A stretch of 64,000 bases of DNA from Selaginella moellendorffii. Taxonomy: Eukaryota; Plantae; Lycopodiophyta. The DNA lies in the NCBI RefSeq assembly GCF_000143415.4, contig NW_003314321.1, forward strand, positions 186,001 through 250,000, given 5' to 3'. Within the stretch, counting starts at the first letter, position 1; every line of letters starts with the position of its first letter. Positions 1 to 64,000 of the stretch are shown here, one piece after another. The notes beneath the pieces are model-generated. The model saw only the letters and a program-made list of their open reading frames with translations. It was not told the DNA's origin and did not search any database. The position numbers and the translations under genes are program-made.

Positions 1-1925
1 AGTTTGCAAAGTCGGAGGTGGAATATCTAGGCCATATTGTGACATCTAAAGGTGTCAGGACAGATCCAAGGAAGGTGGCTGTGGTGGAAAACTAACCTAC
101 ACCAACTACAGTAGCTGAGTTGCGTAGTTTTCTTGGTATAGTTAGTTATTATCGATGTTTCCAGCATAAGTTTACAGAGGTGGCTATTCTTTTGACGCGG
201 TTGTTACGCAAGAATGTGCCATTCGATGGAAGAACCCACAAGAGGAGAGTTTTGTGGTGTTGAAATGATTGTTGAGCAAGACTCCAGTGCTTCATATTGC
301 TAATCCATCGAAACCTTACGAGATGATATGCGATGTGAGTGGTTATGCACTGGGAGGAGTTTTCATGCAAGAGGGACAACCTATTTCATATGAGAGTCAA
401 ACTTTGAATTTCGCGGAGCAATGTTATTCCACATATGAATAAGAGTTACTCTCTATTATTCATGCTTTGCGGACGTGGTGGCACTATCTTTATGGTGCAG
501 TGTTCGTGGTGTTGACAGATCACAAACCACTTGTGTATCTTTTCACACAGAAGGAGTTGAACACTAGGCAAGCTTGTTAGATGGTCAAACTCATGAAGTT
601 TGGGGAGTTCCTATTGAGCATCGTCCGGGAAAATCAAATGTGGTGGCAAATGCTTTATCTCATGTTTGTCATGTGACAACGTTATAAACACGATTTTGTC
701 ATCATTTGAGTAAGGTGGTCAGCAAGTTTGGGCAGTTGGTTGAGCATGCTCAAGCTTAGGATGCTGAAGTGGCTTCTTTGCGAGACTAGATGGAAGCCCC
801 TTTCTCATTAGTGGATGGGATTCTCTACTATAATGACCGTGTATATTTGCCACGGGTGGATGCATTAATTACTCAAATTTTATTCCACTATCATGATCGT
901 CCAGAGGCCAGTCATTTTAGGGGGAAGAAGTCGTATAACTTGAATAAGTGCAATTTTTATTGGCGGAATATGAAGGCTGATATCCTTAAATATTGTAAAT
1001 AAGTGCCATGAGAGAAACCAGGGGGACTTTTGCAACCCTTACCTATTCCTCAGAGCCATTGGTGTAGTATCTCTATAGATTTCATCACTTGTTTGCCACA
1101 AACATAAAGGCAAAAGGAGCAAATATGGGTTATAGTGGATTGGTTGATGAAGTATGTGTGGTTGTTGGCTCTTTGGAAGACTGTCACTGCCTCAGACTTA
1201 GCTGCAGTTTACTTGGAGAAGGTTTTTCTTGATTTTGGTTTACCAGAGGACATCATTAGTGATCGAGATTCAAAGTTCACCAGTGCATTTTGGAAAAATT
1301 TTGCAAAGGCTATGCAAGTGACTTTGAAACTCTCGAGTGGAAATCATCTTCAGATAGATGGGCAAACTAAGCGTGTGAATCAAGTGGTGGAGGATATGCT
1401 ACATTGTAGCATTGGTCAAAGGCAAGGACAGTGGGATCTATATTTTCCATTGGTGCAATTTGTTTATAACAATAGCCAACACAGTAGAACCAAACTAAAT
1501 CCTTACTTTGCCATGTTTGGAAGGCATCCCTGAACAGTGGTGGAGTTGGGATTGCATTTGAGTAAGGACGTTCAAGATAAGCTTGATTCCAAAGTGATTG
1601 ATCTGCCCACAGAACTTGATGAGATTCTGGTGGTGTGCAAACGGATTTTGCAAGCAGCTCAGGATAGAGTAGAGAAGTATGCCAATAAGCATTGCCAATT
1701 TCGGGAATATAAAGTGGGTGATCTCGTTTTTGTGCAAGTGATCTTTCCGTTAAGTGAGCGGCAGAACACCTTGGTGCCTTTACAGACAGGGAAGAGTGAT
1801 AAACTTTCCCATTGATATGCTAGTCCATATGAAGTGCTGGAGCACATTGGTAAAGTGGCTTATCGGGTGTGGCTACCAGCTTGAGTGAAAATTCATCTGG
1901 TATTTTATGTCAGCCAGTTGAAAGG
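1..1925 (+). mobile_element. Decayed Ty3/gypsy LTR-retrotransposon pol (RT C-terminus, RNase H, integrase, GPY/F region)
   Basis: Translated fragments EVEYLGHIVTSKGVRTDP, ELRSFLGIVSYY (RT thumb); [29 protein letters not shown] (RNase H); ISDRDSKFTSAFW..QIDGQTKRVNQ (integrase core); SPYEVLEHIGKVAYRVWLP. RT-RH-IN order indicates gypsy. Many stops and frameshifts. Confidence 0.93.
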
Positions 1926-2059
1926 TGTATTATCTTGGAGTGATGGGTCCAATGCCTCCTTAATGTATATGGCTATGGAAGATGGACTAGGAGCTTGAGC
2001 AAGGTTCGCCAAAAAGGGTGATCACTGGTACAATTCATCCTTGGGACAAAGACTTTGTT

Positions 2060-2450
2060 GGGAGGGAAGAATTGTTAGTTGCCAGCTTTGACCACATGGT
2101 CAACGTCAGTCAAAAGGAGGCTCAAGGGTATATTAAGGCATGTTAGGGTAAGGGACTCAACCCTACCCTAGGGTTCAGTCTAGGGCAATTAAATCTCAGT
2201 CTTTTTGCATCAGATCATAACACTTAGGGATATAAGAAACACCCTTCTAATATCCCTCTAACGCCACTAAATCCCATTCCATCCACAGTAGTGCTCGTCA
2301 ACACTGCCACTAAGTTAAGGCCGAAAAGCCCGACTACTAAATCTCATTGACCTTTAGGACTTCCTCACCACATGACCATGCTTGGTCACTATATAAAAGG
2401 ATTATTCCTCTTTTCCACTTTGGGATGACATTTTAAAACACCATGGCCTT
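2060..2450 (+). repeat. Polypurine tract and probable start of the gypsy 3' LTR (right end uncertain)
   Basis: GGGAGGGAAGAA at 2060-2071 followed by TGTTAG at 2073, directly after the integrase; TATATAAA near 2390. Confidence 0.5.
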
Positions 2451-2919
2451 TAGCAAGCCTTGTAGGTATTCTCCCCACCTTCCACCTTTGGGTGCCCTAG
2501 CCATGTGGCTAGAGCAAGGTTCCGATGAGCCATGTCAGATATCCAAATAAGTAATGCCACCCACATTTGGATTGGGAGCATTAACCATTTTGATTTTATG
2601 GGGGAGTTAGAGTTAGCTTTTGAACACTTTGCCAAATTACCCCGCTTGTCTGTCCATATTCACTTTAGCCTTGGACTCTTCAGTAGTTATATCATCACCC
2701 AACATATGGGTATAGCCTCATTGGCTCACATTAACTTTTCTTAGCCAAATTAGTCCCACTAAAGTCCAACCCCCACACTCTCCTTACTATACTTTTAGAA
2801 CTAACACCCCCCCAAGGGGAAAAATTGCTTTGGGCTTTCACTCTTTGACTTGTATTAATATTCAGACTTGGACTCAATTTTAGTTTTGGCCTTAACCTTG
2901 ATTTAGTACCCAATCTTGG

Positions 2920-3180
2920 TTTCCATCTCAAGTCCATCTCAGACTCGACTTTGGACTTGACTTTAGACTCCATTTCGAGTCTATCTCAAACTCAATCTCA
3001 AATCCATCTTAGACTCCATCTCGAGTTCATCTTAAACTCCATCTCAAGTCCATCTAAGATTCGATCTTAGGTCCATCTAAGATTCGATCTTAGATCCATA
3101 TTAGGTTCATTTTGAACTTACCTTGGACTCTTTCTCTGACTCGTTCTCTAACTCCATCTTAAACTTCTTCTCGGAGTCAA
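2920..3180 (+). repeat. Degenerate ~12-bp tandem repeat (AGACTCCATCTY-like)
   Basis: Recurrent ccatctc/ccatctt/cgatctt units at roughly 12-bp spacing. Confidence 0.6.
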
Positions 3181-4282
3181 TCTTGACACTTCTATGTGTT
3201 ATGACATTTGCTATGTGTCAGTCCCTTTTATATCCTTTTCTAGATATTTGTTCACCAATCATTTTGTACTTTGAGCACTTCTTTAAGAGTTCCACTCCCA
3301 CTCTCGACTTTCTGAAACGGAACTTTTGGTCCAAATGTGTTATGCTTATTGGACTTTTGTTTTAACCCTGAACTTTTACTTTAACCATTGCAATATGGCA
3401 CCCTTTCAACTCCACTTTGGGGCTTAGGGATTTATATCTTATAAATTCTTTCAAAAACCTCTTATAGATTATGTCATTTTTCAAATGATTTTATATATGC
3501 ACTAAAGAGAGATGTAATTATGATTAGCTAACTTTTACATCTTTGAATGGAAAAGTTAGATCATATACGAGTGCCATGATGTCCTAAAAACAATTAAAAT
3601 CTTTAAAATTCACTAAAAGCTATAAATATATTTTCAAACTTATATTTCTTGATCTCTTTCTCTCTTGCTCTAAGATATATTTGTGAAAGACCTAGCTCAA
3701 TCTTATATAACATTTTCTATGAAATTTCATATGAAATTATTTCTTCAGCATTATACTCTTGTTTTCAAAACCTCTGTAAGAAAATGAAATGTTAAACCTT
3801 TCTATTCAAGATATATGAAACTTCAGATTCAGGTTATTTCTTCAACATTATACTCTTGTTTTTGGAATCATTTAAAAAAGAAATATAAAACCTCTCATTT
3901 TCAAAGACAATCTTCAATAGAACAGAAATATTTTTTCTGCCTTGCCTGACAACACATCTTCACTCCAGTCCAATTCAAAGTCAACATAACAAGCGTAGTT
4001 AAATTCTAACTTGAGGACCTCCATATTACATGTAGTTTCTGTGTAAGCCGGATGGAAGCATCACAACGTATTTGTGTCAAGGATAGGTAGCTGGACCAAA
4101 CTTATTTCTTCACATCATAAAATCTATGTCTAGGAATAACTAGAAAAATCTTTGTGTATTCGAATTCCAAAGTAATCTCGAAAGAATACGAGCTACCAGG
4201 AAGGCGCGAAGAAGCCCCAAATGAATCTTCTCGTGATAGCTGAAATTATATATGGTGTGCCAGGAAAGCGTAAGTACCAGCC

Positions 4283-5742
4283 ATGGCTGCCCGGATTCCA
4301 TGGTACGTGTGGCTGGTGCTGGTCTGTGCGGTTGTGGCTGTATCATCCGCCGGGGCAGTGAGTTTTCTAATCAGTCAATTCACTGAAAACTTTTCTCTTG
4401 ATCACACGATGTTTCTATCTAGGTGACCAAACTGATGAAGCGCGCCGCCCCAATCTCCAATGCAGCATGGAGATTGCAAGTCACGGCAATGATCCTTCTG
4501 CCTGGATTCATTTGGGACTGGTGCCGCCTCTCTCCCCAGAAGCGATGTATGTTCTTCACATGGCGACCTCTTTGCGTGCTTGGAATCAGTGCTCTTGCAA
4601 TAGCCTTGCACTTCGCCCTATGGGTATAGAATTGTATTGCTTAGATCGAGAAGGGGGTTCACGCTTACAATTCGATATCCAGGTATGGTCACTGGATCAC
4701 ACATCCCTTCCACATAGCCTCCTCTTTGTTTCGATGCCTCCGCTCATCATCGCTGTTCTATCCTGGCTGCGCTGTAAGCCCCTGAGCAAAGGAGAGAACG
4801 CCGGGGTGTTCTTGGGTTTTGCTGGGGTTTTGATCATCGCATTTGCTAGCAAGTCCGATGGTGACAAAGGCATCACTTTCCTGGGGGATTTGATGGCTTT
4901 CCTGGCGGCTGTTGCGTTTGTAGCCTACATGTTTGCTGGGAACAATCTGAGAAGTGAAGCTCTAGACTTATCTTTCTCTTTTTCTTTGCAAACTTGGATG
5001 ATCTTTGCAAGTATTGGATTTCATTCTTTCGGTGGGTCTTGTTTGTCATTTTACCAGGTTGGATGCCGCTCTATCTCTATGCCTTCCCTGTAACGGGTGG
5101 AGGAGCTCTCATTCTGGGCATCGCTTGTGAGTTTATGGAGAACTACCATTCCAGATCGTGGAAGATTGGTGGACCTTTTGCATGGACGAGGCGAGGTTTG
5201 GAGAACAGTTCTCCAATCAAAAGATATAGTTGCTTATGAGTTATTTGCAGGTTTCTGGGCTCCAACGCTTTTTTTGGCAATCGGCCCTGGTCTAATCGGT
5301 CACACGGGTTTGAATTATGTTGTCAAGTACACGGGGCCTTTGATCATTTCCATGGCTGTCACGCTGGAACCTGTGATTGGATCTCTCATCGGCTGGGGGA
5401 TTCACGTCTCCTCAGCTCCCGGGTATAAGCACAATCCAAAGTTCTTTTAATTCACACTGGTATGTGTCTTAACAGTGTGTTTACTTGCGTTGGAGGAGCG
5501 CTTCTGATATTTGGGACCCTGGTGGTGAATTACGCCAATGGAAGAGCTACTAAGAAGAAGTTAGAAGCAGAACAAGCCAGACAGGTGTGGAACATCAGAA
5601 TTCATGAATGCTTACTGTTGGTCTTGTGCAGCAGCAAGAACTGCCTCAAAACGACTCTAGTATTGACGCAAGTCCAGCTCCAGCTTCACAACATCAATCT
5701 CACCAAGCTCCACAACATGAACAGGAGCTTGCAAATGTCTAA
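4283..5742 (+). CDS. EamA / drug-metabolite transporter (DMT) family membrane protein, multi-exon
   Basis: Spliced frame MAARIPWYVWLVLVCAVVAVSSAGA|VTKLMKRAAPISNAAWRLQ..LHFALW|VWSLDHTSLPHSLLFVSMPP..GDLMAFLAAVAFVAY..GPGLIGHTGLNYVVKY..LEPVIGSLIGW. About 10 hydrophobic segments in two EamA repeats; GT-AG introns; TAA at 5740-5742. Confidence 0.85.
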
Positions 5743-5829
5743 ACAGTCCATAACACTCACCGAATTAACCGAAGGTCACAGAACTTTTCTCAAATAGCTG
5801 CTTTAATCAACATCTGAATTTTCACCAGG

Positions 5830-6294
5830 NNNNNNNNNNNNNNNNNNNNNNNNNNNNNNNNNNNNNNNNNNNNNNNNNNNNNNNNNNNNNNNNNNNNNNN
5901 NNNNNNNNNNNNNNNNNNNNNNNNNNNNNNNNNNNNNNNNNNNNNNNNNNNNNNNNNNNNNNNNNNNNNNNNNNNNNNNNNNNNNNNNNNNNNNNNNNNN
6001 NNNNNNNNNNNNNNNNNNNNNNNNNNNNNNNNNNNNNNNNNNNNNNNNNNNNNNNNNNNNNNNNNNNNNNNNNNNNNNNNNNNNNNNNNNNNNNNNNNNN
6101 NNNNNNNNNNNNNNNNNNNNNNNNNNNNNNNNNNNNNNNNNNNNNNNNNNNNNNNNNNNNNNNNNNNNNNNNNNNNNNNNNNNNNNNNNNNNNNNNNNNN
6201 NNNNNNNNNNNNNNNNNNNNNNNNNNNNNNNNNNNNNNNNNNNNNNNNNNNNNNNNNNNNNNNNNNNNNNNNNNNNNNNNNNNNNNNNNNNNNN
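5830..6294. other. Assembly gap (N run)
   Basis: 465 N. Confidence 1.
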
Positions 6295-6461
6295 GCAAAA
6301 AAAAGCCTAGGAGGAACTGCAAAATATAAGTAAACGATGTTGTTGGAATATCATGGCTAATGACCGGGTCTCGAGTCAATTTGGGTGTGGATTGTTTCCA
6401 GGAAGGTCCAGTTCAATCTACCTGTCGTCGTGCTATAACAAAGTTTGCTTTAGATCTAGAC

Positions 6462-8521
6462 ATGGAGGCCAAGTTTTTGATGTTTCTAGGATCCGTCTTG
6501 TTAGAACACTTCGTGCTACTAGTCCGTGCTCAGAACACCAACATTGAGGCTGCTGGATGTGACCGACTTGCAAGTGCAAGAGATTGCAAAGCAGGCCATC
6601 TTGAATCGCGCGAATGTTTGTGGTGAGGGTCACATTCTAGATCATGTCTATACAAACTTGTGTCATGAAGTCTAAGAATGATTGCTGTGCAGGGAGTCTA
6701 TCGACTTGCTTGCCAGAGACTTGCATCAGGCAACCCTGCAGGCCGCAGTCCCGGGATGAGATCCAGAAGCTCTCATGCATGGGGCTTGCACAGCTTCGGG
6801 AAATGGAACATGTCGCTACGTTAGCGTGTCTAGCGAGAAATCATACATCAGGTTGGTTGTCTCACATCTTTGCTAGTATTTTCTTTTGAGATTTCTTAAA
6901 ACGTCCAGGGTCTCACCCGAGCTGGCTTCCGAGACTGATACTGCTGCGGTCTTGTGCGCTCAGAAACCTCTTGACCACAAATTACAACAGGCCTGCAACA
7001 GCACAACGAATATCTAGGCATTGAAGGCTATTTATACGTTTATCCAAGCCAGGTACAAAGTTTTCGTCTTCCATTTGATTTTAATTCATGAAAGGCATAA
7101 ATAATCTACAGGACTATGCAGACAACGAAAGATGTAACACATATGATCCGAGACGCAGGCCGTGGTACTTGAATGCCTTCGCAGTTCAGAAATCACTCTA
7201 CATTGTTTTGGACAAATCGTTGTCCATGAGCAATCTTGTTGGACCTTTGTCATCCCAAAGCCGTCTGGCCGCTGCCAGAAGCGTTCTTAAGGCACTCCTG
7301 GACACTCTCACGAATGGAGACCAAGTAGCAGTGTCAACGATTAGTGGTGAACCTATTGCCGCTCCAGTAAGATCTTCTAAGTTATCATTCTTCTTAAGGC
7401 TTTGGTTTTGCAGGTTTCAGCCTTGCTTGAAAACCTTGTAACATCATCCAATGCTCTTGGTATTTCGTCCCTCAAGGATGCCATAGCCAAGGTCAAAGGC
7501 GACAATTCACCCAAGGATATCAAGAAAGGTCTTGCTGCGGCCCTTGATTTCTTCAATTCCAGCTCTAACTTAAACGTAAAGATCATCCTCTTTCTTTGTC
7601 TGTCACTAACAGTGCTCGTAATGTAAGGTAATACTTCTCTTCACGGATACTTCAGAGATTTGAATCCACTCTTTGCACAACTCAACGACAAAGGTGTTGT
7701 GGTTTTTTCTACAACGATGCCACTTTCCAGCAGATGCAAGATAACCTCAACATGACTTACGAGGCTGTGAAAGACGAGAAAAATCCCCTGCTCAACATTC
7801 GGAGCTACTTTCATTACATCGCTTGGCTTCGCTTTGTTGCCGTGAACAAAAAGCCTACGTGGGTGCCTGTTTACGTTGATGCCGCCGAGCTTGGAAACGT
7901 GACGAGCTCAATATTCCCAGGTAAACCGGAGCTCCTTTTCTTGTCTTGGTCCTTTGATCATCTGACTACTGCTGTAGCGTTCGATGCAAATCAGCGTTTG
8001 ATCGGAGTTGCATGCATTGACATTATTGCCGAGAAGCTTATCAGCAGGCACGGCAGCGCTGTTGTTCAAGAAGCAGTGTCTAAACGGAGCTTCCATTCTT
8101 CAGAGAATGTGAAGCCTCTCCCTCTCACTCAACCAGTTAAGTCCACAAAACCCCCAGTTTTTCAACTTATCGCTGACATTACCAGTAGGTCTCGAATGCA
8201 ACCATTATCAACTGTGGTTTTACTGGGAAGCTGACTCCCATTTGCCCGCAAAGAGATTTTTCGACACCGATCACAGAGTTCATGTGCTGTGGCGATTGTG
8301 CTGTTTCCAGCACCAATTCTTCGAAGACTTCATTGGCGGTTGGTGCCATTGCTGGTATTTGCGTGGGAGTTCTTGTTCTGGCTGCCGCTGCTGTAGTTCT
8401 CTACTGTAAGTGCTGCAAATCCCCCTCGCCTACCACGAGTGAAACTCTCATCGGGGCTGAACAAGAAGTGTGGGTGACTGGCCCATCGCCGCAGAGGTCG
8501 CCTAATAACACAACTGATTGA
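6462..8521 (+). pseudogene. alpha2delta/CACHD1-like VWA-Cache membrane protein, paralogue A1 (frameshifted)
   Basis: Signal peptide MEAKFLMFLGSVLL..VRAQ; YDPRRRPWY; MIDAS-like DKSLS; WVPVYVDAAELG..LIGVACID; TM helix at about 8335-8405. A 2-bp deletion after NTNIE and internal deletions near 7015 and 7650-7710 relative to the paralogues. Confidence 0.85.
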
Positions 8522-8820
8522 AAGAGAGCCTTGCTTCGTTTACTTCATTTACAACTGAAACTTGGCCCAGCCTGCGATTAAACTCATCAGCAACAATGGA
8601 CAAGTGAATGAACAGTCTAGCCCGGTGTCCAAAAAAATGTAGAAATGTAGTCAGGAGATGTCATCATCAGCCTTTGGGCGATGGTTGGCAATACGTAGAA
8701 GTCCACACGGTTTAGGATAGCTAAATATCAGATAAAAATCAACACGATGGTGGTTCGTGCTTCCAGGAACCAACGAGGGCTTGATAAAATCAACGCCACC
8801 ACTTTTGCAGGTTTGAGCGA

Positions 8821-10985
8821 ATGGAGAGCTCCCTCTTGCTTAGATCCGCCTTTTTAGGAGTCTTGTCTTTGCTGCTAGCAAACGCTCAAGATAACATCGA
8901 AACAGTGCTGAACGAGACCGACTTCCAGGTCCAGCAAATCGCGAATCAAGCAATCTTAAATCGAGCCAATACTTGTGGTAAGCTCTTGAACCTCAAGCTC
9001 AAACAACTTTGTAGAGTATTGTCACTCCAGGAAGTCTATCGGATTGCTCACTCGACACTTGCAAAAGGCGCCCTTGCTGGCCGCAGTCCAAGGATGAGAT
9101 CCAAAAGCTCTCTTGCGTTCCAGTATTGCGCAATGGAGACTGCACGTCTCCGGCAAATGGAACTTGCCAGAGCTTAAGCGTTTCAACTCAAAAAACATAC
9201 CTCAGGTATCTGGCTTGTCAATGTACAGCTTTGACTTGAGATGTTGCTATGATCATCTAGAGTCCCACCCGATCAAGACCCGGAGAAAGATCGAGATTTT
9301 CAGACGGTCTTGTGTGCTCAAAAATCTCTAGACAAGAAGCTACAACAGGCCTGGGATAACACGAAGAAGTTTTCCCTTGGCTGGGCTTTCTTTGGAGGGA
9401 TTGAAGGATACTTGTATGTTTACCCGGGCCGGGTAAGTGTACAATAAGCATTTCTTCCCTGCAAGCGAGAGTTTATGTCTTTATATTGACAGGACTATGT
9501 CGACAGTGGGCAGTGTGATCTTTATGATCCAAGGCTCAGGCCATGGTTTCTCAATACTTTGGCGGTCCAAAAATCGCTCTACATTCTCTTGGACACCTCC
9601 ACTTCCATGAGCAATCCCACTGGAGTTTTATCCTCCCAAACCCGCTTTAATGTTGCAAGTAACATCATTACGCAGCTGCTAAATACCCTCACTAATGGAG
9701 ATCAAGTGGCTGTGTCAACGATCGGTGGTGAGAAAATCGGAGCTCCAGTTAAGTTTTCATCAGAAACTAGGATAATTTCTGATTATGAGGTTCTGAATTC
9801 CAGGTTTCCGTAGTTCTTGACGTCCAGGAAACCTCTTTGTATCTGGCTGGAATCTCATCCCTCAAAGATTCCATAAGCAACACAAGTGTTACAAACTCAG
9901 CCAGTAACATAAAGAATGGGCTGCAAGCAGCACTTGATTTCTTCAACACCAGCTCCAACTTGAATGTAAGATGCTTTTCGTGTGATAATCACAAGAAATC
10001 ACATTGGTTTCTTCAACTTGGCAAATCCCAGGTCATAATCCTCTTCACAGATGGACAGTTTGTCACCCCTGGCAATTTCAACTTCACCCAACTGAGCCCA
10101 GTTTTAGCACAGCTGAACGCGAGAAACGTTGTGGTGTTCGTATACAGAATCGGGTCCTTCACGTCCAACGATGCCACTTTCCAGCAAATGCAGAGCAGCC
10201 TCAACATGAGCTACGAGGTCATCAGTGACGACAAAAACCCACTGCTCAAGATCCACAGCTACTTCGACTACATTGCATGGCTTCGCTTTGTCGCTGTCAA
10301 CAAGAAACCGATTTGGGCGAGTCTGTATGCCGATTCTGCTGGCCTTGGCAATGTCACAACTTCCATCTTTCCAGGTTTGTATAGTACTATTATTTATTCC
10401 TCTGCTTATTTTAATTGCATGCAGCTTTTGATGCAAATCAACAGCTGATTGGAGTTGCATCGATAGATGTTCTTACTGATAGGCTTGTCGCGGAGTTTGG
10501 CCAACCTACAGTTGAGAAAGCTATATCTGAACGATCACACTTTGTTCCTTCACTGCAAAAGCCACTTCCTCTCGCTCAAACAGTTACGTACAAACTTTTG
10601 GAACTTCTATTTTGCTTTTTAGATTGAGAGAACTTTGATTTTGCAGCTCTCCAATGCGACCATCAGCTGTGACTTCCGCGGGAGCCTGGCTCCAATCTGT
10701 CCAAGAGGCGACTTTACCACGCCCATCAGGGATTTTATATGTTGTGGAGCTTGTGCCGCTACAGCCAGTGCTCCTCCTCCTCCTCATCGTTCCCCAAAGA
10801 AGCCAACGGGTAAAGTAATCGCTGGTATCGCTGCGGGCGGAGTTGTCGCCGCTTGTGCCATCTTCGTTTCCGCCGTGTTTTTGTGTCGTAAGTGCCGCAA
10901 ATCTCCAACTGAAAGTGATAATGACCAACCTCAAGAACCGGACTGGTTGGAACCAACGAGATCTCCTCTGAAACAAAACTTGTAA
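8821..10985 (+). CDS. alpha2delta/CACHD1-like type-I membrane protein (VWA domain inserted in a Cache domain), paralogue B1
   Basis: Signal peptide; Cys-rich N-terminus; WAFFGGIEGYLYVYPG; DLYDPRLRPWF; ILLDTSTSMS (MIDAS DxSxS); IILFTDG; WASLYADSAGLGNVTTSIFPAFDANQQLIGVASIDV; Pro linker; TM (VIAGIAAGGVVAACAIFVSAVFL); short tail. No lesion seen across short GT-AG introns. Confidence 0.88.
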
Positions 10986-11599
10986 TCTTATTCCTCGGAC
11001 TCCTTCCGATCTCCAAAACTCGTCTTTTTATATACATACTTTCGCACACAAAACAAGAGCTTTGCTTTAGAACAGAAAGAAAAACTTGAAACACTTACAC
11101 TACCACGAAGAAGAAGAAGAAGCTCTTCAGCTCAAGGGGCCGCCATGGGCGATCGGGGGCGGAAGCTCCTGCTGGATGTGAGCGATGCGAGCGGTTGGCC
11201 ACTCGAGTGACATCTTCCGCAGCGGGCTCTGGAGGTAGACGGCGGCTTTGCGCTTGACCCACTCGGGGTGCTCGATCTCGAACAGCCTTTCCCGGAGGTC
11301 GCGAGTGATACTCACGTTGGGATGGGCTACGTGCTCCCACCAGAACGTCCACACCCCCAGCCCAATGGCGAGCAACACCATTCCCGCCAGAGGAAGCACC
11401 GGAAGGAGTTCTCTGCGAAGGATGTCAGTCGTTACCATCTTCATCCCGTTTTTCCTGCACGGTACCTGGTACACTCTGTGCAGTGGATCCACCTTAGAGG
11501 AAAACGAAAACAAGAAAGAAAACTACCTTCCGCGCTGATGCAAGTATTCGGATGCTGTCTGCCTGTTCATCACACCGGTGTAAGGATTTGGAACAACGT

Positions 11600-11830
11600 T
11601 GTAACGGTGACGCTGGTGATAACGGTGTCCAGTTTTAACTGAGTGCTGACGTGGCAAGTGGGCGAGCGAGGGTTCTTGGTTGAAGAGGGAGGATGGGAGG
11701 AGAGAAGTGATGGGCGCTAGATGTGAGCGCACAGGTGTGTTCTAGTGGTTCAGAAGTGGATCTCTTTTGGTTTCTCTGATTTCTTTGCTGGTGTCCATGA
11801 ATGGAGGCGGTCCCTGTTTAGACCGCTACA
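11600..11830. mobile_element. Solo LTR (231 bp) with 4-bp TSD
   Basis: TGTAACGGT...ACCGCTACA termini (8/9 inverted match, TG..CA), flanked by ACGT at 11596-11599 and 11831-11834. Absent from unit 2. Confidence 0.8.
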
Positions 11831-11836
11831 ACGTCT

Positions 11837-14800
11837 ATGAACAAGACCCTGGTCATCCTTATCATGGTATCGGAGCACTAGTTTTTCTGGGATGGCTTCA
11901 GACAAAGACGTTTTGGAAGTTTTTGATGGCAGAGATTTCCATGGATGGCGAACTCAGATGCAGTTTTTCTTCATGGAGAAGAACCTTTGGCGGCAGCGAC
12001 AGAGGTTGCACCCGAGAAAGAGTGGAACAGACAAAACACTCAAACACTTAGAATCCTTGGACGCGCAGTGGGAAGATTTATCGGTGTCACCTTGACACGT
12101 CCCTGACAGCCAACAAGAATTGGGAAGCACTAAAGACAGTGCTTGGCCGAACCAACAAGACCAATCTAATTGAGATGAAAACCAAGTTCGGCAGCATGGT
12201 CAAGAAGAAGGATGAGTCCATTCAAGATTATGCAAGTCGTTTGAAGGATACAGCGAAGCAGATCGACACTCTTCAATCTCCCACCAAAGTGGACGACAGT
12301 GACCTTGTCACAGTGTTTCTCAAGGGCATTCCAACAGCGTTTCAACTTGCTGCCTCTGGACATGTGGCCACCAAAACAGGTCGTTAACGAGATGTTAGCA
12401 CTGGAAACCTTGCTAGGAGGATCTCAGTTTCTGGAAGAAATCCCTCGCGATTTGGCTATGTTTGCTGGTTCTAAGGCCAAGGTCTCAATCTGGGACAGGC
12501 TAGGGCCGCGCCAGGAGGATGCTGCCAAAGAACGCAAACAAGAAGGTCAAAACGAGCCAAAGAGAAACAAGAAGCGCAAAAATAACGGTCTCTGTAATAT
12601 CTGTAAAAAGCCAGGACACTTCGCCCGGGACTGTACAGATGACGCGGCCAAGATCCGGAAGGAAATCAGGAAGGGGAAGCAAGTCTCCAATTACACACGA
12701 GCAGAGCAAGACGATGTCACAGATGGTAGCTTGTTCATGGCTCAAGCTGTAGCAGAGTCAAATTCCCTTGCACCCAACACTCCAAGAACAGAGGTGATCT
12801 GGATTGACAGTGGAGCCAATCATCATATGACTCATCTCCAAAGCCTTTTCTCGCATTTAGAAGACGTTCCAGACGGGAAGCGAATTTACCTCGGCGATGA
12901 CTACTCACACAGCGTGTGTGGAGTTCGAGGTTCGACTTGCCACAGGACAGGTTGTAGCAGTCAGTGGAGTCTACTACGTTCCTGGTGTCAAGATGACACT
13001 CTTCTCCGTTGGAAAAATCACAGATCGTGATTGTGAACTTCTCTTTTCCAAGACGCAGTGCACTATAATGTGAGGCGAGTCAGTTATAGCCAGTGGGAGG
13101 CGTTATGCTGGCCTTTACCAGCTGAATGCAGAGGTGGAGTATCCAGTCAAGCCTAGCGAGCAACTTCGTCCTCAGCATGCGGTTGACCTCCAGACATGGC
13201 ATCGCCGGCTTGGTCACACGAATTACCAGGATATTAAACAACTTGCGAGTTCAGGCATGGTTGACGGTCTTCACATCACTTCTCAGAAGCTGAGGTTTTG
13301 TGAGCCGTGCGTTCTCGCAAAGCAGCACAGATTTCCTTTCAAGGCTGGTGCTGCTACAAGAGCTACCGAGATTTTAGAGCTAGTCCACTCTGACGTGTGT
13401 ACGATGCCAGTACTTTCTCGAGACAAGAAGGTCTATTTTGTGACCTTTATAGACGATTATTCCAGGGTGATCGCAGCAAAGTTTCTAGCTCGCAAATCTG
13501 AGGTGATCAATGAGTTCCAGTTTTTTAGAACTCGAGCAGAGTTGCAGACCCGCAAGAAACTGAGGAAATTTCGAAGTGATGGTGGTGGAGAATATGTCTC
13601 TAAAGATTTTATCAAATATTGTGAAGAAGCTGGGATTGAGAGGCAGTATTCAGTTCCAGATACACAGCAACAAAATGGCACAGCTGAGCGAGCCAACCGA
13701 ACGCTCCAGGAAGCAGCTCGCTCCTTATTACGAGATGCTGGTTTGCCCGAGTCCTTTTGGTGTGAAGCTGTTGCAGTCGCAGCTTATCTGCGAAACCGTC
13801 AGATCACATCAGCAGTGAGCGGCGAGACACCATTTGAGATTTGGTATGGCAGAAAACCGGATCTCAGCCATCTTCGAATTTTTGGATGCATAAGGAAGCA
13901 TCGCACCAAGCTTGAAGATTGCAGCGTGAAGGCAGTTCTAGTCGGCAACAGTGATCACATGAAGGCCTACAAGCTCTTCAGTTTGTCCTCATCCAAGATC
14001 TTCCACAGTCGTGATGTGATCTTCGATGAAACACGGACGTATGCAACCAGAAATCTCCCGTGCGCTCTTGATCTTCCAGTCAACGGTCAACGGTTTATGG
14101 TTCTTGACAGTGACGAGGTAGCGCAACTGCAGCTCCAGCAGCAGAATCCAATCAGCCCGTCCCTATAGACGCAGCGGCAAGTGATGCTGAAGCGAGTGGG
14201 AGCTCTCAACCCATCAGCAGGAGGTATTTTTGGCACGGGTGGGAGCGACACTTCAGGCCAGAACGGGACGTCTCCTCCAGTCGGCGGAGAGATCGGCTTA
14301 AGTGGGAGTACTCAGCCTTCACCACAGCCAGTGCTTAGACGGTCTACTCGGATCCGCACACTCACAGAAGCAGGGGCACAATTTCAAGAACGGCTTGACT
14401 TTCAGACTGCCCGCCGAGCTTCTCGGCAGCAAGCTCAAGCTAGGGGACAGCTCCAAGTGGTTCCAACACGTTCTACTATGCAGCAGCTCCTCCAGAAGTG
14501 CAACAGGCGTTTCTGGAATTACCTTCTCCAGTTTTCCAGTTGTTATTTTCTCAAGGCCAAGATATCTTGGTTCCCAAGAAGTTGCGTGAGGCACTCTCCA
14601 GTCCTGAGCGTGAGCAGTGGCAAGCAGCAGCAAATTCTGAGTATTCGTCTCTCATGGAGAATGAGACATGGGACCTGGTCGATCTACCTCCTGGAAGGAA
14701 ACTGGCTTTTTCGAATCAAGACTGGAGCTGATAAGAAACTTCTCAAGTACAAGGCAAGACTTGTACACAGGTTGAGGGCGTGGACTACAATGAAACGTTT

Positions 14801-16233
14801 TCTCCAGTGGTGAAGATGGCCTCTATCCGCTTGTTACTCAATCTTGCAGCCCAGCAGAATTTAGAAGTGGAGCAGCTCGACGTCACCACAGCGTTTCTCT
14901 ATGGCGATCTTGACGAGGAGGTTTATGTCCTTCAGCCAGAAGGATATGTCATCAAAGGCCAGGAACACAAGGTGTGCAAGCTTAAGAAGGCTTTATATGG
15001 ATTAAAGCAGTCTCCACGGCAGTGGTATGCGAAGATGAACATCTATCTACTCTCCATCGGTTTTGTGAGTATTTCAGCATATTCTAATGTTTATCTTCGC
15101 AAGTCAGGTACAATATATATTTATCTTGCACTCTATGTAGACGATTGTCTACTAGTCGGTCCAACTCGCATAGCTTTGCAGCAGCTCAAGCGTGAGCTAC
15201 AGGCACGATTTAAGATGGTGGATCTTGGACCAATGAAATATTGTTTGGGGATCGAGATTATACGCGACAGGCAGGCTGGCATCATACAATTATCTCAGCA
15301 GAAGTATGTTGACGATATCTTGGAGAGCTTTCATCTTGCTGAGCTGAATGAAGCGTCAATTCCTATGGAAGCCGGCCTCCATCTCAGAAAAGATCAAGTC
15401 CCACAAACAGTCGAGGAATGCGAGAAGATGCAGATACCGTACCGTCAGATGGTTGGCAGCTTAGTCTACCTAATGGTCTGCACACGGCCAGATTTAGCTT
15501 TTGCAGTGGGAGCAGTGTCCCAGTTTCTCGAGACTCCAGGACTTCCTCATTGGTTAGCAGTCAAACGTATCTTTCGCTACTTAAAGGGGACCAGACATTT
15601 TGCACTCACGTACTCCAAAGTCTCAGCAGGTATGCAACTGTTTGGCTTCACGGATGCTGACTTTGCAGGCGAGGTTGAGCAGCCGAGATCCACCTCAGGT
15701 TATCTTTAGTCTCGGCAGCGGCGCTCTCACATGGTGCAGCAAGCGACAGTTAATTATAGCGTTATCGTCGACCGAAGCAGAGTATGTTGCAGCTACTCAA
15801 GCAGCTAAGGAATGTTGCTGGCTACGACAGCTCTTGGACGGCATCGGCTATTCTCAGCTAGGGCCAACAGCTATCTTTTGCGATAACCAGGGTGCTATCG
15901 CACTCATGGGCGCGCCAAACATATCCAGGTGCAGTTCCATTATATTCGAGATCAAGTGTGTTTTGGAGCTCATCCATTGTGGAACAACAGAGCAGGTTGC
16001 AGATATTTTTACCAAGGCGTTACCTCCAGCTTTGTTCCAGCGACACGTACACGCACTTGGCGTGAGAGAGAGCACCTTAGTGTTCGAGTGGGAGTGATAC
16101 GAATATGCTGGCATAGCATATTCTCCAGAGCTGTCTAGAGGCGCGGTAGGCAGTTAGGGGACACTAGAGAGAGTAGGGTGTGTTTTTCTTTTGTAGCCTC
16201 TTGTGATGAACAAGACCCTGTTCATCCTTATCA
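11837..16233 (+). mobile_element. Ty1/copia LTR retrotransposon with truncated 5' LTR
   Basis: 5' LTR remnant 11837-11864 matches 16206-16233 at 27/28. PBS TGGTATCGGAGC at 11865-11876 (tRNA-iMet type). PPT GAGTGGGAG, then 3' LTR TGATAC..TTATCA at 16095-16233. Confidence 0.95.
11892..16097 (+). pseudogene. Copia gag-pol polyprotein (frameshifted)
   Basis: Zn knuckle CNICKKPGHFARDC; protease WIDSGANHHMT; WHRRLGH; integrase LVHSDVC/RSDGGGEY/NGTAERANR; RT QLDVTTAFLYG, LYVDD; RNase H TDADFAG/SSTEAEY/ADIFTK. IN precedes RT. Split over several frames. Confidence 0.95.
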
Positions 16234-16934
16234 GTCTTCAGGGCGCTTGATCCTCGTACTGGTAGCAGCATTTCTCCAGCTCGGAGCCCCCGCTGCTGCT
16301 GGACTCTTCTTGGCAACACCACGGATCAAACGCTGCATCACAAACACGCACACTAAAAAGGCTTGGTAGAAACTTACACTCGCGAAAACCTGCATCATCT
16401 CTCGAGAACAAAGCAAGGCAAGCTCCGGTCCTTAAGAAAACAAAAAACAGAAGTGTTAACCTGGCTATAAATCGTATCCCATTCTCGTCGACATTTGTCC
16501 CGCAGTGATTTGTAAAAACGCATGCATTCGGAAACTGATATGTTCTTGGGTGTGTTAAAATACAACAGTGTCTAACATCGTCCCGAGACAGAACTTTGTC
16601 TCAAATAGCTGCTTTAACAACATCTGAATTTCACCTGGAACTTCCATTCATAAGAAAGATCGGCTTGTTCTCTAGACAAATTTGGAGTTATAAGCAATCC
16701 CTTTCTCCTCCAAAGTAGTAGCACTCGATTAGACCTGGATTGACAACACAAAACCAAAATAGTCGTGCATTGTCAACTCCCTGCAAGCCATGGAACTCTT
16801 TACAGTTCTTCTATCGCTATGATTTACTACGAGCAACTGTACAAGAGATCCCGGTTGCTGAATAAATCTCCTAAGTGCGTCTTTCTTCTCTCAGAACCCG
16901 GCTTGTTGTCCAGAAATCTGTAAAGTAGCATCCT

Positions 16935-17285
16935 ATGTCCCGCATTCAAGCCCGGATTGGTCTAGCCGCAGCCATGGCAAAAAAAAAAAAAAGCCTAGGA
17001 GAAGACGAGAAGACGTGGGTGTGGAACTGCGTCATCAGAGGCTACGGCATGCTTGGCCCAGTCAAGTGCGCTCGAGAGGCATTTCTGCAGTGTCCAGCTA
17101 AGAACTTCCTGAGCTGGAAGCTCCTTGCTGACGCATATGCCCAGAAGGGGCATTACGGGAAAGTGCTAGAGATTGAAGACAAGATCCCGGCTGTGATGTA
17201 TCAGCTTGCTCCGCCTCCTCCTCCTCCAGCATCCATCTTTGATGCTGTTTCTCTGTACCAGAAAGGCAAGACGTTGGCAGCATGA
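16935..17285 (+). pseudogene. PPR (PLS-type) gene fragment
   Basis: WVWNCVIRGYGMLGPVKCAREAF..PAKNFLSWKLLADAYAQKGH resembles two PPR motifs. No continuation. Confidence 0.55.
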
Positions 17286-17476
17286 ACTTCTTCAAGTGTT
17301 TTGCCATGAGGAAAATAGAAGGCAGCTTCTTTTTTTGGCATTGGGCAACCCTAACTAAACGATGGGTTGGAAGATCATGGCCGGTCTCAAGCCAACTTGG
17401 GTGCGGATTGTTTCCAGGAAGGTCCAATTCAATCTACCTGTGTCGTGCTATAACAACATTTGCTTTAGATCTAGAC

Positions 17477-19466
17477 AAGGAGGCCAAGTTTTTGATGTTT
17501 CTAGGATCCGTCTTGTTAGGACACTTCGTGTACTAGTCCGTGCTCAGAACACCAACATTGAGGAGCTGCTGGATGTGACCGACTTGCAAGTGCGGGAGAT
17601 TGCAAAGCAGGCCATCGAATGTTTGTGGTGAGGGTCACGTTCTAGATCATGTCTATGCAAACTTGTGTCATGAAGTCTAAGAATGATTGCTGTGCAGGGA
17701 GTCTATCGACTTGCTTGTCAGGCTGCAATGCAGAGGCAGTCCCAGGATGAGATCCAGAAGCTCTCATGCATTGGTGTACATCAGAATCTAGCTTGCACAG
17801 CTTCGGGAATGGAACATGTCGCTACGTTAGCGTGTCTAGCGAGAGATCATACATCAGGTTGGTTGTCTCACATTTTTGCTAGTATTTTCTTTTGAGATTT
17901 CTTAAAACGTCCAGGGTCTCACCCGAGCTGGCTTCGGAGACTGATACTGCTGCGGTCTTGTGCGCTCAGAAACCTCTTGACCACAAATTACAACAGGCCT
18001 GCAACAGCATCTATGAAGGAAAGGCACTTTTCGGAGGCATAGATAATCGACAGGACTATGCAGACAACGAAAAATGTAACACATATGATCCGAGACGCAG
18101 GCCGTGGTACTTGAATGCCTTGGCAGTTCAGAAATCACTCTACATTGTTTTGGACAAATCGTTGTCCATGAGCAATCTTGTTGGAACTTTGTCATCCCAA
18201 AGCCGTCTGGCCGCTGCCAGAAGCGTTCTTAAGGCACTCCTGGACACTCTCGAATGGAGACCAAGTAGCAGTGTCAACGATTAGTGGTGGACCTATTGCC
18301 GCTCCAGTAATTTAAACGATGATCTTCTAAGTTATGATTCATCTTAAGGCTTTGGTTTTGCAGGTTTCAGTCGTGCTTGAAAACCTTGAAACATCATCCA
18401 ATGCTTCTGGCATTTCGTCCCTCAAGGATGCCATAGCCAAGGTCAAAGTCGACAATTCACCCAAGGATATCAAGAAAGCTCTTGCTGCGGCCCTTGATTT
18501 CTTCAATTCCAGCTCTAACTTAAACGTAAAGATCATCCTCTTTCTTTGTCTGTCACTAACAGTGCTCGTAATGTAAGGTAATACTTACAGTTTGCCAGCA
18601 ATTTTAACTTCACAGATTTGAATCCACTCTTCACAGAACTCAACGACAAAGGTGTTGTGGTTTTCGTCTACAGGATAGGATTCTTCACCTCCAACGATGC
18701 CACTTTCCAGAAGATGCAAGGTAACCTCAACATGACTTACGAGGCTGTGAAAGACGAGAAAAATCCCCTGCTCAACATTCGGAGCTACTTTGATTACATC
18801 GCTTGGCTTCGCTTTGTTGCCGTGAACAAAAAGCCTACGTTGATGCCGCCGAGCTCGGAAACGCGACGAGCTCAGGTAAACCGGCGCTCCTTTTCTTGTC
18901 TTGGTCCTTTGATCATCTGATTACTGCTGTAGCGTTCGATGCAAATCAGCGTTTGATCGGAGTTGCATGCATTGACATTATTGCCGAGAAGCTTATCAGC
19001 AGGCACGGCAGCGCTGCTGTTCAAGAAGCAGTGTCTAAACGGAGCTTCCATTCTTCAGAGAATGTGAAGCCTTTCCCTCTCACTCAACCAGTTAAGTCCA
19101 CAAAACCCCCAGCTTTTCAACTTATCGCTGACATTACCAGTAGGTCTCGAATGCAACCATTATCAACTGTGGTTTTACTGGGAAGCTGACTCCCATTTGC
19201 CCGCAAAGAGATTTTTCGACACCGATCACAGAGTTCATGTGCTGTGGCGATTGTGCTGTTGCCAGCACCAATTCTTCGAAGACTTCATTGGCAGTTCTGG
19301 TATTTGCGTGGGAGCGGCAGTTCTTGTTCTGGCTGCCGCTGCTGTAGTTTTCTACTGTAAGTGCTGCAAATCCCCCTTGCCTGCCACGAGTGAAACTCCC
19401 ATCGGGGCTGAACAAGAAGTGTGGGTGACTGGCCCGCAGAGGTCGCCTAATAACATAACTGGTTGA
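17477..19466 (+). pseudogene. alpha2delta/CACHD1-like paralogue A2 (start codon lost, frameshifts)
   Basis: ATG of A1 is AAG here; 1-bp deletion near 17530; 2-bp deletion near 18250; deletions near 18840-18875. Retains YDPRRRPWY and DKSLS. Confidence 0.85.
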
Positions 19467-19786
19467 AAGAGAGCCTTGCTTTGTTTGTTTCATTTACAAC
19501 TGAAACTCAAAACTCATCAGCAACAATGGATTTCGTCCCTTAAAAAGCCAATGGAAGTGAATGACTGGTGTCCAAAAACATGTAGAAATGTCGTAAATGT
19601 CATCATCAGATGGCGTAAAAGTCCACACGGTTTAGGATAGGTTTGATATGGTTCCTAAAAATCAACACGATGGTGCTTCCAGCCTCCATTGCGGAATACT
19701 GGAAGGCAGAACTTCTGGAATGGTGCTTCCAGGAACGAATGAGAGCTTGATAAAATTAACGCCACCACTTTTGCAGGTTTGAGCGA

Positions 19787-21951
19787 ATGGAGAGCTCCCT
19801 CGTGCTTAGATTTGCCTTTTTAGGTGTCTTGTCTTTGCTGCTAGCAAACGCTCAAGATAACATCGAAACAGTGCTGGACGAGACCGATTTCCAGGTCCAG
19901 GCAATCGCGAATCAAGCAATCTCAAATCGAGCCAATACTTGTGGTAAGCTCTTGAACCTCAAGCTCAAACAACTTTGTAGAGTATTGTCACTCCAGGAAG
20001 TCTATCGGATTGCTCACTCGACACTTGCAAAAGGCGCCCTTGCTGGCCGCAGTCCAAGGATGAGATCCAAAAGCTCTCTTGCGTTCCAGTATTGCGCAAT
20101 GGAGACTGCACGTCTCCGGCAAATGGAACTTGCCAGAACTTAAGCGTTTCAACTCAAAAAACATACCTCAGGTATCTAGTTTGTCAATGTACAGCTTTGA
20201 CTTGAGATGTTGCTATGGTCATCTAGAGTCCCACCCGATCAAGACCCGGAGAAAGATCGAGATTTTCAGACGGTCTTGTGTGCTCAAAAATCTCTAGACA
20301 AGAAGCTACAACAGGCCTGGGATAACACGAAGAAGTTTTCCCTTGGCTGGGCTTTCTTTGGAGGGATTGAAGGATACTTGCATGTTTACCCGGGCCGGGT
20401 AAGTGCACAATAAGCATTTCTTCCCTGCAAGCGAGAGTTTATGTCTTTATATGACAGGACTATGTCGACAGTGGGCAGTGTGATCTTTATGATCCAAGGC
20501 TCAGGCCATGGTTTCTCAATACTTTGGCGGTCCAAAAATCGCTCTACATTCTCTTGGACACCTCCACTTCCATGAGCAATCCCACTGGAGTTTTATCCTC
20601 CCAAACCCGCTTTAATGTTGCAAATAACATCATTAAGCAGCTGCTAAACACCCTCACTAATGGAGATCAAGTGGCTGTGTCAACGATCGGTGGTGAGAAA
20701 ATCGGAGCTCCAGTTAAGTTTTTCATCAGAAACTAGGATAACTTCTGATCATGAGGTTCTGAATACCAGGTTTCCGTAGTTCTTGACGTCCAGGAAACCT
20801 CTTTGGATCTTGCTGGAATCTCATCCCTCAAAGATTCCATAAGCAACACAAGTGTTGGAAACTCAGCCAGTAACATAAAGAATGGGCTGCAAGCAGCACT
20901 TGATTTCTTCAACTCCAGTTCCAACTTGAATGTAAGATGCTTTTCGTGTGATAATCACAAGAAATCACATTGGTTTCTTCAACTTGGCAAATCCCAGGTC
21001 ATAATCCTCTTCACAGATGGACAGTTTGTCACCCCTGGCAATTTCAACTTGACCCAACTGAGCGCAGTTTTGGCACAGCTGAACGCGAGAAACGTTGTGG
21101 TGTTCGTCTACAGAATCGGGTCCTTCACGTCCAACGACAGTGCCGCTTTCCAGCAAATGCAGAGCAGCCTCAACATGAGCTACGAGTTCATCAGTGACGA
21201 CAAAAACCCGCTGCTCAAGATCCACAGCTACTTCGACTACATTGCATGGCTTCGCTTTGTCGCCGTCAACAAGAAACCAGTTTGGGCGAGCTTGTATGCC
21301 GATTCTGCTGGCCTTGGCAATGTCACAACTTCCATCTTTCCAGGTTTGTATAATACTATTATTTATTACTCTGCTTCTTCTTAGTAATTATTTTAACTTC
21401 ATGCAGCTTTTGATGCAAATCAACAGTTGATTGGAGTTGCATCGATAGATGTTCTTGCTGATGGGCTTATCGCGAAGCTTGGCCAGCCTACGGTTGAGAA
21501 AGCTTTATCTCAACGATCCTTTCCTCCACAGCAAAAGCCTCTTCCTCTCGCTCGAACAGTTACGTGGAACTTCGATTTTGCTTTTTAGATTGAGAGAACT
21601 TTGATTTTGCAGCTCTCCAATGCGACCATCAGCTGTGACTTCCGTGGGAGCCTGGCTCCAATCTGTCCAAGAGGCGACTTTACCACGCCCATCAGGGATT
21701 TTATATGTTGTGGAGCTTGTGCCGCTACAGCCACTGCTTCTCCTCCTCCTCCTCGTCCCGCAAAGAAGGGAACGAGCAAAGTAATCGCTGGTATCGCTGC
21801 GGGCGGAGTTGTCGCCGCTTGTGCCATCTTCGTTTCCGTCGTGTTTTTGTGTCGCAAGTGCCGCAAATCTCCAACTGAAAGCGATAATAACCAACCTCAA
21901 GAACCGGACTGGTTGCAACCAACGAGATCTCCTCTGAAACAAAACTTGTAA
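19787..21951 (+). CDS. alpha2delta/CACHD1-like type-I membrane protein, paralogue B2
   Basis: Same exon structure and motifs as B1 (YDPRLRPWF, DTSTS, FTDG, LYAD..GVASID, TM). Only in-frame differences seen. Confidence 0.88.
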
Positions 21952-22089
21952 TCTTATTCCTCGGACTCCTTCAGATCTCCAAAACTCGTCTTTTTATATA
22001 CATACTTTCGCACACAAAACAAGAGCTTTGCTTTAAAACAGAAAGAAAAACTTGAAAGACTTACACTACCACGAAGAAGAAGAAGCTCT

Positions 22090-22678
22090 TCAGCTCAAGG
22101 GGCCGCCATGGGCGATCGGGGGCGGAGGCTCCTGCTGGATGTGAGCGATGCGAGCGGTTGGCCACTCGAGTGACAACTTCCGCAGCGGGCTCTGGAGGTA
22201 GACGGCGGCTTTGCGCTTGACCCACTCGGGGTGCTCGATCTCGAACAGCCTCTCCCGGAGGTCGCGAGTGATGCTCACGTTGGGATGGGCTACGTGCTCC
22301 CACCAGAACGTCCACACCCCCAGCCCAATGGCGAGCAACACCATTCCCGCCAGAGGAAGCACCGGAAGGAGCTCTCTGCGGAGGATGTCGGTCGTTACCA
22401 TCTTCATCCCGTTTTTCCTGCACGGTACCTGGTACACTCTGTGCAGTGGATCCACCTTTAGGGAAATCGAAAACAAGGAAGAAAGAAAACTACCTTCCGC
22501 GCTGATGCAAGTACTCGGATGCTGTCTGCCTCTTCATCACACCAGCGTCGCCAGTGTAAGGATTTGGAACAACGTCTTCAGGGCGCTTGATCCTCGTACT
22601 GGTAGCACCATTTCTCCAGCTTGGAGCCCCCACTGCTGCTGCACTCTTCTTGGCAACACCACGGATCAAACGCTGCAT
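22090..22678 (-). CDS. B12D / NDUFA4-like single-TM protein with a mitochondrial-presequence-like N-terminus
   Basis: Two exons (intron GTAG..CACAG, about 55 bp). ELLPVLPLAGMVLLAIGLGVWTFWWEHVAHPNVSITRDLRERLFEIEHPEWV..SPLRK..IAHIQ follows the plant B12D-like pattern. Confidence 0.65.
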
Positions 22679-23185
22679 CACAAACAAGCGCACACTAAGT
22701 TAGAAAAACCAAAGGCTTGATAGATGATACTAACTTACACTCGCGAAAGCCTGCATCATCTCTCGAGAACAAAGCAAGGCAAGCTCCGGTCCTTAGGAAA
22801 ACAAGAAACAAAAGAACTGTTATCCTGGCTATAAATCTTATCCGATTCTCGTCGACATTTGTCCCGCAGTGATTTGTAAAAACGCATGCATTCGAAAACG
22901 TGGTGCCAACCACAGTAAGGATAAAAAAGACGCACGTTAGCGAATCTTACTGTCACTTTCGCTTGAACTCTCCTGAAGACGCTGCTACTGGAAAAAAGGA
23001 AAAAGAACTCTCCCGAAGACGCTGCTACTGGAAAAAAAGAAAAAGAACTCTCTCGAAAACACGAGTGTCAATGAAAAGGCATTTATTTACCAGGCAAACA
23101 TTTCTTTTCCAGACAAGCCAGGCATGATACGTAGACAATATACTACTACAACAAAAAGAGAATCACAAAAGTCCATACCGCAAAC

Positions 23186-24019
23186 TTACTCGGCCCACCA
23201 GAGGGCGATCTGCTTGCGGCGCTTGATCTTCTTCTGGAGCTGGAGGAGACCGTAGAGAAGCGCCTCGGCGGTGGGCGGACACCCGGGGACGTAGATATCC
23301 ACTGGGACAATCCGGTCACAACCGCGAACCACAGCGTACGAGTAATGGTAGTAGCCACCGCCATTCGCACAGCTTCCCATCGAGACCACCCAGCGCGGCT
23401 CGGGCATTTGATCGTAGACCCTGCACGTAGAAAACTATCAGTTGACGCAAGGAAAGAACGCTCAAGAACTTTGGAAAGAACTCCACACCGACACAAAGAA
23501 CAATGGAGATCTTCACGACAAAGAACAACGAAGATCTTCACACCGACACAAAGAACAATGGAGATCTTCACGACAAAGAACAACGAAGATCTTCACACCG
23601 ACTCAAGGCAAAGAGAAGGAAACTAAAAAGGAAGAGAGAAAAACCAAGTACCTGCGAAGAGCTGGAGCCATCTTGTTGGTGAGAGTCCCAGCCACGATCA
23701 TGCAATCCGACTGCCTGGGGCTGGGACGGAAGATCATTCCAAACCTATCCAAGTCGTAGCGCGCGGCTCCAGTGTGCATCATCTCCACGGCGCAGCACGC
23801 CAGGCCGAAAGTCATGGGCCAGATCGATCCCGCTCGCACATAATTGATCACGGAATCGAGCTTGGAGATGACGAAATTCGCCAGGCCGGAGGATTCCCCG
23901 CTGCTGCTGGATGTGGCATAATCCGCCCTGCTGATCGCCGGCAAGCTGCTCTTGAGAAGATTTGACCTCGCCGCGGTGCTGGACACCGCCATTCGAGCTG
24001 CCCTGGGAAGCAGCGCCAT
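23186..24019 (-). CDS. NDUFS7: NADH:ubiquinone oxidoreductase 20-kDa PSST subunit, mitochondrial
   Basis: [44 protein letters not shown]. One intron at 23421-23651. Confidence 0.98.
23484..23602 (+). repeat. 55-bp tandem repeat (about 2.1 copies) in the PSST intron
   Basis: CACACCGAC starts at 23484, 23539 and 23594. Confidence 0.9.
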
Positions 24020-24225
24020 AGCTGCCGCTGCGTTGAGAGGGAGAGGGCAAAGATCACAAACGATGCCAAGGCGATGGAGGTGCGTACCTCGAAGAAGACG
24101 GTGCGCTGCACAAACCCTAGCTCTCGTGTTTTACCCTTTAAGAACTCAGCCAACCACAACGCGCCACGTGTTCATATAGTTTTGTGCCCTAATTCCATTT
24201 TCTAGGGCTTCTGGGCAGGAAGGAA
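24020..24225. promoter_or_regulatory. Compact bidirectional promoter (telo-box, G-box)
   Basis: 206 bp between divergent ATGs; AAACCCTAG at about 24112; GCCACGTG at about 24163. Confidence 0.55.
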
Positions 24226-25184
24226 ATGTATCATCCATCGCGCGGAGGCGTCCGGGGAGGCCGCGATCGTAAGTAGTCTATGCTTGATCGATCATCAATC
24301 TCTGAATTGGCGGTGGCGCAGAGTTTAATTGGGACGATGTCAAGGTCGATAAGCATCGAGAGAATTACCTGGGCCACAGCGTCAAAGCTCCAGTGGGACG
24401 CTGGCAAAGAGGTATCTATTCCATTCCACTCTTCCTTTGGCGATCAGACTCCTCCATTCCATTCCCATTGTTTCCTTTGGCGATCAAACTCATTCTTTCA
24501 TTGTTTCCTAACTCTTCTCTCTTGATTTTTTTTTGCTTCTTCCAGGCAAAGATTTGACATGGTACGCAAAGGGAGGAGGATTGGCCGACGCTGCCGCGAA
24601 GGCAGAGATCGAGAGAATCAAAGCCGAGGAAGATCAAGCAATGCGCGAGGCCTTGGGCTTGGCTCCTACTCGAGACAAACGCAACCAAGTCAATCGTCTC
24701 GACAAACACGAGCTGGAGGAGCTTTTGAAGCCTGGAAAAACTGCCGAGGAGCTCTCCGAGACTTACACTGCAGCGGAACGAATCCAAGGACTTGGGTTTG
24801 GACCGTAAGTTTGCTCCCTACCCTTCTCGTGTCACGCGCTCACTGTCGGTTTCCCTGCGCAGTACAGCAGCAAGTAAGAAACAACGAGGCTACGAACGGG
24901 GAGAACAATTGGCGGGGATACAACCGGAGAAGCTCGCAACCAGTGAACCAGCTGCAACCTCTACAGATGGTGGCAAGAGGAGCAGCAAAGAAGAAACTAA
25001 GGAGCGGAGGAGGCAGGAGAAGAACGCTCGCAAAGAGGAGAGAAAAGCGGCTAAACTCGCACGCAAGGAAGAAAGGCGGCACCAAAAGGAGCTCAAGCGA
25101 AGATCATCCGGGAAAGACGAGGATCGAGACGAGGACGAGCAGCAGCACTCAAAGAGGCAGCGACACGATTCAGACTCGGATTAA
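24226..25184 (+). CDS. Multiple myeloma tumor-associated protein 2 homolog (MMTAG2-like)
   Basis: [14 protein letters not shown]|[30 protein letters not shown]|GKDLTWYAK; K/R/E-rich C-terminus ending RHDSDSD. Four exons. Confidence 0.92.
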
Positions 25185-26870
25185 AAGCGTGAGAAAACGG
25201 AGATAGAGAGAGAGAGAGGTACTTACTTGCTTCTTTGCGTTTATCAGCAAAACTTTGCGTTGCGTGATTTACTCAGAGCGATCGCTGCGCGCACGATGTG
25301 GGACCTTGAGTAAATCTTCTATCTGTAACGGCTGCTCGCTAGCTGGCGGCTGTGCTGCCGGTTACGAGGAAGACGAATGACATGGCTGTGGGCGTCAGTC
25401 CCGGCAGGTCTAACGGATGCCCCCACATTCGGCGACAAAACAAAACCCGACGCGGAGTGTCGTACTCCTTCCCCGGCCCCTTCCGTACGTGTTTGTTGTG
25501 CTTATCTTCCTATTATTCGCTCTTGTGTGCTCTTGTGTGCCATGGCAGATTATCTGAGGTCGTAGTACCAAGATCTGGAACACAGCTAGTCAGTAAAAGA
25601 GAGATTTTTAAGCATCAAACTGGGAGAATCTTACTCGAGATCGAAACCACCACCACCATGGTCGTTTGTCGGCACTAGGAGCTCTGCTGCGAAGGTAAAA
25701 AATTGAAGAATCGGCCGCACGCAACGCCATTTGTGAGAGAAGACCCCACACCGTTCTAATTCTGGTACCTGTTGCAATAGCGGGGTACCTTTCTCTGTCG
25801 CGCCTCTGTGGTTTCTGTCTTGCTTCTAGCTCGTCGTTCCTTGTTTGAGAGCACCAATGCATGCATCCAGCCAGCTAGCCAGTGTGGTTTTTTCAACGTT
25901 TAACTAGCACCACGATCAACACAGCAAGCAATGAATGAGCGCCCGTAAAGACAAAGAAAAAACAGAGCTCACTCACTCAATGTTTAGTCGTTCAGCGCAG
26001 GTTACCAACCTCCAGCACGCACATCAAACACAAGTCTTTTGTTATCTCGTAGAGCAGAAAAACACAAGTTACCGCTTGTGTCGCCCCGTCGGTTTGTTGT
26101 CTTAGCACCTAATTACCTTTGTCGCTGTCGGCTGTCTCACTATCGAATGAGATCACAGGATGGTAATCCGGGACCGATCGGAAAACTCGTAAACTTCTCT
26201 GTGGGAAAACGTATGATTAGTAGATGATCAGCCAAATGATAGAAAGAATTTCCACACCTACTTCGTTGGACTGGTCGCATTCGAAACCATGCTTTTCGCT
26301 TTATCGCAACCAACCTGAAAGTGAGATTTTTCACCCCTTTTTTCCACCATTTCCCTCTTTTTGCTTTTGTCCCTGCTCGCGTATGTTTGCTTGTTTGATT
26401 GTTTGCTTGCTTGATATCCCCCCTGCTGCAACTTTGCCTTTGTCTGTAAGATGATCCACCTGGAAGGAGGCAGCCAACTTAATCATCTCCTTGAATGTTT
26501 TGCGTGTCTTGTGGGACCTAGATTCGCCATCACCCCCTGTCTGAGGCGCCCGATTTCCTGCTTGATCTCTCCCTCGTCCCTGTGCCACGATTGGCTCTGC
26601 TTTTATGAGCAAAGGCCAGGATATAGGCACGCTCTTTTCTTGTGAGCTCCCTTGTTCCCACCTCCACAAGCTTATATATTTATCGTCTCCTGCTTTCGAG
26701 CACCCTGTCTGCTGCTACTCTTTCCAAGAACACTCTTGAAATTCCCCGCGCCAATCGCTAGAGAGAAGCTCTTGTTCTTGTTCTTGTTCGTTTGCCTTGT
26801 TTGTGCTTCGAGAGAACCTGGAATGCTCTTAAGCCTCCTGCATTTTCACGTTGTTTCCCCGTCTGACGGT

Positions 26871-27425
26871 ATGGAGTACGGAAGAAATCTTCATAGGACC
26901 AGCAAAGGCTCTCACACCATCCTCAAGTCGATCTCTCCTTCTTCTTCGCCTTCTAGCAGCAGCAGCAGTAGCAGCAGCAGCACTAGTAGTAGCGATGGCA
27001 GTGATGGTCATTCTGAGCGTCCCCCAAGGCACCGCGTGCCGGTCATTAGAGTAGTTCACATCTTCAATCCCACTGTCATAAAGACGGACGCCGCCAATTT
27101 TCGATCTCTGGTTCAGGAGCTCACTGGCAGAAGTTGCAGCAACGATACCAAAGTCGGCACTGTTCGATCGAAGTCCCGGCAGAGCTGTGCTTCCGTCCCC
27201 GAGCCAGAGTCCAACAGAATCCTGGTGCCGCCTCATATTCTCAAGTTGTCCATGAATACGCCCCCAAGAAGAAATCCCATCTACATCCCAGAGAGGCTCG
27301 GCACTTTCAGCGACATCGACATAATGTCCAGCTTTCAAGAGCCCGTCATGGACTTGAGCAGTATGCTGCCATCTCTCGGTGGTATGGAGATCAACGACGA
27401 AGGCTTACCAAGATTTTCCTTTTGA
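26871..27425 (+). CDS. VQ-motif-containing protein
   Basis: IKTDAANFRSLVQELTG (FxxhVQxhTG); Ser-rich; intronless. Start codon uncertain. Confidence 0.9.
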   Translation: MEYGRNLHRTSKGSHTILKSISPSSSPSSSSSSSSSSTSSSDGSDGHSERPPRHRVPVIRVVHIFNPTVIKTDAANFRSLVQELTGRSCSNDTKVGTVRSKSRQSCASVPEPESNRILVPPHILKLSMNTPPRRNPIYIPERLGTFSDIDIMSSFQEPVMDLSSMLPSLGGMEINDEGLPRFSF

Positions 27426-27638
27426 GGCCCAGCTTGTGTCTGCAAGCACCGATTCACAGTCTCAGTCGGGGAGATATAGCAAAAGCTTAGTGAAAAATCT
27501 TTGCCTTTCTTTCTTTGTGTTTTTCCTCACCAGTTTTTGATCATAATGCAAAGTCAGCTTGCTTTCTGTTACGAGTTCTTCCACATTCGTATCATCTATA
27601 GTAAGTGTTAAAACAGAAGAGCTCATTAGATTCAAGGT

Positions 27639-28801
27639 TCAGCGATAATAAGCCATATGACGACTAGAAGCCCAAGGTGAGGCTTGAACTGGCAGAGAGG
27701 ATTTCGGCCGAGACTCTCTAACCTTCCTCTCGTCTCTGAGCCATGGCTCGATAATATTTAGAAGGCTCGTAACGGAATCGCCAGTACTAAGAAGGTCAGA
27801 AGCCATGGTAAACCGCTCAAGTTTTCCATCAACCACATAGGCCAGGTGTGTTGCCCAGGCCTCCAATCCGTCAAAAATGTGTGTTGCATAAACAATGGTG
27901 CACCCTCTCTACATCCAAGCAGCCTCTCAGCCTCTAAAAAATTATCATCAAGATTTTGTGTTGCATACCTCTGTGCATTCCTCTATAAAAAAGCTCAGCA
28001 AGTCCATCCTTCCAACCACGTCTAAATCCACAGTGATCTCGTCCAGCAAGAGAACCTACATCCTTGATTATCAATGATTTGCGAGCCGAATCTATAGAAA
28101 ACATCCCCACCTTATAAGGTCGCAGAAGCCCCATGCAAATTTGCACGCGGCGACGCTGACCGTCGGAAACTTTATGCATTTTCCACTGCAGGTTGATATC
28201 CAAAAGATCTATCAATCTTTGTCGTCTATCCGAATCGATTCCTTCGACTGCGTACAAAACAGGAAGAGTTTTGGATCGAGCCATCGAACAAAAAAGAATC
28301 CCAAAAGACACGATAGAACTTACCACCAAAGATCATGTGTTCTGCTGTAAAATCCCCTTGCAATGGCACATCACCCTTGGAGGAAAAAAAAAAAGAGCTT
28401 CTCAGGAAGGCCACAAGCTTACAAATGAGAAAAGAAAATACCGCTGAGCCGATAGGACGATTCCAAGACTCTCCGAGGTATGCAAGATCTCCATCGCATG
28501 TAAGCGCGGTATCATGGAATGCCGATCTTCCGAGCACCTGGACAACGTCTTTCCCACCGACGAGGTGCTTACCAGCGAAAATCCGCAGCAGAGTCGTCTT
28601 GCCTGCACAGATTTCCAGTCAAAATGTAGCTCACATCGATCACGCACCCGCTCCATTCGCTCCGACGAGCAGGCATCGCGTCCCAGGAAGCAGCGCCAGC
28701 GACAGATCCGCGACGAAGGGAGCCTGACCTGGGTAGCTGAATTGCAGCGCCCTCACCGACAATGCTGGCGCTGGCGATGGCGCCACTCCTTCGTGCTCCA
28801 T
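27639..28801 (-). CDS. Soluble ABC ATPase, ABCI19-21 / CAF16-like
   Basis: Walker A LVGANGAG|KTT; LGRSAFHDT; signature [11 protein letters not shown]; Walker [12 protein letters not shown]; YATHIFDG. Confidence 0.93.
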
Positions 28802-29471
28802 CTCGCTCGCCCTGCCCTAAAATAAATTTGCATATTCTCATAGATGCTTTGTGCAGAGAATGTACGCTTCACATGGCAGGAAAGATCCCAGTGAGTGGTA
28901 AACCAGCTGGATCGGTTGAAATAGCGACGCGCGCGACGCGACCAGTTGTAACAAAACTCGAAGAAACATGACCGTTATCCTGACGTGGCGGTCCGCAGGC
29001 GGTCCGGGTTCGATCCTCGGCGCTGCCAGATTTCTTTCCTGTTCCTCTCGCGAAAAAGAAAAAGATGGGGGAGGGAACAACCGAAGGAGCGCTTGAATAG
29101 AGTCTCTAGGGTTTTGACATTTTCGGACAAGGCGACCGCGAAGGAATGCGATGATCCTGATCCTCTTCTAGGCGATCGTCATCGCGCATTCTCCGGCCGC
29201 GTCGCGCAAGCGCTAGGGGGATAGGTAGCGGGGGGGATTAGGATTATCGCGCATCGGCGGCAGCGACGATCGATCGATCGATAGCGCCGAGCGATCAGTG
29301 GATCAAGTCAATGTAGCAGGAGAAGCCCGAAATATTCCATTATGCTGTCAGGATCGCGACGACGATGAAAATCGATGCCGCAATATCGGTGAGTGAGAGA
29401 TCTTCCCCTTTTAGATCGCTGCCGCCCCCTTTATGGTCTGATTCCCCTCTGTTTTGGTCACCGGCCAGGAG

Positions 29472-31961
29472 ATGGGAGGGATGAGGGGTAATTTCTCCTC
29501 GCCAGACTGCTGCGATGTCCCGGGAACCAGGTGTCGCTGCAAGTGGCGATGGACGAATCCAGGCTGCTGCTCCAAGTGCCATGACAAGCTTCGCCATGGA
29601 GATTGCCTTTTGTCGTCGCCATTCCTCTTCTTCCTGTGCTCCTTTGCGGTGTTTGGTGGCGTGGGCATGCTCTTCGCGTGGCTCACTTTCTCGCCGTATC
29701 AGTACCAGAGGCTAGCCGTGACTGGGAGCGGGTGTCAGCCTGATAATGAGGGTTCCTGGGCCATTGGAGTCTTTCAAGGAGCTAGCCCGTTCAGCCTAGA
29801 ACCCCTGGAAAAGGTTTGCTTATTTCCTTCTTTTCTTACAGACGACTTTAACCTTGCTTTTCTTTGAACAGCTAAGCGTGAACAATGATGCCGGGTCAGC
29901 CTGGCCAGTGGCAAACCCCGTGCTCACTTGCGCATCCGCATCTGATGGGAACCACGCAAGCAACTTTGTGGCGGACCCCTTCCTCTATCTCCGCGTAAGT
30001 CGTCGCTATCAGATTCTCTCCTTTATTTTTTTATGGTGTTGATTCCCGTTTACTTAAGGACGAGAGCATGTACATCTTTTATGAGTCGAAGAATTCCGTC
30101 ACGATGCAAGGAGATATTGGGGTTGCCGAAAGCCTTGATCAGGGAGCTACATGGAAAACACTTGGCATCGCATTGGACGAGCCTTGGCATTTGTCGTATC
30201 CCTTTGTTTTCGATCATGATGGCCAGGTAAGAGGCTATGTGGCCATGCTCTTAAGTGCGGAACTCACTTTCGGCAGGGTTTGCATGCCAGGTTTACATGA
30301 TGCCAGAAGGCAGCTCCCAAGGCGATCTAAGGCTTTATCGAGCCGTCCAGTTCCCGCTGCAGTGGACCCTCGAAAAAGTTCTCATTCGCAAACCACTGGT
30401 TGACGCGGCTATGGTGGAGTACAACGGCCTGTTCTGGATCTTTGCGTCGAACTTCCAGCGTTTTGGCTCCCGCAAAAATGGTGAGCTCGAGGTGTGGTAC
30501 TCTTCAAGTCCCCTGGGTACGTGGAAGCAGCACAGGGGGAATCCAGTTCGGAATGGTGACAAGAGCTTAGGTGCTCGCAATGCTGGGAGGCTGTTTATAT
30601 ACAACGGTCACATCTACAGGCCGGGTCAAGACTGTGGCTCCACGTATGGTAGCCGGGTGAAGCTGTTTCGCGTGGAGACCCTCACGAAAGACAAGTTCAA
30701 GGAAGTAGAGGTTAGCTTCAGTTTTGAAGAGTCTCATAAAGGGAGGTATGCATGGAATGGGGTGAGGCACCACCATCTGGACGCACAGAAGCTGCCATCC
30801 GGGAACTGGATTGCAGTGATGGACGGAGACAGGGTGCCGTCAGGCGACTTGTCGGTGCGGATTTATTTTGGTGCTGCGGCCCTGCTGTTTTTGGTGCTCT
30901 TGAACGTGGCGGTAGGCTGGCTCCTGGGATTCTGCGTGACTTCTCCAAAGTATATGAGCCTTGGAAAGAGAGGGGATGCTTCGCTGACGTCGTGGATAAG
31001 GGTTCCACTCTCGTCAAGGTTGCACAGGACAGTGTTGAGAATCAACAGGGACAGTCTTCCGTTCCGCAATCGCTTGCGTTCCAACCTCTGCTTCCGACTC
31101 TGGCTGTGCTTCCTGGTAACTACAATGTGCGTGGCCTCCATCTGTGTGGCGGTGAGGTGCTTCTTCGGTGGTAGCGGTGCCGACGAGCCTTATCCAGTGC
31201 AAGGCGTCTACTCGCAGTTTACCATGCTTACGATGACGTACGACGCCAGGATATGGAACCTGAAGATGTATATCAAGCACTACTCGCGGTGCCCGTCCGT
31301 GCAAGAGATCGTGGTGGTCTGGAACCACGGGACGCCGCCAGACCCCAGTGACTTCGACTCGGCTGTTCCCGTCAGGATCCGGGTGGAGCCAACGAACTCG
31401 CTGAACAACAGGTTTAAGCCAGACCCGCTCATCAAGACGAGGGGGGTGTTCGAGCTGGATGACGACATTATGGTGACTTGCGATGACGTTGAGAGGGCCT
31501 TCAGGTCGTGGAGGGAGAAGCCGGGGCGCATCGTCGGCTTTTATCCCCGGCTTATTGATGGTGATCCGCTCGAGTACAGAAACGAGAGACACGCTCGGCG
31601 GGGCAAAGGCTACAACATGATTCTCACAGGGGCAGGCTTTATGGACGGGCAGACGGCATTTGAAAGATACTGGAGTCCGGATGTGGAGCAGGCCCGTGCC
31701 GTGGTGGACGAGCTATTCAACTGCGAAGACATCCTGCTCAACTTTCTGCTGGCGAATGGCACCACGTCCCGGACAGTGGAGTATGTCCACCCCTCCTGGG
31801 CGATCGACACGTCGAGGTTCTCAGGCGCAGCCATCAGCAAGGATACAAAGACACACTACGACAAGCGCAGCCAGTGCCTGGCGAGGTTCGCCAAGTTGTT
31901 CGGGAGGGTGCCCGTGCGGAAGTGGGAGTTTGGCACTCGACGAGACGGGTGGGATCACTGA
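29472..31961 (+). CDS. GINT1: Glucosamine inositolphosphorylceramide transferase 1 (GT64 family)
   Basis: N-terminal TM; propeller-like domain (NFVADPFLY, WHLSYPFVF, ARNAGR); C-terminal GT64/exostosin domain (SLNNRF, ELDDD, NCEDILLNF). Start approximate. Confidence 0.92.
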
Positions 31962-32829
31962 CGAGAGATCATCTGGCGATACTTTTGCTTTTGCGGAGTG
32001 GTGGAAGCTCAACTTGGTCACGAATCACGAAGAACAAGGGTTGCTTGATCGATGGCAAGTGTACAATTGGCACAGGCAGCAGTAGCAACAGCAATAGCAG
32101 CAGCAGCAGCACACGGGGTCCTTCCTTGGACTCGTTCGGGTTTGGGATTTTCTCGCTTTTTTTTTTTTTCCTTCTTCTTCTTCTTCTCTCTTTTGTTTGT
32201 TTCTCACGTAGCTGTGTTTTTTCGTTTTATCTTTCCTTCCTCTTGTACATTACGAGACAGAGCGTCAAGTGAAGTGGCCTTTGTCTATCCATCCATCCAT
32301 CCACATCGCCTTCCTCGCCTCTCTATCCGGAGAAAGTTTGGAATCTCTCTCGTTCCAAGAGAAACAACCAGATGCTGGGCTAAATGATTTCCATGATTTC
32401 TCTCTATCCGAAGATTCCCCCCCCTTCCTTGTTCATGGAAAGCTCCAGCCAAGATCACAAAAATCTATAACATACTCCTTTAGCTTTTGGAGGATGGCGG
32501 GGACCCAACAATCATTCAAGCTGCATATAAATGTGGGGGCGTGGGTGGCCATCCACATGTGATATGGCCTCAATACCAGAGAATCCAACCAATCCAACTA
32601 AGATCCTCACACAAGAGCTTTCTTTTGGCCCACCATCATTTTATTTTTAGGGTTCTTGGTGTCGCCATCTAACCCAGACTGCCCCGCACGGGAATCGAGC
32701 CCCGAACATCCCGACAAAGGAGAGAAAATGCACGTACTCACTTACTCTGCGTGCCCGCACCACCGTGTGGCTCTGCGCGGCAGCAGGGGAGGGGAGAGGG
32801 TAAAATCCCCCTGTCACCCATGCTTGCGG

Positions 32830-32944
32830 CGAATATTCCCGGCACAATGTCTGCGGGATATTCCGCTGGGCGGACAGAATATTTCCCTCGAAGCGGGATA
32901 TTCTGCTAGCTCGACGGAATGTTCCGTGGTGGTTGGAATCTTCC
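32830..32944. promoter_or_regulatory. Array of palindromic GGAATATTCC-like motifs, three matching P1BS (GNATATNC)
   Basis: GAATATTC 32831, GGATATTC 32856, GAATATTT 32877, GGATATTC 32896, GGAATGTTCC 32916, GGAATCTTCC 32935. Upstream of CYP710. Confidence 0.55.
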
Positions 32945-33109
32945 GTCTTCCGGGCGGCTATGGGGGGCGGCGGGGCCGAGGCGGAGGGGATGACGCCGAT
33001 ATATTGGCAGGGATGGTGATTAGGGTTCTTCCTCGTGGGCGCGGCGGGCGGCCGAGGTTGATCCGCGGCGATCGAGGACGACAGCGCGGCGGCGGCGGGG
33101 CGGCAGCGG

Positions 33110-34699
33110 ATGGAGGATTGGGCGTGGAGCTGCCTGCTTGTGGCGTCGAGCTTGGTGCTGTGCGCGCTGGCGTGGGAGCAGCTGGGCTACATCCGCAAGG
33201 GCGCGCATTTGCCCGGGCCGCGGCTGGTGATCCCGTTCCTGGGCAATGTGGCGGCCATGGTGGCCGATCCCACGGGCTTCTGGGAGCGCCAGGCGATCCG
33301 GGCCAGGAGCAGCCCCTGGGGCCTGTCCTGGGACGTGATCCTGGGGCGATTCATCCTCTTTGTCCGCGACGCGGAGCTCTCACACAAGATCTTCGCGAAT
33401 GTCCGGCCCGAGGCATTCCATCTCGTGGGTCACCCATTCGGGAAGAAGCTCTTTGGCGAGGAGAATCTCATCTTCATGTTTGGGGAGGAGCACAAGGATC
33501 TCCGGCGCCGTCTCGCGCCGCTCTTCACCTGGAAGGCGCTGGGCGTCTACGTCGCCATCCAGGAGCGCACCATCCGCAAGCACATCCATCGCTGGCTCGC
33601 CAATTCCTCGAGCTCGATCCACCAGCGCCCAGTGGCGATGAGGAGCCTCTGCCGCGACATGAATCTCGAGACGTCCCAGGAGGTGTTCGTAGGACCATAC
33701 CTGGATCCGCGAGCGCGCGAGCGCTTCACGCACGATTACAACCTCTTCAACCTCGGCCTCCTGGCGCTGCCGATCGATCTCCCGGGCTTCGCCTTCCGCC
33801 GCGCCAAGCAGGCGGTGGAGCGGCTGGTGGCGACGCTGGGCGAGTGCGCGGCGCGGAGCAAGCGGCGGATGAGCACCCCGGGCGAGCAGCCGGCGTGCCT
33901 CATGGACTTTTGGATGGCGGAGACGCTGGCGGAGATCCGCGCCGCCAGGGAGTCGGGCTCGCCGCCGCCGCCGCACAGCTCGGACCGCCAGGTCGGGCAG
34001 CACATATTTGACTTCCTCTTCGCGGCACAGGACGCTTCCACCTCGTCCCTCGTGTGGGTCTGCGCGCTGCTCGAATCAAACCCGCAAGTGCTCGGCAAGA
34101 TCCTCGACGAGCAAAGATCTCTTCGCGGGGGAGGACGAGGAGGAGGAGAATTTGGATCAAACTTTGACCCCGCCACCCCGGTGGGGTCGGAGCTCCTGCG
34201 CGAGATGAAGTACACGGAGATGGTGGTGAAGGAGGTGCTTCGCTACAGGCCGCCGGCGACCATGGTGCCACACATTGCGAGCGTGGATTTCCCCATCACG
34301 GACTCGTACACTGTTCCCAAGGGGGCCATCGTCTTCCCGTCGCTGTTGGAGTCGTCGTTCCAGGGGTTTAGGGAGCCGTACGCGTTCGATCCGGATAGAT
34401 TCTCGGCGGCGCGGCTCGAGGACGTGGCGTTCAAGCGGAACTGGCTGCTGTTCGGCGCGGGATCGCACCAGTGTCTCGGCCAGAGGTACGCCATCAACCA
34501 TCTCGTGCTCTTCACCGCGCTCTTCTCCAGCATGGTCGAGTGGGAGAGGGTCCGGACGCCCGGCTGCGACGAGATCCTCTACGTGCCCACCATTGTCCCC
34601 AGGGATGGATGCCTGGTCACTCTCAGGCCCCGCCGCGGCGATGATGATCGACGAGGACGGGAAGAACGAGAGATTGAGGAGACGAGTACAGAGAGCTAG
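33110..34699 (+). CDS. CYP710A: Cytochrome P450 CYP710, sterol C-22 desaturase
   Basis: FDFLFAAQDASTSS I-helix, EVLR, FDPDRF, heme motif FGAGSHQCLG. Intronless, 529 aa. Confidence 0.96.
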   Translation: MEDWAWSCLLVASSLVLCALAWEQLGYIRKGAHLPGPRLVIPFLGNVAAMVADPTGFWERQAIRARSSPWGLSWDVILGRFILFVRDAELSHKIFANVRPEAFHLVGHPFGKKLFGEENLIFMFGEEHKDLRRRLAPLFTWKALGVYVAIQERTIRKHIHRWLANSSSSIHQRPVAMRSLCRDMNLETSQEVFVGPYLDPRARERFTHDYNLFNLGLLALPIDLPGFAFRRAKQAVERLVATLGECAARSKRRMSTPGEQPACLMDFWMAETLAEIRAARESGSPPPPHSSDRQVGQHIFDFLFAAQDASTSSLVWVCALLESNPQVLGKILDEQRSLRGGGRGGGEFGSNFDPATPVGSELLREMKYTEMVVKEVLRYRPPATMVPHIASVDFPITDSYTVPKGAIVFPSLLESSFQGFREPYAFDPDRFSAARLEDVAFKRNWLLFGAGSHQCLGQRYAINHLVLFTALFSSMVEWERVRTPGCDEILYVPTIVPRDGCLVTLRPRRGDDDRRGREEREIEETSTES

Positions 34700-36784
34700 G
34701 GGAAGGTTTCCCATTTTTTTCCACAACACAGGTTGGTTGCCGGAGAATTCATAGCGTGGCATCAGGTGCCCGAGATGGGGGCCCGAGGTGGCGTTGGAGA
34801 TGGAGTCCGAGGTGGCATGTCAGCCTCTGGCCATTGATTTGTTGGTTGGTTTTAGAGGGGTACTACTAGGCACCACTGTAATGTCCCACTTTCCTTGTGA
34901 TATAAGAAATAGGACCTACATTGGGTCCTTTGCTTTGGTCCTCCTTGACCAGAGGGAACGGGTTTGAATGGGGGAGGGATATGCCTCGGGGATATTTTGG
35001 CGGTCAATGGTTTTCTTATCTTTTGTTTGCTGCAGGGCATGTGGAGTTTTGCTGACGAGATTGGTAGTTGGGCCTGTCCAGCCTGGACCGCCAGCACGAC
35101 GACAGCTCAACAGAGCATGGTAATCATTGACGTCAGCAACTGTAACTTTGATGGTGTGTTTTTTTAACACTATAGAAAGTGCTTTTAAGAATGCAACTAG
35201 TTTGTTCAATGTCTAAGGAGCGCCACTGGATGGAGTCCCATCTCAACTTGGCACAAAATGCCCAGTGCTGCTACATTTGAGTCCCCACCCCTTTGATCAA
35301 CTCTAAAAGCCTTTTTACTAAGGTGGGAATAGTGATTTTGTAATTCTTGTACTAATATTACAACTCACACTAATGTCTGTTAATATTTGAATTTATCATT
35401 TGCAGAACACTGTAACAGTATTAATTTTACCTTTATAAGTGTTTTTAGTGATAATTAATTCCCGAACACTTATAGTTGCATATAATTATATGTATTTTCT
35501 TGAAGAGCATCTGAAACTTCAATTAGGTTGTTAACACCACCACAAGAACTTGTAGACCTTTTATATATAAGAAAATTCATTCCAATCGAATAGTTCACAG
35601 TTTTATACATTAAGATATTCACAAAATTCATATTATTCTCCTCTCTCAAAGATGATGGTAAATCTGGTGAAACATCTAGAGCTTTCGTTGTAATATTGAA
35701 GAACTAGAAGAACTTGAAACTTAAGAGACACCAGTAGACATAATATAATAAACCAAAAACCAAAATCATATTAGCATATATAGAATAATTGTTACAAAAA
35801 AAACACACCAGTAAAACTGAGGAGAATCTAAGAAACAAAATAAAAATCTGTTGCACTTTTCTATATATGTGCACAAGAACTAAAAGAGGTTCTAGATCAT
35901 TTTTATTTGATAAAGAGAAAGTTGGTTTCTGTTTCTCACATTGCTTCTAAAACACTTGCACCTTTTAAAAATCAAACTTAAATTTCGAGTGGAAGTTTGT
36001 TACTATTTTCCATATTGATGAGGTCATTAGAACCTCTTTTTTTATTTAGTTCTCTTTGCACTTTAATTGTCACCTTTAAATTGGTAAACCCATAGCTAAG
36101 AAAGAAAAAGAAAAGAAAAGAAAACAATGAGGAGTTCATACTCTTAACACAAAAATGTTTTCAATAGAAAAAAAAGGGAAGATTCAAATAGAGTTTCCTT
36201 GCTAATGGCTGCTAAGTGGTATAACTATCCAAAAAAAAAAAAAAACTCTAGGTTAGAGCAATCATATTTAATGATCCTCATCCAAAGAAGAGGAATTCAT
36301 ATCAGCTTATTTCTGAGCATTTTGTGGGCTGTAATAAAGCATTGGTGTTTAAGAAAGTACAAACATATTATTAATCTATAATTACAAAATAATATAATTG
36401 TATATACAGTATAAAAGATGTTTAAGAAAGTTTAAAAATTATAAATATTAAAGTTTCTAAATATAATTAATTTAAATATCAATAATTAGATAGTAGATTA
36501 TATCAGAATATCAGAGCATATTATTTTAAATCATAAATATAAATAATACTTTTATACCTCCTCCACATATTTTTAAGCATATAAAATATTCTAGTTTAAA
36601 TTAAAAAATAAATCATCTATTTTATTAGGACTGTTAAATATATCTATTTAACATCCAAAAATTAAAGGAAATTCTAAATTTAATTTTATCTTATATATTA
36701 AGTTTTCTTAGTATATGTTATACAAATAAAATACTGCAATTATAATGATCTACATTTAAATAATTATAAACATAGAATTTTACT

Positions 36785-37092
36785 GGTTTGATTAAGCAAA
36801 CCTGTAGGGACTAAGTAGATAAACCTAGAATATGCTTGGATATTCTAGAATATTTTACCATCTAACGGTTGTTATTCATTTAGATTAATTTTGTATTTAT
36901 AATTTATAAACATGTTCATATCTTATAAAATTTCTAAACCTTTCTAATATATTATTTTTTATTCTATCATCTAATGGTTGATATGTAATAAGATTAATCT
37001 TGTGTTTATAAATTACAAATATGCTTATAATTATAAAATTTATTTAATAAATTGAATTAATAAGTAAGAATAACACTACTATTAAGCAAACC
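36785..37092. mobile_element. AT-rich MITE-like element (about 310 bp)
   Basis: Terminal inverted GGTTTGATTAA...TTAAGCAAACC. Colinear copy at 49362-49660. Confidence 0.7.
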
Positions 37093-37121
37093 AAACCGTA
37101 CTACATACAATGTGTAACAAT

Positions 37122-38007
37122 TTATTTTTGATAATAGATAACAAAGTCAACAATCCCTGATAAACTACGATACAACACTAAACTTCCATCATCTTGTATA
37201 ATAAGAATAGATGGTAATTCACATGGTGAAGGTGAGCAATATTTATTAATTGTATATAGTGGATCTCCATTTCTCTTATACAATACCAAATTACCATCTG
37301 TTTTAAGCAATATACAACCATATTGTCCATAATTACCAGTATTACTATTCCAATATGCAAACTTATTTTGCACATCTAATAGTTGAATTTCACAATTACT
37401 AAGCAATACTAACTCATACTTTTTATTTGGTGAAAGTTTCAAAGTGCCAAGATTCATAAAAGCAAATTTCTCCAGAAATAAGGCTTGAGTACATAATCCA
37501 ACAATCATATAAGTCTTGAGGATTTTTTTCTACCATCTGAGTTTTGTTTGTAAGTTTTTGTATTGATATCTTAGGTATTTTCGATCTGTACTCTAGAAAA
37601 TAAAGAACCATAAAATTGGCATTAACAACTAGCAAAGCATCATAACCTTGCCATTGAGTTTTATCCTTCAAAACATGATAAATTGGGTATAAACCAGTTG
37701 TTATGTCATCTCCACTAGCACCGCCATTTCTATTAAATTGACCACTACAATATCCTTCATCATTAACAGGGTTGAGAAACCATGCAGCTACCAGCACACG
37801 GAATGACCCAATCACGTTCAAATATGCGAATGCCTGTCCATATGAGTAACTATAATCATGACTAATAGAATCTATCACTTGATCTAGTGTAAACAAAATA
37901 ACATCCCGTGGATCTCCAACTGGTATAACATTTGCAGTCCCACCATCCTCAAGCTTGCCCTCAAGGTAACGAAATAAAGAGAAAATTATGAGAAATTTGA
38001 GTCTCAT
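37122..38007 (-). pseudogene. Secreted protein with C-terminal bulb-type (GNA/B-) lectin domain, frameshifted
   Basis: Signal-like MRLKFLIIFSLF; LSPNKKYELVL..YWNSNT..KTDGNLVLY..QDDGSLVLY. The two ORFs join if one A is removed from the A7 run at 37523-37529. Confidence 0.7.
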
Positions 38008-38192
38008 ATTCTCTGGCCTTCACATATATGGAAAAAAAAATTAGAAGCTTGTGAAGCTTGAAGCTTTGAAAAAAATGCTAAACTTGTCATATTGTTTTAA
38101 AGTAGTAAGCTTTTTTTCTTTTTTTGCTTTTTCTTTATTAAAAAAACAGAGATCTTTTTTTAAAAAAAGAGAGCAGATTCATTCTTGACCTG

Positions 38193-38303
38193 ACCGGGCT
38201 GTTGCATTTAAACCCCGGAGCGACAGCGAGCTCGACAAAGTATTTCCCCATCCTCGACGGCTCCATATGCCAGTCCGTGAGCCCCAGATTTCGTCCAGCA
38301 CGC
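38193..38303 (-). pseudogene. Internally deleted KCS 3' fragment
   Basis: Minus strand gives VLDE / [14 protein letters not shown] / GNTLSSSL / GFKCNS in KCS order. A 24-nt exact inverted match joins 38249-38272 and 42574-42597. Confidence 0.8.
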
Positions 38304-39504
38304 TGGATCCTGAGAAACCTCCTCGCCACCAGCGTGAAATGTTACAACGCGTTCATTCATTGCCACACACTGGTGCGAACAGTGGCAGTGCCCATGCTTT
38401 TGAGCATTTTATCGTCCACTGGGAGCCTGATCACCAAGGATGGGCGAGAAAGGGATCTCTAGGACTAAAATTCTCCTTTTATGAAAGGTAGCAAGTTTTG
38501 GCTCCTAGACATGATTAACTATTGTCTCTCTATAATTGCAAATGTTTCAGGCACTGATGGTGTCAATATATGATTATCACAGACTAAGAAAGTACTGATA
38601 CTAACAGCCCAGAAACATATGCGGGCCACAGCAGCAACAAATCTCTAGAAGCCAGCAGCAGCACAGACCAGCTAAACTGCAAAACGACCAAACGAGTGAT
38701 AAAAACCGGTAGAAAAGCTGAAGTTACCATCCTTCCGCAAAGCCTTTCTCGCGGTGAGAAGGCCCCTGGTAATAGTATTGCGGCGGGGGCGCCACCGGAG
38801 GAGGATAGCCTTGAATTGGAGAAGGAAAGATTCATCCATCGATCAATAACTTCAAACTCTTCTCTCACCTTGAGGAGGATAAGGATAAGAAGTTCCCATA
38901 CTGTCCAGTTGGGACTCGCCCTGATCTTCCTATAGAGCAAAAGATCTTGGTGCTTGCTTACGTACGTACTTTTTGACCAGAAAAAGATTCGATTTTTATC
39001 AAAGGATCAACACCAAAGTTGGTGAAAGATGTACTTCAAAATCTTCCGGTTCGGTGGAATGAATATTTTCTCCATCACTTTCGAACTTTGATTCCAACCT
39101 TGATGTCTCCAGGTGATTTGGAGCACAAGAGCTTTCAATAAGTGACACCATCTTCTCGCATCACTCATGCTAGCAATGGAGCTGCTAGAGCAATCGAGAA
39201 AAACGCGATGGTTCCTTTGCGGGCTTGAAATCGTTGATGGCTTCGCAGGCTCGAAAATGTTCTCTTGAACTTTTGAAGGATATCGCGAGCCTGAAACATT
39301 GGCACAGCGTTTACAAATAATTCACTGCATGGGACTTGAGCACGTCGGAGAAAGAAATGGACTTACTATGGTCAGAACGAAAAAAGTCCAAGCGCACGAC
39401 CTGAAACTCAAATCACACTTACAGTATACTACACGGCAAAGACGGGATTCCCGGATACATGATTGCTACCAAAACTGTGGAAAGTTACCCCGAGAAGGCA
39501 TGGG

Positions 39505-40889
39505 TCACGACGCCTTTGAATCTGGTGTGCCTTCGTCCATAGCTGTGTCTTCGGGATTCACCATCTTGTCTAGTGAATCAATATCCGAAAGCTGGGTCAG
39601 GGTCTCAATGCGCAGGCTGTTTGCATCCTCGCTGCACGGAAAACCGAGAATGTTTTAATACAAAACAGCTACAAGGGCAGTACGTACTCTGTGACTCCAA
39701 AAAGCTCTTTGATTTTCAGAGCGTCTCTTGACGTCGAACAGAACTCGTCCAACTGGAGAACAAGAAACTGTGGTGAGAAAGAGCACAAAGTAAAGTGATC
39801 TTCACCTCAGATAAGTATAGGAGCTTGCTAAAGAGAGAACGAACAGCAGCCTTCCGCTTGACACCCCTCTCCGTGAGTCCCCGTAAATCCATCATCACGG
39901 TTCCTACATGCAAAGTCCGGTCAGGACGTGATTCAAGCCGAAATCTTCACAGACCATTCTCATTCACCACGCGCCTCGAGGTTTCGTTCAAGACTTCGGC
40001 AATCTCATTGTCGGTCAGCTTGGTGGTCCTTCGGAGATGAATAAGATCTGCGACAGTCTCCGGCGTGAAAGCTCGCTCGTTCATGGCGTATCGAATATAC
40101 TTCCGGAGCACTTCTTTTGAGTCAAAAGAGCACTGGAAAGGACACGAAGTGAAAAGGAGAGCAGAAAGAAAAAAAAGGAATCACAGCCTACCTTCCTTTC
40201 CAGCTCTTTGAGCACTTTGCTGTCAAATTCTTCACGGCGCTGTGGAAAATACTTGTCCAAGGAAGTCACCAAAAAGGCATTCTTTCCAATCTGAAACAAA
40301 AAGATGCGTCCATCCATCATCCATCTCCACGTAAAAAGCGAAAGAACAAAACGAAAGAGCTCGAGAGCTTTACCATCCTTCTCTTCTTCGCCTTTGGAGA
40401 GCTATACTTCTTCACAGTCCTGTACACAGCGATCACGAAAGTCACGCTGAAATACGCCACGGGCAAAACCAGCAGCCATGGAACGGAGCTCTGTCCCACC
40501 CTGGGCCCTGGAATCGCTTGAATGGCATTCCCGGTCATCTGGACAAGCTCCCCGGTCTTCTCCTCCACCCAGCTCATCTCCACCTCTTCCACCTCTTCTT
40601 TCACAACCGGCGCTGCTGCCACCGCATTCTTCCCAGCATTCTTCCTCCCACTTCCTTTCGAAACCTCCGTCTCTGAGGTAGCAGCGGTCACCTCCGCCTC
40701 TTCTTGATCCTTCTTCTTCGAAGACCACCATGCCCGAGCCGAGACACCCCGTCGCAGCGCCGGAGCTGCGAAATCCCGGGAGCTGGCGCTCCAAATCGCG
40801 TCGCGAGGGAGTAATCTACTCGATTGGGGGGAGTACCTGGAGCAGCAGCGCGCGGGAGGGACAAGAATCGCGCTGGTCATCGTCGCCAT
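39505..40889 (-). CDS. Plastid-targeted single-TM protein with armadillo-like helical domain (At2g44870-like)
   Basis: Transit-peptide-like N-terminus; IPGPRVGQSSVPWLLVLP; VLRKYIRYAMNERAF..VADLIHLR; GVKRKAAVRSLFSKLLYLSE. Six exons. Confidence 0.8.
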
Positions 40890-40957
40890 CGATGAGAGAG
40901 GTGGCCCAAAACCTAAGTTCTTGGCCTAACCCCCTGGGTTAGTTAAATGGCGTTTGT

Positions 40958-41080
40958 TAGCTAACCAGATGCGCGGCATATCCTCTTTTTCTATTTTTCC
41001 AAAAATTAGGGCTAGCTCGAGCTAACGAGATGCGCGGCATATCCCCTGTCTTTTATTTTTTCAAACATTAGGGCTAGCTC
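40958..41080 (+). repeat. About 61-bp direct duplication in the divergent promoter
   Basis: AGCTAAC(C/G)AGATGCGCGGCATATCC...ATTAGGGCTAGCTC occurs twice. Confidence 0.85.
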
Positions 41081-41328
41081 TTTATGGCCAGGAGTAAAAA
41101 TCGATAGCGATATGTCCGGCTGGTCTTTTGGCGTTCCGCGTGGTACGTAATGGACCGCCAGCGGTGATATAAATGCCGCCCATGCTATGCCTCCCATTCT
41201 TCCAGATTTTAGGGTTCTTGGCTCGCGAGAAGGGAGAAAAGGAGGAGTGGGAGAGAGGGAAATCTTTGGTTTGATGCGCCAAGCTCGGATCTGACAGAAG
41301 ACAAGCCGCGCGCCGCATTTCTCCAGCA

Positions 41329-42831
41329 ATGGATCGTCCCCCGCGGGTAAGATCGAGGCTCCCGGATTTCCTCCAGTCCGTGCGGCTCAAGTACGTGAAG
41401 CTCGGCTACCTCTATGTGGTGTCGCGGGCGCTCATCTTCCTGCTGGTGCCGCTCATGCTCCTGGTGGCCGCGGAGATCGGCAGGCTGGGGATCGACGACA
41501 TCTGGAAGCTGTGGGAGCACTTGCAGTTCAATCTGGTGAGCGTGCTGGCGTGCTCCGGGGCGCTCGTCTTCGCGGCCACGCTCTACTTCATGTCGCGGCC
41601 CCGCCCGGTCTATCTCGTGGATTTTGCGTGCTACAAGCCCGACGACGAGAGGAAGTGCTCCAAGGCCACTTTCATGGAGCGATCCACGCTCTCGGGGGCT
41701 TTCAACGACACCACTCTCGAGTTCCAGAAGAAGATCTTGGAGAGATCCGGGCTGGGCGAGGACACTTATCTCCCCGAGGCAGTGATGAACGTTCCGCCCA
41801 ATCCATGCATGAGGGAGGCGAGGAAGGAGGCCGAGATCGTCATGTTTGGAGCCATCGACGAGCTCCTGGCCAAGACCGGAGTGAAGCCCAAGGACATCGG
41901 CGTGCTGGTCGTCAACTGCAGCCTCTTCAATCCCACTCCATCGCTCTCGGCCATGATCGTCAATCACTACCGGATGCGCGGCAACATCACGAGCTTGAAT
42001 CTCGGCGGGATGGGCTGCAGCGCCGGGGTGATCTCCATCGACCTCGCCAAGGATCTGCTCCAGGTCCACACCAACACGTACGCGCTGGTGGTGAGCATGG
42101 AGAACATCACGCTCAACTGGTACTTTGGCAACGAGCGCTCCATGCTGGTGCCAAACTGCCTCTTCCGGATGGGTGGAGCGGCCATCCTCCTCTCCAACAA
42201 GCGGTCCGCGCGACGCCGCGCCAAGTACGAGCTCGTCCACACGGTGAGAACTCACAAGGGGGCCGACGAGAAGTGCTTCCAGTGCGTCTACCAGCAGGAG
42301 GACGACAAGGGGACGGTGGGAGTTTCACTCTCGCGGGATCTCATGGCGGTGGCTGGCGACGCGCTCAAGACCAACATCACGACGCTGGGTCCGCTGGTGC
42401 TGCCGCTGTCCGAGCAGATCATGTTCTTCTTCACGCTCTTCGCGAGGAAGGTGCTCAAGATGAAAGTCCGGCCTTACATCCCCGACTTCAAGCTGGCGTT
42501 CGAGCACTTTTGCATCCACGCCGGGGGGAGGGCCGTGCTGGACGAGCTGGAGAAGAACCTCCAGCTCTCGCCGTGGCATATGGAGCCGTCGAGGATGACG
42601 CTCTACCGCTGGGGGAACACTTCCTCGAGCTCGCTGTGGTACGAGCTCGCCTACTGCGAGGCCAAGGGGAGGATTGCTCGCGGGGACCGGATCTGGCAGA
42701 TTGCTTTTGGATCCGGGTTTAAGTGCAACAGCGCGGTGTGGAGAGCTCGAAAGTCGCTCAAGCCGGATCAGGTGAAGAACGCGTGGTCGGACTTTATCGA
42801 CGAGTTCCCGGTCTCGCTGGCTCACATCTAG
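41329..42831 (+). CDS. KCS: 3-ketoacyl-CoA synthase (VLCFA elongase condensing enzyme)
   Basis: [57 protein letters not shown]. Intronless, 500 aa. Confidence 0.98.
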
Positions 42832-43538
42832 AGAAGAGGAAAGAACTGGAAGCTGAGCTATGGAGGATTGGAGCTGGAACACAGCGGCAGCAAACATCTC
42901 TACTGGTTCTTGGGGGAGGTTTGTGGCTCTTCTTTTTCTTCTTTTTTTTTTGTCTTGATTTCTTTCTTTCTGCGATGTCCTGGTTGGATTGACAGACAGA
43001 GACGAAGTCTTTTCCTCTCTGATAACTTTACTTCGTTGTTTTTGTTCACTCGATGATCAATGAAACGAAGAGATTTTAATTCTTCCAATTTATGAGAGCA
43101 CAGACAAAACAAACACGGACTTTTAGGCTCAAACGTGTTTTTTTTTATGAGGTTTTCTTAGATTGGAACAAAACTTCCTCGATGGTGGCGAGTGTGTTTA
43201 TTGTGCGTGACGATCATCATCAGCTTTGCCTTTTTCCTGTGTTTGGGTGTTTTGATTCCAACAAACAAGCTACCGAGAAAGAGATTCGCCACTTCTTCTT
43301 GACCGGAATGCTAACATTCTGAAGTGTAGTCTACCAAAACTTCCTTCCTGGAGGAAAATTCAACGATTGCGAGTTGAGAGCGAGTAAACAAACACGGAAT
43401 TCTTACCAGTTTCTTAACCACATGAAGTCGAGATTGGTGCCATGCCATGAAGCAAAAGCACAGGTCACGCCCCCTGTGGATTTGATTTCCAAGTGTTACC
43501 AAACAACTTTAGTAGACACGTTACATCCACGGACCTTT

Positions 43539-45301
43539 CTAGGAGCTTGCTTTAAGGAGCCAAGGATGGCATGAAGCAGCATCTAGTGTCATTCGTTGGT
43601 CGGGATCTAAGAAAAAGGAAAAAGTTACATATAAACTCAAGTTGGGCATCAATGAAACCTTCGCACCTTTACAGAGAAGTCCTTCCAACAGGTTTTGAAG
43701 ATCGGGATCCAGGCCAGGAGGCACCGAGAGCTCTTGCTGGACAATCTGCAGAGCGCTAGCGTGTCAAATGATTAGATACCCATCCATCGGTGCGCTTACC
43801 TTGTCATAAGTGTCCTGAAAGTTTTCCCCAACAAATGGATACTGTCCTGTGACCATGCAGTACAAAGTCACTCCGAGAGCCCAGACGTCCGCGGCCTTTC
43901 CGTGATATGCCATGCCTTTCCGAGAATAAAAAGAACAAAACAAACACACATGAGTCATGTCGGAAGAGCTCCAATCACGAGAAATACCTTTACAGCATTC
44001 TGGTGCTGTGAAGACAGGAGTGCCAGGAGATCGACGTAAAAGATCATCATCGCCCTGCGGCAAAAGAAAGAAAGCAAAACTTTCATCTCAACACCACACC
44101 ACAAACTCTGTGGTACCTCGAAAGTTCGACTGATACCAAAATCTCCAATTTTGATCCTGCCTTCGGCAGTAATCATCAGGTTCTCGGGCTTGATATCTCC
44201 ATGGATAACTTTCTGTCGATTGATAGAATGCGCGATCAAGTCAAGCAAAAAAGCAAAGAAAAGGTAGACCCTACATTGTTGTGAAGATACATCAAACCAG
44301 CCACGATGTCTCTGAAGTAGCGTCTCGCTGTGGACTCGCCAAGGCCACCAGGTGGTCCAGATTGTTTAAACATTCGCTGCCCTTCTATGTACTCCAGAAC
44401 TGAAAGACAAGTATACATAAGTAGCAACAACATAATAATCACAATCTTACCCATATAGAGCTGGTCACACTCTGGATCATCTATGACCTCAATCAATCTA
44501 ACAATGTTAGGATGTCTCAAGTGCTTCATTACCTCTACCTGATAAAAAAAAAAAACATTGCAGAAAATGAGAGTGAAAAGAACATCTCATAATGCTTCGT
44601 AGAACATTTTCATAGAAAACAAGAGACTTACTTCTCTACGAACGTCCATCATTGCAGTTTCAGACGGGGCTACCCGAATTTTCCCTAGTCGCGACTTATC
44701 AAACACCTTCAATGGACAAAAACAGCGGTTAGATCTAGCACATGGTGTGAGACAATTCAGTACCTTGATGGCATAAAATTTTTGATCAAACAAGCTACGG
44801 TGCAGTACCTGAAAGGGAATCAAATGTTTCTACAGAAACTTAAAGGACTGCCACTCACCACTTTCCCGTAACTCCCTTTCCCAATTCTTTCGTGACGGAC
44901 GTATTGATTGATCATTTTACTCCCATCGTAGCTCTACAAAAAAAAAAAAAAAAAGAACACAAGAAATTTTTTTTTTCTAATCGTGATTCTGTAGGCACAC
45001 AATGCGCACTTACCTGAGAAGTATTCGCTCGTCGAGTGATCTTCACATCGATCACCGGATCAGCAGCGTTTTCCACAGACCATCCATTTTCCTGGCTCGA
45101 TTTTCCTAGTCTAACTCCCACCAGTTCCCGGCCACTGCTCGAAAACCTTGCCGAAGAACTCCTCTTGCCACTGGACGCGGTATCACTCCCTGGAAACTTG
45201 AGCAGCTGCTCTTGCGAAGCTCCCGCCGGATAATAGCTCGCTTGCTTCGGAGCTTTGGTAGATTTCCTACTCAGCCCAAAGCAGCAGCCAAAGCACCCCA
45301 T
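43539..45301 (-). CDS. GRIK: GRIK/SnAK (SnRK1-activating, CaMKK-like) Ser/Thr kinase
   Basis: MGCFGCC N-terminus; RVAPSETAMMDVRRE; HPNIVRLIEVIDDP; IHGDIKPEN; IGDFG; RRSPGTPVFTAPEC; YHGKAADVWALG. Confidence 0.93.
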
Positions 45302-45866
45302 AATCCTACTCACAAGCGCCCCCAGCACCTCATAGAAATCGTACCATTTCCCGGTCGCATCCATCCATCTCGACCTATGACTTCGTAGCTCGCCCAGATC
45401 AAAAGTCATAAGCACGGGCCAGCGATGATCCAATGCCGGTGGCGCCAGGAACTAGGGAGAACCTATTACCATACACTGCTCCACCATCGACGATTTGCCG
45501 CCGCGATTCCGGGGCAATCGATCCATCCGTGGCCTGGAAAATGGGGGCTAGGAACCTGGAATCGAGCGCCATGGGGGTCGCAGGGCAGCGCCTTCATCGT
45601 CGTGCTCCTCGCCCGCCATAGCTCTGCTCTCCATCCAGGTCACAAATTATGATTCCCCTTTGTCCCACCGTCCGATCGACTTTCCACGTTGGTACCATCG
45701 CAACCGTACGTTTAGCTTAGTACGGGCTTAACAAGGGGGAAGAGCTTCCGTACACCTTGTGGAGAAACGAAAAAAAAAAAATGGTAGGCCACTTTAAAAA
45801 ACCTTTCTTGTGTCTGTACAAACTTTGTGCCGATTAGTTTGGACCGACGCTTCCTTTCGTTCCTTA

Positions 45867-48800
45867 TCACCGGTTTTGCGTCTGGATGTTTCGATAATAC
45901 AAGCAAAGATCTTCCGGTTTTTTCCAGATGTATGTTCTCACAGTTGCCAGGCTCATATCGGGAGACAAAACCTGCGCGTAGTTTTAGCTCCAGATCTTGG
46001 AAAAAATGCAAAGAACTGGGAGCTTACCTGCTGGTTACACAGTATCTCGATCGCTGGCTTCGGGTTAAATTGCCACGGCCTTGAGCTGGGCCTGCAATCG
46101 TAAACGTTACCAGGCATTTGTGGACCGGAGGCGTGATCGTCTAGAGGTCTGTCCAGAACTAGCTTCTCCAGCACGTAGTTAATCACCTGGAATGAAAAAA
46201 CATGAAGAGATTGATCGAGGGAACACGAACTTTGTAACCTTCTGTATTCTTAGGATCTTCGGTGCGCTCAGTTTTCCTTGCGTGAGAACTTGCAGAGCAG
46301 TTCCTTCGTATGGATGTAGAAAGAAGCTACACCTGTGATTGAAGGGGATGAGGAGAGGAACTTTCACGCAACAATTAAGTACTTACTTGGACTGCTCACG
46401 AGGAGGGATTTGTGCGTGTGCTACACAGTCGATGCACCATCTCGGTAGCTCCTTCTCGTCTTCAACGCCTTCCAAGTCGGACACTTTCTTCCTCCATGGT
46501 CCACCCTGTGAGCCCTCCGTGATAATTGACGGAGGGATGGACGTAGAAAAATCGAACACAACTTGACTGTCTGTGTTGTCATGAGCGTTGTCCGACAATG
46601 TCCTTAGACTTGACAAGGCGTCCCCATTAGCTAGATGCGTCGACGTCTTCTGCTTTCGTCGAGAAAGCCAGTGCGCAAAGAGACCACGCAACGTCTCTTG
46701 TCCAAGATTTAACTGCAAACGCAACCTGTAAGTTTCACTTGTATATCTGCTTGGTTACCTTGGTCTCTTCAGACGCCCCAGGAACATGCAAATCCACGGC
46801 ATACATCTCTGCCGAGAAGCATTGAGGCGTATCTAGATGTATAGAAATGCTCCCCAACCGCGTATCCATGGTAAACCACGTCGGCACGCTCACCTTCACA
46901 AGGGTTGAGTTGATAAAAAGTTATTGAAAGACAAACTTGCTTACCATCTCAAAGAGCTCCTTTTCTTTGTCATCGAACGAGACCTACAAACAAACCTTGA
47001 GCATGAAGCGTAAGAGAGACTTTGCAGGGCAGAAATACTTTTCCATAGTTCTCGACTACAGCTCCGCGAGTGATCTCCCAGAGCTTCACATTGTCCTCCG
47101 TATCCTGCAAGGGAAAGACACCAGTCTAGTTTAAACTTTTGAAGTTAACTGTACCTTTGTAAGCACATGTCGTTTGTCATTCAGCAGTGCATGCTTCACG
47201 ATTCCAGGTGTGCCTGGAATGATAGAAGATGGCTCCGTGTACAGGGGTGCCTGCAATCAACACTATAAAAACTAAAAGTCATCGAACGAAATCGTACCGG
47301 AGCGGACCCATCAATCCACGCTCTTGCACGAGAGAAAGGAAGCGATCCAGCCACAAAGGAATTTGCTTTCTGGAGTGCTTTGGCGGATATTCTCTCCCGT
47401 GCAGGCCATTTACGAATTGAGGAATCTGTCGACGCTACCCAGAGCCAATCGTCATCTTGCAACGCCATCTGAAGAATAGGATGCTGTTCTGTAAACAGCA
47501 GTATGCTCTCGCGAGAAGAAAGATCTGTCAAATAAACCTGTACGAAGTCTGTCAAATAACCTCCATGAATTACAAAAAGATTTTAAAACATACCGACAAG
47601 TCTTTGCCTCCACTGTAAACGTGACTAAAAGAGGATGTGCTCGCCATTGTCCACACTGAGTCAGTGTGCACAGCATACGAATGAACACAACGTTGCTGCC
47701 CAAGATCCCAAAGCCTGGCATTGACGCTAGTTATCAGTCGGAAATAAACATGTATGATGTATAGCTACCTGATAATTGAATCTGAAGACCCTGACAAACA
47801 TAATCTGTTAAAAAGACAATGAGAAAATGCATGAAGAATACGCTTCCAGTGTGTTACCTTCCCGACGGATCCAAGAGCAAGCTTCGAACGTTATCAGTAT
47901 GGCCCTTCAACTTCATTTGCTTTGCACCACTTCTTGGATCCCATACTCTTACAGCCTATTGAAAAGGTTAACTTTCCAATGTTCGAAGGCAAGCAAGAAC
48001 GTACCTTTTCCGTGCCTCCGGAGACAAGCACGGTTCCAGCATCGTTGATGGCAAGGGCATACACAGATTGTTTATGTCCCTTTGCTGGTATTGGAGCGTA
48101 GGTTTGTGCAGGAGTAATTGCAGCAGTCGATCTCTCGGAATGTAGTAGATTTCCAGAGCTCTTATGCATTCCGTCATATCTGGTTTCCTCCAAACCATCA
48201 CTTCGTGCTTTCGACACAGGAGCCGTCGCAGCTTCAAGGTCCCAGATGAAAACTTCGCAACCGAGGCCCCCCGAAGCCACAGTGTTGGTCTTCCATCAAA
48301 ACAATATAGACGTCATCAACAGTAAAAAGATGTGAATCGAATTCCTTACATGCCGAGCAGCAGCCAATGACGTGACATAATCCGAGTGCTGCCGAAACGT
48401 CCTAGTACAAGCTCCATTCGAAAATGCGTTCCAAGTCTGGTGGCATCAGCAAAACTAAGAGACGCCTTGGAGAAGAAACTAGAAGTACCTTGAGCGTGGT
48501 GTCAGAAGAGCAAGACACGAGAGTGTCTTCTCCGGTGAGAACAAGATCGTTCACCTGTGAAAAAATTTTAACATCACAAGAAAAAATGGAAATCCACACA
48601 TACCCAGTCGACATGCGACTCAAAAGTAGTACAGCAAGTCGCGACCTCTTCATCAACCTCCCACCTTTTGAGTGTTCCATCACGGCTGCCACTGAAAAGA
48701 GATCTTTTTCCATCGGACAAATCGCTGGAAGACGAGACTTTCACACAATTGACACCAGAAGAGTGCTGAGGAAACGAAGTCTTAGCTAGAGCACAAGAAA

Positions 48801-48931
48801 ATCAAATAGAAAGAAGGAAAGTTTTGGCTTACCGTAGAATCGTCAGCATCGGTAAAAACATATGTCAGTCTACGTTCCTTCCGAGGCCGGGATGGATTTG
48901 CAGCGTTGCCAGTGCTCGCGACTCGATGCAT
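45867..48931 (-). CDS. WDR48: WD40-repeat protein 48 (UAF1 / LRS1 homolog)
   Basis: [17 protein letters not shown]; WD40 repeats ([25 protein letters not shown]); [11 protein letters not shown]; LSAPKILRI; IEILCNQQ|[17 protein letters not shown]. Confidence 0.95.
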
Positions 48932-49361
48932 ACCGACCTAAATCCAGGCCCAGAAGAATCGCTCAATTCGCCTCTACACAACCCTATCTTACCTCAGGAA
49001 TGCGATGCAGGATTCCCCAATCAATCCCTCATCCCTCATACAATAGCTTTGCAAAATCTGGGAATTGGCAGCTGCTCCTCGCAGCCCGCGCCTCGTCAAT
49101 CCATACCCTAGCGTCTATCGAGCGCAGATGTTCCTCCCCTCTCTGACTTTAGGGTTTATGCTCGGGTTTACGAAGCTTCCTGAATGTTTAGGGCTAAACA
49201 ACAACATGCCTGGTATATTCTTGCATGCACTTATCATATTTTAATTTTAATTTCCAAACTTTTTACAAATTACATATAAAGTAGAATTCTAATAATTTGT
49301 TACGCATTGCATTGCATTGCATGTATTAACATTTTTTTTGTTTAATAGTAATGTTATTTTT

Positions 49362-49881
49362 GGTTTGTTTAAGCAAATTTGTAAAGGGACTGAGATAGTA
49401 GCGAATATACCTAGAATATACTTGAATATTCTTGGATATTCTACCATTTAATGGTTTTTATTTATTTAGATTAATCTTGTATTTATAATTTATAAACTTT
49501 CCTAAACCCTTTCTAGTATATTCTTTTTTATTCTAAAATTTAGTGATTGATATGCAATAAGATTAATCTTGTGTTTATAAATTACAAACATGCTTGTAAT
49601 TATAAAATTTATCTGATCAATTAGATTAATAAGTTAGAATAACACTACTATTAAGCAAACAAAATGTTGCTATATGCAACACATAGTAATTTTTACTTAT
49701 TAATCCAATTGATCAAATAAAAGTTTATAATTTATAAACACAAGATTAATCTTATTGCATATCAACTTAGATAGTAGAATAAAAAAATATATTAGAAAGT
49801 GTTTAAGAGAGTTTATAAATTATAAATACAAAATTAATCTGTAACAACCATTAAATGGTAAAATATTCTAAAATATTCAAG
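49362..49881. mobile_element. MITE-like copy (49362-49660) plus adjacent inverted partial copy (49683-49881)
   Basis: Same family as 36785-37092. ATAAGATTAATCTTGTGTTTATAAATTA occurs on + at about 49557 and as reverse complement at about 49727-49754. Confidence 0.75.
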
Positions 49882-51608
49882 TTATGAGTGCATGGAATAT
49901 GGAAAAAGAATACAGAAAATATATATATCAATTAACCCAGAAACTTTAGCTTATATACAAGAGTGAGTGGTTCAGATTGAAACCAATCCAACAGTTACCA
50001 AAATCCCATTGTACTAATATTAGTATGTGACATCATAACAATACACTTGGATCTTACATCATCCTCTTATCTCAGAATAATGGAAGACCATCAAGGTTTT
50101 TTTGTAGATGGGCTGGGATCTGGAGGAATGTCAAGAGGAGGCATCGGTGGATTTGTACATGGTATTAATTATTCCTGATCAACCACTACATATACACAAT
50201 TTTTGGAAGATCAGCCTGTTGGATGTCATGTTGAACCTCATAAACTTGTGGTCCAACTTGCCGCAACACTTGATATAATCCTTTCCTATAACGCACCTTA
50301 TCTCTCTCTCCTTAAGCCAACTGGAAAAGGGGCAATTGCATAATGAGAGAACTCTTAGTGGCTATTTTATCCCTATTTATCCCCCAAGGTTCCAAGGATC
50401 GACAGTGACAGTATATCTAAATCTCATCCCATGATCACATGCACTACACTCACCCCCCTTCAAAGATGTCAATGTCTTCATTGACTATTAACTAACAACC
50501 CTTATTGAGCCAAGGGGAACCAACACCTTCATTTCCACGGGGATGGTCCAAAGTTGAGTTGAGCTCAATTCAACACAAGTCAACTCAAGTCAACATAGTC
50601 AATAAGAAATATTACAAAGGAGATCTAAATTGAACAAATGAAGGTTCTAGCAAACTTTAAAATATTAAAATACGTAAATATCTAAGTTAAAAGTTTCTAT
50701 AAGATTGAATTGTTTAAAAAAGACAAAGTTCATGAGAACCTATCTTTTATAAAACTATATTATTTTATTATAACAACTGTTACAGCTGTCATATTTGATT
50801 TGACTACTTAATATTTTGAATACTTTTACAGCTGTAGATACTATTCCTTCATTCAAAAGATTTTTTAGGGTTCTTGAGAAGATGGGAAGCAAGGAAAATA
50901 CAAAATCTGTTAGTAAGAGTTGTAGTGCAAAGGAATGTGAGAATGTTAATTTTGTTTCACTACCACAATCTCCATATTACACTCCTGGTCCTTATTACCC
51001 ATCTGGGAATGTGAAGACCACTATCATGATTGATAAAAATGCTCCTGTTACTTCTGAAACAACAATCCAGAGCAAGAGAAATGAAGAAATGAACAGCACA
51101 GCGGAAAGCACCAAGAAATCTACTCCATAAAACTTTCCATGACATTTGTAATTTACATATTAATTCATATTAAAAACTCTATTGCTTGCCTATATCGCAA
51201 TCCTCTCATATGATAAGACCAAGGTATATTTTGCAGTGAATCCTCATTAAAAGTTTTTGGGAATTGTTTGTAAATAATGATAAAAGAAATCAAAATCTTT
51301 CGAAAGACTCAAAAGTAATATCACATCAAAGAATCAACTTTATCTACATTTCCAAGACTAAAAGGCAATCTCACATGAGAGAATGGTAGCGTGCCAACGT
51401 GCTCTACCACTATAATATGGTTTATATTTCCTTGCAATTTATTTCCCTAGACATTTGGCATGTGTAGAAAAGAATATATGTGTAGCAAAGTAAGATTCAT
51501 CATAATGATAGAGTATGTGTATACATGATAATCTAAAATTCTAGAAGCTCTTATGTTTACAAGAAAGCTATGATTATGAAGCCCCATTTCCAAGACTGAC
51601 ATTTAAAA

Positions 51609-51792
51609 AATCTGAGTATTGTCAATGTCATAATAAATAAACCTCATTCCCAAAAATCTGAGTATTGTCAGTGTCATAATAAATAAACCTCATTCCCAAG
51701 AATCTGAGTATTGTCAGTGTCATAATAAATAAACCTCATTCCCAAGAATCTGAGTATTGTCAGTGTCATAATAAATAAACCTCATTCCCAAG
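51609..51792 (+). repeat. 46-bp tandem repeat x4
   Basis: AATCTGAGTATTGTCAGTGTCATAATAAATAAACCTCATTCCCAAG at 51609, 51655, 51701 and 51747. Confidence 0.97.
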
Positions 51793-51872
51793 ACTAAAAC
51801 TTAGTATATAAACTATCTAGAAAAGTTATAGTCATTGTAGGTTTTTTGTTCTCCTTAGAAGTTTATATTGAA

Positions 51873-52418
51873 ATGGCTCAAAGAAGACCCATTGCTAATC
51901 GTACTTGGCCCCCCAGCATTTCATATCAATCTCCACCTCCATCCCCAAGTTCTACCAACATTCCACCTTCACCTCTACATAACAATCCTTTTTCTGCTGA
52001 GGGCTCTAGTGAAGCTGAATTAGAGCTCCCTATATATGAAATTCCGGATCTTGCTACTAGAGAGGGATTGCCTTTAGCGCTTCAAGAGCAATGCCACATG
52101 TTTTTGCAAGATCTTGCTCCTGACATGGCAGGACTACTTGAAAGCACAGAACGCTATTACATTCGGTGTCCAATATGCTACTTTTTCTTGGACAAGACAA
52201 ATGGCTCTATGGGTTTACAAACTTTTCTTGAGCACTGTAAGAATTGCCCAACGGCAGGTCTGGAAAATGTGCACGTGTGGATGTACAATAGATTCAAGAA
52301 TGAGTTACAGACACATACCCACTATCGCTTCATGGTGAGGAACAACATCCCCTTGGGAAACACTGCATTGGCTAGTGCAAAATATGGGGTTTTTAGGCCA
52401 CCCTATAGTGGAATGTAA
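51873..52418 (+). CDS. Small MULE cargo ORF with zf-XS-like zinc finger
   Basis: Open 181-aa ORF with TATATAAA about 65 bp upstream. Pro/Ser-rich N-terminus; RCPIC..GLQTFLEHCKN..VH. Confidence 0.6.
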   Translation: MAQRRPIANRTWPPSISYQSPPPSPSSTNIPPSPLHNNPFSAEGSSEAELELPIYEIPDLATREGLPLALQEQCHMFLQDLAPDMAGLLESTERYYIRCPICYFFLDKTNGSMGLQTFLEHCKNCPTAGLENVHVWMYNRFKNELQTHTHYRFMVRNNIPLGNTALASAKYGVFRPPYSGM

Positions 52419-52630
52419 GATCTAGAATTACTTTACTATACTATAGTATTGTCACTATTAAAAGAAAAAATATAATAAAATGATATTAGTTGTAGGTAAC
52501 ATACCTTGTTCTAGAAGGTGCTATCATATCACATACAATTGTTTACAAAATGTTGAAGGAGGAGATGGCAACACACAAACGCTACAAAGTGATGGTGACA
52601 GGTGAGAATGATAATCTATAATTATGGTAT

Positions 52631-52690
52631 CTGACACTGACACTGACATCTGACAATTTTACTGACGTCTGACACTTTCACTGACATCTA
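52631..52690 (+). repeat. CTGACA micro-array
   Basis: Seven CTGAC(A/G) units within 60 bp. Confidence 0.8.
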
Positions 52691-52936
52691 ACATATAACA
52701 AGCTTTCCATTTTATGTAAAGATGCAATTAACTTTCTTCTGCCTCATCATTAACATAATGATTTCTTTTATACTTCCTCCTATAGTGGTATTGTGGGGAA
52801 GATTCACCTTGCATATGTTGAGCCATGGCTTCTGCATAGTCAGGAAGACTTCCAAAGCCTCCAATTCTAGAAACTCCAGGTGACTGTGATCTATAAAATA
52901 GAATGAAATATATATTGAAATTTTAATAAACATAAT

Positions 52937-55900
52937 TTACCTCCTTGAGGTTGAAGGCAACTCACGAAATCCTCTGAGCTGGCGTTTGAAGAAATGATGT
53001 TCTTCAATAACAAACACCGACCTACTAGAGTCACATGCTGCCTCCACGATAGAACCGCTACCTACTGTGCAATCAATCACAATACCATCTGGTGGGCAAT
53101 AGAGCTCAAGCAAGACTTGCATTGCTGATGGAGTTCGGAATCGGTACCCTGGAAACGTGTTGCGGATCTGCTCATCCACAAGGTTGGGTATGATGTTAGT
53201 GGAACTGTCGTACCCAGGCAAAACACGTGTTGCACGTTCGCTATCACGAAACCCATCATGTGTGTTTCTGTAGAAGGCATGATAGGTCCACATCATAACC
53301 TGGAAAATAAAAATGTTTAGAAATTAGATAAAAATATAAAATACATACTCACCTTTTCAGGCTTCCCTTGGACGCCCCTCGTATCAACGCCAATAGGATC
53401 TATAATGCACCCGGAAGAGAATGACTTGAAATGAACTTCTGCTGCCCACGTCATAAGCTCATACATCCAGTTGGGGTCGTTCGGTAGGATGAAGACGACA
53501 TGGCCAGCTTCGAGCATAAGTACTTCGGACAATAGGAATGCATCGCGCAAGTGGTCAGGTGTGAGAAAGTTCCAATCCTCAACTTTCCTATCGATATCTG
53601 AAAGACCATCTGGAAAGTCAAAGAGAATGAAGTCTGCAACTGGGAGCACGGGCCTTTGTATCTTTCGGCACCAATGGTTGAACTGGCGGCGTATATCCAT
53701 GTTGATGTCGTCTTCCGTGAAAGATGTCAATAATCTACTATAAGAGCCAATGAAGATACCCACAATGCCTCATTGTGTTATTGGGGACACAGGATGGACC
53801 TATAAAAGAGCTAAGTGAATGAAAAAAGTAATAAATAGTATGATACCGTCATATGGCGTGTTGTCGATGAGAGTTCCTCCAACTCCTTTTCACGAGCATG
53901 TCATCGAGCTGGAATGAAATTACTACCAACAATCATTGCTGCAAAAAATATGTATTACCACCTTTAGTTTGTAAAATTTACTTTTGCTTACCTCGAGGTC
54001 GACGTGATATTCTGTGAACCACTTGATCATCGTTATTTACTGGTAGAACCTGATCCGGATCTTGATCGTTTGATGGTTGAATTGGAGCCTGTTCCTGACT
54101 GTCTGGTGGTGGAACACGAACTTGATCTGGAGCTTCCTCATCCTCGTCTCCATCGTCACTTGCATTGCCATCGTTGCTAGCATTGATAATTTCCTCGCGA
54201 TCTAGTGTAGAGGTCTCCTTCCCTAGGAGCTCCAACTCCCAAGGGCATTCTATCTTCCGTGCCTTCGGAACTCTCGCAAACATTGTTGGATACATTCTTC
54301 CATCTCTTACACCCTTTGCAACAAGTCGAGTGCAAACTGGTGCCTCAAATGGCATGCCTCTATATCGAAGATACCTGTAAACAATATATATTAAAAAACA
54401 GTCTTAGAAATCATATTATACCTATAAACTGCACGTCGCATGAAATAAGGTTGACCATGTTGGCAATCATAAGTTGTTGTGCTTGTAGACTTCTCTGGCA
54501 GCCACCCCTCTTCGATCCCTTCCAATGACATGTTGATATAGGTGTCGAAAGACATGAATGTGCCATCTGAATCGTCACTAATGTGTGGTGCCAAGAACTT
54601 CTCACCTTCACTTATAGTTTGCGTGATGTAAACAGCCCTTCTCATCATGTTCTCAAATAGTTCTAGCAGTCCTTTCTCTCTGTTCATCAAGCAGACATTG
54701 AGGAACTCTAGAGTCTCTATCTATTGCTTGTATGGAAGCTTCGATTTTGCGATATTGTAAATCATGTCATTTGGAGTTTTGTTCACTGCAAAAGTAACAT
54801 ATGCATAATTAAGAAAAATGCAGTGTGATAAAAAACTTACATTCATGAGAAGAAATTTCGGCTATAGTCTCTAGCCACTCCTTCGGCCTGCGATTGTCTG
54901 CAATGCATACTAGTTTCTTCAACTTTGAGGACTTTGCATGCTGAATTTTGTGCTCAATTTGTACAAACTCAGATGAGAGTTCTTCCCGACTCTTCTCCGA
55001 ATATGCAAGTTCGTAAGCATCCTGCTTGACTTTCACCAAAGGCTAAAAACCAAAACAATTAAAAGAGGCTTTTATAAAATAAAAGGGAAAGACATGCCTT
55101 ACACCACACAGCGAGCATAAAATTGATTGGGTTGTTGAACCAAGTTGTACCGTCATTTCGAGTGCGTGAGTGCCGAACAAGTGTTGCGAGATCATCACCA
55201 TAATGTTGGCGGATGTCATCCTCACTCAAGTCTGCCAAAAATTGAAATTGCTTGATGTCATGGACAAGATTTTGTTTTTGAACAGCGAACTGCCCAAGCC
55301 TACATTTAAACACAACAAAACAAGTTAAAATGGAGTTAGAGGTAAAATTATAAAACTTATGCATTGATCTTTTGGCAGGCCAAGATAAGTCTGTTGACAT
55401 CCAAAGGTCCCCTCGCGTAGACATGGCCAACTAGAACGTTGATATGGTAGACGGGATCATCGCGAAAGTGATCGTCGATACACTTCATCCAAGCTCCATA
55501 TCAGTGGTTACCGTCAATAATTTGGAACATTGTCCCCGTAAGCTGTCGAGTCTCAGGATGTCTGATAAGCATGTCATCAAATTCTAGGGACTTCCTCCTC
55601 CAAATAGGATCCCAGCTATTCACAATCTCGGGTGTGACAGTAATGATCTCCATTGTTTCTGGCTTGCAAAAAGAGACTAGAAACATACCGATATTTGTTG
55701 CAAGGCCATTCTGTTTGAACAAGCTGTATATATCGGGGTTGACATACTTGGATGCTATGCGGACAAGGTTCGTTTGCTGCAAACGGCAAAGGGGGATTTC
55801 TCTTATCAAGTCACAAGGGCCTGGCCATTTGAGCGCCTCAAGTGTTTGGTGAACTGCTTTTTCCCTTGTCCGCATAACAGTCTCTTGGAAGCGCTTGTCC

Positions 55901-56298
55901 ACCACGTTGTCAGGAAGGTCTGCAACTCTTTCAGCTCCAGGCTGTTCCTCAGGTTCCATATCGTGAACACCACTAGATTGCCCAACTTCAGGGATTTGCG
56001 TTGGTGGTGGTGGCGGTGGTGGTGGGGGCAGAGGCAATAGTGGCAGTGGTGGTGGCAATGGTGGTGGTGGCGGTGGTGGCAGTGGCAGAGGCAATAGTGG
56101 CAGTGGTGGTGGCAATGGTGGTGGTGGCGGTGGCGATGAAGGTGGTGGAGGTGGTGATGGAGGTGGTGGAGGTGGCGATGGCGGTGGTGGAGGTGGTGAT
56201 GGTGGAGGTGATGGTGGTGGAGGTGGTGATGGTGGAGGTGATGGTGGTGGAGGTGGTGAATCTCTAACTAAATGTGTCTCTGTTGTGCCAATGGACAT
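52937..56298 (-). pseudogene. Pro-rich + ParB/Srx-like + beta-class N6/N4 DNA methyltransferase-like gene (multi-exon, premature stop)
   Basis: FQIIDGNH*YGAW (TGA at 55503-55501 in place of the ParB Arg). ADFILFDFPDG (motif IV position) precedes LLELYCPPDGIVIDCTVGSGSIVEAACDSSRSVFVIE (motif X/I/II). Short AT-rich introns. True 5' and 3' ends uncertain. Confidence 0.75.
56001..56258 (+). repeat. GGT-rich microsatellite encoding poly-proline on the minus strand
   Basis: (GGT/GGC/GGA)n giving SPPPPP repeats. Confidence 0.9.
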
Positions 56299-56430
56299 GT
56301 CGATTGTGATGTCGTCGTCAGTGCCAAATTGAACTTCTCATGTCTTCTTGGCTCCAACAACCTTTTTATGTGTTACAATTTTCCTTTTCTACAAGAGAAA
56401 AAGTTTTGTTAGTCAAACTAAATAAAGATA

Positions 56431-56628
56431 NNNNNNNNNNNNNNNNNNNNNNNNNNNNNNNNNNNNNNNNNNNNNNNNNNNNNNNNNNNNNNNNNNNNNN
56501 NNNNNNNNNNNNNNNNNNNNNNNNNNNNNNNNNNNNNNNNNNNNNNNNNNNNNNNNNNNNNNNNNNNNNNNNNNNNNNNNNNNNNNNNNNNNNNNNNNNN
56601 NNNNNNNNNNNNNNNNNNNNNNNNNNNN
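56431..56628. other. Assembly gap (N run)
   Basis: 198 N. Confidence 1.
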
Positions 56629-56780
56629 TCGGCCCCTCGGCAAGCAAAACTACCCGAGGTGGCCGGCCCGAGCTCAAGCTCGGGCAGTTTTGCTCGCCGA
56701 GGGGCCGAGGTTATTTGAATAACCTCGGCCCCTCGGCGAGCAAAAATGCCCGAGGTGGCCGGCCCGAGCTTGATCTCGGC
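56629..56780. repeat. GC-rich direct plus inverted repeat
   Basis: TCGGCCCCTCGGC(A/G)AGCAAAA..CCCGAGGTGGCCGGCCCGAGCT occurs twice, with an inverted copy TTTTGCTCGCCGAGGGGCCGAG between. Confidence 0.85.
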
Positions 56781-56925
56781 CAGCAAAGAAGCAATCAAGG
56801 AAAAAAAAGGGAAGCAATGGAATGGAAGCAATGGACTCAAAAAATGGAAGTGGAAGCAATCAAATCGAAACTCACCCTTGGTGGCATCTTTCCTCCCTTG
56901 ATTTCTTGATCGTGCTAGATTTCTT

Positions 56926-57271
56926 GTGCGCTCAATCTCTCCCGCTCGCGCACTCAATCTCTCCCGCTCGCGCGCTCAAACTCTCCCGCTTGCGCGCTCA
57001 ATCTCTCCCGCTCGCGCGCTCAATCTCTCCGGCTCGCGCGCTCAATCTCTCCGGCTCGCGCGCTCAAACTCTCCCGCTTGCGCGCTCAAACTCTCCCGCT
57101 TGCGCGCTCAATCTCTCCCGCTCGCGCGCTCAATCTCTCCCGCTCGCGCGCTCAATCTCTCCCGCTCATGCGCTCAATCTCTCGATCTCTTGCGCGCTCA
57201 ATCACTTGATCTCCTTCACGCTCAATCCCTCGATCTCCTTCGCGCTCAATCTCTCGATCTCTCGCGCGCTC
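56926..57271 (+). repeat. 22-bp CpG-rich minisatellite (about 11 copies plus degenerate tail)
   Basis: CTCAATCTCTCCCGCTCGCGCG at 56931, 56953, 56975, 56997 and onward. Confidence 0.95.
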
Positions 57272-58424
57272 CACTCACGATGTGAACAGTAACCTAATCT
57301 TGGCGGCTACCCTAACCCTAATCCTGACGGCTGCCCTAACCCTAACCAATCTCTAATCCTGGCCATTCATTCCGAATAACCTAAATCTCAACCATCACAA
57401 TATCTTTGATCTTATTTTATCTTATCATTATTATTATATGTAAATTATGCTTCTTTATTTTGTATATTTTAATGATGGTATAACTAGCACCTATCAACAT
57501 TTCTGTTATTAGAGATATGATATTATATTTTACAAATTATCTAGAAATGATGCATTCTCATCAATATTTTGTACATATTTTGGAATCGTTACAAGAACTT
57601 CAAAGAGTATAAATAAGGCACATTAAAATATGTTGTACTATATCCATCTATGAATGGATGAATCCTCATCCAGAAATTTATTTTGTGTTGTATTAGATCC
57701 TAAACAATAGGCACATGCTTTAAATGTCATTGAGCAGTGTTCACAATTATGGATAAAACTTGAGTTGTACTACGAATCAAATCTGTTATTGAAGAATAAG
57801 ATTTGACAAGATTTATTATCATCTACCACTTAAAATTTGACAACTTGACATATCACACGTGCTGATAGTTAGATTGGATCTCTTGGTTTGACACGTTATA
57901 GCAGAATGTCATTACTGGTATCATTATTAACTATCAAACTTCACGTGCTGAAAATCTTTCCTTGGATCTATGTGTATACATGCATCAGACATCATAATAG
58001 ATGACAGTAATATTAATACTGTCACACTTACACATGTTAAATTTGCTATAGAATTTAAATTCATTTTGTACGTTGTCTTCTTATTACTCTATTTAAATTT
58101 CAATTATGTTTCACTATAGATTTTTACAAGTAGCATAAAGAGAGAGAACTCCAAAACCTATTGAGAAGGATGGAGAGGTTTCTTCTTCATTTTCGAGATC
58201 ACCCACCTCTTTCATTCTCTCAGAGTATTGTTTCTGAAAGTTTTTTATGTCGGCATTTTGATCTTCGTCTTGGCTCTATTTCTTTAGAGGCTGTGATCTG
58301 CAACGACACCGGTATAGTTGCATACTCGGAGTTTCTTCTTTCTGGTGTGGGCGAGGGTGGACAACAATGGGATTTACAAAATTCCAAGTCGAAGGAGATT
58401 CGAGTGTTCAGATCTCTAGTCAAA

Positions 58425-61400
58425 ATGCCAAAATGCGCTCCAGCGAAAGTGAATGTGAAGCAAGAGTCAGTCGTTATCCTCTCGTCCTCTTCTAGTTCAA
58501 GTGGAGATGTCATGCTAGTGTCGGCACCAAATTCACCAGCTCCAGCTCCAACTTCAGCAATATTCAAAGCCGTTAGCAATGCTTTCCAGTTTTCACGCCT
58601 CTCAATCGACGTGCACTTGTTTTTGTATAGGCTTGTGAGTGAGCTTCCATCCTCCTACAACGGCAACATTTTCTTCGAGCTACCACCTCTTGTCAGCAGC
58701 ACAGGTTCCAAACGGAAGGGGATGGAAACCAAGCAGGATGTCCACAATTGGTGCAAGATCAAGACCACACACTTCCAACATTTTGAAGGCACAGTGTCTA
58801 TAGTTCATTGTGGCAGGCATTTAGATTGTGTGGATGAAGCATGCAATCGAGACTGCTCTAGAAACTCTATATTTTTCGAAGGGTTTGCAGTCAATCCTCC
58901 AGCCTATGACACCATTGCTGTTGGATTCAAATGTCGATTCAGCAAAAATGCTCCTCTATGTCATGCTATCTGCGAGGCCAAGATGTACTACTTTCTTCCA
59001 CGGGATGGAGTGGCTGGAAGAGCTGTAGTGCATGTTGGCACACATATGCATCCAATGTAGGTAGGGATACAAAGGAGTTTTCTCAACCGTTTCAAAGATG
59101 CTATACAGGAAGAGACTATGAGAAACTCATCTGCAACTCCGAAGCATGTTCAGAAGACCGTCCTCAAGGATTTTATCGCAAATACCTTACTCAATCCAGG
59201 TTGCCAAAAGACTCAACTAAACGAGGCTAGTTTGCGGGACTTACTACGAGGAGTACAACTTGCTACTAGCCTAAGGAGGTACATCTGTTATTTTTCATAC
59301 GTTATAATAATAATTTTTTCTTACATTATATTGTTTAGGATAAAATCTTGGATGTGTGAATCTCGAGAGGGGAAGTTGCAATAAAAAATTGACTCCATCC
59401 TTGAATTGAAATGAACTTGTTCATACGAGTTCATCCACGGAAGTTTGTTTCCAGACCAAGTTGTGAATGAGCAAGAGCGCCCCTTCGTCTTCAAAATGTC
59501 TACCATGGGCCCTGCCTCTGGCGTAGATCTTGTCTCCCAAATGGACATGTTTGGGTCCAGTGACCTTGCAAATGCATGGGTACATTTTGACCATATGGAG
59601 CGTGTATCCGGTTGGACAACCATGGGAGCTCATGTGTATGATCCAAGGTAATTTTAATTCTCATTATATTGAAATTGTTATAATATTTATGTTTTCATAG
59701 GCTACGTTGTAACTTAACAATTGCGACAGCAGAGTTTAAAGTACAAGACCAGACAGCACAGGAAATTTTTGGAAGTCCCTCTTTGATATTGTCCTAAAGC
59801 GGACTGGTAAGCCTGCAAACTTTCATGGTTTCATGGCAGATGGGGCTAATGCAAACTGGAATGGTATCCAAGCAGTTTTTGGGAATGGTCAACCATTGAA
59901 AGGTCGTGAGAGGACTTGTGAGTTCCATTGGGCTCAAAGCCTAAACCAGCACTGCCACCTTATCAAGCCAAAGTTTCAATCAATATTTAAGGAGTTGTGC
60001 AAACAATGGCAGGTTGCACCTTCTGAAGAAGAGCATGAGGTAAAAGCAAACGAGATCCGAATGTGGTGGCGTAAAGATGGCCATACAAACATAAGTTGCT
60101 TACCACAACTTGAGTCATGGTTAGGATGGTGGGAAGTTAGGATGTTCCAATGGGGACATCACTCTTTTCAGGTTGGTTTATATTTTTTCTTCTCCTTTTA
60201 TTACCTTTTAATATTGCTTTTTCCATTAGGATCAACCACTTGAGGACCTCGCATACACCCCAACTGTGAATCTCTCCGAAAGTAAGCATTGGAGTTGGCG
60301 TTCCTCTGAGGCAAGGAAAGGGAAGATGAGTCTATACGAAGCCTGTCTATCAGATTTGATACGTGCTATAGAGCAATCTTCAAAAGCACTGGCATTCGAG
60401 GAAGGAAGATACATGGGAACAGGGCCTTCTGTTGAGATGTTACATGATAGGATGAAGAGAAAATTAACTCCACCCGCCCGAACAGTGGCAACTGCAGTTG
60501 AGGAAGTGGTCCGTGGCACATCTATGGAGTACACTCCCCGAGCTTCTATTGGTGATATGAAGACTGTCCGCTCAAAGCGTCGTTTTTCCTTTGCTGGGGA
60601 AGATGTTGGTATAGACCTTGGAGCAAAAAGCTCTCACAGGCCTGATGTTGAGTACCATTCTGCTCCAAGACACCGCTCTTGGACCAAGCCACCTCAAGTG
60701 GCTGATGAAGAGAGTGCATTGCAACAGGTTGAAATTGCTTACCGTAGCGTGGAGCCGAAACAATGGGCAATCCGACACGTGCCAGCAAAATCGAATGTAA
60801 GGTGTGTGGGGATGCTTTCGAGGGGCAAGTGTTGGGCCTGGATTCGTGGTGAAAAATCTGCTTCTATTCCAGCCCCATGTTTCTATGGGGAACGAAAGCA
60901 AGCAGGATTTTCAAGATGGTGCTGGCTATATTGTTGCAACACCGACGCCAACCATAAGAAGCGGCTTGAAGACACTATAATGACTAAACCTGATGCAGTA
61001 CCTAAAGAATGGCCGGTTGCTAATGGGGTCACGCTCACCTCGAATGAGATTGAAAACCTTGAGAAATCTGGTTTTAATCTTGAGAGGAGAGTTGGAGACA
61101 TGAGTGACAGGAGTAGGACTATTCCTACAGAGATGCACAGGAGGCCAGCACGAAAAGGTAAGGCAGTTAAATTTATTGGTACCATCTCCAAGCAGAAGCA
61201 AGGTAAAATAAATTTGGCTCAAACCCTTGAGTGTGAGATTCTCTCCATGAAGTACATCACTGCGCTTGCAAAGGAGTACACAGTCAAAACAAAAGGTGGA
61301 GAGTACACAATTGCCATTCACGACTTTCCTTCTTGCACATGTCCAGACTTTATGAAGCGCGAGGAACATGGGAAGGCATATGCTCCTTGCAAGCATATGT

Positions 61401-61507
61401 ACTACATCTTCATCAACATCTTGCACCAAGATTCTAAAGTGGATATTCATATACACCAAGCAAGCCTTACTATTGTTGAGTTGCAGAAAACTTTTGGAGC
61501 TAATTAG
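58425..61507 (+). pseudogene. MULE transposase (WRKY/GCM-like Zn finger, DDE core, SWIM finger), inactivated
   Basis: C..C..HVGTHMHP; WVHFDH (D1); FMADGANANWNG (D2); RTCEFHW (CxxH); NLSESKH (E); SCTCPDF..PCKHMY (SWIM). In-frame stops near 59058 and 59382. Confidence 0.9.
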
Positions 61508-61586
61508 ATTTCTCCAACACTATCGATGTTTATTCTCTATCAATAAAACTTATTATACTTTATATAATTAATACAAATATGCTTTT

Positions 61587-62051
61587 TCATTTCACTTTTC
61601 GTTTTATATGCTTCTGAGTGTTCTTCTTGCAATACTGCCCATAGTACTCTTGTGTCTCCATTTCTGTCTTTACCATCTCAAAAAAGATTTCATGGTAGTC
61701 TTTCGGGTGCGTGATGTTGCAGTGTGTCGCAAGAGCATATATACCATCATACTGATCATTGCCATTGTTTCCACCAGACGCTAGAAAACATATGGGGCAC
61801 TTCTTGAAAGTGGCAGAATTGCACTTTTCTAAAACAAGTAAAAGGGCATTCTTTTTCACCCAATTTGTTGCACCCTTTGTTATTGCATTTATCTCCAACT
61901 CATGATCACTATCCTCACTATCCTCTCTTTCATTTTCTTGTGTGATTTGGTTATGCTATGCAATGGGATAGTTATTGCATTTCCTAGCCCTTGAGCCCTG
62001 GGAAGAAAGATTGTGAGAGTTAAAATTACCAACACTAGAACCCATAGACAT
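61587..62051 (-). pseudogene. Second zf-XS-like cargo ORF with one premature TAG
   Basis: ATG at 62051 is in frame, with a single TAG at 61958-61956, then KCPIC..YDGIYALATHCNITH..YH. Confidence 0.55.
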
Positions 62052-63030
62052 TTGTGGGTGTATTTCCCTTTTTTCGAATGAGAGTGTGAATGAAGATCTA
62101 TAAATTCTAGACAGTATGCTACAACAAACCCCTCAAGAATGTATTCTACAAAGAACCAAGTCTTTCTTTTATATGCAATAAGCTTACATCAATGATTATT
62201 TTTTTTCCTTTCAAACGGTTATATGGCTTCATATAGAATCTTATTTCAAATTTAATAATTTTTTAATTCTGACAAACCTAACAACATTTACTAGTCAGAA
62301 AGCATAGAGTACAAATTTAAAGAAGTGACAAGAATACTCTTTTTGCAAACATTTTATTTTATGTTCTAACAAATGTCTCTATCATTGCATGTAGTAAATA
62401 TTTAAATTATTAGAACAAAAAGTGTTCTTTAGAACATTTTTATCTATATAATATATAGAGAGTTATTAAATTATTAGGTTCGCCATAACCTTAAAATTTT
62501 AAAATTTATAATGTTGGTACTAAATTACAATTGAAAATTGAGCTCAACTCGTGAGCTCAACTCTTCAACTCGTGAGCTCAAGTATGGTCCGCGCCCATTT
62601 CCACACTGAATCTACCAATCCTTCTATTGTGTAAACTAGCTATTCCATGTGAGGCAACTAGTCATCCACCTGTACCGCAGTCTCACGGTGCATACTTTCG
62701 TCTATGGATACTCCACACAAGAGGAAGGACGTATGTATGGATGCCCAATGCGTACGATTTCAAATTTAGGGGTAAGAATATATCTTGTTCAAGGGTATAT
62801 TATATTTTTAAGTAGTCATTAATCAATGGGAATCAAACCCTTGCCATTTGCTTCGATACCAACTGTAGCGCACCTTATCGCTCTCCCCTTAAGCTAACTG
62901 GAAAAAGGGCAATTGCTTGATGAGAGAGCCTTTAGTGGCTATTTTATCCCCATTTATCCCCCAAGGTTCCAAGTATCCACAGTGACAGTATATCCAAATC
63001 TCATTCCATAATCACATATGCTACATTTCC

Positions 63031-63768
63031 ATTGAGTAAAAAACCTTTTAAATAAACCACGTACCATGAGATGGGGAAATTAGACTAAACTAAATCATCC
63101 ATTATACTCCCTAAGTGGACGATGATAGGAGTTGTAATATTGTTGTTGTCCCACTTGTATGCACATTAAGTGTTCAATAGACTTTGCTTGGACAAATGGA
63201 AGAATGTTCGTCAAATATTAATCCCATGACTTAGCATTAGCAACTCGTGGTAATTGTGAAGGTAAACCTAGCTCCATTGGGAATATTGGATCATGACCAT
63301 ATATGAGTTTATATGGTGAAGCACCAACAAAACTTTGCACCCCTGTGACATATGCATACCACAGAGACGGCAAATAACCATTCTAATCCGAATGTTGAAA
63401 ATTCACATACTTCGCAATCATTCCTTTGAATGTCTAAATGAGCCATTCCACTAAACTATTTAAAGTGTGGCATATCCCCAACCGAGACGTCAAAATATGA
63501 AATACCTCAACCATAAATGTGGGACCATTATCCAAAAAATTTACTCTAGATAAGAATGCTAGAAAACCACTCAATTGAGGAGGAAGTATCCAATAACAGT
63601 TGTATAAGCATTAGTAAAAGCACCAACTTCCACTTAACGAGTTAAATAGTCAAAAACAATAATAATATATTCATTGCTAACAATTGATCATGGAAAAGGT
63701 CCTATAAGATCAAACACCACTAACTCAAACAAATGAAAAACTACAATTGACTCCAACCATCCTTTCAT
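63031..63768 (-). mobile_element. Highly decayed gypsy-type integrase relic (probably continues left of 50282)
   Basis: Minus strand: VVFDLIGPFP, DNGPTF, LVEWLI*TFKGMI, ASPYKLIYGHDP. Many stops. Confidence 0.7.
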
Positions 63769-63908
63769 TATAGCATATGTGATCATGGAATGAAATTTAA
63801 ATATACTATCACCGTGAATCCTTGGAACCTTGGGGGATAAATGAGGATAAAATACCCACTAAAGGCTCTCTCACAAACAAGTATCCTTTTTTCCAGTTGA
63901 CTTAAAAG
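63769..63908 (+). repeat. Third, inverted and truncated copy of the TRIM LTR
   Basis: Reverse complement of about 62887-63025, e.g. CTTGGAACCTTGGGGGATAAAT..CCACTAAAGGCTCTCTCA. Confidence 0.88.
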
Positions 63909-64000
63909 CTCTATTTCATTAAAGTGGGAATTGTCATTATCCCACTTGTAAAATAAGGTTTCCAAACTTTTATATAGTATATAAATATAACAAAATTTAA

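What the first reader, a model, noticed from the sequence alone, without database searches (positions are those of the whole stretch)
8821..10985. Plant alpha2delta/CACHD1-like receptor-like protein retaining the split amino-acid-binding Cache motif
Seen: YDPRLRPWF before the VWA domain and Y-x29-D (LYAD...GVASID) after it, a MIDAS DTSTS/TDG, a signal peptide, one TM, juxtamembrane Cys and a ~30-aa tail with no kinase. Established: YxxxxRxWY...Y..D is the dCache_1 amino-acid-sensing motif, split by a VWA insertion in animal Ca-channel alpha2delta subunits (the leucine/gabapentin site). Flowering plants lack canonical Cav channels. Inference: a compact cell-surface amino-acid/GABA sensor needing a co-receptor or modulating another channel. 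To my knowledge such proteins are functionally uncharacterised in plants.
Basis: partly seen in the sequence, partly recalled or inferred. Interest (0 to 1): 0.78.

Follow-up and report, generated by a model that had tools for sequence, protein, structure and literature searches.

The report
Spikemoss alpha2delta-like Cache-VWA membrane protein
This is a real, intact gene of the spikemoss Selaginella moellendorffii for a cell-surface protein built like the ligand-binding front part of the animal calcium-channel subunit alpha2delta, with the amino-acid-binding residues kept. The protein class was already reported in non-flowering plants in 2022, and its function in plants is still untested.

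Summary
Window 8821-10985 (+) is an 8-exon, GT-AG gene of Selaginella moellendorffii (scaffold GL377625.1), already annotated there as a 586-aa VWA protein.

**Features confirmed**
- Signal peptide and a Cys-rich region.
- YDPRLRPWF, followed by a VWA domain with DTSTS...TDG.
- LYAD...GVASID (Y-x29-D).
- One TM helix and a 32-aa tail with no kinase.

**Homology**
- A family profile hits alpha2delta-1 at E 2.4e-49 and CACHD1 at E 7e-25.
- An AlphaFold model of the 97%-identical allele matches alpha2delta-1 at Z 31, against about 20 for VWA-only folds.
- The motif residues align with alpha2delta-1 Y236, R241, W243 and D491.
- R, W and the third Y are invariant in all the land-plant relatives aligned (liverworts, mosses, Psilotum, Cryptomeria).
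- Moss relatives carry the same ectodomain on a Ser/Thr kinase.

**What is not new**
- Gumerov et al. 2022 reported VWA-split dCache_1AA proteins in Archaeplastida, absent from angiosperms.
- RefSeq names a paralogue 'alpha-2/delta-4'.
- This scan reached the same reading three times on other DNA of this genome.

**Differences from alpha2delta**
- It has only one Cache module.
- Land plants have no Cav channel for it to serve.

Ligand binding, partner and expression are untested. Verdict: a new member of a known kind, of moderate interest.

The parts
8821..8977 (+). Exon 1: start codon, signal peptide (aa 1-22, ANA|Q) and the start of the long N-terminal stalk helix
   Evidence: 100% identical to P0045 aa 1-52. 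The AF2 model has a helix at aa 2-49.
9031..9205 (+). Exon 2: Cys-rich insert (6 Cys) between the stalk helix and the Cache module
   Evidence: Conserved Cys columns in the family alignment. Low pLDDT at aa 61-103.
9261..9432 (+). Exon 3: N-terminal half of the Cache (PDC) module (helices and a beta-hairpin)
   Evidence: Aligned to alpha2delta-1 residues from about 160 onward. AF2 helices at 122-145 and strands at 153-165.
9493..9747 (+). Exon 4: N-part of the AA_motif, YDPRLRPWF (nt 9523-9549), then the start of the VWA domain with MIDAS DTSTS (nt 9592-9606)
   Evidence: Pfam VWA_2 E 2e-6. phmmer hits alpha2delta-1 at E 7e-4 over YDVRRRPWY...DVSGS.
9804..9965 (+). Exon 5: middle of the VWA domain, including the Ser that aligns with the MIDAS Thr of alpha2delta-1
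10032..10374 (+). Exon 6: end of the VWA domain (MIDAS TDG, nt 10047-10055) and re-entry into the Cache module, with Tyr406 of LYAD (nt 10326-10328)
   Evidence: Tyr406 is invariant in the 16-sequence alignment.
10425..10582 (+). Exon 7: last Cache strand, with Asp436 of GVASID (nt 10466-10468), and two helices
   Evidence: Aligned to alpha2delta-1 GVMGVD (D491 rat/human, D493 rabbit). AF2 strand at 429-438.
10647..10985 (+). Exon 8: Cys-rich juxtamembrane stalk (5 Cys), TM helix (nt 10815-10886), 32-aa cytoplasmic tail (nt 10887-10982), stop codon
   Evidence: KD 2.47. AF2 helix at 534-559 in P0045 numbering. No kinase or other domain found.
19787..21951 (+). Paralogue B2: an intact copy with the same 8 exons, equal to RefSeq XP_024544886.1 (P0036)
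   Evidence: tblastn 91-98% per exon. The locus is identical to the window. dN/dS against B1 is 0.53.
6553..8521 (+). Paralogue A1 (motif YDPRRRPWY). It has frame breaks in the exon 3 and exon 6 equivalents and is probably a pseudogene.
17503..19435 (+). Paralogue A2 (96-98% nt identity to A1). It has frame breaks in the exon 4 and exon 6 equivalents. It is annotated as the partial protein P0004.

Best explanation
**Shown.** The gene encodes a 586-aa type I plasma-membrane or secretory-pathway glycoprotein of Selaginella moellendorffii. Its ectodomain is homologous to the front part of animal alpha2delta/CACHD1. The layout is:
- a long stalk helix;
- one Cache (PDC) module, interrupted by a VWA domain with a complete DxSxS...S...D metal site;
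- Cys-rich segments, one TM helix and a 32-aa tail without any catalytic domain.

The five ligand-contacting residues of the dCache_1 amino-acid motif are present (Y179, R184, W186, Y406, D436). They are in register with the leucine/gabapentin site of alpha2delta-1.

**Inferred mechanism.**
- The Cache pocket binds a small molecule carrying an alpha-amino (or amino) group and a carboxylate, that is, an amino acid or a GABA-like compound from the apoplast.
- The VWA metal site clamps an acidic residue of a partner membrane protein.
- With no output domain of its own, the protein would work as a receptor-like protein. Ligand occupancy would change its association with, or its trafficking of, a partner.
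- The most likely partner is a receptor kinase, because moss homologues have the same ectodomain fused directly to a Ser/Thr kinase. A non-Cav channel is less likely.
For: **Gene model and annotation:**

**Homology**
- Exon 4 alone against PDB hits alpha2delta-1 at E 7e-4.
- The family profile against PDB gives alpha2delta-1 E 2.4e-49 over residues 160-502 and CACHD1 E 7e-25. It also gives weak hits to bacterial dCache_1 sensors on both sides of the VWA: PctA, PctB, Tlp3, a diguanylate cyclase and a histidine kinase.

**Fold**
- AF2 core pLDDT is about 85.
- Foldseek: alpha2delta-1 E 4e-21, CACHD1 E 2e-13.
- VIA-align: Z 31 (rmsd 4.2 A, 399 aligned) and Z 26, against about 20 for VWA-only chains.

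**Motif conservation**
- R, W and Y3 are invariant in the plant members.
- D is kept in most members.
- Arg, which is lost in amine-binding Cache domains, is kept here.

**Receptor use of the ectodomain**
- Physcomitrium proteins of 928 and 966 aa carry it in front of a Pkinase domain.
- metaRLK 2.0 lists a bryophyte 'VWA' RLK family.

**Extracellular location:** signal peptide, 8 N-glycosylation sequons and 14 Cys.
Against: - No binding, localisation, partner or expression data exist here.
- The distances between pocket residues in the model could not be measured, so the pocket is inferred from alignment register plus the global fold match.
- The residue equivalent to PctA Y129 is Phe. This is conservative, and that position does not contact the ligand.
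- No membrane-proximal PDC module is predicted. The bacterial piston-type transmission may therefore not apply (low pLDDT at 473-540).
- dN/dS between the two intact copies in the window is only moderately below 1 (0.53, from few substitutions).
- Two neighbouring copies are decayed, so the family is turning over.
- In alpha2delta-1 the pocket ligand may act as a folding or trafficking cofactor rather than as a signal.
Confidence: 0.45

Rival explanations
1. Scaffold or adhesion protein. The VWA metal site is the working part. It holds a partner membrane protein or an acidic cell-wall component. The Cache pocket is structural, or is constitutively filled by an abundant amino acid as a folding or trafficking cofactor, not as a signal.
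For: - The DxSxS...S...D MIDAS is complete in all Selaginella copies.
- alpha2delta-1 and CACHD1 act through protein-protein contacts. The top fold-search hits are entries of alpha2delta-1 in Cav channel complexes, and entry 8s7c is titled 'Ternary Complex of Cachd1, FZD5 and LRP6'.
- The protein has no output domain.
Against: - Bryophyte relatives have a degenerate MIDAS (mostly DxGxS) but keep R, W and Y3 of the pocket. Across the family, the pocket is therefore the better-conserved site.
- The same ectodomain sits on kinases in mosses, which suggests a sensing role.
Confidence: 0.25
2. Sensor for a ligand that is not a proteinogenic amino acid or GABA. Candidates include another carboxylate- or amine-bearing metabolite, a microbial compound or a peptide terminus. 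The protein might then serve as an immune-type receptor-like protein in a fast-evolving tandem family.
For: - The gene sits in a tandem, recently duplicated array with dead copies.
- Selaginella paralogues form a lineage-specific clade (100/100).
- dN/dS is relaxed at 0.53.
- Cache pockets are known to change specificity (PMC10104139).
Against: - All five AA_motif contact residues are present.
- According to Gumerov et al., the motif was predictive for amino-acid binding in tested bacterial domains.
Confidence: 0.2
3. A non-functional or decaying gene copy with no present role.
For: - The neighbouring A1 and A2 copies carry frame breaks.
- No expression evidence could be obtained.
Against: - B1 has eight intact exons with canonical splice sites, no stop codon, and all motif residues.
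- A 97.3%-identical allele or paralogue is equally intact.
- Exons 2-6 show fewer non-synonymous than synonymous changes per site.
Confidence: 0.07

Closest known systems
Animal voltage-gated calcium-channel subunit alpha2delta-1 (CACNA2D1; e.g. PDB 7mix_D, 8fd7_D, 6jp5_F)
   Same: [quoted passage not shown]
- YxxxxRxW(Y/F) before the VWA and Y...D after it, in register with Y236, R241, W243, Y452 and D491/493.
- MIDAS DxSxS and TDG.
- Profile E 2.4e-49, VIA Z 31.
   Different: - Only about 586 aa against about 1100.
- The match covers alpha2delta-1 residues 160-502 only.
- No second dCache_1 domain, no proximal module detected and no delta peptide.
- A real TM helix with a 32-aa tail.
- Extra Cys-rich segments.
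- The host has no Cav alpha1 channel (PMC4202318).
CACHD1 (PDB 8s7c_A, 9eq6_A)
   Same: - Type I membrane protein with a VWA-Cache ectodomain and a cytoplasmic tail.
- Its solved complexes are with FZD5 and LRP6, not with a Cav channel (entry titles).
- Profile E 7e-25, Z 25-26.
   Different: [quoted passage not shown] Here it is in the VWA-split module, as in alpha2delta.
- CACHD1 has two dCache_1 domains.
Bryophyte VWA-type receptor-like kinases (Physcomitrium patens XP_024373479.1 = P0037; XP_024368104.1 = P0052); Gumerov's 'Streptophyta dCache_1AA-VWA Ser/Thr kinase'
   Same: - Homologous ectodomain with the same Cys pattern, the same Cache-VWA-Cache order and the R/W/Y/D residues.
- Same land-plant clade (95/92).
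   Different: - The Selaginella protein ends 32 aa after the TM helix and has no kinase.
- Its MIDAS is complete, whereas the moss RLK forms have DxGxT or DxGxQ.
Bacterial dCache_1AA chemoreceptor sensor domains (PctA 5ltx/5t7m, PctB, Tlp3 4xmq)
   Same: - The Y121/R126/W128/Y144/D173 motif.
- The family profile gives weak direct hits to both halves (E 1e-4 to 1e-8).
   Different: - Bacterial domains have no VWA insertion.
- They have a membrane-proximal module.
- They are followed by a cytoplasmic signalling domain.

Membership tests
Eukaryotic VWA-split dCache_1 proteins (alpha2delta/CACHD1 superfamily) | VWA domain inserted inside the Cache distal module, between the N- and C-parts of the AA_motif | tested here: met
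   Order in the model is Cache half (109-191), VWA (195-375), Cache half (377-460). The profile aligns colinearly to alpha2delta-1 160-502.
Eukaryotic VWA-split dCache_1 proteins (alpha2delta/CACHD1 superfamily) | Significant sequence and fold similarity to alpha2delta-1 and CACHD1 beyond the VWA domain alone | tested here: met
   E 2.4e-49 and 7e-25. Z 31 and 26, against about 20 for VWA-only chains.
alpha2delta proper (Cav auxiliary subunit) | Two dCache_1 domains, one nested in the other | tested here: not met
   The protein is 586 aa. There is no second match region in the PDB profile search. The model has only one Cache module.
alpha2delta proper (Cav auxiliary subunit) | Association with a four-domain Cav alpha1 subunit | not testable with these tools
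   Literature only: Cav alpha1 is lost in all extant land plants (PMC4202318).
alpha2delta proper (Cav auxiliary subunit) | alpha2/delta cleavage and C-terminal GPI-type anchoring | tested here: not met
   The C-terminus has a 24-aa TM helix followed by a 32-aa hydrophilic tail. No delta region aligns. Cleavage itself is not testable.
dCache_1AA amino-acid sensor (Gumerov et al. 2022) | Residues equivalent to PctA Y121, R126, W128, Y144 and D173 | tested here: met
   Y179, R184, W186, Y406 and D436. The Y129 equivalent is Phe, a non-contact aromatic position.
dCache_1AA amino-acid sensor (Gumerov et al. 2022) | The motif residues line one pocket in 3D | not testable with these tools
This is inferred from alignment register and the global superposition on gabapentin-bound 8fd7_D (Z 29.3).
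dCache_1AA amino-acid sensor (Gumerov et al. 2022) | Double (distal plus membrane-proximal) PDC architecture of dCache_1 | tested here: inconclusive
   No proximal module appears in the model. Residues 473-540 have pLDDT below 50 and are only about 70 aa and Cys-rich.
dCache_1AA amino-acid sensor (Gumerov et al. 2022) | Match to a Pfam Cache model | tested here: not met
   Only VWA models hit P0001 and the exons. The homologue P0022 reaches PF22673 MCP-like_PDC_1 at 27.1 bits (cut-off 27). P0031 and P0026 fall below the cut-off.
dCache_1AA amino-acid sensor (Gumerov et al. 2022) | Binds amino acids | not testable with these tools
   Needs thermal shift or ITC.
VWA domain with MIDAS | DxSxS, Thr and Asp metal-coordinating residues | tested here: met
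   D202-T-S204-T-S206, S287 (in place of Thr) and D314. Pfam VWA E 3e-11 on P0001.
Plant VWA receptor-like kinase family (bryophytes) | Homologous ectodomain | tested here: met
Plant VWA receptor-like kinase family (bryophytes) | Cytoplasmic Ser/Thr kinase domain | tested here: not met
   The tail is 32 aa with no Pkinase hit. The protein is therefore a receptor-like protein, not an RLK.

The most novel reading that the evidence does not exclude
Non-flowering land plants keep a minimal, single-module alpha2delta-type receptor that senses apoplastic amino acids or GABA through the same pocket that binds leucine and gabapentin in humans. It signals through a partner receptor kinase or a non-Cav channel. 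This would be an amino-acid perception route separate from GLR channels, and one that angiosperms lost.
Probability: 0.3. Interest if true: 0.7.

Novelty: new member of a known kind. Interest (0 to 1): 0.35.

Why it matters
If the pocket really binds amino acids, this would be the first Cache-type extracellular amino-acid receptor shown in plants.

It would also show what alpha2delta-like proteins do in an organism that has no Cav channel. That bears on the ancestral, channel-independent role of this drug-target family.

The compact single-module ectodomain would be a convenient model for biochemistry and crystallography of the gabapentin-type pocket.

As things stand, this is an annotated but uncharacterised member of a class already described computationally in 2022. 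The value lies in the experiment, not in the sequence discovery.

Tried and rejected
- **Joined protein never submitted.** Each exon was searched by reference. The stored RefSeq proteins P0045 (97.3% identical, colinear) and P0036 (the window's own B2 product) served as full-length proxies.
- **Word-indexed searches were weak.** The search for homologous proteins with P0001 and with the alignment returned almost only Selaginella paralogues, because 8000 candidates saturated the search. The exhaustive HMMER run with exon 6 was the productive one.
- **Exact look-up failed.** The look-up of encoding contigs for P0001 found no exact record.
- **Supplements not held.** The supplementary tables of Gumerov et al. 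are not held. I could not confirm whether these exact Selaginella accessions are in their Dataset S3.
- **Pfam on single exons** gave only VWA hits, plus noise on the TM region (DAP10, protocadherin), which I rejected as TM-composition matches.
- **One PDB hit rejected.** The PDB hit of exon 6 to an antibody heavy-chain construct is a short repeated chance match.
- **'Calcium-channel subunit' rejected.** This is the RefSeq name of a paralogue. There is no second dCache_1 domain, no delta peptide, and no Cav channel in land plants.
- **Tree left unrooted.** The tree does not resolve whether kinase-less or kinase-fused forms came first, and no rooting test was done.
Full report
**Method note.** Every exon was searched by reference. 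Full-length analyses used stored database proteins returned by the tools.

**1. The observation**

The region is eukaryotic and split by short introns. From the sequence and the splice-site positions, the gene has eight exons on the + strand:
- 8821-8977
- 9031-9205
- 9261-9432
- 9493-9747
- 9804-9965
- 10032-10374
- 10425-10582
- 10647-10985

All introns are GT-AG. The CDS is 1761 nt, giving 586 aa.
- a signal-type N-terminus (MESSLLLRSAFLGVLSLLLANA|QD);
- YDPRLRPWF (aa 179-187);
- DTSTS (202-206);
- TDG (313-315);
- LYAD, then 29 residues across the exon 6/7 junction, then GVASID (Y406, D436);
- a Cys-rich juxtamembrane stretch;
- one strongly hydrophobic segment (aa 531-554, Kyte-Doolittle mean 2.47);
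- a 32-aa tail with no domain hit.

There are 14 ectodomain cysteines and 8 N-x-S/T sequons, as expected for an extracellular domain.

The model is independently confirmed in two ways:
- The window is identical to Selaginella moellendorffii scaffold GL377625.1 from position 186001. The genome annotation calls a 586-aa VWA product ending at window 10985.
- The RefSeq protein P0045 (LOC9663133, on another scaffold) is colinear with every exon at 97.3% identity, with the three split codons falling exactly at the junctions.

**2. What it is**

Sequence evidence:
- Pfam sees only the VWA domain (VWA_2 E 2e-6 on exon 4; VWA E 3e-11 on the full-length paralogue P0001).
- Exon 4 alone finds alpha2delta-1 in the PDB at E 7e-4. 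It aligns CDLYDPRLRPWF...LLDTSTS with KIDLYDVRRRPWY...LVDVSGS.
- An exhaustive HMMER search with exon 6 returned 35 proteins.
- A profile of 16 of these relatives (alignment A1) hits alpha2delta-1 at E 2.4e-49 over residues 160-502, and CACHD1 at E 7e-25.
- The same profile weakly hits bacterial dCache_1 sensor domains on both sides of the VWA: PctA, PctB, Tlp3, a diguanylate cyclase and a histidine kinase.

In that alignment the family's W..Y.D matches alpha2delta-1 WTNVYLD, and GVagiD matches GVMGVD. These are Y452 and D493 in rabbit numbering, and D491 in the numbering of Gumerov et al., who mutated R241 and D491.

Structure evidence:
- An AlphaFold2 model of P0045 with A1 as the alignment has mean pLDDT 68.9, but about 85 over residues 105-470.
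- Its layout is:
  - helix, 2-49;
  - a low-confidence Cys-rich loop, 61-103;
  - Cache half, 109-191;
  - VWA, 195-375;
  - Cache half, 377-460;
  - a low-confidence Cys-rich stretch, 473-540;
  - TM helix, 534-559.
- Foldseek ranks alpha2delta-1 first (E 4e-21) and CACHD1 next (E 2e-13).
- VIA-align gives Z 31 (rmsd 4.2 A, 399 residues) and Z 26, against about 20 for VWA-only chains. The match therefore includes the Cache part and the helix.

**3. Family and distribution**

Named relatives come from:
- liverworts (Marchantia, two Riccia species);
- mosses (Physcomitrium, Ceratodon);
- Selaginella;
- Psilotum;
- gymnosperms (Cryptomeria, Ginkgo).

No angiosperm appeared among the named hits. 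This agrees with Gumerov et al. 2022.

The land-plant proteins form a supported clade (95/92). Lineage-specific groups include all Selaginella copies together (100/100) (midpoint root only).

Two Physcomitrium members (928 and 966 aa) carry the same ectodomain in front of a Ser/Thr kinase. This is the 'VWA' receptor-like-kinase family that metaRLK 2.0 calls bryophyte-specific, and the 'Streptophyta kinase' architecture of Gumerov et al.

Across the plant members:
- Arg, Trp and the third Tyr of the motif are invariant.
- The Asp is kept in most.
- The first Tyr alternates with Phe.
- The Selaginella copies keep a full DxSxS MIDAS, while most bryophyte copies have DxGxS.

**4. Local context**

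The window holds four copies:
- A1 (about 6553-8521);
- B1 (the finding);
- A2 (about 17503-19435);
- B2 (19787-21951).

The A-B pair is duplicated at a spacing of about 10.96 kb with 96-98% nucleotide identity. A Copia-type retroelement lies between the two pairs.

B2 is intact and equals RefSeq XP_024544886.1. A1 and A2 carry frame breaks and look like pseudogenes.

B1 against B2 gives dN/dS 0.53 from 23 synonymous and 41 non-synonymous differences. Most non-synonymous changes fall in exons 7 and 8.

**5. How it most likely works**

*Shown:*
- a type I membrane protein with an alpha2delta-type Cache-VWA ectodomain;
- an intact amino-acid motif;
- a complete metal site;
- no catalytic tail.

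*Inferred:*
- The pocket binds an amino-acid-like ligand. The carboxylate-binding Arg, which is not conserved in amine-binding Cache domains, is kept. The Phe at the PctA Y129 position replaces a structural aromatic residue that does not contact the ligand.
- The VWA metal site holds an acidic residue of a partner.
- Signalling needs that partner, most plausibly a receptor kinase, given the fused forms in mosses.

A Cav channel cannot be the partner, because land plants have lost Cav alpha1.

I put about 0.95 on the identity and about 0.45 on the full mechanism. The rivals are:
- a VWA-driven scaffold with a cofactor-type pocket;
- a different small ligand in a fast-turning-over, possibly immune-type family;
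- a decaying copy.

**6. Comparison and novelty**

The protein is like alpha2delta-1 in the VWA-split motif and fold. It differs in four respects:
- one Cache module instead of two nested dCache_1 domains;
- no detectable proximal module;
- no delta peptide;
- a true TM helix with a tail.

I therefore file it in the wider VWA-split Cache class and not as a calcium-channel subunit, although RefSeq names a paralogue 'alpha-2/delta-4 isoform X2'.

The class, including its presence in Archaeplastida, single-module forms, kinase fusions in Streptophyta and absence from angiosperms, was published in 2022. No paper in the held library reports any functional test in plants.

This scan has already reached the same reading on three other stretches of this genome. 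I reached it independently before looking.

**Verdict:** This is a new member of a known kind, of moderate interest, and the interest rests on an experiment that has not been done.

Noticed in passing
window 6553-8521 and 17503-19435: These are two A-type paralogues carrying the exact alpha2delta-1-like YDPRRRPWY motif. Both have frame breaks, in the exon 3 and exon 6 equivalents of A1 and the exon 4 and exon 6 equivalents of A2, and look like pseudogenes. A2 is annotated as the partial 449-aa protein P0004, which skips the broken parts.
   Followed up: partly
window 6600-11400 vs 17600-22364: The A-B gene pair, plus about 400 bp downstream, is a segmental duplication at a spacing of about 10.96 kb with 96-98% nucleotide identity. 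Introns 1 and 5 of B1 and B2 are 100% identical, which may reflect gene conversion.
   Followed up: partly
window 11900-16100: A Copia-type LTR retroelement (gag Retrotran_gag_2, zinc knuckle, Pol_BBD, and further ORFs up to 16097) lies between the two gene pairs.
   Followed up: partly
window 19670-19790 (P0036 N-terminus): The RefSeq model of B2 has a 21-aa N-terminal extension (MVLPASIAEYWKAELLEWFER). It repeats the C-terminal residues of the A2 model P0004. This is probably an annotation artefact, and the signal-peptide Met at 19787 is the likely true start.
   Followed up: no
P0052/P0053 (Physcomitrium) and P0047 (Selaginella): The database names are misleading. The moss Cache-VWA receptor kinase is named 'receptor-like protein kinase THESEUS 1'. 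A 588-aa Selaginella paralogue is named 'voltage-dependent calcium channel subunit alpha-2/delta-4 isoform X2'.
   Followed up: partly
window 10887-10982 (tail) and homologues P0047, P0027: The short cytoplasmic tails share an acidic-Trp-[LV] element (PDWLEP, DDWVIP, EHWLAN) and juxtamembrane Cys residues (CRKC). This could be a short docking motif or a palmitoylation site.
   Followed up: no
alignment A1 /: The MIDAS is complete (DxSxS) in Selaginella, in the unnamed ENA and JGI proteins and in the nematode alpha2delta. It is mostly DxGxS in bryophytes and Psilotum. Cryptomeria has TNG instead of TDG.
   Followed up: partly
L001 13517-22282 (window about 23200-31950): The genes annotated downstream carry these Pfam domains: Oxidored_q6, MMtag, VQ, ABC_tran and GINT1_N/Glyco_transf_64. 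They appear unrelated to the Cache-VWA cluster.
   Followed up: no
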